This document shows, piece by piece, positions 1-64,000 of a stretch of 64,000 bases of DNA. The DNA is from Elsinoe ampelina (Eukaryota). Every line of letters starts with the position of its first letter. Within the stretch, counting starts at the first letter, position 1. The translations under genes were made by a program, and so were the position numbers. The notes under the pieces are model-generated. The model made no database searches. It saw nothing but the letters and a program-made list of their open reading frames with translations, and had not been told where the DNA came from. The stretch lies in NCBI GenBank assembly GCA_010093995.1, contig ML992506.1, positions 1,567,508-1,631,507 of the forward strand, in the 5' to 3' direction.

Positions 1-45
1 TCAAGTACGCTTCTATATACACCTGATTTTAGAGCGATCCTGTCG

Positions 46-1548
<1,503 letters not shown>

Positions 1549-4399
1549 TTATTCGGGCGGGAAAGAGAATTTTCGGTATGGCATGACGTCTCTTTGGTAA
1601 AGTCGGTTGTATTTTCAGCGACGACATGGACTGCCCCGCATCGTGACCAGCGGCACGGAACTCTTCACCCCTAGCCTTGTTCTAAGAAGCAACATCACCC
1701 CACGCTCGGAGGGACTCTTTGGGTTCCTGCGAGCTCCGACTGGCGGTGGTTTGGTTGCCGGAATCACTAATGCCATCCTTTCAGCTGGAGCTATGCTGGA
1801 GCTGTCTCGGAGCTCATCCAACCACTCCTGATGTACTGTATTGTGGCTGATTCAACCAGCGGTCGCAAAGACTTCGATTGTTGATCAACCCACAGATCAC
1901 CCGTTGAGGGAAAGAGATGGTTCCTCTCGCACACGGTCCATGGACTGATCAATTCTTCCGGGAGGCGACATGCACGACAAGACATGACATGCGCTTCTCC
2001 GTTGAGATGCTTCTATTACTCCTGCATCATGAAGGCAACGACCACGCTGAGCAACGACATCGCGTCAAAAGGCAGGCACTTGAGTCCCAAGCGGCCACGG
2101 CGATGCGCAAAATGGCGTCGATGGCTGCGCTAAATCTCTCCTTGGGTCGATGGGCCACTGCCAAATGATCCATTGACTGCGGAAAAAGCATTCGCCCTGC
2201 ATCGCTGTCGGCCGTATCCAAGGGTCAACGGCTCCACGTCTATTTCTGGGACCGACATGTTCTGCTCGGTTCTATGCTCTGCGTGAGCTGAACGACAACC
2301 GGGTGTGAATATACCGTTTTGCGATTTACGTACACGTGTGACTCAATCTAACAGCGCGCTTGCCATCAACTTTTGCTTGGCTACACGCGTGGCTGAAGCG
2401 GACAAAGGATGAAGAGGGCGGCATCTGTCCCACCACGGCGCAGACTGTTGCGGTATGCATCCTCCAACCCTTTCCCCTGTCCCTCCGATCTCGCAGCGTT
2501 GCTCAAGATCGTAACGTCTCACACGACTGAGCAGAAAATTGATCGATACGAGGCTTACTCTAGCGATACCATAAAACGCACATTCACTCTGGCCATCTTT
2601 AAGGTTGTAAGGTTGTAACCCTGCTCGGGGGATGTTCACCACACGCCGCAAATCCCCCGGACATCACATCCATTTGGGGAAGGCAGGTGGAACAAAGTGA
2701 AGCATTTGGGGCAGGCAAGGGCCGACTTCACCTCCATCTCGTTCCAAAGCGGCTCGCAACACGGCATGTGCATTGTAGCCTTGTCACCCGCCGGATCGTG
2801 CCCTGTCGGGGCAGCACCGAGAGATGCACCTTGCCCGCCCAATATTCGATTTGTCGATGGACAAGTGACACGCGGGCTCGGAAAAATAGATTCAATCACA
2901 TCCGACCGTCGGTCCAATCGTACCGGTCTGTGCAATCTTGCATCAACATGGCGGAACACTTGTTATGCCACTCATCCGTGTACTGCAGGAATTGTGAATG
3001 CGGCAGGGTTAGGGGAATGGCGCTTTTCTGTTGCCTGCCTACACAGCTGCAACTCCTTGAAGGATTGACAACTTCAGGCCCGTGATTGGGCTCCTAGGGC
3101 CATCGTGCGCATCAGGCTCACACTACCGGCAACGTGGAGACGATCGTCATTCTGGCTACCGGTCCTCTGGTGTGCAAACTATACCCTGACGTGCATATTG
3201 ACGGCGACCAATTCTTTACGAGGAAATTCATTACAACAAGTCATGACCTGTCTTAATGTGGATGTATCGATTTCTTGGTCTGTTGGAGATGATGGCTGCG
3301 CACAGAATAGTCGGCCTGTCCGTAATCTGTCTGCATAGTACCTGCGCATGTCATGCTAATTGTAGCTCGTCCGGAGCCAGCAAACACATGTTCCTGCGCA
3401 CCATCTGGCCATATGAGGAGAGAGGTCAGACCTTCAGCCCCATACGAAAGATGACTATAGCATCAACCCTACAGAATCACATCATGGTCTCTGATTCATG
3501 ATCCTTGATTGACAGGTACTTCATCTATTCGCAGGACTAAAGTACCTAATCTCTGCCAAACACTTGCGTCCGGGAACAGCGCTTGGGCCATACTAAGTTC
3601 CACCTCTGGTCCCTTGATTGCTGGTTTGTCTCTTCCCCACCTGCTAAACCGTCCGTGTGTCTCTACCTGTCACTTTGCTGGCCGACTACCAGTCCGTCGC
3701 CTGATTGGTGTGAATTCGCCTCTATCCTTTATTCACACACCTCAAACTTTACCGTCCGGTCTTGTCAATCCATGGTATCTTGCCCCGATCTCGTCCCTAG
3801 CCGCTTTTTGACCCTCCTTACACAAACTCGACAAACTTTCACGATTCATAACTCCCGCCCGGAACCGACATCAATCTAATCTCTGCGGCTTCTGTTCTAC
3901 ATACAACTATTGCGGTCCTCTTCTTCTCAATCCCCGAGACTTCAAACTTTCCGCCGCGCGCCCTTGAAGTTTCCATTCTTTGCCTTTGCCTTGACTAGGT
4001 GCTCACCACACGCAAGTGGCGTTCGACTTTTGCTACCCTGGACTTGTGGCTTCTACCTGAGCTTGACGCAGACGTGCCGGACACTGCTACCTCTGATCTT
4101 CCTTCGCACTTTGCCGGCGCAAGGCCCACCCATCATCAACGAATACTTTCTCAAGATTCTCGATTACTACAATTGGCGAGTGATCAATAGCGAGCCTCAT
4201 GGTCTGTCTGGGACACCGTCGATAATAGGCATTCGAGTCATTGACGTGCTTCTGTGGAGAGTTTACCCACGCTTCGTCTCCCGCGGTTGCTACCTCCGCT
4301 CCTTCAGATCAGACTGCGCAACCACGTTCTTGCAAATGCGACATACTTAATTCCCATAGCGGGCTTTCGACCCTTGAGGTCAAATCCGCTGATGGCGAT

Positions 4400-7300
4400 A
4401 TGGAGACCGACAACTATCCTGCTCCGGACGGAGTCGATGAAGCCGAGGCTAACAGGAATCGCATGCTCCGCAAGCGCACAAAGACTGGTTGTTTGACATG
4501 TCGCAAACGACGCATCAAGTGTGGCGAGGAACGACCTATTTGTAAGAACTGTATCAAGTCGAAGCGTCACTGCGACGGATATAACCATCGTGTTGTATTC
4601 AAGCCTACTACCATCGACTTCCGCCACCTTCAAAATGGAGCTGCAACCATTACTTTCCCTGCCTCTACGATGGGTATGGATGTCAATCTAGGACCTGGGT
4701 ATCCTTTCCAGGTTGATCCATATCAAATGACTGGACCTGCACGCCTGCCACGTCCAATTGTACCAATGACACCGTCTGATGCGTATCCCTATAGCGTGCC
4801 ATACACCGCGCCACCTTTTCAGACTTCATGGCAAGGGAATTTCTTCGACGATCCCAATACTCAAGCACAAGTCAATGCCATGCAGCAGATGGCAATGTCA
4901 CAAGCCGCGCATCAAAATTACCTTCATCAACCGCAATTCCAGCAAGATGATCTTGCAACACATCATGCCATGGATCCCAATGGATATGGTATGGGTATCA
5001 GCAATGGAGAGGCTTCAATCCCTCGAGGTCTTCACACACCCGCCATGAACTCGAATGGATCCTGGAGCCACCATCAACATCATGATCCTAACCGACAGTC
5101 TAGCGTAGCCACTTCCGGCTCTATCCCGCCTCTCACCATGTCCAGCATCGAATCAACCCCTAGCTGGAACCACAACAACCAGCCTCCAACGCCTCACTCC
5201 GCGCCTCTGCTGAATACTCCTTGGCTCTCTGGCCAGTATCATACGCACATGCCAATGCACGGTTCACATCCGTTCATCTCCTCAGACGGCGCGATGGGGG
5301 ATAGCCCCGACCAAGCGTACAAGATGGCAGCCATGAGTCCCTCAGCTCTTCTGGACACGGCAGCAATTGAGTACCACGATGTCGATTACTACGATGTCCA
5401 TCCTGAGGAAGAGCCCGATGCCTTCCTCAGAGCGACTCCTGAACCCGTACCGAAGGAGGCTTTGGCTGTCGATCATATAGTCAAGGTGGGCGATCTGCGC
5501 ATCAGTCATGGACTGAGGTCAAATTATGGTTACAGCGAAGGCATTTTGGACAATTATCGCCCAGAGATGACCGCGAATCCGCTAAAGAACCCCGCGACAG
5601 CTCGTGTTTTTGCCCACTTCATTCAAGTGACAGGCCTCACCATCTCTGCGCAGACCAGACGACCACTTCCACCAGGAGCACAAAAGAGACGGCAAGATGT
5701 GCCCTTCTCAGAGGCTGGGATTTGGACTCACACAATGCCAATGGCTGCACTACACGATCAAGGTCTATTGCAAGCTATGCTTGCACTTTCAAGTTTGCAT
5801 ATCGCAAAGTTGACAGGCGCTTCCACAACGCCGTCCTACAAGCATTATGCTTATGCGCTCAAAGCAGTCCATCACTCCGTTGGTCACCCCAACAAGCGTC
5901 ACAATGTTCCTACATTAGCGGCCTCGATTCTGCTCGCAGTTTACGAGCTGTGGTGCGCGGAACACGTCAAGTGGAGCAGTCATTTGGCCGGCGCAGGCCA
6001 GCTCCTTATCGAAACGGATTTCGCCGGGATGCATAAGAAGGTCCGACAATTGAAGCTCGAGAAGCAGAGAGAGAAACGCAGAGGTTATCCGACATTCCGA
6101 CGAGCTGCAGCAGATGGAGACTTCCCCCAACACCTCAAGACCAAGGCGAAGCAGTTCAGAGATCTCGAGCAGGTACCCGATATTGATCCGCAAGTCGTCA
6201 GCATAATGTCTGGCAGCGTCGTCAACTATGACGATTACGGTCAGATCCTGGGTGAGGACAGTAACGATTCAGACAAACATGCAAGCTTGGACGTACCAAA
6301 GTTTGAGATTCTCAAAGATCTGTTCTGGGGCTTTGCCAAACACGACATGATTGGTAGTATTATAAGCGGCAATCCACTACTGTGAGTGTTTCTGGATGCA
6401 TTATCAAGGGATAAGCTAATCATTCTGCAGCATGTCTTACGGTCGCTGGACAGATTATCCGCCTCGCGCGCCAATCGATGCTGAGCCGGGTGTCATCTAC
6501 GGCGCGTATGACCACCTCATGCTCCTTTGTGGTCGCATTGCAGACTTCATCGTCCGCGACAGGAAGAGGAAGCTGAGAGCAATGCAATTGAACGGAGGAA
6601 TGTGGAAGCCTCCACCAGGAATGCAGCTTGGTCCACCTCCTGGAAGCTCCCCAGGTGGTCCTCCTGGAAGCACGCCTGGTAGTTCTACTGGTGGCCCTCG
6701 ACCAGGCGGTGGTCCACCAGGCTTTGGTCCGCCGTCGACTGGAACGCCGAGAGGCCCACCATCGGCTGCATCAGGTCAGCCATCTCCTCAGCAAGCCAGC
6801 AATAACACACCTTCACCCCAACTACCGCCCTACTTCGGTATGGCACCTCCGCGACCGACTGCGCCGATGCCCAGCTCGTACTGGGCGCAGGCTGAAGAAC
6901 CACCTATCATGTCACCTGAACAAGAACAGTTCATCGACTTCACGACACAGACCAATGAAGCATTGCAGGAGTGGAACGAAATCATGAACGCCATCAATGT
7001 TCTTGTTAGTATGCTTGGGGAATGGTATCAACCACTCGAGTCGGAATATCAGGTTCCTCCTCAGACGCCATGGGGTCCGGCAACGATCTACAAATCGCTT
7101 GATGTTGGCTGTCTTTGGGGATTCGTCAACTTTGCTTATATTTCTGCCCATCGATGTCATCCTCACATGCCCCCTTACGCACACATGGCGGCTGCTATCG
7201 CTGCTCGCTCGACGAAGCAGTATGCGGACAACATCGGCCGATTAGCTGCAGGAATCATGCCTCCTAATAATGGCAAGCCCATCACACCTTTCATGGGAGC

Positions 7301-7676
7301 AGCCATGTGCGATCTCTGCCTACCGCTGTTTTGGGCTGGAGTTCAGCTGGTCGATCCTCACCAACGAGACTGGATCATTACAGCGCTCTTCGACATTGAG
7401 CGGCGCTGTGCATATGAAACAGCAGGGACCATCGCTCACGGATGTCAGACGGCATGGCACAAGGCTGGAAAAGCGGGACGAGGGCCACCGTACACTCATC
7501 GGTACAACACACGAGCACAGGACGAACGCCTTAATGGATCATGGGAGAAGATCGACCCTGATGCCCAGCCGGATCAAGACGATGTCACAGACCGTAGGTT
7601 TATTCAGACGAAGCCGACGGCGCGATTGCACTGGGCCATGGGTGTTCTCGAAACGGAATTGGATGGGCACGCATGA
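4400..7676 (+). CDS. Zn(II)2Cys6 transcription factor with fungal-specific C-terminal TF domain; one intron at 6382-6430
   Basis: RKRTKTGCLTCRKRRIKCGEERPICKNCIKSKRHC is a binuclear cluster, followed by a Q/P/H-rich linker and a helical domain (LLQAMLALSSLHIA...WSSHLAGA). A gtgagt...ctaat...cag intron joins the 4241 and 6432 ORFs. The start is the first in-frame ATG. Confidence 0.92.
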
Positions 7677-8094
7677 GAAGATACTGGTCAACGAACATGC
7701 ATGGATTGGCAGGAAGGTCAAAAAGGGCGACAGAGGTGCATAGCTAGTTGTGTTTGTTCATGTTTGCACGAATACCCCATCATAATGCTATTTCTGATTC
7801 CGCTTTGATCATTGGCAGCGAAAATGCTTTTCAGCGACTGCAGGACCAGCGGTGAATTCAAAGGCAAGCAAGGGGGAATCTTAAGCAAGGTCTCAGGGGC
7901 TGCTCGGCGGCACTGTGTCGGCCCAAAGCTTCACAAGCTCCGACACAGCTGTTGACTTCAGGACAGCTTGAACTTTTGGCAGCCTAGCAATCCATTTCAC
8001 ACAATCAGCAATTGCGCATCGCATCGCATCCCCTCCATCTCCCCTCGAGCATTGCTCCTCACTTCCACGTGCCTCACCAATCCCACCCACCACA

Positions 8095-9090
8095 ATGGCA
8101 ACCCACCACTCCTCCTTCCCCGACCCCTACGACCAAGACGCAGTCGAAGCCGACCTCATCGATCCAGACGACGGTACCTTTTCTCCCCTCCCCCCATCCT
8201 CTCCCCCACTAACCCCCTCCCAAGCCACCCTCGACGACCTCGACGACCCCCTCTCCGCCCACCCAGCCTCCACCTCCGACCGCGCACCCCTAACCGGCAC
8301 CATCTCCTCGGCCCAAACCCAATCGTACCTCACCTCCAGCATCCCCGGCGAAGACCGCCGCGCACCCCAAAACACACTCGACGAAACCGTCTGGGCCACG
8401 CTGAGCCGCGACCTGCTCGCCGTGTGGGAGAAGATGCGCCAGGTGCTGTACCCGAAATACCTCCTCGGCGGGGCGATGAACCCGGCGTCGTCGTTGAACC
8501 CGGCCAACGCGGGCGCGGACGGCAGCGGTGGGGGCCAGGGGTTTGGGCAGGGTCTCATGGGGGTGGTGGGACGGTGGCCGGATGCGGATGTGGTGTTGCA
8601 GGGGGGGATGAGTGAGGGGTTGCGGGACTGGGATCTGTGGGGGCCGTTGTTGTTTTGTTTGTTGCTGAGTTTTTTGCTGAGTAGGGGTGCGCAGGATGAG
8701 CAGAAGAGTGTGGTGTTCTCCGGGGTGTTTGCGATTGTGTGGATTGGGGAGGCGGTGGTGACGGTGCAGATTAAGTTGTTGGGGGGGAATATGTGAGTAT
8801 CTTTTGGGAGCAAGAAGAGGGACACGGCTGACGTGGGCAGATCGTTCTTTCAGAGTGTTTGTATTATTGGGTATACGCTTTTCCCGCTGGTTATTGCGAG
8901 TTTGCTGAGCGCCTTGGGGCTGCCGATTATTGCGAGGGTGCCGGTGTATATTGTGCTGGTGGCTTGGTCGATGGCGGCGGGGATTAGTATACTGGGTGGA
9001 TCAGGGGTGGTCAAGAATAGGGTGGGCATTGCGGTCTATCCTTTGCTTGTGTTCTACGTGGGATTGGGATGTCTTTGCTTCATTAGCTAG
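8095..9090 (+). CDS. Yip1-domain Golgi/ER membrane protein (Yip4/YIPF6-like); introns 8174-8224 and 8793-8840
   Basis: NTLDETVWATLSRDL, LRDWDLWGPLLFCLLLS and KLLGGNISFFQSVCIIGYTLFP are Yip1-family motifs, followed by multiple hydrophobic helices. Confidence 0.9.
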
Positions 9091-9573
9091 GTGTTGGACG
9101 GCATGGCAGCATTGTCACGAATGGAAGCTTATAGTCAGTCTCGCTATTTGTTAATCACGTGCTTGATGGACAACACTAAATCTGTCAGGTTTCGGCGCCT
9201 GAAAATGCAGCAAATCTGCGCAATCTGATAGTCAATTTATCTATCAGTGCAACCGGACCCACCAAGCTCCCACATCTTCAGCTTTGCGGCTCCGCTCTTC
9301 GCGCCCACACTGACATCCAACACCACACCGCATCACTGATAGAGCACATTATTATACACTTGAAGATTACATTCGTCATTCGCCAGCTTCATAGGTCAGT
9401 CAACTTCACCGAACACGGACCCGCTCTCATAAACCTAGAGAACAAAGAACCCCTTGGCACAACCTCAAAAGCAATCAAATCAACCATCTCAAATCAGCAA
9501 CGAAGCACCACGATCCATACCTCCGATACGCCTACCACAATAGCTTTTGACCCTCTAGAGCACAACCTCCAAT

Positions 9574-11381
9574 ATGCCCTCCCCTGCGGACGAGAACCGC
9601 GCCTCTCCCGAAATCACAGAGGGCGAAAAACCTGTCCGAGAAAAGCTACAAAAAGCCAGCATCGACGCAACCATCCACAAAGACCACGCCAACGCATCAG
9701 AAGCTGCGACCTCTGGCACCACATCAGATGTAAAGACGGAAGTCGTCGATACCACTGACGCCACCCGTGGACGACCACAGCGCAAGCGCAGCTACGATGA
9801 AGCTACCGCCGATACCAGTGAGCAAAAAGACGCGGACAAGAAGATAGAGAGCAAGCACGGCCGCAAACGATCACGGGACAGCACGCTCGGCGATGAAGAA
9901 GCAGAGGGAAGCAAGCGTGTGAGCTTGGAGGTGAGCAGGAAAGAGCTCGGGGCAGAAGAGGGCACGAATGGTGAGGGCAAGCCTGGAAGCAAGACACCAC
10001 CCGGTGCAGTAGGAGAGGAGGAGGTGCAGGCGGTGGTCAGCCCGAAGAGCAAGCGGAGTCGGACAGAGGGGGTGGTCAATGGGGACAAGGTACGGATTGC
10101 GCTACACGGAGAGTTCATGGCTAATGCAGGTCAAGGCACAAGATGAGACGAGCAAGGACACAGTGATTGAGTCAAAGGAAAAGGCACAGCCGCAGCCACA
10201 GACATCCTCGTCGGCATTTGCAGCGTCCGGATTTGGCGCGTTTGCTTCCTCAAGCTCGTCTGGCTTTGGGGCTGTGGCGCCGGAGAAGAAGCTGAGTAGC
10301 TTTGCAAGCCCGGAACCGGAGGACAAGTCCAAGGAGATCAAGGCCCCGGCTACCTTTGGCGGTGCACTGGGGTCAAAGTCGGCCTTCGGTTCGGGGACGA
10401 GCACAGGTTCAGCGTTCGGGTCGGGGGCAGGTACGGGTTCAGCATTCGGAGGCACAAGCAGTGGTTCAGCATTTGGGTCATCGTCGGGCTTTGGAGGCGG
10501 CATTAAGAGTGGAAGCGTGTTCGGCGGTGGCTTCGGTGGCGCAGGAGGCAGTAAGCTCTCGACTTTCGCAAGTTCGGCTGGGGCTACATTTGGTGGATCT
10601 AAGAAACCTGCAAAGGCGTTTGGTGCGCCTACTGGTGGAGATGAAGAAGAAGCAGGATCAGAGGGAGAGGGAGACGACGAGGATGCGGACAAGAGAGTGA
10701 AGAGTCCTATCGCTTCGGAAGAGGAGAAGAGGGATGAGCGGTTCTACGCGCAAGAACGTGAGTACTCACACGCATTAGGAGCGGTGCATGCTGTAGCAAC
10801 GTGATTACTGACAATATTATAGTGGAGACTGGCGAAGAGAACGAAAGGACCGAATATACTTGCCGCGCCAAACTCTACAATTTCGTCCCTTCAAATCCAG
10901 CAGACGAATCTTCAAAGAAAGAATGGAAAGAACGAGGCCTCGGCACGCTTCGACTGAATGTACAAGACGCCTTGTCATCTTCAGCGGCGGATCTCGAAGC
11001 TGGCGAAGGAGCTAAAGCAGACGATGATGAGGATAAGCACGTCCGAGCCCGTCTGGTGATGCGAGCAGACGGCAGCCACAGGGTGATCCTCAACACGCCG
11101 ATCAAGAAGGAACTACGATTCGGGAGTGTCAAGGGAGAGGCGCCAGTGGGAGGCTACATCTACTTCATGGGAAGTATTGATGGGCGGCCGAAGTTGGAGC
11201 TTCTGCAGTTAAAGGTACGTCATTTGGTAATCCGTGAGAAGGTTCGCTGGCTAGTGGGAGGATGCATGCGAGGACCCTCAACGGTTTGTAAATATTGTGG
11301 AGCTGACATGTGATATAGATACGGCAACAATTCGCTATGGAGCTGTACGAGCATATACAGGGATTGCAGAAGGCGATGTGA
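9574..11381 (+). CDS. RanBP1-domain protein with FG-type repeats (Yrb2/RanBP3/Nup2-like); introns 10090-10129, 10758-10822, 11215-11318
   Basis: Basic NLS-like clusters (RKRS), repeated SAFG/GFG motifs, and a Ran-binding domain (ETGEENERTEYTCRAKLY...WKERGLGTLRLN...RLVMRADGSHRVILN). The last exon IRQQFAMELYEHIQGLQKAM* was read by hand. Confidence 0.9.
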
Positions 11382-12453
11382 GGAGAGGACGGGATGTTAT
11401 CTTGTGAGGTGGTTGATATCGGCACCCTTTGGATAAGTCGAATGGCCAGCACCAATGGACACAGCGAGGATAGTCTGCTGGGACAGACTACATAGGTACA
11501 TTGAGTATACCACCTAGGCGGCAGAAGGTGTCGTGATGGCACATGGTAGATGTCAGATACCCTCGCAACCATCACAGGGTCAAGGCAACCAGATAAACCA
11601 TGACTCGTGACGATGTAGAGGAATGAAATTTCCGAAAATATCCGAGAACCATGGTCCCAACGGACGTGAAGACACGTGACGTTCAGCCTTGTTGATAACG
11701 CAATCTGCGGGTTATGCTCTACGAGCTTGATGCTAGCAAATGAACCGGAAAAACTTCTTATTGACTGTTATGAAATATTCGCGACATCTGGACCATGCAT
11801 CTCGCTCAGCCTGACAGTGATGTGATGTGACAAGATCGTGAAACATTCCAGATCAAGGCATGACTCGCAGTGACGAGGCCGAGCAGTTCGGATATTTCAC
11901 AGATCCGGGGCGACAGGCGGAGACGCGGACAGGGCACAGGAAATCGGGTGAGATGCACTCCTGACGTGCTGCACGGGGCGAAGGTGGTCTGATGTGTTGG
12001 GGGAGAGATTGGCCCAACGCGAGAGGCGGCACTGCAGGAACGCGACCTTTTTCCGTGGCGATTTCGCAAGTCGACTCCACAAAAACCAGCGAACCCTGAC
12101 CAGTCTGAGCACTTTGTGTCCAGATCTCGCCAGAGCTTTGACGAAAAAGCGGGCTTCCATTGGTGGCCAGTCGCCTGCGAACCGTTCGGGAAGCTCTCAG
12201 CATTCTCGAGAAATTCTCGCCGCCTGTTGATCAAGAGGCCAGATACAATTACCCTCTCACACCGCTCACCTTCACTCTTTCTTCCCTCCGACCTCTGACC
12301 TTGGACTTGATTTTACTACCAAGTTCTTGCCTTCAGTTGTTCTCTCACTCTTTCCACCTGAGTTCGCAACCTTCGACCGAGGACAAACATCACTCCCTCC
12401 ACGTTTCCCGACCCCGAAGCTTCCGTCCTCAACAAATTTCTATTACGGCAATC

Positions 12454-13887
12454 ATGTCGACAGCTATGCAGCCGACGCCTGCAAAATCTCCTGAGCAGGC
12501 CAGGAACAAGCCGTGAGTATAGATGAGACGATCTGCATACGAATTGGCACTGACAGACGTTCACAGGCACATTACCGACCAGCCCATGACCCGCAAGAAC
12601 TGGTACAAGCACGTCAACTGGCTCAATGTCACCTTGATTGTGGGCATCCCCCTCGCAGGATGCATTGCAGCCTTCTGGACTCCTTTGTACACCAAGACTG
12701 CCATCTGGGCCATCGCATACTACTTCGCAACTGGTCTGGGTATCACGGCGGGGTACCATCGTCTGTGGGCACACACTTCATACTCGGCGACTCTGCCACT
12801 CAAGATCTTCTTGGCAGCTGTTGGAGGAGGTGCAGTAGAAGGTTCTGTCAGATGGTGGGCTCGCGATCACCGTGCACACCACAGATATACCGACACCGAG
12901 AAGGATCCCTACTCTGTCCGCAAGGGTCTGCTCTACTCACACTTCGGATGGATGCTCATGAAGCAGAACCCAAAGAGAATTGGACGCACCGATATTTCCG
13001 ATCTCAATGACGACCCAGTCGTTGTCTGGCAGCATCGTCACTACCTCAAGGTTGTTCTCTTCATGGGTCTCATCTTCCCGACTCTGGTTGCCGGTCTCGG
13101 TTGGGGTGACTGGATGGGTGGCTTCATCTATGGCGGTATCCTCCGTATCTTCTTCGTCCAGCAGGCTACTTTCTGCGTCAACTCGCTCGCTCACTGGCTT
13201 GGTGACCAGCCATTCGATGACCGCAACTCCCCCCGTGATCACTTGGTCACTGCGCTCGTCACTCTTGGTGAGGGCTACCACAACTTCCACCATGAATTCC
13301 CGTCGGACTACCGCAATGCTATCGAGTGGCACCAGTATGATCCCACCAAGTGGTCAATCTGGACCTGGAAGCAGCTCGGTCTCGCCTACGATCTCAAGCA
13401 GTTCCGTGCCAATGAGATTGAGAAGGGTCGTGTCCAGCAGCAACAAAAGAAGCTTGACCAAAAGCGCGCCAAACTCGATTGGGGACGTCCTCTTGAGCAA
13501 CTCCCTGTTGTCGAATGGGACGAATTCGTCGAGCGCTCCAAGAACGGCGAGGCTCTTGTCTGCGTCGGCGGCATCATTCACGACGTCGGCGACTTCGTTC
13601 AGCACCACCCTGGTGGCAAGGCTATGATCAAGAGCGGTCTCGGCAAGGACGCCACTGCCATGTTCAACGGTGGGGTCTACTTCCACTCCAACGCTGCCCA
13701 CAATTTACTTTCCACCATGCGCGTCGGTGTCGTCCGAGGCGGTATGGAGGTCGAGATCTGGAAGCGCTCCAATACCGAGAACAAGGACACTCAGATCATC
13801 AAGGACGGTTATGGCGAGCGCATTGTCCGCGCTGGTCAGCAGCCGACCAAGATTATCCGCCCCACCGCCAGCGCTGACGCCGCATGA
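12454..13887 (+). CDS. OLE1: Delta-9 acyl-CoA desaturase with C-terminal cytochrome b5 domain; intron 12513-12566
   Basis: His boxes HRLWAH, HRAHH and HNFHH, a b5 heme motif HPGG, and strong C-ending codon bias typical of highly expressed genes. Confidence 0.97.
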
Positions 13888-14686
13888 TGGGTCTGCTTAT
13901 GGCAATGGCCTTTTCACGGCTGGAGCGTTACTTTTCACGTCTTTCGTTTTTCATCATCTATCAGTCATGACGCGTTCTAAGCGATTGCTGGGATCACCAA
14001 ATTGTGTATTCCATAGACCGGATGGGGCATGGGGGTTACGATATGGTCCTGATTCGAGGTCGGAAATGGTATCTCGCTGAGCTGTGATGGTTCCGAGATA
14101 TTCACTCCTAGTGTATCGAATACATCGTCTCTGAACAAATTATGTGTTGCTCAAACATTGTGAATTACGAAATACTGAGCATTGCTGCTAAACCCTGCTA
14201 TGGAATCTCCACTTTGCCTGTCTTCATAGATATGGGTTCTGCATGATTGTTATTCTATAATTGCCTCACACCCAGCTATTGGCAAAATGACCACGTGGGA
14301 AATGAATGCCAAAATACAGCCACCTCCATCATCACCATTCTTGTCAATGACCCGGTCACGTCGATCCCCCGTCATTCGGCTAACTTGCCACGAGCAGAAA
14401 TCGGCAGGTCGAATCCGGGCTTCCCGCAAGAAACTTTGTCCTCTGCAGATCGGCCGGCAGAAATTGGCGGGGTAGCAGTGTTTATCTGATTCTCGTCTTG
14501 CGAGACAGCGAGTGGACCGCGAGACATGTGTGTATGAGCGATGAGGTAAGTGGGGATAAGTACCGAGTAGGATCGAGGTTTCTTTTGGCAGCTTCTCTTC
14601 CTTGGACATCAGTGGATTTGGAGGCAGACGGGCATTGGTATAGCACAATCAAGCAGGAACAGGCAGACAAGACGTCAAGAGCAGGA

Positions 14687-14710
14687 CACACACACCTACA
14701 CACACACACA
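14687..14710. repeat. Imperfect (CA)n microsatellite upstream of the dehydrogenase
   Basis: acacacacacctacacacacacaca. Confidence 0.7.
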
Positions 14711-14737
14711 CTCCCTCCACGCCAACCTTCGACGACA

Positions 14738-16034
14738 ATGTCCCCCCTCCTCAACACCCCTCCCCACCCCACCATCACCACCACCGTCTCCATCTCGCAC
14801 ACCCCCACCCCCAAACCCACCGGCACCACAACAACCATCACCACCAACCCCCCGCTATCCAGCTTCACCCCCAACCCGGCCCTGCACACCTCCCCCTCGC
14901 ACGACGTCTACCTCGGCCCCTCGCCCCCGCTCACCCCGTCCCCCACCGACGTGATCCTCCACATGCACACCAACGGCATCTGCGGCTCAGACCTGCACCT
15001 CTCGCACTCGGGCCGCATAGGCGATCTCGTGGTGCGGGACGCGCATTGCCTGGGCCACGAAGGCGCCGGGCGGGTCGCGTGGGTAGGGGACGCGGTGCGG
15101 GGGTTGAAGCTGGGCGATCGCGTGGCGGTCGAGCCGGGCGTGCCGTGCCACGAGCGTGGGTGTGAGTGGTGCAGTGGTGGCGGGTATAATTTGTGTCCCC
15201 GGGTGAGGTTTTCGGGGGTCCCGCCCCACGCGGGGAGTATTCGCCGGTGGCACGTCCATGACGCGCGGTATTTGCATAAATTGCCCGACGGGATGGGGTG
15301 GGGGGAGGGGGCGTTGTTGGAGCCGTTGAGTGTGGTTTTGCATGCTTTTGAGAGGTGTCATGTGCGGTTGGGGGAGCCGGTGTTGGTGGCGGGCGCGGGG
15401 CCGATTGGGTTGATTGCCCTGGCGGCGGCGAGGGCGAGTGGGTGTTGGCCTTTGGTGGTGACGGATTTGGATGAGGGGAGGTTGAGGTTTGCCGAGGGGT
15501 TTGTGAAAGGGGTAAGGGGGGTGAGGGTGGTGATGGGGGAGGAGCCGGAGGAGACGGGGAGGAAGGTGCAGGCCGTGTTCAAGGAGATGGGGGCGCCGGC
15601 GCCGAGGGTGAGTTTTGAGTGTGTGGGTATGGCGAGCAGTGTGGGTGCTTGTCTATGGGGAACGAGGAGGGGAGGGGAGGTGATGGTGATCGGGGTCGGG
15701 AAGGATACGATGGATGGGTTGCCGTTCATGCAGGCTAGTATGGCTGAGGTGAGCAAGATGTGGTGTAGAGAAGGGATGTTTGACTGATGATGCATGGCAG
15801 ATTGACCTCAAGTTCATCAATAGGTACCATCACTCGTGGCCTTACGCGATCCGTCTCATGCAGTCCGGCTGCATAGACCTGAAACCGCTCGTCACGCACA
15901 AGTTTAAGCTAGAGGAGGCAGTCAAGGCTATCGAGACGGCGTCGGACAGATCCCAGGCTTCGATCAAGGTGCATATCATTGACGACGACCCGGATGAAGT
16001 AGAGCAAGCGACACAGGCGGACGGAGGGGCATGA
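14738..16034 (+). CDS. Zinc-dependent medium-chain polyol dehydrogenase (L-arabinitol 4-/sorbitol/xylitol dehydrogenase family); intron 15749-15800
   Basis: GICGSDLH, GHEGAG, structural-Zn cysteines (CHERGCEWC...NLC), LLEPLSV, the NAD-binding motif GAGPIG, and a C-terminal exon IDLKFINRY...LVTHKFKLE. Confidence 0.92.
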
Positions 16035-16733
16035 ACCGCTTCAGAACAGTCCATCACGAAGATAACGAATCTCGCATAACGACGTGAACACAAGTAGCAC
16101 GCGACATCACCAGTAGATAAAGACAGCACAATGGCATCCCAGAATCTTTCAGAGACACCACGTGCAACCGAAATGATAACGCATTCGCATGACTCGCTCC
16201 CCACGACAGAAAACGGAAGGTGACCTTTGCCCTTCATCTCGCATCAAGCCCATCTGAACAAACCAGTCCGCCGCGTGTGCCGCTAGAAGCCCAAGCGAAC
16301 CCTCCTTCAGCCTTCGTCGAGCGTGGAAGCGCAAAAAAGAAGGCAAACAAGCTCGCCCCGGGCTTCTAAGTTCTACCCAAGGCTCAAAGAAGAAGCCAAT
16401 TCGTCGGTCCCCCGCTTGGACGCAACCCGCGCTAGGCTGTTTTCCGTGCAAGCGCGCGGTGATGGACGCGGTTTTGACCTTTCCCGGCGTGCATGGAACC
16501 CTCGAGTGCGTCTGTCAGCGGCGGGATGACCGGGGAGAGGATCAAAGTGCGTGTGCCTTTTCTTTTGGTGTTGGTATTCGCTTCTGCTTCGAGGTTGGTT
16601 CGACATCTTTCTTTGCGCCCGCCTCATCTATTTCTGCTGCTGGATCTGGATGCGCGAACTATGGGCGGTGATTTCTGGTTGAAGAGGATGCCACTGCACT
16701 GAAGGGCTCTCTCGGACTCGAAGTCGGCTCGCC

Positions 16734-18392
16734 ATGGACACCTCTGTCTTGTCTACGAATGGGATTGCGGGCGGCTATACCGGCGACAATGTCAACATCC
16801 TCCGCGCCATGATCGCCTTTTCGGCTATAGCCTGGTATAATTGCGCAGAGCTGATCTTCTTGATCTGTCTGCGCTTCAAGAAGTGGAAGGGTCTATATTT
16901 TTGGAGTCTCATGGTCACGAGCTGGGCGATTGTCATATACCAGATCGGCAGCTGGGGAAAGATGCGGAATATAGCTGGGAATCCGACGTTGATGACCGTC
17001 TTTACGAATGTTGGATGGTAGGTGAACCGCTGGTTGGAGCTCTCAGCCAACGGCTTGAGGTGACCTTGAATGGAAGAGGAGCGGCTAATGACATGCAGGA
17101 TTGTCATGATCACTGGGAACTCGTTAGTGCTGTATTCACGACTACATCTGCTGTGCCAGAACCATACATTATTGAAATGGGTGCTCTATGGCATCATGAT
17201 CAATACTGTCTGCATGTACATCCCCACGACCGCGCTGGATATTGGATCAAATGTCGTCAACCCTGGAAACCGGACATACATCAATGGCTACAGTATCATG
17301 GAGCGCATCCAGATGACCATGTTCACTGTGCAGGAGTTTGTCATCTCCGGTATCTACCTGATCGAAGCATATCGCTATCTCAAAGTGGCGTACGTCGGCG
17401 ACGAGCGCTCGCGCAATGTCATGTACGAACTCCTCGCCGTAAATGTCACCATCATCATACTCGATATCGCCCTGCTCTCCGTCGCCCATCGCGACCTCTT
17501 CCAAATCGAGGTCACCCTCAAAGGCCTCGTCTACAGCGTCAAGCTCAAACTCGAACTTGGCGTACTCTCTCGTCTCGTCCGCATCGTCACGGGCTCCGGA
17601 TCCGCTCTCGGCCGCACCGCCACCTTCGACAACGACCTCGCTAACCTCTCCGACGAACCCAAAGCCTTCAACGGTCTCGAATTCTGCACCACCCCTCTCC
17701 CCGAAAAACACAACTCCGCAGACAGCAAACGCCCCTCCCAATTCCGCGACTTTGCCACCGTAGACACCCACCGCTCCTCCGTCCCCTGGCTCATGACCAA
17801 CACCCGCAGCGTCCTCCCCGAATCCCCGCGGCCCTCGCGCCAACCCACCCGCCGCCTCCCCACCAATGGCCACCCATACTCCCTCCCAGACCGACACCTG
17901 ACCTCCTCCCGTCGCCGCACCACCACATCGTCCACCCTGGACTCCCCCGTGCGACCCCCTCCCGTCCAGCGTCCAACGCAACACACCATCCAACGCGGCG
18001 AGAGCTTCGCCAACTCTGAATTCCTCACCTCCGCAGCGGTGACAGAAGGCGCCAACGACGAGACCTTACGCCAATTCCAGAAGGAGATCGAAGCGGAACT
18101 AGGCGGTGGCGCGCTGGGAGTGGCCGAGTTGACGCACCACAAGAGTGCAGAGGGGAGCGAGGAGACGCTGACTAGTGGGGTGAGTCTGGGGGATGACAGG
18201 GCGGGAAAGGTGGGGAAGCGAGAGGGCAAGGACGAAGATGAAGGGGACGGGGAGGTGAGATCCGAGGGCGAGGAAGAAGAGGAGGAGGAAGAGTGGGCAA
18301 GGGGTCTGGGCGTGTTGGGACGACCGGTGCCGAGTAGGGAGAGTAGTTTGGGGAGGATGTACCCTGGGAGAATCACCGGGGAGAATGGCTGA
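16734..18392 (+). CDS. Fungal multi-pass integral membrane protein with a low-complexity C-terminal tail; intron 17018-17098
   Basis: Several hydrophobic helices with recurring fungal motifs (GLYFWSL, GNSLVLYSRLHL, QEFVISGIY, YSVKLKLELGVL). Function unknown. Confidence 0.8.
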
Positions 18393-20348
18393 CCATGAAG
18401 TCGGAGTGGGATTTTAAGAACCAAGGTATCTCAAGTTGGGACTTGTCCCTTCGACTTGAGGCTAGGGGTGGGGATGTACCCCCAAAGCAACTCGAGAATT
18501 CGGCATGGGAGCATCCCGCTCCCGCCTGGATGCGGGCTCGGATCAGGTTCAGCAAGCTGCGAATTGTGGCGGGTCCACGGCAGCAGTATCCTTTGGCCGA
18601 GCTGGCGGGCGTGAGAGGACCAGAGCAGTAGGAATGAAGGGAAGGCTTGGAAGGTCCTCAATATGTAAGGGAAATTGGCGCGAAGTAAGAGTAGGAACAG
18701 CAGAGCGGCGGAAGTGGACCGATCCAGACGGTCATTATGTGGCACGAAGCACGAATTTTTGTGTTTTTTTGGGACAGCGAATACAAGGTCTATGTCGGAG
18801 AGGTTTCTTTGTTATTGAGCACTGTTGGCTGGCCCTGAAGTCTGCCTTGGTAGGCGCTGGTCCTGGCCAAGAGGATACCAATGGTGGCGATGACGAGTCT
18901 GATCCACGTCGAATTCAATTTGATGTCCCTATGTTCTCTGATGCTTCCTTTTTGGTAAGCCTTCTCCTAGGACAGTCAACAGGCTGAAGTCTTCCTCTCC
19001 CTTGCTTTGAGTGACACGAAACGGGGATATGATGCATGACAACACCAAGTCGCTCGTTTTCGAGATGCATGATTTACCGCAGGTGTTTTTTAATACCGAG
19101 CAACGTGAATCGGAGCGAGGCCCGGGTGTACAGGTACAAGCCTACGTAAGACGTCGCTATCATAAATACATTCCTGGCATCCCGCTGTTGGCTCGATGTA
19201 GAAGCGTCTTCTATAGCCGAGTAAGTATCGTAGAATTTCGTCGCCCCAGGATTTGCCACCTAGGCAGGATTCACTGTCCTCCTCACAGTTGACGCAACAG
19301 ATCTTGACTTGAGTCTGGAAACATTCATCCTCTCTCTTTCATCTTGGTAAATAGAACGGGCAGAGTTCCAAAGTGGTTTTGAGCCTCTACATTAGCCCCT
19401 TACTCAGCGCGATAGACCTACAGGATCCAATACTGCTGTCCATGGACGCTCGATAGCGAGCTTGTCTTGCACAACACATCGCCGACTTGTAGGTAGGCAC
19501 GGCAAGGAGTCTCGGGGTCCCCGGAGATCCCGGTCTAACTACCAGCCATTGGTCGGCCCTCTGACAGTGTCCTCTCGGACTGCAATCATTACCACAGAGA
19601 AGCATACTACGCCCGTCCGAACGATCATGCCATCGATCCTCGTGTGCCCCATCTACACATTTGAGACTATCCAGCTGCCACTGTAGTAGCTGGAGGAGAG
19701 ACAGCTTGACTCCTGTTGGAGTGACAGCTGCTTACGGGAAGACGCTGGTAGTATGTTCTACTACAGGCTTTGACCAGGTTGACAGGGCTATACACCGCCA
19801 GTCTGAAGAACAAGATTAGTCTTTGACCTCTCAACCGTTCGCTTGCGTTTGGTGGAAAATCCTCTTAGTCGAGGATGTCAGCCGTGTACTCCGCTGCAGC
19901 CTGTCTCGCAGGCTTTACTAAACGATGCGAAGGTGCATTGATCTCGGGCTTGTCGTCCAGACTTCTTAATCTTCATGACAATGGGTTGTCGTGGTTGGAC
20001 TCGTGGGACAGAAGGCGAGTGACGCCTTCGTACGAACCTCATCGATGAAGAACATCGTATTCAAACTTACAGTCGTTTTGAGTTCAACCGAGCCACCCCG
20101 GGCTTGGCGGTACTCTTCACCGACTTCTGCTCACCAAAATTAGCTGGCTAGAGGTCCAGAGAGAATATAGAGTCGAATAGCTTAACAACGCCGTCTATTT
20201 AAATGAAATTAAAGCTGAAAAAAGGTATAATAGACCAGTTAGTATATACTAACATTACTAAATTATAGCTTGTAAGTATTCTTCTTCTATAACTAACTAT
20301 TGCTCTAGCTATACGAAGAAACCTTTAAGAGCAGTATAGGAGGCAATT

Positions 20349-22098
20349 ATAATATTCTCTACTTCTCTGTTATTGTCGCTAGTTTCTTCTTCTTTAAGGC
20401 ACTTCTTAAGCTTATTAGAGAAGGTACTAGATAACCTTCGTTATAGTCTAACTATCCGGCTAAAGAGCTATATACTAGCGCTAGCGTAGGTAGCACCTTA
20501 TCTAGAGGTTACATCTACTAACCTAGCTCTTTAGAGGCTTATAGAGCAAGCTATAAACTAAGTTATACTACCTTTACGAGCTAGATCTTAGTAGCTGTCT
20601 CTTTAATTAAGGTTTCTAACACCTATACTAGACTAGCTAAGGTAGTTAATTAAGTTAGATATAGCACCGGAGGAAGAGCTAGATATATAGGTAATAGAGG
20701 TACTATAGTTATTATAAGTACTAGAGTTACTAAAGACTAATTCTAGTAACTTAGATATGCTCTATCTTAGTTAGATAGTAGAGGTAAGGCTAGTAGTAAA
20801 GCTCGGAAGTAAGACTCTATACTATAACAAGCATGTGTTTAGCTAACTAAGTAATCTATCGTAGTTAGTACTAGCTAATTAGGTAGTAGAGAAGAGTAGT
20901 CTTATTACTTAAGCTATACTCGAGCTACTTTTACTTAATTACGCTACTACCTATAAGTGTCTTAGTATATAGTAGCTATTTAAAGTAGCAATATTAGAGC
21001 TAGCTAAGATATAGAGGCTAGTTAATAAGCTCGAAGATTAGCTTACTAAGGATTACTAGTAGCTTAGGCTTAGCCTTACTACCGAGATAAAGAAGGTACT
21101 AATAGCTATAAACTCTATAGTAAATTCGAGAGTTATATAACTACCTTTAACTATGCTAGTTCTAAGCTCTTTAATAGGTCTACTACTACTACCTTTATAG
21201 TAATCCTCCCTTAGATCGATACTAGTAAGGACAGTATAGACTCTAGTAGCTAGTGTAATACTACTGTCTTTATAGGTAGTATAGCTAGCGCTACTATTAT
21301 AAGGTCGAGGCTCGGCGACGAGCTAATTATATAGTGCGCTCGAGGGCATAAATAGTAATAAGGAGCCTCTATTAGAGTCGGTATAGACTTATACTAATTG
21401 TAATTACTACAACTATAAGAGGTTATACTAGCGTATATTAACTAGTAAGTACTACTAGATTGTAACGGAGGATAAGTATACCTAGGCTACTACTATTCGC
21501 GATAGTAAAGCTACTATTAATCGTTCTCCTATAGGCCTTATATTAAGCCTTAATTGCTTAAAGGCCTCGAGGAGTATTAAAAGCGCTCTACCGACACTAC
21601 TAATACTAACGCCTTTAGTGTCTTTAGCGCCTTTTATACTCTCTCTAACACCTATTAACTATATTAATATTACAAACTCGATTGCTTCTTACTAGCTATA
21701 GTAGCGCTTAGAGCCTATAAATAACTTAAGATTCTTACCTATTACCTCTAAGGCCGACCCTTATAAAGTTTTAACTAAATTCTTTAAGTAGATAAAGAGA
21801 AAGAGAAGCTTTAAAAGAGATATTTAGGTACTAGATTAGGTTAAATTTAAGCTAAAGAAGAAGAATTATAACCTCGATAGCGTAAGAGGTATATACTTAG
21901 ATAGGTAGAGAGATACCTAGGCCTTTAATAAAGGCCTTCTATACCGGATTTAAAGCTAAATTAGCTCTTTTAAGCGCTAGTATTGCTCTAAGATAGTTAT
22001 ACGAGCTAGATCGAATTAAGCGAGTTAGATACCTTACTATCTCGGCGGTCGAAATAGGCACTTTTACCTAGTTTATAGTAGCCGATATAGATACTAAT
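20349..22098 (+). pseudogene. RIP-degraded second ORF (about 560-580 codons) inside the Tc1-like element, with a Cys/His motif; function unknown
   Basis: One frame with no visible indels, interrupted only by TAA/TAG. De-RIP reading near 21363-21540 is EPLLESAWTCTDRNCHNHERLCWRMSTGKHYQI...WATAIRDGEATIDRPP, and near 21740 SSPIASEADPHEVLAEFFEW. Both ends are approximate. Confidence 0.75.
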
Positions 22099-23096
22099 TT
22101 ACGTAGCGTAATAGACAATTTAACTAGCTCGGCGGCCGAGATAGATATTAATCTAGTTCGGCTACCGAACTAGACTTAGTTTATCTAACTCGGAGTAGTA
22201 CACGTATAGTATAGAGTAGTCGTAGTAGTAGTAAAGAGTTTTTACTAGGTCTTAGTATTAAACTTATTTAATATAAGTAATTTCTTACGTACTAAATAGA
22301 TCCCCTATAACCTTACGCTATATCTATAGCTCTTAAAGTACGCCTTAGCGTATAGTCTACTATATAAGTTAATAGCTAGCTCTAAGAAATTAGCGTATTT
22401 CTCGTACCTAGCGACTAGATTATAGTATTACTTTACCTACGCCTTTAGCACCGAGAAGAATTACTCGATAGAATTAAAATCTAGCGAATAGAGTAGTAGG
22501 TATTTAAGGTAACTTCTATACTCTTATACTAGCTCCTTTATCTTATCGCTTTAGTAGATTAAAGCATTATTTATAACAAAGATTATACTAGCTAGAAGCT
22601 CTAGTATTATTATATCTATTAGCTAGCTAATAAAGATCTTACTAGTAATTAATCTATAGTAGATTAAGGTACTAGGGAGATAGCTATTAATAGTAATAGC
22701 TAGTAACATACTCTACCTCTTACTACGCTACTTTAGCTAGATATCTATATACTTCTTACTAACGGGTACCTACCTATACCTTCTCTACGCTATATGCTTA
22801 TTATAAGCTAACTTATTAATGTAAACGATTCTATCGACTAGCTAAAGCATATACCTTCGAGTCTAATTCGCTCTAAGTATTGTATCTCTTTTAGCCGCTA
22901 CCTTTTTAGCTACCTTTCGAGACTACTACTAGTACTAGATCGTGTACTAGATTGTACTTAAGTATACCTAGCAATTGTATACCTCTCTTAAGAAGGCTTA
23001 AACTTTGTTAAGATAAGTAGTAGAGATATTATTTAGGTAGGCTATTACCTCCTTAGATAGGTTAGTATAGAAAGAGCTTAGCTATAAAGGACTTAC

Positions 23097-23490
23097 TATT
23101 ACGAACTAGTAGGACAGCTAAAGCGTAGAGACGCTAGAACTAATTAAACTACTAGGGTTATTACGTAACCTAGCCTAATATTTACTCGGTTCTCTATCTT
23201 CTCTAGTAGCTCTACCCTAGGGACTATAGAGCACGTAGGTTACTAGCGGACGTATACTCTATATTACTTCTAACTCTCGCTATAGAGCATATAGAGTATA
23301 TAGAGTATATAGTAAAGAATATATATATATAGGAATAGTTCTTACCTTATATAAGTACTATAGTTAACCTCGTCTAGATAGNNNNNNNNNNNNNNNNNNN
23401 NNNNNNNNNNNNNNNNNNNNNNNNNNNNNNNNNNNNTTCTTAGCTTAGCTTAGACTACTAGTGTAGGCTATATTTAGACAGTTCGTAACA
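23097..23490 (+). repeat. 5' LTR (contains a 55-N assembly gap)
   Basis: Starts tattacgaac (RIP of tgttacgaac) and ends gttcgtaaca, a 10-bp terminal inverted repeat. Aligns to 29589-30051. Confidence 0.95.
23382..23436. other. Scaffold gap (55 N)
   Basis: Run of n characters. Confidence 1.
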
Positions 23491-23606
23491 TTTTAACTAC
23501 CCTTACTATAGTATAGCACGCTACGAGGTTAATAAGTAACTCTTACTCTAAGTTACTATTAGCATCTTCAATCGCTAGTAAGCTAGGAAAGCTTACTATT
23601 AACGAT

Positions 23607-25598
23607 ATATCTACTACTAGTTTAACCTCGGGTAAACATAGAAGGTCTTTTAGTATAGAAGAACGAAGTAGGCCTAAGTTAGAGGTAGAACCCTTCTATA
23701 GAGACTATACCTACTTAAGGCACTTCCTTGTTTAACTTAAAGCCTTCTTTACTCTAGAGGGAAATAAGTACGCTAACGACGCGGCAAAGGTCCTCTATAC
23801 TAGGATACACCTTAAAGGCGCCGCCTTTAGGTAGTTCGAGCCTTATATAAGTAGCTACCTAGATAGATAACTAGGCCTAGATATAAAGGCTATTTTTAAG
23901 AGCTTTAGCATCTTCTAGACAAAGATTAAGTAAGTCTTTAACGTATCTAATAAGAAACGCATCGCTATAATAAAGATCTAATAACTACGACAATATAGGT
24001 CTATAGCCTAGTACTATTCTTAGTTCTAATAACTTATAATATATCTAGACTAGGACGATAGTACTAAACACTTAGTATTCTATTAAGGACTAAGCGACTT
24101 AGTTAAAGACTAAATAATACCTAAGCTGCCTAATAGCCTTTAGGAATTAGTAGATACTATAATTGCTATTAATAATAGACTTTATAAACGACGTATAGAA
24201 CGTTATAGAGAATATAAGGTAAATACTAGATATACGCGTTTCTCTCGAAACTATAGAGACTCTATAGAACTTAATACTATACGCGAAGGCTACTCTTTAT
24301 AGGTACGAGGCTATAGCCGTAGAGGAAAGTTCCTTAGTAGAAAAGAGAGAGAGAAGTATAGACGAGACAACTTATATTTTAAGTATAAAAGACCTAGGTA
24401 TTAGGCTAGGGACTACCGATAAGAGGCGCTAGCTAATAGATTATATATAATAGTTGCTAGGCTAGTAGAGAAAAAGGCTAACACTACTATAGAAGACCTA
24501 ATAACCTTTAGCGTAGGTAAGGAAATATAGAAGAAGTCTATAATAACTCGAGAGGTAGTAGAATTCTCTCTAGATGTTACGCTTAATATCTCTATAACTA
24601 ATAGCAAATAATAAAGCTAATACGCGACACTATTATAGATAGTATATTATAATAACTCTTATTACATTTACTTATTAGACAAGTAGGGATCTAGTTAGTT
24701 TCTATATAAGCTGTCTAAGTATAGGCAACTAACGAAATAGCTAGACTAGGAACCTAACCTAGAAAGGCTCTCTATAATTGGTAGTAATAGTAACTAACCT
24801 TAGAAGGTAGTTAGTAACAATTACTAATATACGATTATCGAGACGAAGTATTAGGACATAAGCGCTATATAATAATATAGTAGCCTTACCTTTAGCCTTT
24901 ATAGCGAACTATAAGGAAAGGTATATTATATATTACTCTAGAAATGTACAAATCTAAATTATAAATAGTACTATACTATCTACTTACACGATGTACTTAG
25001 AGAAGAAGCTATTAGTCTTAAATACACTACGGACTTCTTAGTAATTAAAATAGGTAGTACTATTCCCTATAGCTAAGTAAGAGAATATACTTAGTGTAGC
25101 CTTACTAACTATAACTATACTAGAGGTAGTAGCGACGAAGAGAAATATAATAAAGAATATACCGAACGACTATAATATAATAATATAGATAAGAACTTAT
25201 CTAATAATAACAATAATAACAACAATATACTACTACTAGGTAAACGACTTAAAGTATACCTTACAGGGATATAGAGGAATTATATAATAATATACACCTA
25301 CTACTAGAATAGGACACAATAAGATAAATCTATATAACTTGTTTTTGTCTTTAATACTAATGCCTAGCTATACCTAAAAGAAATAGTTATACTAATATAG
25401 GTATATAACACTACTTAGTATAACTAGTAGAGAATTATTAGACTTTATAGTTACTAAGGGACTTAGGCGCTAGAAGTTTACCTTACTATATTAAATAGTA
25501 ATAAAACATAACTTGCCTAATAGATATAGTACTAATAGTAGATACGTGTAGAAAGAGATTAGCTACTTATCTAAGGAGCTACAATAACAAAAAACTAG
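23607..25598 (+). pseudogene. gag: gag (RIP-degraded, unusually long, about 660 codons)
   Basis: Gag-like PKLEVEPF...HFLVQLKAFF...HLKGAAFRWFEPY. A CCHC knuckle C-x2-C-x4-H-x4-C sits at 24375-24416 (Cys/His read as Tyr after RIP). The frame ends at A AAA AAC TAG. The start is approximate. Confidence 0.85.
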
Positions 25599-28500
25599 CT
25601 AGTTATTGCCTAATAAGGTAAGATAATAACACTAGCTAAAGCCTTAATATAATAAAGATCTATATATTAAACTACTTTATACTAGAAGTCGAAATATAAG
25701 AGAGTAAGGTAAGAGTAATAATAGATTTAGAAGCTAACTATAGCTACATCTCTATAATAGTTACTAATTAGCTTAAATCTTATTAATACTAGAAGGAGTT
25801 ACCTTACCTACTTACTATAGTAGATAGAACCCCTATAGGGAAGAACGGGAAAGTCACTTAGGAACTATAAAATGTTATAATTAAAATTGAAATATATATA
25901 GAAAAACAATCGATTAATATAGTAGACATATAGTATAATATAGTACTTAGCATAGACTAGCTTTAATAATATAATCTAGACGTAGACTAGATTAAAGAAA
26001 CACTTAAATTCCCTAAGTACAATTATAGAACATAGGGAGTATAATCGGCTCTATAGATACTAACTACAAGGATAGTATAGGTACGACTAATAGTTAGAGC
26101 TATCGCTAGCGTAAGCAATTAAGTACTTCTACTAGAATATAAAGACTTTAAGGACTTATTTAAAGAAAGAGAAGGTATTACGGCCTTACTCTAATATAAA
26201 CTATAGAATTACAAAATACTCTTTAAAGAGAGTAAATCCCTAATACACTATTAAGGTCTTATACTACTATCGAAATAAGAGAAGAACGTCCTTAAGAACT
26301 ATATCGATAAGTACTTACTTAAAGGATTTATACAACTATTAAAATTATCTATTATGTACGAAGTGCTTTTTACACCTAAAAAGGATAGAATATTACGAAT
26401 ATACATTAATTACTAGAAACTTAATACACTTACTAGGAAGAATTGCTATTCCCTACTAAGGATTAACAAACTTTAAGATCGACTACTTAGAGCTAAATAG
26501 TTTACTATAATTAACATTAGAGACGCCTATTATTAAGTATAAATAAAGAAGAGTAAGGAGTAGAAGATAGCTTTTAGAACGTAATAGAGTCTATATAAGT
26601 ACCTTGTTATACCCTTTAGGTTAACTAATACTTCTATAACCTTCTAAGAGTTAATTAATAATACTCTATAAGAATACCTTAATAACTTTGTCTTAGTATA
26701 TTTAGATAATATTATTATCTTCTTAAAGATGTATAATAAACACGTAGGACATGTTTATAAAGTGCTATAGAAACTAAAAGAAAAAGACCTACTAGTAAAG
26801 CTCTCTAAGTACGAGTTTTATAAACACAAGATATAATTTCTAGGCTATGTTATATCTACTAATAGTATTAGACCCGACCTAAAAAAGATTAAGTTAGTAA
26901 ACGACTAGCTAGAACCTACTATAGTTAAGGAGGTTTAAGCGCTACTAGAGTTCTTTAACTACTACTATAAGTTTGTTAAAGGATTCTCTAAGGTAGCTAC
27001 GCTAATATTTAACCTTATAAAGAAAGAAACTAGATTTGTCTTCGATGAGAAATATAAGTAGGCCTTTAAGAAGCTAAAGCTTAGACTTATAATAGTACCT
27101 GTCCTAGTACTCTTCGACCTAGACTAATAAGTACTACTAGAAACAGATGCCTTAGACTTTATAATAGAAGTATATCTAGCGTAGAAGAACGCGAAAGAAT
27201 AACGCTACTTAATTATATATTACTTACAAAAAATAACTAGACCTAAACTTAACTACGATATATACGATAAGGAGTTACTTATAATTATAGAGGCATTCTA
27301 CGAATAGAGAGTATACCTAGAAGGAATAACCTTACCTATATAAGTCTATACTAACTATAAGAACCTATTATATTAGACAATAACTAAGGTTCTTAATAGA
27401 TAATAGATTTAATAGTTAGAAACACTTATAAGCTACAACTTTTAGATCTACTATATTAAGGGATTAGAGAATAGTAGAGTAGACACTCTTAGCCGACAAC
27501 CGGATTACTTAAAGAATATAACAATAATAGAGGCCTCTATACTAAAGTAGTAAGATAGTACTCTAGTCTATAAGCACCCGAAGGTAGAGTAGTTATATAG
27601 CCTTACCTAGAAGCTTACGTAAGAATAGAAGAAAGAAGTTATTCGAATATACTATAATAACCTAATAGTAGAGCATAGTAGGATTAATAAGACTATTAAA
27701 CTTATTACATAAAACTACCTATAGAAAGGACTTCAAAACGATATTAAGACATATATCGCTATATATAATACATGCTATAAGTCTAAGCACTTACGACATA
27801 AGCTATATAGCCTATTATAACTCTTACTACCACTAGATAAACTATAGTAATTAGTTATAATAGACTTTATAGGACCTTTACTACTATTAGAAGAACCTCT
27901 TATAGGTATAAAGTATAATAGTATTCTAGTCCTAGTAGATAGGTTTACGAAGTATTACTACTTTATACTATATAAGATAATAGTAACTACTAAGGATATA
28001 GCCTTTACCTTTCTCCGAATAATTGTTTTATAACACGGAGTACTATAAGACCTAATAACTAACAGAGATAAGCTATTTACGTTATAATTCTAGTAATTAT
28101 TTATAGACCTAATAGGAGTTAAATATAAGCTATTAACTTTCTTTTATCTATAGACGGACGGACAAACTAAATAGGTAAATTAAGTACTAGAGTAGTACCT
28201 ACGATACTATCTAAACTATAAGTAAGACTTATAGGCGACGCTATTACTACTCGTAGAGCTTGCTATTAATAATAGAAAGTTAGCAAATAGAATTTTACTA
28301 TTCTATGTAAACTATAGAATATACCCGGATCTATACTATAACACACTCGGAATTAAGCTAATATCTAAGGACGCTAATATACTAGTAGCTAATATTAAGA
28401 AACTACACGACTAGCTATACTATAATATAGCATTTATATTACAAAGAATAGTAGAGTTTACTAACTAGAAGAGAATTATAGGACTAATTCTATAGGAGGG

Positions 28501-28970
28501 AGAGAAAGTTTATCTCCTTAGTAAAAACATTAAAATAAAGTAACTAAGTAAGAAACTTAACTATACTAAGCTAGGACCCTTTAAGATCCTAGAAAAGAAA
28601 AACAAGAACGTATATAAACTAGAACTACTAAGACATATAAGGATCTATCTAGTCTTTTATATATTACTACTAGAGAAAGTACTATAGAATACTATACCTA
28701 GACCTATTGAACTAGATAAAGAAACATAAGAGCTATAGTATAAGATTAAAAGAGTTTTACGTTATAAACTTATAAAAGGAAAACGCTACTATCTTATTTA
28801 CTAGAAGGGATATTAGTATAGCGAAGTAACATAGGAACTAGAGGAGTACCTTACCTCGTAAGTAATTCTAAATTACTAGATTAAGAACCTATCCTAAGTA
28901 AACTAACTAGACAAACCTAGTACTCTAAATACTAAACAAAAATAAGAATGTCTAAGGAAGATTACTTAAC
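25596..28970 (+). pseudogene. pol: pol (protease, RT, RNase H, integrase, chromodomain), in the -1 frame relative to gag
   Basis: De-RIP motifs: DSGA (about 25724), PKKDG.LRMCIDYRKLN (about 26375), YLDD read as YLDN (26699-26710), LETDASD (about 27137), MDFI, HPQTDGQTER (about 28145), GPF (about 28574) and YLIHWKGY...TWEP (about 28790-28840). The end is approximate. Confidence 0.93.
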
Positions 28971-29514
28971 TAATAGAAGCACCTTAATCGTTACTAAGTA
29001 AGGAACTCTAATTAGAGTCGGGCATAAATAATTACTAGTTCTATAGTAGGACAGGATCCACCGACAATAGTATTTCCTCCTGCTCTAAGACTTAAATACA
29101 AGTCTCTTCTAGAGAGATTACTTTCTCTACCTTATTCTTTAACTTTTATATCTCTTCGCGTAGGTAAAGCTTATCGCCTATAGCTCTTTAATAAGCCTCT
29201 TTTACCTTTTTATAAGCTTCTTTAGCTTTCTTTCTAGTAGCCTTAGCCGTAACTAATTCCTTTCGTAAATAAATACACTTAGACTAGAGACGCTACTATT
29301 TTAATTTTGTTACTTAAATATTATAACTCGAGTAGTTACTTACGATATACTAGCTATAAATACCTAACCGAACGTAGACTTTATAGTCTAACCCTTTCGA
29401 CTTATAACAAGAGTAAGCTTATAGCATGTTAGTTCTAAATAATTTAATAAACTTCGAGAGGTTCTTTCGTATAGATATACTAGATTTACTATGCCTTTAA
29501 CAACTAGGAGGCAT
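28966..29514 (-). pseudogene. Antisense accessory ORF of the retrotransposon (about 182 codons): Zn2Cys6-like Cys cluster plus coiled coil
   Basis: Intact ATG at 29514 and a single frame with only TAA/TAG stops. The literal read AYSCYKSKGLDYKVYVRLGIYS*YIVSNYSSYNI de-RIPs to C-x2-C-x6-C-x8-C-x2-C-x7-C, followed by an E/K/A-rich heptad region. Confidence 0.75.
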
Positions 29515-29588
29515 ATTTAGTATATAGCGTATAAGGACAAGAAAGAATACTTACTTATTAGAATAACTCGATTAAGAGAGAAGAGTAA

Positions 29589-30051
29589 TATTATAAACTA
29601 GTAGAATAGCTAAAGCATAGAGATACTAGGACTAATTAAACTACTAGGGTTATTACGTAACCTAGCTCGACGTTTACCTAGTTCTCTATCTTCTTTAGTA
29701 GCTCTACCTTAGGGACTATAGAGTACGTAGGTTACTAGCGGACGTATACTCTATATTGCCCCCGACTCTCGCTATAGAGTATATAAAGTATATAGAGTAT
29801 ATAGTAAAGAACATATATATATAAGAGTAGTTCTTACCTTATATAAGTACTATAGTTAACCTTATCTAGATAGTAAACACTAGTATTACTAAGGCTAGCC
29901 TTTATAATACTATCTAATTATACTTTATTATCTATAAGATATACCTTCTCTAACTTTTACCTTAGTGCTATACTACTATAGAAGTAGAACTACCTTGTTC
30001 TTAGCTTAGCTTAGACTACTAGCGTAGGCTATATTTAGATAGTTTATAACA
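29589..30051 (+). repeat. 3' LTR (463 bp)
   Basis: Starts tattataaac and ends gtttataaca. Colinear with the 5' LTR, with transition differences. Confidence 0.95.
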
Positions 30052-33000
30052 CTTATATCTTTTAAGAAAGAAGTAAGAGTATAAGGGCGTAGTATATAAG
30101 CTTTAATAGAAGAATAAGAAGTGCTAAAGAACTCAAGGGATAGTCGAATTTAGCGGATTATAGCTCTAGCTACCTTAGTAGTAGTATAAATAGCATAGTT
30201 AGTATACTCTTTAGCGAGTAAAAACTACACGTCTACTAGTTTTAATTTAGCTATCTAATAATTAACTATAATAGTAACAACCTAATTAGAGTAGTATAGT
30301 AACTATTATATCTTTTTTTAGCTTTAATTTATTAGTATTCTCTATAGACTTCTAGCTAGCTAAATTTAATAACGAGAGGTCGATACGAAGTATAATATAC
30401 TAAGCCTAGAGTAGCTTAGTTAAACTTAAAACGACTATACTCTATAATTGTGCTTAGTCTTTCTTCCTATATACGAACTCGAGTATTACCTTAGACAACG
30501 TTAAAAGTTGTTATATTTAGTCTTTGTATATCGTAGCTATCGCTTAAGAGTAAGCTTAGTAACCCCTAATTCTATATAGCGTCGAGGTAAACTATTAATT
30601 ATTAATATAGACTCCCTAAGATATACTTTACTTATAACTATTACGTTGTATCTTCTAGGCTTATATACTATACCTAGTAAGTAAGAATCGTCGTAGTATA
30701 TATAGAGTAGTATAAGTAATAGACAATAGTGTTTTTAAAAGTAATAGAAGGCTATATTAGGTATAGTTACTAGCTCTAATTACTATAGGTTAGTAGTAGC
30801 TCCCTCTAAGAGCACGAACGAGAGCTATTACACTCTACGCTATAAATGTTTAATATAATAAGGTAGTACTACTAGTAAGTAACTTGCCTCTATTAAGTTA
30901 TAAAGAATATTTTAGACATTATAGATTTAATAAAGCTATAACATAAGGACAAGGCAGGTTTAGTGCTCCGTCGATATAGCCTTATTTAAGGTAGTATAGT
31001 TAGTAGATTTAGGCGGTTTTCTTAGTACTAGCTTCGTATAGGAAGGAAGTAGTAAGTATCTTCTCTAGTAAGGTTATAATAAGGTTATTAGTAAGGCGAG
31101 GTAATTAAGGTAGTCTTTAGTTATTAGAATGTAACTTACTTCTATAACTATCTATTTTTAACTATATAGTACTATAGTAGAGAAGTTACATAAATTGTAT
31201 TTTACTATTCTTACTATATTTGTATAAAAGTAGACTAAAACTAGACTAGATATTTTCTAGTATCTAATTATTATCTATAGAAGGAAATTTTTAGCTAAAT
31301 TAGTTTCTAATTCTATATATAATATAAATATAGTCTTATTTAGCTCTAGTATAATAGTCTTATAATATATCTATATAGATTTCTAAACTATATAAAGCTA
31401 ATAAAATAAGTAAATATATTAAAATTTTTTTATATTACTAGATTATACTTAAATTGAATAATATTTAATACTAGATATGCTAAAAGGGACTTATAATAGT
31501 ATAATTTCTAAGCGAGATACTAGACTCTACTAGAGATAGTAAAAATCTACCTAGTAAGTAATCTATATACAACTTTAGAAATTTAATATTTTAATTATAT
31601 ATTATATATTAAATATCTTAGCTAAAGATTAAGCTATAGCAAAGTAGTAAAGTAGTTACTATTTGTCTCTTTATACTCTATTTAAATGTTATAACTAATT
31701 TATTAATTAGGTAAGTAACTAGAAATTAGAGGCATTTAAACCTCGATATAAGATATTACTTCCCTTCGGGAGCGTAGCTACGAATTCTACCTTTATTAAG
31801 TATAGCTTTTTGTCCTTTTATAGTCTTAGAGTACTATAGAATCGATAGGTACTTGTTTTAGGAAAGTATATAACAAAATAGAAGTATTATAGTAGTAAAA
31901 CGTTAGGATTTTAACCTTAAATAAATATATATATTATGCTATAGAGACTATAACACTCTACTTTACTAATAATACATTTCTCTTCTAGAGCTATAAATGA
32001 CTTTAAAAATTTGCCTAGTTTCTATAAAGTTATAGCTAGCCCCTAAGCCCCTAAACCCTTAACCTCCTAGGCGTCCTCTAAACCTACTAGTTAACTTCTA
32101 CTAACTTAGCTATTACGTTTCAGTAAATATTCAGAGCTTATATGCTATTAATTCATTGCTGGTTCAAGTAGTAATGCAAGATCTAGTATTCGAAGAGCGG
32201 GCGGCCGGCTATAGCGACCTAGCGTCCTTAACTACCGTCTTTACTAGTCCCTCCTCCACTGTTCGCCATAATAATTCCATTACTCCGGAAGCCTCTCTCG
32301 ACGATCCCATGATCATAACCTTTGAAGCCCCGACGCCTGAAGCCGACTAGCCTCTACCCTCCCCCTCTATTCCATTACTACTAGCGGCAACGAGCAAGAC
32401 AATGCAAGCGACGAAGAGATCTAGATAGCGAGCCTACGACTTCCGACCACCTCGATCATCATGCAGCTTAGGGACTTCCTGGGCACAGCACGAGTACGCT
32501 GCTAGAAAGTCATGGACTGCTTAGGACCTAGCGAGTCCAGCCTAGAGAAGGTTAAGCATGACATGACCGGTCTTGACAAATGACGCAGCCTTAGAATTTT
32601 GAAGACGCATCCTCGACTGCCAAGCCACTCCTATCGAATCACTCTGCAGATTCGTGGTCATGCTTCATGAGATCGTGTACAAGATGTAGTCTGACTGTGG
32701 AACGTACAGCTTGCTTCACGCCCATGCCCTTTGGCGTCATGCTATGCTAAACACGGCGACAAGCGCAGGACTGAGATTGCTGCGGGAAGGCTTTTGCGGC
32801 TCTGTCATGGTAGTCCAGTCTGAAGTAAGTACCTACCCAGCCTGGTTTTGCTGCCCCGCTTGCAGGCTGCGTATGCTAGATAAGCGCCATAACATCTGCT
32901 TCAACATCCACCCTGAGCTCCCTGAAAGCATTAGGCGGTCCCATGTCATGAATCCTGTCTCCAAGCCTCAAGGACGAAGAGTATGGTCTTGCGCACCACA

Positions 33001-33545
33001 TTTTCAGTTCGAAGCACTGAGAGCTGTTAAGTGTGGTCGTCATGCGGAAGCGGGACGGTGACCATGACCGCAGCTGCTACCCCCTCACGATTCCGCACCA
33101 CGAATGTTACCATCCACGCCCAAAAGACTGTGCCGCATAATCCCCAGCAGTAACTGCGAAGTGTCCCTCACCCTTGCTGTTCATATTGCATTCCCGTTAT
33201 TCGTGACGGACCCGCCTCTTGTTTGGGGCAATCAATGTTACAGTTGTGGCGGCATGCTTGGAAAGCGATGCTTAACACGTGCACCTAGTTATGAAGACAT
33301 CGCTGTCGTGGTTCATGATTCATTACAAGAATACTTTGCTGCATGATGCTACACGGCGAATCTACACATTCATCAGCACGAAGGTTTCAGCCGTCGCATC
33401 GACCAGGCTCTTCCTAAGCCATGTCGCTATGTCGGGGTCCTCAATGAGCGAGCGGCCCTTCTTTTGGGCTTTCTCAAGATCATCGTTCCCGATGACTCCG
33501 TTTGAGCTCGCCACTCTTCCACCACCTCACCCGGGAAAGACATTC

Positions 33546-34622
33546 CTATACGTCCCCCACAATCGTCTCTTCCCCACTACTTTCCCTTCTCATGTCCTCA
33601 TGTGTCCTCCCGTCAATTGTCCCGTCCAACCCTGCTGCACCGCCCACTGTATCCTTGCCCTTGCCCCTCCTGTGCCCTTCATTGCGTGATCTCGTTCCCT
33701 CCAAACCCGCGGTCCTGCCCATTCCTTCTGGCGCCCTGAACGCCCGCAACCTCGTAAAAGGCACGAATGTCTGACCCGTCAATACCTTGTAGACAGCAAT
33801 GCGTAAGCGTAAGCGCAACGTCTCCGCCCGTGTCGCGACATAGTCCGGCCGTATGGATCGTGCCGCAGAAGCTGCTATCGCGCCTGCTGCGCGTCGCTTC
33901 TGTTGTGGAGTTGCGTGAGCAAACGGCGGAAGGAGACCTTGCGAATTACTCCGATGTTGAGTCTGACTCGGGGTTTGAGAGGAGAGATGATGGCTTCGAG
34001 GAGGCAGGGCGGAGATGAATGCCCCTCTCTGGCTGGCTGGGGTGTATATCGAACCGACCTTTGGCGTGACCCCGCTTGTTTGGCTGCTTGGATCGTAGTT
34101 GATCAGACTCGTGAACGAGTGTTGGGACCCGTCTCTGCTGCCTCCACTTTCATCCTCAGAGGATTGTTCGGCTAGCTCTTGCGCGGCGACGGAGAGGGGT
34201 TTGGGGGCTCTTGGAGTTTGCTTCTCTTTGTTCGACGTGTGCTGGGCAGAGCTGTTCGAGGGGAGGGAGCTGGGCTTGGAGATGGCTCCAGGAAGCGGAG
34301 GCGTGACTTCTGCGTACAGACCATTCGTGGGTGTAGGAAAATCAGGGGAGTCGGTGCTTATGCGGCGGCGCTTGGAAAAGTACGTGAAGCCTTTTTCTGA
34401 GTCGAGGATGGAGATGGAGGAGCGCTTGAGAGGCGACTTCTGTTGTGACCCTGAGTGCGCGCGTTTCTGGCCAGCGACTTGTTGTTGCTTGCGCGGAGAA
34501 AGTGCATTGGTGGGTAGCGAGGAGAGGGGAGCTCGGCCAGGTATTGTGGTCGGATAGGACGCGGGTTTGGAGGTGTGGAAGGTCGAGAGATTCTCTTGTT
34601 GCTGTACGTGATGTGAAGCCAT
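33546..34622 (-). CDS. Whi5/Nrm1-like G1/S transcriptional repressor candidate
   Basis: S/P-rich disordered protein with SP/TP sites and RAETLRLRLRIAVYKVLTGQTFVPFTRL, which resembles the Whi5 (GTB) motif. Confidence 0.75.
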   Translation of the reverse strand: MASHHVQQQENLSTFHTSKPASYPTTIPGRAPLSSLPTNALSPRKQQQVAGQKRAHSGSQQKSPLKRSSISILDSEKGFTYFSKRRRISTDSPDFPTPTNGLYAEVTPPLPGAISKPSSLPSNSSAQHTSNKEKQTPRAPKPLSVAAQELAEQSSEDESGGSRDGSQHSFTSLINYDPSSQTSGVTPKVGSIYTPASQRGAFISALPPRSHHLSSQTPSQTQHRSNSQGLLPPFAHATPQQKRRAAGAIAASAARSIRPDYVATRAETLRLRLRIAVYKVLTGQTFVPFTRLRAFRAPEGMGRTAGLEGTRSRNEGHRRGKGKDTVGGAAGLDGTIDGRTHEDMRRESSGEETIVGDV

Positions 34623-36329
34623 GGCTGGGGAAGAACTGCAGTGAGATGGAGAACTTCTGTAACTAGCTCTTGGTCCAGATCAGAGGTCGTGAGTGTGGCC
34701 GGGAGTGTACGAGAGACGTGAAGCTGTCAAGAAAGCGATGATGAGGAGGTAGCAACGACCCGGGTGAGCAATGCAACGCAGGCGTGTTGTTCGAAGAATG
34801 ATTTGCGATCTGTATAGAATATTCGACCCGCTAGGAGACGCGACACCAGGTCAATGCATTGCAGTCGCGTGTCGGTGTTTGGTGGAGCTTATGGAACCGC
34901 GTTGCAAACAGATTCAGAGACATGTGCATGACTTCGCCAGTCCCGCACAAAATTATCCCGACCTGCCAAGACCGCGATTGGGCAAATAGGCTACCTAATA
35001 TGGTCCAATCATTCACACTGCAGAAATATCCAAGAGTCCTACTGTAGAACCATCAGTCGCCCTCTCTCTACCATTCATCAGTCTCCCATTCCTCCGACAG
35101 ACACCACCATTTTCGTTGGCTTGCTAAGGATGTTAGTGCCGCCATACCACGACTTAGCTTCGAGATGACACATCTCACTCCGGAGCGATCCATCACTTCT
35201 TCCAGGTGTTCGCGGCCTTGACCAAGACAGGGCTCTATGGCTGCATCTTCTCAATTGCCCGGTCCAGGAGTGTATCTGCCTCGAGCCAGAATGCTCCTTG
35301 AGCAAGAAAAAGCTGGCTTGGTGGTCCATACAACATGAACATGCTGGGCACGTCCAGCACTGGAACGGCAGCGATGTCAGACTGGATTTGCTTTCTCCGT
35401 GCTGTCACTCAATGGACTCGACGTGAACTTGCGGGTCGCGTGGTAGAAAGGGTACTCGCCTGGGCTCCCTCAGAACTCGCGATAAAGCAGCACTTACCAA
35501 TTTACGCAACAGCTGGTGTGTTAACGTACTTCCTTGTGACCCTGGCCAAGTCTCTTTGCATCTTTTGCACACTTACTCTTGAAGTCAAGATCTAGAGGTC
35601 TCTGGCCCAGCGACAGAAGGATCAATTCGTTGTCACACGGTCTATGACTTGAATTAACCCGACAGCATCTGATGAAAGTATCAAAGGGTCCCGGAGACAA
35701 ACTGCCACGGACAACGATGATCCAAGGCGTGCTCAGTCTTGTGGACTTATCTCAAAAGCGACTGTCCCTGGCCGGGACAACCCCAAATCAAGCAAGGCAC
35801 CTTGCTAATTAACAAGTATCTCCGGAGGCAAATATCGCCAAGTGCAGTCAATTCATCGAATGAGCGACCGCGACTGGCCAGAACTTTGAGCCTTTTGGAC
35901 TTGAAGGCAATGAGAAGATGCTCCGGAAGATGTTTCAGCCATGAGAAGATGCTCCGGTTACAAAAAGCCCGATCCGGACGAACCTAAGCCCGAAAGCCGG
36001 ATATAAGTTTCACGGCAGCGTTACTAATTGCTCGCCGGGGTAGCATCCGACGAACCCTACTTAGCCCTACTTGGATTTCTTGGAGAGCCAGTCCCGACAA
36101 CAGAAATACTCGTATAACAACGTCGGTCGGACGCACCAAGTCCGGAAGCATAGTGGTACCTTGACAACATTTAATCAAGCAAATTTGACTAGGTAAGGTC
36201 AAGGAACACAGATTTCAGAAACGATGTAGGTTCCATTGTTCCCCCCTCCCGCCTCTCCCTGCTACCGCCTTCGTCCCTCCGCGGACCTCGAGGTGCATAC
36301 CACCTTGCCCTCCCCCAATTCCCAAAGCC

Positions 36330-37301
36330 ATGCCCCTCGCATACGACCCCGAATTCCTCACCACCTCCACTCCACTCCTCGTCCCGTCCTCCTCCCTCCC
36401 CCGCCCTTCCCTCCACGACATCTCCACCCGCCGGTCCAACGTCGACGCCCTCCGCCCCGTCCCCCGCCCGCGCACCCCCCCAGACATATCCCACACAACC
36501 CACCTCATCCCCACCACCCCACCCGTCCTCCTCCACCGCTTCGCCCCCACCTCCCTCCCCACCCCTGGCCCCCCGGCCTCCCTCCCCGCGATCCTCCACA
36601 TCCACGGCGGCGGCTTCATCACCATCTCGGTCGCCGACGCCGCGCCCTCCCTGACCACCTACGTCCGCGAAACAGGCCACCAGATCTTCTCCGTCGACTA
36701 CCGTCTCTCCCCGGAAACGCCCTTCCCCGGCGCCATCGACGACGCATGGGCAGCGTTGACCTGGCTGCGTGACCACGCGGGGGACTTTGGCGTCGACGCC
36801 TCCCGCATCGCGCTGTTCGGGGAGTCAGCTGGCGGTGCCATCGCGGCGGGACTGGCGGTCCGGGCGAGGGATAGGGGGTTGGTGCCCGGCGTGAGGAAGC
36901 TGGTTTTGGTGTATCCGATGTTGGACTACAGGACCGTGACGAATCGGGTGGGCCAGTTGGCGACGTGGAGTGAGGTGGATAATGTCACTGCTTGGGCGGC
37001 GTATTTGGGGCGGGAGAGGTATGAGGGGCTACTGGCAGGGGAGGGGCAGGTGGAGGGGGAGGCGAGTCCGGCGCATGTCGCGAGTGTGAGGGGGTTGCCG
37101 TCGATGTATTTGGAGGTGGGGCAGTTGGATATCTTTTGTGAGGAGGATGTGAGGTGGGCGGGGAGGTGTGTTGAGGAGGGGGTGGAGGTGGAGTTGCATG
37201 TCCTGCCGGGGCTGCCGCATGGGTTTGAGGCTTTGGGGGCGGGGACGAAGGTGGTCGAGAGGAGTTTGAGGCGCAGGGTGGAGGTGATGAGGGAGTTATA
37301 G
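36330..37301 (+). CDS. Alpha/beta hydrolase, hormone-sensitive lipase-like esterase (Abhydrolase_3)
   Basis: HGGG oxyanion motif, VDYRLSPE, GESAG nucleophile elbow, LDIF and HGF catalytic residues. Single exon. Confidence 0.93.
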   Translation: MPLAYDPEFLTTSTPLLVPSSSLPRPSLHDISTRRSNVDALRPVPRPRTPPDISHTTHLIPTTPPVLLHRFAPTSLPTPGPPASLPAILHIHGGGFITISVADAAPSLTTYVRETGHQIFSVDYRLSPETPFPGAIDDAWAALTWLRDHAGDFGVDASRIALFGESAGGAIAAGLAVRARDRGLVPGVRKLVLVYPMLDYRTVTNRVGQLATWSEVDNVTAWAAYLGRERYEGLLAGEGQVEGEASPAHVASVRGLPSMYLEVGQLDIFCEEDVRWAGRCVEEGVEVELHVLPGLPHGFEALGAGTKVVERSLRRRVEVMREL

Positions 37302-37989
37302 AGGCGTCTGATGAGGGTTTGGATCTGGGAGGGACTTGGGGCTGGATGTACATATGTAATGATTAATGCTTGCGAGACCATGTGCTAGTGAGAGTCTATG
37401 AGATAGCCAGCCCTCAGCTGTGGTTGCAAATCTAGCTAGATATGGGTGTGCTGACATTAATGTTCACGGTCTTAAATTCGGACGATCGGGACCATCTGGC
37501 ACTCGGGCTTCTGTCGTAGTGCATTACCGGCAGTGGTGATAAGGCTCCGGGTTTGCATTCCCGCTTGTCCCAATCGCAAGCAGTGTGGTCGCTGTGGGTT
37601 CCAGTTCATTGCTCCGGTGGACGTACTGTGTTAAGCCCAGCTGAGCATCAATTGCCAGAAGCATGGTTCGACCAAGCCTTACACCGCTGAGAGCTGGTGA
37701 CCTGGCTTGGCCGGCAGCATCTACCTGGCGCGGCTGGGTCTTTTCTCAGCACTGTTCGTGTCCGGAGAAGTCGTCTTCATAGCCTGCACCGCAGCGCATC
37801 CGCGATTTGGGGGCGCCGTGAAAGGGCATCTGGACCGACCGTGTATGTTCTTGGAAAGTCGTATGAACGACATCAACGGCGAAGTTTACATGTGCCCAAT
37901 GGCTCGGCGCCCGGCCGGTTTCCACTTGAATCTTTACCGATCCTGCGTCTATTTGTATGCAGTATGCTGCTACTGTACGCTCGTGTAAA

Positions 37990-39414
37990 TTATGCTGCTT
38001 CGCCAGACCGTTGACCGGAACCAAGTCTTGCCCTCAACCACCGAGTAGTCGGAGGTCGGATGATCTCGTTGAACAGACCAGTCCCGTAGACCAGCAGTGC
38101 AAAGCCGGGTACCTGAAGCCATTTGAATGTCTCCCAGCCCAGACCTAGACTAACGAGCCAAATGAAGAGGGTTCGACATGTATCGATGGTACTGCGAGCT
38201 GTTGCGCTGATGGAGCGAGTGACTGACAGACCGAAGAAGTTGAAGCCACTGACGGATATTAGCACATGTCATAGGTTACGGGCTAGTGGTCTTACCCGAT
38301 GGAGATCATGATGAGCAAACTGCTGAAAGCAACCGCCCTGTTGTGGAACATCTCGTAGAATCCTTCTCTGGCATCAAAGTACCCTCCTTTACCAGCAGCC
38401 GTTTGCCCAACAGCAAGATGCAAGATGCCCATGCCAATGAGTGTGACGGAAAAGCCAAAGGTACCCTCCCACCCCACAACCTGGATAGGATCCATGCTGT
38501 ATTTCTCCATGATACTCTCCTCGAGCACAAACTGAGAAGCAGTGAAGATTTGCGCGCCAGCGATGAGCAAGACGCCAACGATCGTCTCCAGCGCAGTGTG
38601 TTCCTTCACAGCACTGACGACCTCTTTCGCAGCACGTGTGAGGAGGTGCAGCAGCGGACCGGTAAGGTCTCCCTCGATGTCACCCGGCATCTTTGCACCT
38701 CGTCGCTCCAGATATCCTGCCAGACCAACCAGCATGACACCAAGCACTACGATGAACAGACTCGCCCACTTCCAGAAGCCGAGATGACGCTTGAGGAAGA
38801 TGACGCTGAACAGGCCGACGAAGAGGACCAAGGCACCGCGGGTCATCTGGTAGATACTGGCCGCCACGAAGAGGAGACCAACATTCATGAGTGTTGTCCC
38901 AGCAATGTCACAACAAGCGGGTAGGGCGAGGAGCAAGATCTTCCATCCTTCAAGGGGGAGGCGTTCCTTTTGAGGCTCGAGATCGGGATCCGCGAGCGGC
39001 TTAGCGACAATGTTGGTGGGATCGAGAGTGTCTTCATGGCTGTGCCTTTCCGCAGAGACGGCGGTATCCTCGCGGTCCTCGTCATTGATGAGAGGCTGGT
39101 ATGCCGCATCTGATCCGCCACTCCGGCTCTTCCCAAACTTGGTCACGAGGTAGGAGCCGAGGACGACTAGCCAGCAGCCGGACTCTCCGACAAACATCTG
39201 GAGGGTTTGGAGAACAGGCTGTTCAAAGGTGTGATGTTTTGATGGGTTCGGGTCGTCGCAGTTTCGTACACATTGCATATCCTGTCGCTATTAGCAAGCG
39301 AATCGAGTCGAGCGACTCTTATCAGCATACCTGGTACTTTGTGAGCAAGGTGTTGCAGACGCCCGTCAAGAGCATCATGCCCACAAGAAATGGGATGACT
39401 GCTTTGCTCGTCAT
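37990..39414 (-). CDS. SLC35F6-like DMT/nucleotide-sugar transporter family membrane protein; introns 39330-39282 and 38295-38249
   Basis: MTSKAVIPFLVGMMLLTGVCNTLLTKYQDMQCV, FEQPVLQTLQMFVGE, ASIYQMTRGALVLF, VVGWEGTFG and FNFFGLSVTRSISATARSTIDTCRT. Confidence 0.9.
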
Positions 39415-39668
39415 GATGGCTGATTGCAGCCGTCTCTGCTATGTCTATCGTCTGCTATAGCAGCAGGTATGTAAGGAGAACAGAAGGCACGGGGAACCGT
39501 TCGAGATAGTCACATGCGTCGGTTGGACGAGGGTCAGGGCTGGAGATGCGACGAGCCAATCGGGACAAAGCAAGGACGGAACGGGTGCGGAGATCTATAG
39601 ATGCGGCTCTGCTGCCCTTGTCTTTGGATCCATTTCCAGATGTCAATAGACAACCGACAAAGCTGTAT

Positions 39669-40316
39669 CTACACAACTTGATCTCGAAAGGTCTGCGCCC
39701 TGGGGACTGTAGTTTTGAAGCTCTCCCTTTGTTCCAATTTCTGCCAATACTCAACCAGCTTTGGATGGTCCTTCTTCCACGCATGGTCGGGCCACCGAAC
39801 GTTCATAAATCCCAGGAGACTACCAGTAGCGATATCTGCAAGACCGAATTTGTTGCCGACTAGGTAGTCCTTCACTTCTGGTCTCTCCACGAGGGCTGCC
39901 AAAGCCTTGAGTCCTCCTTCGACTTTCCGCATCTGCCTGTCTTTCCAGAGTCCAGACTGTTTGTCCGAGTCTCGCTGCTTTTCAAAGAAAGCAAGAACGA
40001 GTGCGTCACAGACGCCATCTGCAATGACCTCTACCTGTTTGGCGAACAGCTTGTCATCAATGTCGTGTGGGTATAGTGGTGGATCTGGATGTTTTGCCTC
40101 TATCCATTCCATGATATAGTGTGACTCGTAGACAGCCGGTCGCCCATCGTCAGGTATCAGTACTGGCAGCTTCTCGAGTGGGTTGTAGCCTGGTGTCTGT
40201 GTGTCATTGTTCCATGGGACTTCTGTCTGGAGCTTGAACGGAATGCCTTTCTCTTGCAGGGCGATCCTGACTTTGCGAGCGTATGGGGATGGAGTCGCGC
40301 TGATGAGAGTATACAT
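39669..40316 (-). CDS. Glutathione S-transferase
   Basis: SPYARKVRIALQEKGIPF, NPLEKLPVL, YES..I.E and C-terminal GLADIA. 215 aa, single exon. Confidence 0.93.
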   Translation of the reverse strand: MYTLISATPSPYARKVRIALQEKGIPFKLQTEVPWNNDTQTPGYNPLEKLPVLIPDDGRPAVYESHYIMEWIEAKHPDPPLYPHDIDDKLFAKQVEVIADGVCDALVLAFFEKQRDSDKQSGLWKDRQMRKVEGGLKALAALVERPEVKDYLVGNKFGLADIATGSLLGFMNVRWPDHAWKKDHPKLVEYWQKLEQRESFKTTVPRAQTFRDQVV

Positions 40317-41362
40317 AATGGCGGATAGGAATAGATTACTTTCCAGTGAGGTAGGTTATGGGTTTTGAGAGAGTAGTCGATAGCGATTGAACTGTTGATA
40401 GCAGCTTACCATACTGCTGGGTCGAGACGTTGCAGATCACTTTTACCCCTCAGATGACGTTGCGGCGAACTCGATAGAGGTACCTCCAGGGCTGATAAAA
40501 TCAAGTCCCGCATTAGAGTGTTGTTTACACCTGCCATGTCTCTACTGAAAGTCTGCACTCGAAGCGGTACTCATCAGAAATATCACGATATGGAGTGTAG
40601 GTGATTCGGACGCGCTTGTAGGTTGAATGTCGCGTGTCAGGCGCTTGCACTCTTGTACGCGGCATCAGACGCGAATCGTCGTGATCCAAGGATGCAAAGA
40701 CACTAGACCAATGTATGCTCATCTCGTGGCGCTCTGTGAATTTTGATTCTGTGACGTTTCATGGACCTGTCAAAGTTGATGGTTGTGATCGTGTCAAGAA
40801 AGTAGGAGGCTGGCTTGGCCCGAGCTGTGCGGGAACAAGGACGGAACTCCGGGCGGGAAAAAAGAGTGACAACTACGGAAAAAGTGGGACTTGGGGATAC
40901 CCGTTGCGGCCTGCAGCTCGAACAGGCATTCTTTCCTTCTGTGAGGATACTGTACTTGTAGGATCTAATGACCGACAGAGCATCCTCAAAGCTGCAATTG
41001 GCAACGCGCTAGCAATTGCTACCCAATTGACTACGACCGGACGCAAGAAAAACAGCAGGGATCACATCTGCCAGCTCACCTCTCGGGCTGCAGCTTTGAC
41101 TCGTACACCATCAAAATCCCAACCTCTTCTCCCTCAGGTCACCCTCTAGTCTTTCCACCCAACCTCTCGCTCAGGATCCTCGACCATTGTTAATCTGATC
41201 TTGTCAGCGCCACTCGTTAGGTCCTTCCTACCATTCTTGTTTTCACCCTCCATCACAAAGCTACCAACAGCTACTTTCGGGACATCTGAAAGCTAGCTTC
41301 CGCCCAGGACCAGCTACTTGACTTCGCATTCCCTCCCAATCTTGACATCTTCTCTTCTCACA

Positions 41363-42488
41363 ATGTTCTTCAAGCGCCTCTCCCGGTCGCGTTCCAACAG
41401 TCAGTCATACGTCGACGACTACGCTCCCCGCCACGACAGCAAGGCAAACTCGGGCGCATACGACGACGAAGATTACCAGCAACAACGACCAGGTTCTTCA
41501 CAATTGCCAAACTCTTCCGCGCCACTTCACAAAGGCGCTCAGAACATGTACTCACCTCAGGACGTCCAACAACAACAAGATTACACCACACCACCTCTCT
41601 CGCGAGGTGCCGCAAATGCTAATGGCTATGGCGGCGGTGCCCCGCGCAGATCCAGCATTGGTGGTGGTGCTGCAGCCGCACCCCTCTCGAGCGAAGCTGC
41701 ACCCGATCTCCTCACACGAGCATTCAACGAAGCTATCCGACCATACACGAACAAACTCGAGGAGATGGAGCTCGAGCTGGGTGATTTGAGAGCCTACGTC
41801 GAGCAACTCGAAGCTCAACGAAAAGAAGTGCACGCCTGGATCGACAAGCGTGGACTTCGACCTGGTACGCCTCCCCTTGACACCCATTTCTGAAACCTCA
41901 CTAACCTCCCCAGACGTCCCCCCCTCCATAGCCTCCCAAATGGACGCCTCCTCCCCCTCCAACCCCACCCACGCCGCAGCCACCCTCAACGCCCAACTCG
42001 ACCGCAAAATCACAATCGTCAACTTCGACCTCCACCGCCTGCAGGACGACCTCAACGACTCCCTCCCCACCCCGTCCTTCTCCGCCTGCATGCTCAAATT
42101 TCTGCCCGACATCGCACGCCTCTCCGCACTCCCCTCCGGCCCCAAATTCTCCTTCGACCTCCTCCTCAAACTCGGCGGCAACCTCAACTCACACGGCGGT
42201 CTCGAGACAGGCGACGAGTCCGACTTGCGCGAGCGGCGCTCGTTCTACGCCAAGCTGGACGACGCGATGGTCGATGTCGTGCAGGGAAGATTCAGGGAAG
42301 AGGGCGAAGGGTGGGGCGTCCAGCGTGAGTTGAAGCGGATTGAGAAGACGGGGGCGTACTTGAGGAACTGGGGCGTGGAGCCGTATTTCCCCAAGACGGT
42401 GGAGGTCATGCGTGATGGTATGGGGATGGGTGGGGGAGGGATGGGCCATGTTGGTGGGGGTGGGGGGACGCCGCCTGCTTACCAGTAG
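41363..42488 (+). CDS. Hypothetical fungal protein with coiled coil; intron 41865-41913
   Basis: PDLLTRAFNEAIRPY...heptads...WIDKRGLRP|DVPPSIA...QLDRKITIVNFDLHRLQDDL. The intron has gtacgc, ctaac and cag. Confidence 0.8.
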
Positions 42489-43364
42489 AACAACGATGAG
42501 ATGGGGGCCAGGCAGCGGTGTGGTGGATTGGGAGGGGTGAGGAGACGGGTCAGTGATAGAGGAAAGAGGGCGGTGAGGTTTGCGGCTGAGGCGGTTGAGG
42601 GAAGATCGAAGAACAATGACGGGGAAGTAAACGGTATGATGGCCGACAAAGTCGAACAGGACAGGGAGTTGTATACCAGGATGTCCCCGTCCCGACCTGA
42701 ACGAGCAGGTGGAGGTCGAGAGGGTGGAACAGAGTAACGAGATACGACTTTGATACAGCTTCAGGTCTGATGGATAGAGATCGGACGTAATACAATCACC
42801 ACTAATGGCCTCCCTCCTTTGCCTCCTGTCTTCCTGTCTCTCTCGGTCTTTGTTCCCTCTCCCCGTGCAAATGTTCCTGGCATTTACATGGGGACTACCT
42901 CACAGCCACAAGGGTCTCTTCTGCCTCAATTAACAACATACTGCCGACTCAACTCGTCAGTCTTCCAAGTTTCCTGATCGCCTCTTCACCTTACATCTCC
43001 CCGAGACATATCTCCACGAGAGAGTCGCTCCACACCCGCCGAGAACATCACGAGAGACGTGAAAGGCTGCAATGAATACTAGGGGATAATCAAGATGGAT
43101 ACATCATACCAATTAGACTACACCATCTATCCCCGTCTTCAGCAGCAGACGGCAATCCACCAGTCTCCAGACACTCCTCCATGCCAAAAGAAAAACCATA
43201 CTCGACTGTCCCATGCCAAGTCCGAGCTCGCTAGTAATGCTATTTTTCGTACCGTCGTTATATTCCCCCCCCCATCCGTATCGATGCTTTTTCGGCCGTC
43301 AAAAGTTAGGTATACCGTCTTCCTTCCTCAATCTCATGCTCTTGTCCCGCGCACATGGCAGTCC

Positions 43365-45716
43365 TCACATTTGCCTCACAGTCCCTGCGTCCGAACCGCC
43401 CTGTACAACCCTCACACCTTCCCCGACATCGACATCACTCCCGCCGTCATCGTCCACCTCGATCCTCTCATCCCCTCTCACGCCGTCTCCCAAACCCGCC
43501 ATCCTCATCAATCCAGGCAACACATCCCCCTGTCCCTGCCCATGATTCTGACCATGCATCATCGCCTGTCCCATACTAATCCCCGCGTCTACCCTACCTC
43601 CTTGCCCAGCGTCGCCTGGCGCAGGCCACTCGTCCGCGTCAAGGGTCATGCTAGGCAAGGGCGGTGGGATGGGAATAGCTTGGCCCTGAACCTGAGTCTG
43701 CCCTTGCGTCTGCAGCCCGTGGATCGGAGGAGTCTGACCTGCCACTCCGCCCATGATCCGCGTGTAGACCGGTCCTGGGTGGACGAAGCGGGGGTTGATG
43801 AAGTTAGCTAGTTCATCGAAGCGGATACTTGTACGGCCTTGAGGTGTGGGAATGAACGACATTGCGCCTGCGTTCATGCGGGTAGTCCGTGGGACAGTGA
43901 CGGTGGGTAGACCCTCATCCGCGTCGTTGGGGGTAGGGATACCGTCATCCTCGAGGTCTTCGTCGTCCAGAATGTCCTGCGGTGGAAGGGTGATGTGGCG
44001 GACACGACGATGGGGTGGGGGAGCGGGACGCATGATCTCGTCGCCTTCCGCATCGGGTGGGTAGCTTTCGATCTTGTTGAGATGTTCGCGAAGGCGGGAA
44101 ACACCGGGACCGGAAAAGACGCAGAAGACGTCGCGCTGGTGGTCGTTGAATTCTTGGGGGGCTTCGCGGCAGAAGACGGTAAGGTCTTCGCGGAGGAAAG
44201 CTTGAACTCCGGTAAGAGAGAGGTGAGTCAGTCGAGGGCAGTTGTTGAGAAGGACGTGGATGCCCTCAATCGTCAGGGAGGTACAGTAGCTGAGGTGGAC
44301 GCGTTCGAGAACGTTGACGCTGTGACCGGAGCGAGAAGTGCCATGGGGCATTCTACCACCGTACGTCGCAAGAGCGTGTATAGATCTATCCGTGATACCA
44401 GCGCACTTGACGAGACCAACGCGCTTCAGCTTGGGAAGACTACTGGCTAGCAGAACGATACTGGCGTCTGTGAGATTGCTGCAACAGGCGAGGTCAATGT
44501 ACCGAATGCGGGTACAGCTTCGCGCGAGAGCCTTGATAGACTCATCCGTGAGACGGGTACAGTGTCCGAGATGAAGGTAGTGTAGATTCTTGCCGAGCTT
44601 GCAGATAGAGAACACGGCTCGATCGGTCAAGTGCCTGCACTTGGCCAGAAGCAAGTTGCGGAGACGCGGACAAAATTGCACAATCTTCTCAACAGCCTTA
44701 TCACCAACATCGACGCAGTCGGTCAGGTCCAGGATCCTCAGAGATTCGAACGGCGCAGTCTTGGAAGGGATTGATGTGAAAGCGCTATCACCGATTCTCG
44801 GGCACTTCATCAGTCGGAGCTCCCGGAGTTGGCGGCACGAAGTCAGGAGATGCGTGACCGAAGGTGATTCGACAGCTGGCAGGTCATACAGGTCGATCTC
44901 AAGCAGATGAGTACTGTTGGCCGCGACAGTCATGATAGACTTATCCGTCAGATTGGTGCAGCTGTTAAACTTCAACCTTTTGAGATGCCGACAATTGCGC
45001 GCCACAGCTACGACGGACTCATCGGTCAATCTTCTGCATCCAGAAATGTTCAGTCCTTGAAGTCTCACGCAATTGTTTGCGACTGTCATGAGTGTAGTGT
45101 CTGTGATGTTCTCCATCCCGGTGACGTCCAAAGCGATCAGACTGCGATTGCCTTCGATGAGTGTCTTGAGACTCATGTCGGTCAATTTGGAGCAGGTCGT
45201 GAGCGTCAGCCTTTCGATGCGCTTGCACACCTGCAGAGGCAGCAGTGTCCCATCGCTGACCTGAGCACCTAGCGTTGACATGTTCAGTCTCTTGATCAGG
45301 TCCTGGTATGCGAACATCTTCTCCACCTTCCTGATCGATCTGATGACATTGTGTACGCTTGCCCAATTGTTCATGGACGGTCTGTACCATAGCAGCCCGA
45401 CGCTATTCCTGGCCCACTCTTTCGAGACCAGTACGCAGGCCTGCAAGTCTTTTGTCGAGGATAAGCGGGAGAAAATGCTGATCAGGATCTCGGCTGGTAG
45501 GCGGTAGACAGGTATTTGACATCGTCGCAGGTACCCCTCGTCGTCGGCACTATCGCTAACCATGCCTGCGTCGGAAAGTGTGAGTGCCAAGGACGACTGT
45601 GAATCATTGGCTTGCAGCATGAAGGAGTCATTGTCGTCGTCTGCACCTCGTTCGGGAGATGTTGAGGATGATGATGACGGCGATAAACGCCTCTGTAATC
45701 GTCCGACTCTTGACAT
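43365..45716 (-). CDS. GRR1: SCF F-box/leucine-rich-repeat protein Grr1 (GrrA)
   Basis: F-box (LPAEILISIFSRL...CVLVSKEW...LLWYRP), about 12 cysteine-containing LRRs, and the Grr1-typical LERVHLSYC and FCREAPQEFNDHQRDVFCVFSG. Confidence 0.93.
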   Translation of the reverse strand: MSRVGRLQRRLSPSSSSSTSPERGADDDNDSFMLQANDSQSSLALTLSDAGMVSDSADDEGYLRRCQIPVYRLPAEILISIFSRLSSTKDLQACVLVSKEWARNSVGLLWYRPSMNNWASVHNVIRSIRKVEKMFAYQDLIKRLNMSTLGAQVSDGTLLPLQVCKRIERLTLTTCSKLTDMSLKTLIEGNRSLIALDVTGMENITDTTLMTVANNCVRLQGLNISGCRRLTDESVVAVARNCRHLKRLKFNSCTNLTDKSIMTVAANSTHLLEIDLYDLPAVESPSVTHLLTSCRQLRELRLMKCPRIGDSAFTSIPSKTAPFESLRILDLTDCVDVGDKAVEKIVQFCPRLRNLLLAKCRHLTDRAVFSICKLGKNLHYLHLGHCTRLTDESIKALARSCTRIRYIDLACCSNLTDASIVLLASSLPKLKRVGLVKCAGITDRSIHALATYGGRMPHGTSRSGHSVNVLERVHLSYCTSLTIEGIHVLLNNCPRLTHLSLTGVQAFLREDLTVFCREAPQEFNDHQRDVFCVFSGPGVSRLREHLNKIESYPPDAEGDEIMRPAPPPHRRVRHITLPPQDILDDEDLEDDGIPTPNDADEGLPTVTVPRTTRMNAGAMSFIPTPQGRTSIRFDELANFINPRFVHPGPVYTRIMGGVAGQTPPIHGLQTQGQTQVQGQAIPIPPPLPSMTLDADEWPAPGDAGQGGRVDAGISMGQAMMHGQNHGQGQGDVLPGLMRMAGLGDGVRGDERIEVDDDGGSDVDVGEGVRVVQGGSDAGTVRQM

Positions 45717-46333
45717 TATGGATTATGGTATCTCGTGAGTCCAAGACGTGGTGAGATGGAAGCCGGGCTGAAGCGCGTATGCAACGGACGTGGGGTGTCT
45801 CGATGTGAAGTTCAATTGATGGAAATCGTTAAAGGTCCAATTCTTTGGGATGTGTACAATGACGAATTCCAGAGGCCAGCTCATGCAAGGCCACAGCCTT
45901 CAAATGGGGTTGTCGTGGTTCGCGGCAGGAGCACAGGTGTTCCCTAGGGATGCGTGACGATGTCGATTGCGTCGTGTTGGTTTCCAGTAAAGTGAAGAGT
46001 GCGGCTGAGGAAGGGAGATTATAAGGTAGGCGCTTCGGTGGAGGTCGTCAGGTGGTTTGTCCGTCAAGGTCGTACAGGGTGAAATGCAAGTATTTGTGAG
46101 TTGTAGGCAGATTCAAGGTGGTACAGGGGAAACGGAGGGTGCAATTGTCTTTGTCTCTGTCATGCCTGTGAATTCAAGCCTCACCTCACGTCGCAGCCTG
46201 AAGCCGCTCTCTGATTGGCTCCCGCCTCCTTTGGGCAGATCCAGAACAGGCCGACTGACGCGCAGCACATGACTTCACTTCCACTTTCGATGATTCAACA
46301 TTTCCACTGGCTTGATTTCATCTACATGACCAT

Positions 46334-49300
46334 CTACACATCCTTGACGCGCACTTCTCGCTGCGATAGATTGCTTCCCATCCCGCCGATGTCTGTTTCC
46401 ACCAGCTCAATCCCGCTCAAGCTTGGATATCGTTTGCTGAATTCCAACTCCCAATCTCGGCCATCCGTCCCCGCCGCACTTGGCCGTCTGAGAGATGACG
46501 CTGTATCAGCAGTCGGAGACTCTACAGGAGACTCTACAGGCACATCATACAAAGGTTTATTGCCAGGTCCCGCCTCCGCAACTCCTTCTTGATCTTTTGC
46601 GAGCAGTGCCGCGAGTCGCGACCCTTGAGACTTGTCGTTAGCTGCACTCTGCCACTCTGATCTGCTTGGTGATTTGACTGGCGATTGCGGTGCTTGCTGC
46701 CTCTGACCCGTCAATCCGGAGCGGAGACCGACAGGCTTGGGCTTTGCAGCTGGTTTGGGACCGGTCCTGTTTATTCCTGGAGGCGCAGATGCAGACACCG
46801 GTGCATGTCCGGTGATAAGTTGTTGTGCCGCCTCTGGTCGCTGTCTTCCCACTACTAGATCTTCGCGAGGTTTTGGAGACGAAGCATACCCTCGACGTGG
46901 CTGATTGTAGTCTGTAGGGGAGATCACTTGAGCATTATCTGGCAGTGGTCGACGTGAAGGGACTGCCTCGGTCGGAGAGTCGTCGGTATATCGCCCGTAC
47001 CCAGCGGCCGTTCGAGTCACTGGTGCGGATCGTCCCTCGTCAAGCAACGACTGTACTCGCTGTTGTATTGAGCTTGCGCGAGTCGCTTGTGGAGCAACCG
47101 GTGGCCTCTCTCGGTATGCAGCAGCGGCATTGGCAACTCGCTGCTCTTCTTGGCTTTGTTGCTGCCTCTCCATTTCGCGTCGCATTTCTGCTGGGATGTC
47201 TTCTGTCTCCTCCAATCCTCCAATGTCTATCAGCGTGGGCCGGGGCGATGCAGAGGTAGCTTCTGACGCAGCGACAGGACTGAGCGGTCGATTGTCGCCA
47301 AAGTCCTTCGTCGGACTCGTTCGCCTCGCTGGTAAGGTTGTCGTCTCTTCTTTCGTTGAATCTTCTCTGCTCATGAACCGTGTCGCGCCCTCCTGCATCA
47401 TGACTGGCGGCATGCTAGCTCGCTTGCTCCGTAAGCTCAAACTGTTCAGGTTCTGCCGCTCCCACGTATCCACATCTTGCTCTAGACTTCGAAGATATGC
47501 CGTGTCGTCCTTGATAGGTCTACTCTCCTCTGGACTAGCGGCGCTAGACAATCGTTGTCGACTAGACCTGCGACTGCCATGTGCTGGAGGACTCTTCGCT
47601 ACAACGCTTTCATGATCCCGTAAATAGTCAAGATTGGAACCCACGTAGGCTGCACTCACTGGCCGGGACCGATTGTTTGTCGATCGTGCCCTCGTGAGAT
47701 TTGATTCATTCTCGCCGCCGAATGACGGTTGCGACTGTGGTAGAGGCCGGGATGGAGGAGCCGGGCTCTTCGAGGGCTGCGATTCTGGGCGTGGTGATGG
47801 CTGTAGAGATCTCGCCGTTGCGACTGAGGATCTCTGGAGCTCGCTCGTAGCCACAGATGATCTTGGCTGACTTTCCGAACGGCCATGGCTTGGTACTCGC
47901 CAGATCGGCCGATTATTGAATGCCGGAGGTGTCGGTCTTGACTGTGGAGGAGGCGTCGAGGAAGTCATGGTACCAGTGGACACATATGTTGACCTTTGTG
48001 GTATTGGCTGTGCAGGCAACGGCTTGTCAGATAGTGGGATTGTAGTGCTCTTAGCCGGCTGCCTTGGCGGTGCACTTGCCGTAGATCGCTCGCTGACCTT
48101 GATGTCAGACGGTCTAACAGTTTCGCGCGGTGGCACCGCTGAAGCTTTGCTTCCCGCTTCAGGTATACTTCCTACAGGTGTTGTCATATCTTTCGAAAAT
48201 TCGAATCCAGGCTGCTTATCCATGGTGATGGAGAATTCGTCAAGAGAAGGGAACTTCTTGGACAACTCGTCGACCGCTCCAGCCCGAACATTGAAGTCCT
48301 TAGAGTCCAGCGCAGCGAAAGGATCTCCTTTGACAGACCCTTTGACAGGAGAAGGGCTTGCTTTCGGTCTAGATGCTTGCGGCTGCTGGGTCGGCGCGGT
48401 CGGCCTGCCCCGACGCATGGGCGTGATGTCCGGGAGAGCTTCCTTCTCTTGTTTCGGTGCCCCAACACTTATTCCGGCCGGCGGAGGCGAAGTGACTTGC
48501 GGTGAGGAGGGAGGCAGACGTTGGTTCTTGACGTCTTCGGACTTGGATCTATTCGAGTAGATCTGGAAGTGTCAATGTGCGGCCCACTCACGGAAAAGGT
48601 AGGTACTCACGTCTTTGATGGGCACGGGAGTTCCTCTGATACTGCAGACCTCTTGAATCACTTGGTAGATGTTTGGCCTATCCTTGGGATTCTCTTTGAG
48701 CATCACGGCTAATACTGTCAGTCGCTGCACGTAACGAATGCTGGGTCTCCTTACTGATGAGCCCACGAAGCCGCTGGGAGAAGAAGGGATGGTGTGGGAA
48801 CTTGAACTTTGCGTTCAAGATCGCCATTTGCCCAACCTCCTCGAAAGGCGTAGTGTAGTAGCATAACTTGTATAGTAAGACCCCAAGCGCCCATATATCA
48901 CTCTTCTCGTCGATCGGCTGCTTACGCCAAACGTCGATCATTTCTGGACTCCGATACTGCATGGTCGTGTGTCTCTGAACATCATCCTCGATCAACCGTG
49001 CTTCGGCGGCATTCGTTGCCGCTGGTCGTGGAGGAGCCGTACTGCCGAAATCGCATAGCTTGTATAGCGCGTTTGGAGAGGTTGCTGGCGGTGCCGAAAT
49101 GAGGATGTTCTCAACCTTGAGATCTCTATGAAGAAGCGGTGGCTTCAAGTAGTGCATAGTAGCTACACCTTCTGCGGTGTCGGAGAAGATCTTTAGGATC
49201 TCTGGCTCCGTCAAGCGATATTGTAGTCGGGTATTCATAAAGTCGATGAGCCCTCCACCAGCGCAGAACTCCATCAGAAGGAAAACCTCGTAACCTCCAC

Positions 49301-49670
49301 CTTTCAACTGACTGGCGTGGCTGTCGAAGTATCGAACAATGTGCTTGTGTCCTTGTAGCTTCTTCATCGTCTCCACCTCTGTCCTCATGTTCGCCAGTGC
49401 TTCTTTGTCCGGTACCGCGACTCTCTTGAGCACCGCCGTCTCGTACTTGCCATCTTTTGAAGGTACTCGTACAACATAGACATGAGCGAATCCTCCCTCG
49501 GACAGGTACTTCTCGATCACAACCCGATGCGATCCCACCTGAACTTTCGTGCCTGGTGCAAAGGTCCCTGGTGGTGCGCTAGTGACAGCCATCTGCTGTG
49601 GTCGATGGCCTGGAACTGCTCTTTGCGCCATCTGGCTTGATCCAGGTGCTGGGTAATTCATGGTTGCCAT
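46334..49670 (-). CDS. Ark1/Prk1 (NAK) family Ser/Thr kinase; introns 48754-48709 and 48610-48563
   Basis: LSEGGFAHVY, HRDLKVEN, LCDFGS, TTMQYRSPEMID and KLCYYTTPFE, plus a long P/S-rich tail with DPF and FSKRYPSLSGIE. Confidence 0.93.
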
Positions 49671-50059
49671 AGCTGAAAGTGGATGCCTGAGAACCGACCA
49701 GGTCTGAGGGGGGATTGCTCTACCGCATGTCTTGTGAGGTGGGTCGGTGAAAGCTGTATGTACAGGGCTCCTCGGTATCCAAGTGTGAAGTCAATTGCTT
49801 ATGAAAGGCAATGTCGCGAGCCCGTCGAGTCAAGTGGTCGAGACGGTTGAAGCTCGTGCCTTCGTCATGGGGTGGATGCCGAGACCATTTCAGGGACCGA
49901 CTCGTTGCAGTCTCCCTTCAGCCGCACGCTTCATCGTGCTTCCTTTCTTCCATCATCAATACATATTTCAGTCATCGACACGCCTCCCTGAAACTCATCA
50001 TATGACAGTAGACAGCAGTGTCAGCCACGATGCGAGCTCTTGGTTACTACACATGTATG

Positions 50060-50920
50060 CTATGAAGGCCATTTGACAGCAAGATGGTCGATCAACCATC
50101 TCCGGATCTTCTCATAATCTCTACATTTGTGCCTGGAGTCGAAGTCTGACCTCTCCCCAATCGGCGCCTCGGGGTCGATTTCAACGAGCATGGGTGCCGT
50201 ATCGCCATAACACATCAATGTCTTCCGGAGCTCTTCGATACAATGGTCGGTGTGCATGCGCCGACCCACCGCTGTACTCTTCTGCGGATTGGTGAGGTTG
50301 TGACGCTCATAGTAATCGCCCCAAGTGTACTGGCGGATGTAGTCGAGACAATGCAGCTGATGGAAGACACCGATAGCCGCTGCGTAGCCGCCGCCCTTGT
50401 CGGATGCCACTGTCTTCCAATTCTTTTCTACTTTGACCCCGGTCACGAGATGGTGCAGTTTATCACGAGGTACGCTGACTTCACCATCTGTCAAAGTCAG
50501 AGTCCGCACAGTATCGAAGGTGAGTTGCATACAATCCCACAATTCTTGCCACAGCTTCTCTCGCTCTATGGTTGGTGGACCTCGGAATGGGGTCTTATGG
50601 GAGAACATGTTATCGAAATTGTGTTCGTAGTATTCGACCGCTTCGTTGGCAGGGGCTAGGATTATCAGCAAGCAGGAAAGAATAGGCTGAGAAGTCCCAC
50701 AATAGACGCTCAATCTTTTGACACACTCGGCTTCAGCCACGGGAAGGAACATGAAGATGGCGGCGGCGATGGATATTCCAGCCGCGAGAGACAGCATCAT
50801 CAGAGAGGCTACAACGGGCCCCGGCCATGGCACTAGGCTATTGACTTTGGGCTTCCTGTGCTGGCCCAGCAATGCCTCATTTTGCTCATCGTCTTCGCTC
50901 TGATTGTGATCGGAGTCCAT
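50060..50920 (-). CDS. DUF3328 (UstYa-like) oxidase; two 45-nt introns (50700-50656, 50532-50488)
   Basis: N-terminal transmembrane anchor, FRGPP..E....W, two HxxHC motifs (FHQLHCL and HTDHCIEELRKTLMCYGD) and C-terminal HKCRDY. Confidence 0.93.
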   Translation of the reverse strand: MDSDHNQSEDDEQNEALLGQHRKPKVNSLVPWPGPVVASLMMLSLAAGISIAAAIFMFLPVAEAECVKRLSVYCGTSQPILSCLLIILAPANEAVEYYEHNFDNMFSHKTPFRGPPTIEREKLWQELWDCMQLTFDTVRTLTLTDGEVSVPRDKLHHLVTGVKVEKNWKTVASDKGGGYAAAIGVFHQLHCLDYIRQYTWGDYYERHNLTNPQKSTAVGRRMHTDHCIEELRKTLMCYGDTAPMLVEIDPEAPIGERSDFDSRHKCRDYEKIRRWLIDHLAVKWPS

Positions 50921-51204
50921 TGCCTTTCTTAGAGTTGTCAACGACAGTGACGATAGAGGCTAGAGATCAACCCTTACTAGACATGTATACTGGCCGAGAT
51001 GGGCCGACCAAAGTGGTTGGACGAGGAAACCTGGATTCGGCCAGTCTCTACATGGTCAGCTGATGATCAGCTTACCAGCTTGACACAACACACACGCCAA
51101 TCCCGGCAAACCACTTCCGCAACCCCTTCGGTCTGTCTCCTGATCAATGTCGTTCGAAATCATCTCGATACGCTATACAACGTACTACACGAGACCCATA
51201 CACG

Positions 51205-51372
51205 ATGCAAGTGCACACCATCGTCACGACGCTTCTGCTCGCTACCTGGCGATTCGTCTCTGCTCTGCCGATACCTATCAACATTCCTCCTGGCGCCGAC
51301 ACCTCAAACATTAGCTATGCCTACCAGGATGAAATCGACGCCGCAGATCCTTTCGAAGTTCTAGGAGAATAA
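51205..51372 (+). CDS. Small predicted secreted peptide (55 aa), candidate RiPP precursor
   Basis: MQVHTIVTTLLLATWRFVSA-LPIPINIPPGADTSNISYAYQDEIDAADPFEVLGE*. Hydrophobic signal peptide ending V-S-A followed by LP, A at -3 of the ATG, and 284 bp divergent from the DUF3328 start. Below the size cutoff of the ORF track. Confidence 0.72.
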   Translation: MQVHTIVTTLLLATWRFVSALPIPINIPPGADTSNISYAYQDEIDAADPFEVLGE

Positions 51373-52035
51373 TGTGTCGGAGACCTAGCTAGCAGGGGAT
51401 GGAGCTATCAGATCAATCGAGACACTTGGGGACCATGCAATTATCGGCTTCATATGATCAACACCGAAAGGTCAGTTGCTGTAAGAAGAGGATTAAGGGC
51501 GCTCGGGTTGAAGAGAAGCAAGAGAAGCATGACACGCAGAAGATGGTCGACGGATGATTGGGTCATGGTACTCAGATACTCGAGTATTTGTGGTTCGATG
51601 CACTTCTCGCTTTCGAGAGCCAGGCAACGGACGACAATGGCAGTGTTCAGGTTCAAGGTCGACAATAGTGACGGCCAAATTGTAGACTCGATCATGTAAT
51701 ACATTTGAGCGCAGAACAAGTGCGACGATAGAAGGCTGCGTCTTGTGAAACAGTCCCTATTCGAGATGCGCATGATCAATGATATTGTTATTGTCCTAGA
51801 CCGAGAACGGCGTAGCTTCCGGTCAGGCGACCTCGAGATTGCTACACTCGGCAGGTACATCTGCACCTTTTCGCGACTGACAACAAAGTGGCGCTCGTTA
51901 GTTCATCATGCCGCATGAGCTGAAACGCGTAGCTATCAGTCAGCATATCGCGTTAAACACAATGTAGCACCGATATATACAGCTCTCTTACCGCTTCTCG
52001 AGCATAAAGCTTGTCCAAAGCTTGTCGATTCTATC

Positions 52036-55000
52036 ATGACTTCGCGGAGCTGTCTATCAGCTGCCGACGGCGTGTTCGGTCCTAGTGTCGACGGCTGTCG
52101 TGATGGCTTCGACTTCACATTGTCTTTTGAGAGATACCTATTCAACCTGGTCCCGTCAGTCTTATTCATTGTAGCTGCTGTGCCGCGGGTCTGGTATCTG
52201 GCACGCAAGGAACGATGTATCAGTCATTCCCGCAGCGAGTACACCAAGCTGGTGAGTCTCAGCTCTCGGTGACCCGGTGAAGTCATTCACATCTCCGCAG
52301 GCCACAATTATAGCTCTTGGAGTGACACAGCTGGCTCTTCTGGTGCTATGGAGCCGCGACAGAGGACTCACTGCGTGGGAGCAGTCGGTCGCCGCATACA
52401 GCTTGTCACTATTCACCTGCATCGTAATGGTCCCACTATCATATCTGGAGCAAGCACGATCATTACGGCCTTCTGTACTGCTGAATGCTTATTTACTTGT
52501 AACCGTCATCCTTGATGCCGCTGTTGTGCGGACATTATGGTTGCTCGACAGTATACCGAAAAGCATAACGGGCATGCAAACAGCAGCTCTTGCTTGCAAA
52601 ATTGCCATTCTTATCTCGGAAAGTCAACACAAGCGGAATCGTCTGGTGAAGTCTGTTAACGAGAAGAGTCCAGAAGACTTCAGCGGCTTGTACAGCCAGA
52701 GCCTGTTCTGGTGGTTGAATCGCATCATGTGGCAGGGTGCAAAGATGGTGTTGAGCCCAACTGACCTCTACCCCATTAGCAGTGATATTGCAGCCAAGCA
52801 GCTGAGTGACAGATTCGAGGAATACGCGGTGACTGTAGCTGCCAAAGGCCGGCAAATCCACCTGATATCTGCTATTATCAGTCTTCTGAGATGGCCCATT
52901 GTCCTTGCAGTCTTACCACGCATCGCCCTTCTAGGCCTCACTCTCTGTCAGCCACTACTCTTGCGACGACTCTTGAGCTACTTGCAGGCTGGAGCGCTCA
53001 ACAGAGATGCCAACACAGGGTATGGTTTGATCGGTGCCTACGGCGTTGTCTATGTTGGGATCGCTGTGAGTAAAGACTTCCACAAACAAGACCAGCGGAG
53101 CTGACATGAATGGCAAGCTTGTATCCGCTCTATACTGGCACCGTCAATTCCGGTTTCTTACCATGATGCGCGGCATCTTGACAACTGCCATCTACAAGAA
53201 GGCCCTTGACTTGGACATCAACGCTGAAGATCGAGCGGCTTCCGTCACACTCATGAGTACTGACGTCCAGAGGATCATCAGAGGTTTTTTGGACATCCAC
53301 GACATGTGGGCGAACATTATTCAAGTCGGCGTTGCATCGTACTTGATCGAGACCCAGTTAGGCACTGCCTTCGTCGGGCCTCTTGCTGTTGCCATCGGTA
53401 AGTGCCATCCATTATCATGTATGACCAGCGTCTGATCGATGAAGTCGCTGTTGGAGCATCCCTTGTTTTGGCAAGGTTTGTCACTTTCTTCCAAATGCAA
53501 TGGATCGGAAAGATTCAAGAAAGGATCAGTAAGGTCAACTTTCGACGAACACAGACAGTTATTGACCCTTTCACAGCCTTCATTACATCAGCTCTGGGAT
53601 CCATGAAATCGATCAAGATCGGCGGCCTGGAAAACATCGTCACACAGCTCCTGCACAACGCTCGGAAAGCTGAATTGGATGCGGCGGGCAAGTTCCGGCT
53701 CCTCTCCGCTGTGGCAGTATGCATTGGTATGCAAATTCGAAGAACAAGACCTGTGCACAGCAGAACTGACGTTGAAAAGCCCAGATGCCCATGCTCTTGT
53801 CGCCGGTCATTACATTCGCCATCTATCTTGGCCTGCCAGAATCTCGCGATACCGGAGCAGATGTCGTCAAGTTGTTCACCTCTTTATCTCTTATCGTGCT
53901 CATGGCTGAACCCCTCTTTGGCCTCCTCGAGAGCGTCATGGATATTGTCTCGGCCTTTGCTTGCATTGCCAGGATTGAGACTTTCCTTCAAAAAACATCC
54001 AGGCATGGCTTTGGCTCTCCAGTGATGAATTCGCTGGGTGATCGTAAGTATGCACCAGTCGATGAAAGCCAAGTGATCGATGTTCGGAATGCTACATTCA
54101 CCTGGGAAGGTAGTTCATCGCCCACCCTACACAACATCACAGCCTCTATCCCATCCCGGGATCTGACAATGGTTGTTGGTCCCGTTGCAAGCGGCAAGAG
54201 CACATTGCTCAAGGCTTTCTTAGGCGAGGTGAGGAAGACAACAGGTGAGATGACTGTTCACGCATCAGGCCTGTCGTGGTGTGAACAGACACCGTGGCTG
54301 CAGGTGAGTCAGTGTCCCCTCACAAGAAACAGTCGCTGATATTACAGAACCAAAGCATCAAGTCAAACATTTGTACCTTTGCAGACTTCGACAGCGAATG
54401 GTATCACGCCGTGGTCAATGCTTGTGACCTGCAGCGTGACTTCGACGGCTTGACGAATGGCGATGAAACCATGATTGGCAGCAAAGGTACGGCACTCAGC
54501 GGTGGTCAGAAGCAGCGAATAGTACGTCAATTCCTTCAAGTCGGCGAGACTTGGGGCGGTAACAGCTGACCGTGTAAGGCACTTGCACGAGCGGTGTACG
54601 CAAGACGACAGCTTAACATACTCGATGACGTCCTGAGCCAACTAGATGCAGCCACACAAAAGCTCGTGTTCAGTCGTCTGCTTTCCGAGGGCGGTCTTCT
54701 GCGTCGCGGTGATACTTCCGTCATTCTTGCCACGCATGCTGGTCAGTCCAACGGGATGGTATGATCGCCATTCACTAACGGGAGCAGTGCATTTATTGCC
54801 GAACGCCGATCATGTCATCGTGCTATCGAGTTCCGGTACCGTCCTTGGCCAAGGGACCTATACCAATCTACAACAGGCTGGGATCTTGGATCACTCTGAC
54901 TTCCATAACAGTGCGCCTTCTCCAGACGGCATTGACTCAACGAATTCAGTGACAAAGGACACACCTGCAAGCACGGATGCCGTGAAGGCACCTGACTCCG

Positions 55001-57031
55001 CCCAGAAGATCACTTCAGACCAACGGCGACTGACTGGAGACATGTCGATCTACAAGTACTACTTCAGCAAACTGGACAACAGCATAGTCATCATCTTCCT
55101 GATCCTCCAGATTGCCTACGCTTTCTTTTCAACGTTCCCATGTAGGTCAACTTAAGGGTATAGGCCCTGAACGACGTATTGACTTCAACGCAGACATCTG
55201 GTTGAAATGGTGGACCGATACCAACCAGCAGCAGGAAGCGAGAAACAGCAACTTCTACATCGGCATCTATGCAGCACTTCAAATGGCCGGACTTCTGTTC
55301 GCAGGAGCAACCACAATTTGGTCCTTCAATGTCATGGCCGTCTCAACAGGCACTGCACTACATGACATTCTTGCGAAGACAGTGATGTCGTACGTTTCAC
55401 CTCTGCCATACATTGAATCTTCTGACCATAGTAGTGCCTCATTTCCAGTCCTTGGTCGTATTGACACTGGAGCCATCTTGACACGATTCAGTCAAGATAT
55501 TCAGCTTATCGACATAAGCTTGCCACTAGCTCTGCAAGTTGTCGTCGGAAGTCAGTACAGCTTCAGCGTTCCATGATGCAGTACTAAAGAACGTAGATAC
55601 ACTCATCTGCCTTGGTCAAATGGGCTTGATTGCATCAGCCTCCGCCTATATCGCTATCTGCTACCCTCCTCTTTTCATCATCTTCTACTATGTGCAGAAG
55701 TACTATTTACGTACATCACGCCAGATGCGGCTTCTAGACCTCGAAGAGAAAGCTCCAATCTAGTAGGATTCGTATTCCATGTCACATACACTACTGACGG
55801 TACCGTAGCACTCAATTCACAGAGACTATTGAGGGGCTGGCGACAATCCGAGCATTTAACGGGAATGTGGCTGCTATTCAGAAAAACCATGAGCTGGTTG
55901 ATAAGGCACAGAAACCCTTCTACCTGATGTATGCCATCCAGCGCTGGCTAGCGTTGGTACTGGATTTGATCGTTGCGGCACTCGCCGTAATCATCGTCGG
56001 CGTAGCCGTGGGACTGCGGGATGCAGCTTCACCGGGTTTGACCGGAGTCTCTCTGACACAAATCATCTCCTTCACTTCTGCGCTGAAGCTGTTGATCATG
56101 TTTTGGACGCAGCTGGAGACCTCTATCGGAGCAGTGACTAGGGTCCGAGAGTTCGAAGCAGACACACCCACGGAGCATAAGGCTGATGAAATGGCTGAGC
56201 CGCCTGAGACCTGGCCCGAGAAAGGCACGTTGGAGATGCAAGGTATTCGTGCCCAGTACAAGTAAGGCTCATCCCATCATGCGACGCAGCGAGTTTCTGA
56301 CGACAACAGGGCTGGATCACAGGATTGGGCGCTACAAGACATCGATATCTCTATTGAGCAAGGTCAAAAGGTCGCCTTGTGTGGAAGGACAGGTAGTGGT
56401 AAAAGCACCATGGCGCTGACATGGTCACGACTTCTCGATGAAGCGGATGGCAGTATTTACATCGACGGACTGGATCTATCGACCATCAATCGCACTGTCC
56501 TACGATCTCGTCTGACATACATCGCTGACGATCCCTTCATCCTCCCTGGATCGGTTCGAGACAACATTGACATCTTCCAAGTTGCTGAGGACGAGACCAT
56601 TACCTTGACGCTCAAGAAGACGTTGTTACTGGACGTTGTAACAAGCGCCGGAGGACTGGATGCACCAATGTCGTCTCTGATCCTGAGTCAAGGACAGAAG
56701 CAGCTCTTGAACTTCTCAAGAGCTCTGCTAAAGAAGAACGGGAAGCTTATCCTCCTTGACGAGGCTACGAGCAGGTATAATGATCCTATCTCTCACGACT
56801 TCGTTCGCTGACTGCGAAAGTGTTGATCAAGAAACCGACAAGATCATTCAGAAGCTGATCCGGACGGAGTTCAAAGACCATACAGTCATTGCCATTGCTC
56901 ATCGCCTTGATACGATCCTCGACTTCGACTTTGTAGGAGTCATGGACAGTGGGCGGCTTGTCGAGTATGGAAAGCCTTCGGATCTGCTGCAACAACAGTC
57001 ACGATTTCGGGCACTGCGTGATTCCGCATAG
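52036..57031 (+). CDS. ABCC/MRP-type ABC transporter (TMD0-TMD1-NBD1-TMD2-NBD2), 14 introns
   Basis: N-terminal FGP...CRDGFDFTLSFE; NBD1 GPVASGKS, LSGGQKQR, ILDD; NBD2 GRTGSGKS, LSQGQKQ, LLDEATS, IAHRL. Introns traced by hand at 52252, 53066, 53398, 53529, 53727, 54304, 54522, 54742, 55142, 55390, 55551, 55763, 56262 and 56775 give a continuous frame. Confidence 0.93.
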
Positions 57032-57201
57032 ACGTGCACAGACAAAGGATGGCTGCAGGAGGAGGCATCAGCTTACTTTCCATGTACCACGTCGCCCAAA
57101 TTCGTTTGGAAGCATATCAGGCATCTCCTAGCACGTCGACTTGAAGGACCAGAGCTTCTAGTGTACTGTCGTTCTACAATTCCCCATCTCATTCCCTATT
57201 C

Positions 57202-58142
57202 ATGGCAGAAGTCGAAACGATCAGGGCGGGAGCCTCCAAGGAGGATTACATCCGACAACCTTCGGGTTGGAAAACCACTGATCCAGTGCCTCTCACTCGT
57301 CAATCTTTCCTAGACCTGTTGGCTGGCCATACACCTTTGATCAAGATCCCCAACTTCATATCGTCCGAACAGAGCACTGCTCTGTTCAACCACCTCTCCC
57401 CAGCTTTCACTCCCTACATCCATGCTACAGGTCCTGCAGTGGAGAAGGTTGGCATAGCACAATTCGAGTTCCAAGCCCAATCACAATCCGACTTTCATTC
57501 TCGAACAGGCGACGGTATGGCCCCCTCAAACACTCCATTCTTCATCGCTGATTCGTTCAAGAAAAGCACCGCTACTTCACCGCCGCCTCGCAGCTCCAAT
57601 CTCTCCACTCGTCTCTCACTGCCGTGACTGACACTAACCTCCTTGACAAATTCCTTTCCACTGTCCGCTCCCTCGTCCCCGAATGGGACGTCGATATCGC
57701 CACCGAGCCCGACGGCAGACGCTACTTCGCCGGTATCTTCCGCAAAATCAACGGCGGCACACCCATCCACTGCGACTGGTGCCCCTACGACTGTTTGACC
57801 GAAGACTGGATCCTGAGCAAAGTGACATGTCAAGCGGTCTTCAACCTCTACCTGTCCGAGACTGATGGTGGGGAGACGACGGTGTATGATACGCAATGGA
57901 CCGAGGAGGCTTTGAGGTTCAGGGATGAGGAGACGTATGGGTATGGCAGTGGCCTTGTGGAGGGGAGGCAGAAGGTGACGTTTAAGCCGAGGAAAGGGGA
58001 GTTGTGGTTGTTTAATTCGAGGAATATGCATGAGGTTGCGCCGGTCAAGGGAGAAGGGATGAGGGTGGCGATGGCGAGTTTTATGGGGTTGTTGCCGGCT
58101 GAGGTCACTGGTGGGAGGCCGAGGTTGATGTTTTGGTCGTGA
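57202..58142 (+). CDS. Fe(II)/2-oxoglutarate-dependent dioxygenase (proline-hydroxylase-like); intron 57515-57561
   Basis: HxD motif (PIHCDW), DGGET, distal His in FNSRNMHEV, and a downstream Arg (MRVAMAS). Substrate unknown. Confidence 0.8.
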
Positions 58143-58245
58143 GGGAGTCTGGTGATCGTTGGCCGTAGTCGAATGCAATGATTGTGGTCCCTACGTCCAG
58201 CTCATGAGTGGCTTGAGTAGCCATATTGCTCGGTGTTGTGTTCAT

Positions 58246-59163
58246 TCATGATAGAAAGAGCGTCTCGTAGTGCCGCTGACAGTACTCTGCCAATGAGCCA
58301 GCGACCATGGTCCCTCCAACCAACCAGAAGTTCGTGTAGAACCACCAAGCACAACTCTCCGGCTTCTTCAGATCCACCAAAACCACCATAGCCGCCAGAG
58401 TCACCGCCGTCCCAGAGCACCCGATCAGGTGATACGCCCACCCAAAACCCCCAATCACACCAACCCTCACCAAACACCCAACCTGCACCGCCCCGAGCAC
58501 TGTACACAACGTCTTCGTCTCCCCCCTAAACCTAACAGCCATACTCTTCACCCCAGCCTTGACATCATCCTCCAAATCCTGATGCGCATAAACCGTATCA
58601 TAAATCATCGTCCAAACCACATTCGCCCCACAAAGACACCCGGTCGCCCACCCCCTCCCTTCAGCAAACGGATCCACCCCCACCGCATAACAAGCAGACA
58701 CAATCCCCCCAGCAAACGGAAACCCCAGAATAACCTGCGGGTAATGCGTAAACCTCTTCCCGAACGGATACACCATGAACAGCAAATACACCCCCACCAC
58801 AACCCCCCTGCACTCCCCCGGCCACAACCCCATCATCCCCCACCCCATCCCCGCGAGCACGACCGTGACCCCGTGTCCCTCGAGCGACGTCACCGCCCCT
58901 CTCGCGATGGGCCTGTTCTTGCACCGCGCGACCTGCCGGTCGAAGTCTTGATCGACGTTATCGTTCCAGGCGCAGGTGGAGCCGCGGAGGAGGACGCAGA
59001 AGGGGAGGAAGAGGAGGGCGGTGCGCAGGAGGAGGGAGGGGGGGAGGAGGGTAGCCGAGGTGGAGGCGGCGAAGGCGAGGCCGATGAGGTGGGGGAGGTA
59101 GAAGGCGTAGAGGCCTGAGGGGCGGTCGAGGCGGATGAGTTGGAGGTAGGGGTGGAGGGGCAT
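58246..59163 (-). CDS. UbiA-family aromatic polyprenyltransferase (COQ2/meroterpenoid-PT-like)
   Basis: PYLQLIRLDRP, the first Asp-rich motif WNDNVDQDFDRQVARCKNRPIARG, YPFGKR, the second motif YDTVYAHQDLEDD, and multiple transmembrane helices. No N-terminal presequence. Confidence 0.93.
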   Translation of the reverse strand: MPLHPYLQLIRLDRPSGLYAFYLPHLIGLAFAASTSATLLPPSLLLRTALLFLPFCVLLRGSTCAWNDNVDQDFDRQVARCKNRPIARGAVTSLEGHGVTVVLAGMGWGMMGLWPGECRGVVVGVYLLFMVYPFGKRFTHYPQVILGFPFAGGIVSACYAVGVDPFAEGRGWATGCLCGANVVWTMIYDTVYAHQDLEDDVKAGVKSMAVRFRGETKTLCTVLGAVQVGCLVRVGVIGGFGWAYHLIGCSGTAVTLAAMVVLVDLKKPESCAWWFYTNFWLVGGTMVAGSLAEYCQRHYETLFLS

Positions 59164-59818
59164 GGTGGGTGGAGTGGGAGAGGGGTCGATGGGGTGGTGA
59201 AGGCGTTGGTTGTGAGGGGGTTGATTGATGGTGGGTTGTAGTTGCAAGTTGGTAAGATGGAGGAGAGGATGAGATGTACGGGAGCTGTCGAGCTGGGGTG
59301 ATGTTTGAGTAGGTAAAAATTGGGTTACCGAGGGTTGTGCAGTCTGTCTTCGCCAAGGGTCGGCGGAATGGATCTCTGCAGGGCTGTTAGTACACCTTCA
59401 GTCTATGATCAGATCTGAGAGTTCCTTTGTACCTCTTATCGTGTATCGGTATTCGGGACTGCAGCTTCTTGGCAGTACAGCAGGAGATCGGTCCTATTCC
59501 AGCGTCCTACTTAACAAAGTCCTACTAGTCCATTGTGTCGTTCCGAGGAATGGTCTAACAGTCATTGTAGCTAATTAGCTAGTCTGATGATTATATTTGT
59601 TGCACAACATAAGGTAGGGTCACAATTGAAAGCCCAATGGAAAGGATGACCTCCTAGCAGATGGAACTATAGTGCTGTAGCTGCTCGAGCAAAGAGAATA
59701 TAAGCTGAGATCAGGAGTGAAAGGGTCAGCTTACCTGGCAGTACTTACCGGATCATGCAGATGTGGAGGTTCACCCGAGCGAGTAAAGTGTCACTGGAAA
59801 AAGCTATGGAACCTCAGC

Positions 59819-61230
59819 ATGGCTACTGACATGTCCATGGAGACCCTTGTTGGTGAAATCAGACGCACTTTGGATGCTGTATCTGGTCTGTGCATATCCG
59901 AATGCGAGCAAGGACATCGCAAGGAAGCTCTCGAATTAGCAAGGACGCTCTCAAGGAAGCTCGAGGAACCACGAGAGACTGCATTTCGTCATGCCTTTGA
60001 GGTAAGGTGCCCGCCACACAGCGTTTGCGTGGTATTGATACTCCCTAGTCGCACAATCGAAGTCTCTGTCTTCGACTGGCGGTTGATCTGAGGCTGTTCC
60101 ACACGCTGAGTCGACTGGGAATCGCAACGGGTCAAGAGCTGGCTAAAGAATGTGATGCCGAAGAGCGACTGGTTGGTAGGTGCTCTTGGGTTCCGACTAT
60201 TGCGCACTCTCTCATTGGATGACCTAGTCCGCATTATGCGAATGCTCTCCGCGGAGGGATATTCCGAGGAGATCGCCGAGTGGACGTGGTCACCGACAGA
60301 TTTGACGACAACTATGACCAACGCCTCTCTAGAGGCGTGTGTCGTTCACAGGTAATGTCCCCTGATAGATAAGGCACATTTCGGGAGCAGCGTTGATTCC
60401 GCAGCTTCGATATAACGGCTAGGGTACAATCCCATCTACCGGAATACTTCCAACAAGTCGGCTACCAGAGTCCGACATCCCACAGGGATGGTCCGTTCCA
60501 GTACGGTATGCAAACCGATTTGAGCTTCTTCGACTTCCTGCATGCTCACCCCGAGAGAGCATTGACCTTCGATGCCTATATGACAGGCAACAGAAGTACA
60601 CGCAAGCATTGGCTAGAATGGTTTCCGTTCCGTGAAGAAGTTCTGGATCCATGGATACAGAGGACAAGACATGATGACGATAGCGTGCTCCTTGTGGATA
60701 TGGCCGGAGGTAGGGGTCGCGATGTCACCCTGCTGACGCAACGATTCCCAGAGGCAAGAAGCCACGTCGTTCTCCAAGACCTGGCAGGTACTCTGCAGGA
60801 CTTACGGATGGATCGAGATAAAATCAGCGTTTGTGCTCATGACATTTTCGCTCCGCAGCCAATTACAGGTTCGTGGAGAAGGGCCGAGTCTTGCGCTTAC
60901 GGGCTAATGCTAATGATAGGTGCTGAAATCTACTATACCCACTTCGTCCTGCACGATTTCTCGGATGAACGTTGCGTGATTATGCTCAACCATGTCAAGG
61001 CTGTAATGCGACCACATTCAAGGATTCTCCTCAATGAGATCGTATTACCTGAACAGGGTTGTCCCTCCTTCTTCGCGGCTGCCGACATCACCATGATGAC
61101 CAACCTGTCAGCATTGGCAAGGTCCGAGAAGCAGTGGAGACATTTGATTGAATCTGTTGGGTTGGAAGTGGTCCGGATATGGAAATCGCCAGATGCCGAG
61201 GATTGGGAGGCAGTGATTGAAGTAAAATAG
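59819..61230 (+). CDS. SAM-dependent O-methyltransferase (Methyltransf_2); introns 60002-60048, 60176-60227, 60352-60404, 60869-60919
   Basis: N-terminal dimerisation/HTH region (LRLAVDLRLF), GPFQYG, VDMAGGRGRD, VLQDL, HDIFAPQP, catalytic LHDF and RSEKQW. Confidence 0.92.
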
Positions 61231-61474
61231 AGCCTGCGAGCAATGAACTGAACAGAACAGCATTAGGTTAGCGTACGCTGGGAGACGTGTTTCGATCCAA
61301 ATGGCACTTGATGACTCCGATAAGCCTAAGTTGTAGTCATGACCACACTGTATAAGGACTGGAATGAGAAGACGTCGGAGATCGCATCTTGAAGCCAAGA
61401 CGACCACGCCAAGGCCCCCCGGCGCCACGACAGTGAGGCATAATTGCAACTCAAGCACTCCATTGGTAATCGAC

Positions 61475-64000: not shown

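What the first reader, a model, noticed from the sequence alone, without database searches (positions are those of the whole stretch)
51205..51372. Hidden 55-aa peptide gene head-to-head with DUF3328: candidate single-core, Kex2-less dikaritin-type RiPP precursor
Seen: an intronless ORF below the track cutoff, MQVHTIVTTLLLATWRFVSA|LPIPINIPPGADTSNISYAYQDEIDAADPFEVLGE*. It has a signal-peptide-like N-terminus (hydrophobic core, V-S-A then LP) and a 35-aa mature part with no Lys/Arg or Cys. A Tyr-x-Tyr segment (ISYAY) is flanked by acidic residues. It shares a 284-bp divergent intergenic region with a DUF3328 gene that has both HxxHC motifs. Established: dikaritin precursors (UstA, PhomA, AprA) have signal peptides and Tyr-containing cores (YAIG, YVIPID, FYYTGY) in acidic contexts, cross-linked by adjacent DUF3328 enzymes, but they are normally multi-repeat proteins cut at KR sites. 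Inference: this is a minimal one-core precursor needing a different protease, and repeat-based RiPP mining would miss it. The core boundaries are a guess.
Basis: partly seen in the sequence, partly recalled or inferred. Interest (0 to 1): 0.9.

Follow-up and report, generated by a model that had tools for sequence, protein, structure and literature searches.

The report
Mini precursor peptide beside a DUF3328 enzyme
A tiny unannotated fungal gene next to a copper enzyme of the ustiloxin type is a one-unit relative of a family of repeat proteins that look like raw material for modified peptides, so enzymes of this kind that seem to lack a substrate may have very small substrate genes that annotation misses.

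Summary
It lies 284 bp head-to-head with a real UstYa/DUF3328 gene. It is not a chance ORF. Its last 23 residues (DTSNISYAYQDEIDAADPFEVLG) match the conserved C-terminal half of the 41-aa repeat of an unnamed fungal family. That family has a signal peptide and 1-4 repeats cut at KR sites (24 proteins; Didymella, Dothidotthia, Letrouitia, Colletotrichum). In the one fungal contig I could fetch, the family gene sits directly after a UstYa gene, with a second UstYa gene nearby. A repeat-unit profile hits this ORF at E 1.7e-6; the next-best six-frame fragment of the window scores E 8. Codon usage is gene-like and the N-terminus looks like a signal peptide. The ORF lacks the family's variable N-half (SVNYILVL, a YxIx-like candidate core), all KR sites and the pro-region. 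An RNA contig covers it, but the strand is unresolved, and that contig keeps both introns of the DUF3328 gene. Best reading (about 0.45): a working, Kex2-independent single-unit precursor. Main rival (about 0.3): a stranded remnant. Conservation in other Elsinoe genomes could not be tested.

The parts
51205..51372 (+). 55-aa ORF plus stop codon: candidate one-unit precursor peptide
   Evidence: sequence. (codon score 0.202 bits per codon; 0 of 108 other short ORFs reach it). (family profile, E 1.7e-6).
51205..51264 (+). Residues 1-20, signal-peptide-like N-terminus (MQVHTIVTTLLLATWRFVSA | LP)
   Evidence: Crude hydrophobic-core plus -3/-1 rule, (7 of 195 short ORFs pass). Similarity to the family's N-termini is weak: mean local score 21.2 against 16.7 +/- 1.75 for shuffles, and 1.6% of 500 shuffles reach it. 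SignalP was not available.
51265..51297 (+). Residues 21-31, LPIPINIPPGA: a Pro/Ile-rich segment specific to this ORF. It stands where the family has its pro-region and the variable N-half of the unit.
   Evidence: hmmalign leaves it unaligned. The N-half profile finds nothing in any frame of 50921-52035.
51298..51366 (+). Residues 32-54, DTSNISYAYQDEIDAADPFEVLG: the conserved C-half module of the family repeat. It ends in LG, as each family unit does before KR or the stop codon.
   Evidence: phmmer, P0021, E 6.7e-7. (the 40 best of 1461 tblastn rows all lie at 51298-51384; best is 15 of 24 identical to P0036, E 3.5e-5). (profile positions 18-40). Eight of the 9 invariant C-half columns of A1 are kept.
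50921..51204 (.). 284-bp divergent intergenic region between the ORF and the DUF3328 gene. It carries + strand ATGs at 50983, 50999, 51052, 51063 and 51147.
50060..50920 (-). UstYa/DUF3328 gene. It has three exons, with introns at 50656-50700 and 50488-50532 (each 45 nt, GT..AG, in frame, no stop). The spliced protein is 256 aa and carries HQLHC and HTDHC.
   Evidence: Pfam, 2e-37. (two 15-aa insertions relative to all 11 aligned homologues). (spliced form 95.8% identical, without gaps, to Elsinoe batatas KVT40_000571, P0027).
49950..51689 (.). Stretch covered by one 1741-nt RNA contig of run X3. It spans the DUF3328 gene, the intergenic region, the ORF and 317 nt beyond. It has no joints and keeps both DUF3328 introns. 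Its strand is unknown.
   Evidence: tables 5 and 8.
51894..57000 (+). Neighbouring ABC (ABCC-type) transporter gene. Its RNA contig starts at 51894 and the ATG is at 52036. The end coordinate is approximate.
   Evidence: four GT..AG joints. (ABC_tran and ABC_membrane).

Best explanation
The ORF is a real, very small gene. It is a stripped-down, one-unit descendant of an unnamed family of secreted Kex2-processed repeat proteins. That family is partnered with UstYa/DUF3328 enzymes and looks like a dikaritin-type RiPP precursor family.

In the family, each 41-aa unit has two halves. The N-half is variable (..SVNYILVL.., a YxIx-like candidate core). The C-half is nearly constant (DAYQDE[IV]DA..P..[VI]LG) and is followed by KR. 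The window's ORF keeps a signal peptide and one constant C-half. It has replaced everything in between with LPIPINIPPGA.

Proposed working (inferred):
1. The peptide enters the ER.
2. Signal peptidase, rather than Kex2, frees a 35-aa peptide whose ends correspond to one family unit.
3. The constant C-half serves as the handle that the neighbouring membrane-bound, two-copper, O2-dependent DUF3328 enzyme recognises.
4. That enzyme oxidises or cross-links a residue in or next to the segment NISYAY. Y40 is the family-invariant Tyr; Y38 is specific to this ORF.
5. Unknown proteases may trim the product, and the adjacent ABC transporter may export it.

Shown here: the ORF, its homology to the family, its place next to the DUF3328 gene, gene-like codon usage, and RNA cover. 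Inferred: translation, secretion, recognition by the enzyme, and any modification.
For: Homology:
- phmmer over 1.84 billion representatives found P0021 (E 6.7e-7, three matched stretches).
- Its family of 24 proteins has 1-3 units (one search found them; one search shows the units), and L001's copy has 4.
- The 40 best of 1461 tblastn rows from all 24 family proteins against the whole window lie at 51298-51384.
- A profile of 49 distinct units scores the ORF's frame at 24.6 bits, E 1.7e-6. The next best of 1427 fragments scores 3.2 bits.
- Eight of the 9 invariant C-half columns are kept, and the match ends at the same LG where family units end.

Enzyme partnership:
- In L001 the family gene (10001-10666) lies about 650 bp after a UstYa gene (8406-9357), with a second UstYa gene at about 6138-6850.
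- L002 shows the same arrangement, but it is the same or a near-identical organism.
- In the window, the only family match in 64 kb lies 284 bp from the only DUF3328 gene.

Signs of a live gene:
- Codon score 0.202 against -0.05 +/- 0.09 for other short ORFs; 0 of 108 reach it.
- Overlapping ORFs in other frames score about 0.
- The N-terminus is signal-peptide-like.
- No decayed extra units lie in the 1.1-kb region. The motif is better kept (13 of 17 identical to P0037) than the enzyme (26-39% in tblastn segments against L001's two DUF3328 genes).
- RNA of a truly spliced library covers the ORF.

Enzyme chemistry: DUF3328 is a membrane-associated binuclear copper enzyme built on HxxHC(x)nHxxHC (PMC12435403, abstract read). 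DUF3328 proteins are needed for cyclisation of ustiloxin, asperipin-2a and phomopsin cores (PMC7329392, passages read).
Against: - The part of the family unit most likely to be the core (SVNYILVL) is missing, so the ORF could have lost its purpose.
- The strand of the RNA contig is unknown. It keeps both DUF3328 introns, while 6 of 6 introns of the flanking genes are spliced. So a working DUF3328 mRNA was not seen in that sample, and co-expression is not shown.
- If the RNA is one long + strand molecule, the ORF starts about 1255 nt from its 5' end, behind many ATGs.
- The synonymous-only codon score is weak (7 of 108 short ORFs reach it). Much of the full score reflects amino-acid composition.
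- The link between the family and UstYa rests on one independent locus.
- No homologue of the whole 55-aa ORF was found, so selection on it could not be measured.
- The DUF3328 gene also sits near a UbiA prenyltransferase, an O-methyltransferase and two ABC transporters. It could act on a non-peptide product, as DUF3328 enzymes do in cyclochlorotine biosynthesis.
Confidence: 0.45

Rival explanations
1. Stranded remnant. An internal deletion in an ancestral multi-unit precursor removed the pro-region, the KR sites and the core-bearing N-halves. This left the signal peptide fused to the last C-half. The ORF is still open and is incidentally transcribed, but it no longer yields a product. The DUF3328 gene has been kept for another job or is itself on the way out.
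For: The N-half, the pro-region and all KR sites are missing. Both ends of the ORF resemble the two ends of a family protein: A-[SL]-P-I-P after the signal peptide, and ..LG at the C-terminus. The only RNA seen over the DUF3328 gene is unspliced. The locus is nearly silent in the other runs of the same organism label: X7 gave one 183-nt piece, and X8 and X9 held next to none of the sampled words.
Against: The start codon, the signal peptide and 8 of 9 invariant motif columns are intact. Codon and amino-acid usage are gene-like only inside the ORF and drop to -0.025 right after the stop codon. No decayed units remain nearby, so the deletion is not recent. Yet the motif has not drifted. The DUF3328 gene itself is intact and 95.8% identical to its E. 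batatas orthologue.
Confidence: 0.3
2. A working small secreted peptide that is not modified by the neighbouring enzyme. It would be an acidic 35-aa signal or effector-like peptide. Its conserved C-half is itself the active part, as in unmodified KEP-derived pheromones. The DUF3328 enzyme would serve a different pathway, for example the UbiA/O-methyltransferase/ABC genes at 52-64 kb.
For: In KEPs such as mating factors, the conserved repeat is the product. 78% of KEPs have no DUF3328 gene nearby (PMC7329392, abstract and passages). Pfam hits to UbiA, an O-methyltransferase and two ABC transporters lie next door. DUF3328 enzymes also act in non-ribosomal pathways (PMC12435403, abstract).
Against: The family gene lies directly beside UstYa genes in L001 and L002, and again here in a different orientation. 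Adjacency has thus been kept across a rearrangement and across orders of fungi. Tyr in the C-half is invariant, and Tyr is the usual site of DUF3328 cross-links in ustiloxin, phomopsin and asperipin-2a.
Confidence: 0.17
3. A chance ORF inside a non-coding stretch. The stretch would be either a long 5' leader of the DUF3328 mRNA or an antisense or promoter-associated RNA. The family match would be a database-size accident inflated by repeats.
For: Short ORFs are common here (112 of 45-70 aa). The other two phmmer hits, P0022 and P0023, are repeat proteins that look bacterial and are probably repeat-inflated accidents. A single 23-aa match would not be significant on its own in 1.84 billion proteins.
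Against: The hit is to a fungal protein with a signal peptide and KR-cut repeats, whose gene neighbours UstYa genes. That is the very context of the ORF, and it was found without using that context. Within the window the match is unique by more than 20 bits. Codon score, the signal-peptide rule and the matching end point at LG are independent of the match. As a minus-strand leader the stretch would carry 11 ATGs.
Confidence: 0.05

Closest known systems
Unnamed KEP family found here. Members: P0021; Didymella heteroderae E8E12_004919; Didymella sp. N0V86_007573; Dothidotthia symphoricarpi P153DRAFT_401403; Letrouitia LQ342_008250 and Q9214_006579; Colletotrichum chlorophyti CCHL11_10122; L001 protein P0054.
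   Same: Signal peptide. The constant C-half AYQDE[IV]DA..P..[VI]LG, ending at the unit's C-terminus. A UstYa/DUF3328 gene as immediate neighbour.
   Different: The ORF has no pro-region, no KR or RR sites and no SVNYILVL N-half. It has one unit only and is 55 aa long, against 104-224 aa in the family. It lies divergent to the enzyme gene rather than in tandem with it. Single-unit family members exist (P0050-P0052, 104-106 aa) but still carry a pro-region and KR. All 24 family proteins lack a precomputed Pfam domain. Of the 6 family proteins scanned (5 of those 24 plus L001's P0054), none reaches a Pfam cut-off. The family's motifs were not found in print.
Dikaritin precursors UstA (ustiloxin), PhomA (phomopsin) and AprA (asperipin-2a)
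   Same: Signal peptide, a Tyr-containing acidic context, and a neighbouring DUF3328 enzyme with two HxxHC motifs. The asperipin-2a cluster also uses a single DUF3328 gene (PMC7329392, passage).
   Different: Those precursors carry many short cores, each cut out at KR by Kex2, with a YxIx-type or FYYTGY core (core sequences recalled; YXIX read). This ORF has one unit, no basic residue after the signal peptide and no YxI. No tyrosinase, UstM-type methyltransferase or other ustiloxin tailoring gene was seen among the window ORFs scanned (5 and 20, out of 74 stop-to-stop ORFs of 150 aa or more listed).
Orphan UstY clusters of lichen fungi (clans R1 and R2)
   Same: A UstY/DUF3328 signature gene without a recognisable repeated precursor. 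[quoted passage not shown]
   Different: That paper identified no precursor. Here a concrete candidate with family homology is named. Whether those clans contain such mini-ORFs was not tested.
Cyclochlorotine DUF3328 enzymes (CctO, CctP2, CctR)
   Same: The same enzyme superfamily. UniRef's automatic name for the Elsinoe orthologues is 'Cyclochlorotine biosynthesis protein O'.
   Different: Those enzymes act on a non-ribosomal peptide. No NRPS was seen among the window ORFs scanned. The name is an automatic transfer, not a tested function.

Membership tests
Dikaritin-type RiPP precursor (UstA/PhomA/AprA-like KEP) | N-terminal signal peptide | tested here: inconclusive
   The ORF passes a crude hydrophobic-core plus -3/-1 rule that 7 of 195 short ORFs pass. 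No SignalP was run.
Dikaritin-type RiPP precursor (UstA/PhomA/AprA-like KEP) | Several tandem repeats, each holding a core | tested here: not met
   There is one C-half module only. No further unit lies in any frame of 50921-52035.
Dikaritin-type RiPP precursor (UstA/PhomA/AprA-like KEP) | Kex2 (KR/RR) sites flanking the cores | tested here: not met
   There is no K or R in residues 21-55. The only basic residue is R16, inside the signal peptide.
Dikaritin-type RiPP precursor (UstA/PhomA/AprA-like KEP) | DUF3328/UstYa gene in the immediate neighbourhood | tested here: met
   PF11807, E 2e-37, 284 bp away and divergent. Both HxxHC motifs are present.
Dikaritin-type RiPP precursor (UstA/PhomA/AprA-like KEP) | Tyr-bearing core of the YxIx kind | tested here: not met
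   The ORF has Y-A-Y-Q-D and no YxI or YxL. The family's NYILV motif is absent.
Dikaritin-type RiPP precursor (UstA/PhomA/AprA-like KEP) | DUF3328-dependent side-chain cross-link in the product | not testable with these tools
   This needs co-expression and LC-MS/MS.
Unnamed KEP family (P0021-like) | Constant C-half D-A-Y-Q-D-E-[IV]-D-A-..-P-..-[VI]-L-G at the end of the unit | tested here: met
   Profile score 24.6 bits, E 1.7e-6 in the window. Eight of 9 invariant columns are kept; the exception is D to Y38. The C-half-only profile scores 25.5 bits here against 33-37 bits for canonical units.
Unnamed KEP family (P0021-like) | N-half ..[DE]-S-V-N-Y-I-L-V-L.. | tested here: not met
   hmmalign leaves LPIPINIPPGA unaligned. 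The N-half profile finds nothing nearby.
Unnamed KEP family (P0021-like) | Pro-region plus a dibasic site before each unit | tested here: not met
   The signal peptide runs straight into the unit, with no K or R.
Unnamed KEP family (P0021-like) | UstYa gene next door | tested here: met
   Window. Family: L001 and L002, which count as one independent locus.
UstYa/DUF3328 (the neighbouring gene) | Pfam PF11807 match, an HxxHC(x)nHxxHC pair and an N-terminal membrane anchor | tested here: met
   (129.6 bits, cut-off 25). HQLHC and HTDHC are invariant. A hydrophobic stretch, VVASLMMLSLAAGISIAAAIFMFL, is visible. No transmembrane predictor was run.

The most novel reading that the evidence does not exclude
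The constant module AYQDE[IV]DA..P..[VI]LG is a portable follower-type recognition sequence for UstYa-type copper enzymes. It would be the first such handle defined for fungal dikaritin-like pathways. Precursors can shrink to 'signal peptide + new core + handle' mini-genes that need no Kex2. On this reading, many orphan UstYa/DUF3328 genes in fungal genomes have unannotated precursors of 50-60 aa beside them. This Elsinoe peptide would yield a new product from the Pro/Ile-rich LPIPINIPPGADTSNISY stretch.
Probability: 0.2. Interest if true: 0.85.

Novelty: new variant of a known kind. Interest (0 to 1): 0.6.

Why it matters
Fungal genomes carry many UstYa/DUF3328 genes, and genome mining repeatedly reports such genes without any recognisable precursor. 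[quoted passage not shown] Current searches look for signal peptide plus KR sites plus repeats (PMC7329392) and use annotated proteins. Both filters would drop a 55-aa ORF with no KR and no repeat.

This locus gives a concrete, testable example with an evolutionary link to a canonical repeat family. It also gives a short conserved motif that can be used to scan six-frame translations beside other orphan DUF3328 genes. It brings to light an uncharacterised KEP family with a minimal cluster of two UstYa genes, which is a convenient system for learning how these copper enzymes recognise their substrates.

If the ORF proves to be a remnant, it still records how such precursor genes decay.

Tried and rejected
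- Whole genome of the window: none is held. Paralogues elsewhere in the genome could not be sought.
- Word-index protein search with the 55-aa ORF: no candidate.
- Metagenome scan with the ORF: 440 pattern matches, none confirmed.
- Earlier findings of this scan: nothing by place or by sequence.
- ESM Atlas with the ORF: best 0.80, bacterial lipoproteins, below any useful level. With P0021: 0.85-0.87, including a yeast alpha-factor cluster; a lead only.
- phmmer hits P0022 (792 aa) and P0023 (2983 aa): rejected as repeat-inflated accidents. They have no fungal precursor features.
- Sequencing runs: no RNA holder was listed. X3, guessed to be RNA, proved to be spliced RNA when laid. X4 and X5 (organism B, kind unknown) and X7 gave only pieces of 183-303 nt, which say nothing about expression or strand.
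- Complex prediction of the E. batatas DUF3328 lumenal part with residues 21-55 of the ORF: no answer (score 0.00, controls not run). This is no evidence either way.
- Read-through of the TAA stop: the frame stays open for 109 more codons to 51699, but its codon score is -0.025. It was rejected as coding.
- An intron that would extend the ORF: there is no joint in the RNA contigs.
- Remnants of further repeat units or of the N-half around the ORF: none.
- DUF3328 tree: L001's precursor-adjacent DUF3328 falls in an unresolved polytomy with the window's closest homologues. Specific orthology is neither shown nor excluded.
- Literature: the motif words AYQDE, NYILV, VNYIL, YQDEID and YQDEVD gave 39 papers, of which 20 were listed. 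None of the 20 listed concerns this family. There were 0 occurrences in the 3 supplementary files held for PMC7329392 (those files may be cut, and bioRxiv supplements are closed).
- 'Elsinoe' plus 'DUF3328': one preprint, which uses DUF3328 only as a neighbourhood feature for ranking effectors.
- Conservation of the ORF in other Elsinoe genomes: no tool here gives fungal genomic DNA, so this was not done.
Full report
**What is there.** The ORF is exactly as described. ATG is at 51205 and TAA at 51370-51372, and the 55 residues read MQVHTIVTTLLLATWRFVSALPIPINIPPGADTSNISYAYQDEIDAADPFEVLGE. After VSA the 35 residues hold no K, R or C. A UstYa/DUF3328 gene lies 284 bp away on the other strand (50060-50920; Pfam PF11807, E 2e-37). 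It has both HxxHC motifs (HQLHC and HTDHC, invariant columns). The wider setting, from Pfam on the open frames, is:
- an Ark/Prk-like protein kinase (48678-49670, -);
- the DUF3328 gene;
- the ORF;
- an ABC transporter (from 52036, +);
- a UbiA prenyltransferase (58246-59397, -);
- an O-methyltransferase (60397-61230, +);
- a second ABC transporter (61475-64000, -).

The closest relatives of the DUF3328 protein come from Elsinoe. E. batatas KVT40_000571 is 95.8% identical once the introns are removed. So the window comes from that species or a very close relative.

**Is it more than chance?** Length alone is worthless here. The window has 112 ATG-ORFs of 45-70 aa, and three 55-aa ORFs and a 121-aa ORF overlap at this spot. 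Other measures do set it apart.
- I trained a codon log-odds score on 13 long, Pfam- or RNA-supported coding stretches of the window. The ORF scores 0.202 bits per codon. Real 55-codon chunks average 0.09 +/- 0.09, and the 108 other short ORFs outside the AT-rich block average -0.05 +/- 0.09.
- None of those 108 reaches the ORF's score. On synonymous choice alone, 7 of 108 do, so much of the signal is amino-acid composition.
- The overlapping ORFs in other frames score about 0. The signal stops at the stop codon.
- A crude signal-peptide rule is passed by 7 of 195 ORFs of 40-100 aa, this one among them. SignalP was not available.

**The decisive result: it has relatives.** The word-index search found nothing. 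An exhaustive phmmer over 1.84 billion representatives gave three hits.
- Two of them (P0022 and P0023) are long repeat proteins that look bacterial. I reject them as repeat-inflated accidents.
- The third, P0021 (180 aa, E 6.7e-7), is a textbook Kex2-processed repeat protein. It has a signal peptide, a pro-region ending in KR, and three 41-aa units ADPIADSVNYILVLQKDSTETPDAYQDEVDAANPADILG(KR).
- A search with P0021 found 24 family proteins of 104-224 aa with 1-3 units. They come from Didymella heteroderae, Didymella sp., Dothidotthia symphoricarpi, two Letrouitia lichen fungi, Colletotrichum chlorophyti and unnamed metagenome or read-assembly records.
- None of the 24 carries a precomputed Pfam domain. 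Six family proteins scanned afresh (5 of the 24 plus L001's P0054) reach no Pfam cut-off.

The ORF's residues 32-54 align to the C-terminal half of the unit and end at the same LG.
- The best match is 15 of 24 identical (P0036). Over AYQDEIDAADPFEVLGE it is 13 of 17 (P0037).
- The 40 best of 1461 tblastn rows, from all 24 proteins against the whole 64-kb window, lie at 51298-51384.
- A profile of 49 distinct units scores the ORF's frame at 24.6 bits (E 1.7e-6 among 1427 six-frame fragments). The next best scores 3.2 bits.
- Of the 9 invariant C-half columns in a 10-protein alignment (D A Y Q. E. D A ... L G), the ORF keeps 8. The exception is D to Y38.

**The family is partnered with UstYa enzymes.** Two metagenomic fungal contigs carrying the family could be fetched.
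- In L001 (20.5 kb) the precursor gene (10001-10666, four units) lies about 650 bp downstream of a UstYa gene on the same strand. That gene runs from 8406 to 9357, has three GT..AG introns, encodes 262 aa and carries HQLHC and HVDHC.
- A second UstYa gene lies at about 6138-6850 on the other strand. Nothing else typical of a gene cluster is nearby.
- L002 (2.2 kb) shows the same arrangement, with a UstYa 3' end followed by the precursor. Its UstYa C-terminus is identical to L001's, so the two count as one independent locus.
- In the window, the single family match in 64 kb lies next to the single DUF3328 gene, here in divergent orientation.
- In a maximum-likelihood tree, L001's precursor-adjacent UstYa falls among the window enzyme's closest homologues, but in an unresolved polytomy. 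Shared ancestry of the enzyme-precursor pair is therefore compatible with the data but not shown.

**What the ORF has lost.** Only the C-half aligns. The family's N-half (..[DE]SVNYILVL..), its pro-region and every dibasic site are absent. In their place stands LPIPINIPPGA, directly after the signal peptide. No trace of an N-half or of further units exists in any frame of 50921-52035.

Within the family the N-half is the variable part. P0041 has SVNSIIRFV, SVNSLIAVV and SVNSFVVVE in its three units, while D[AP]YQD[EA][VI]DA stays constant. P0048 and P0049 differ in the N-half as well. NYILV resembles the YXIX core motif described for ustiloxin- and phomopsin-type KEPs (PMC7329392, passage). 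By usual RiPP logic the variable N-half is the core and the constant C-half is a recognition or follower element. This is an inference.

A39 and Y40 are family-invariant, and Y38 is specific to this ORF. Single-unit family members exist (P0050-P0052), but they keep a pro-region and KR. The ORF is thus the only member seen in which signal peptidase alone could release the unit.

**Transcription.** Run X3, listed only as a guess at RNA, is truly RNA. Its contigs skip four GT..AG introns of the ABC gene and two CT..AC introns of the kinase gene.
- One X3 contig of 1741 nt covers 49950-51689 without any joint. It spans the DUF3328 gene, the 284-bp spacer, the ORF and 317 nt beyond.
- There is no cover at 49824-49949 or 51690-51893, so genomic DNA contamination is unlikely.
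- The ABC transcript starts at 51894, where an adapter remnant precedes it.
- Contigs carry no strand information.

Alignment with 11 homologues shows that the DUF3328 gene has two 45-nt introns that are in frame and free of stop codons (50656-50700 and 50488-50532; GTGGGA..TAG and GTATGC..CTGAC..CAG). Removing them gives a gapless 95.8% match to the E. batatas protein.

The RNA contig keeps both introns, while 6 of 6 introns of the flanking genes are spliced. So the RNA is one of two things:
- a + strand molecule, antisense to DUF3328 and sense to the ORF. In that case the ORF lies about 1255 nt from the contig's left end, unless a shorter mRNA is hidden within the contig;
- an unspliced minus-strand molecule. 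Its 769-nt leader would hold 11 ATGs.

Either way, co-expression of a working enzyme mRNA with the ORF is not shown. Pieces of 183-303 nt from X4, X5 and X7 add nothing.

**How it most likely works (inferred).**
1. The peptide is taken into the ER.
2. Signal peptidase releases a 35-aa acidic peptide equivalent to one family unit.
3. The constant C-half docks on the neighbouring DUF3328 enzyme. That family is membrane-associated, dimeric, binuclear-copper and O2-dependent, built on HxxHC(x)nHxxHC (PMC12435403, abstract). It is needed for Tyr-based cyclisation in ustiloxin, asperipin-2a and phomopsin (PMC7329392, passages).
4. A residue in or before NISYAY is oxidised or cross-linked.
5. Trimming and export follow, perhaps through the adjacent ABC transporter.

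My estimates are as follows.
- Homology to the family is real: about 0.9.
- The ORF is a working gene today: about 0.6.
- A working gene that is also a DUF3328 substrate (the best explanation scored above): about 0.45.
- It is a stranded remnant of an internal deletion: about 0.3.
- It is a secreted but unmodified peptide: about 0.17.
- It is a chance ORF: about 0.05.

**Comparison with what is known.** The ORF behaves like a dikaritin-type precursor in context: signal peptide, Tyr in an acidic setting, and a UstYa neighbour. It fails three defining features of that class: repeats, KR sites and a YxIx core. I therefore do not file it as a member. It is a divergent one-module relative of an undescribed KEP family.

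Searches of the held literature found no relevant paper among the 20 listed of 39 hits for the family's motifs, and 0 occurrences in the 3 held supplementary files of the KEP survey (these may be cut). The lichen survey explicitly leaves open that orphan UstY clusters may have 'a single core peptide' (PMC12048977, passages).

**Limits.**
- No fungal genomic DNA beyond the window and two metagenome contigs could be reached, so conservation of the ORF within Elsinoe is untested.
- The link between the family and UstYa rests on one independent locus.
- The strand of the RNA is unresolved.
- The complex prediction gave no answer.
- UstA, PhomA and AprA core sequences, and the contents of their gene clusters, are partly recalled from memory rather than read here.

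Noticed in passing
window 50488-50532 and 50656-50700 (minus strand): The DUF3328 gene has two 45-nt GT..AG introns that are in frame and free of stop codons, so the gene reads as one 286-aa ORF. Both are kept in the RNA contig of run X3, although 6 of 6 introns of the flanking genes are spliced. This points to antisense transcription or to regulated intron retention.
   Followed up: partly
window 51373-51699 (+): After the ORF's TAA the same frame stays open for 109 more codons, ending 10 nt beyond the end of the RNA contig. Its codon score is -0.025 and it has no family similarity, so this is probably chance.
   Followed up: yes
window about 20000-32000: An AT-rich block (GC 27-35%, against 50-60% elsewhere) with no ORF of 150 aa or more. 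It looks like a RIP-degraded repeat island.
   Followed up: no
window 52036-64000: An ABCC-type transporter, a UbiA prenyltransferase (58246-59397, -), an O-methyltransferase (60397-61230, +) and a second ABC transporter (61475-64000, -) lie together. This may be a separate secondary-metabolite cluster that the DUF3328 gene could also belong to.
   Followed up: no
L001 10001-10666 and L002 914-1330: The same precursor gene, with an identical N-terminus and an identical neighbouring UstYa C-terminus, has four units in L001 and two in L002 (and in P0036). This is either copy-number variation of the repeat or assembly collapse.
   Followed up: no
P0041 (186 aa, ENA record): The three units of one protein differ in the N-half (SVNSIIRFV, SVNSLIAVV, SVNSFVVVE, with Tyr replaced by Ser) while the C-half stays constant. 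This is the pattern of a multi-core precursor with a conserved handle.
   Followed up: partly
window 52146-52182: Contigs of runs X4, X5 and X7 match only this 37-nt stretch of the ABC transporter's first exon. Each has 6 differences and unlike flanks. They probably come from a conserved stretch of another gene or organism.
   Followed up: no
window 51265-51279, and family proteins around residues 18-24: Right after the signal peptide the ORF reads A-L-P-I-P, and many family members read A-S-P-I-P or A-S-P-V-P. N-terminal similarity is slightly above shuffles (1.6% of 500 shuffles reach it). This hints that both ends of the ORF derive from a family gene.
   Followed up: partly
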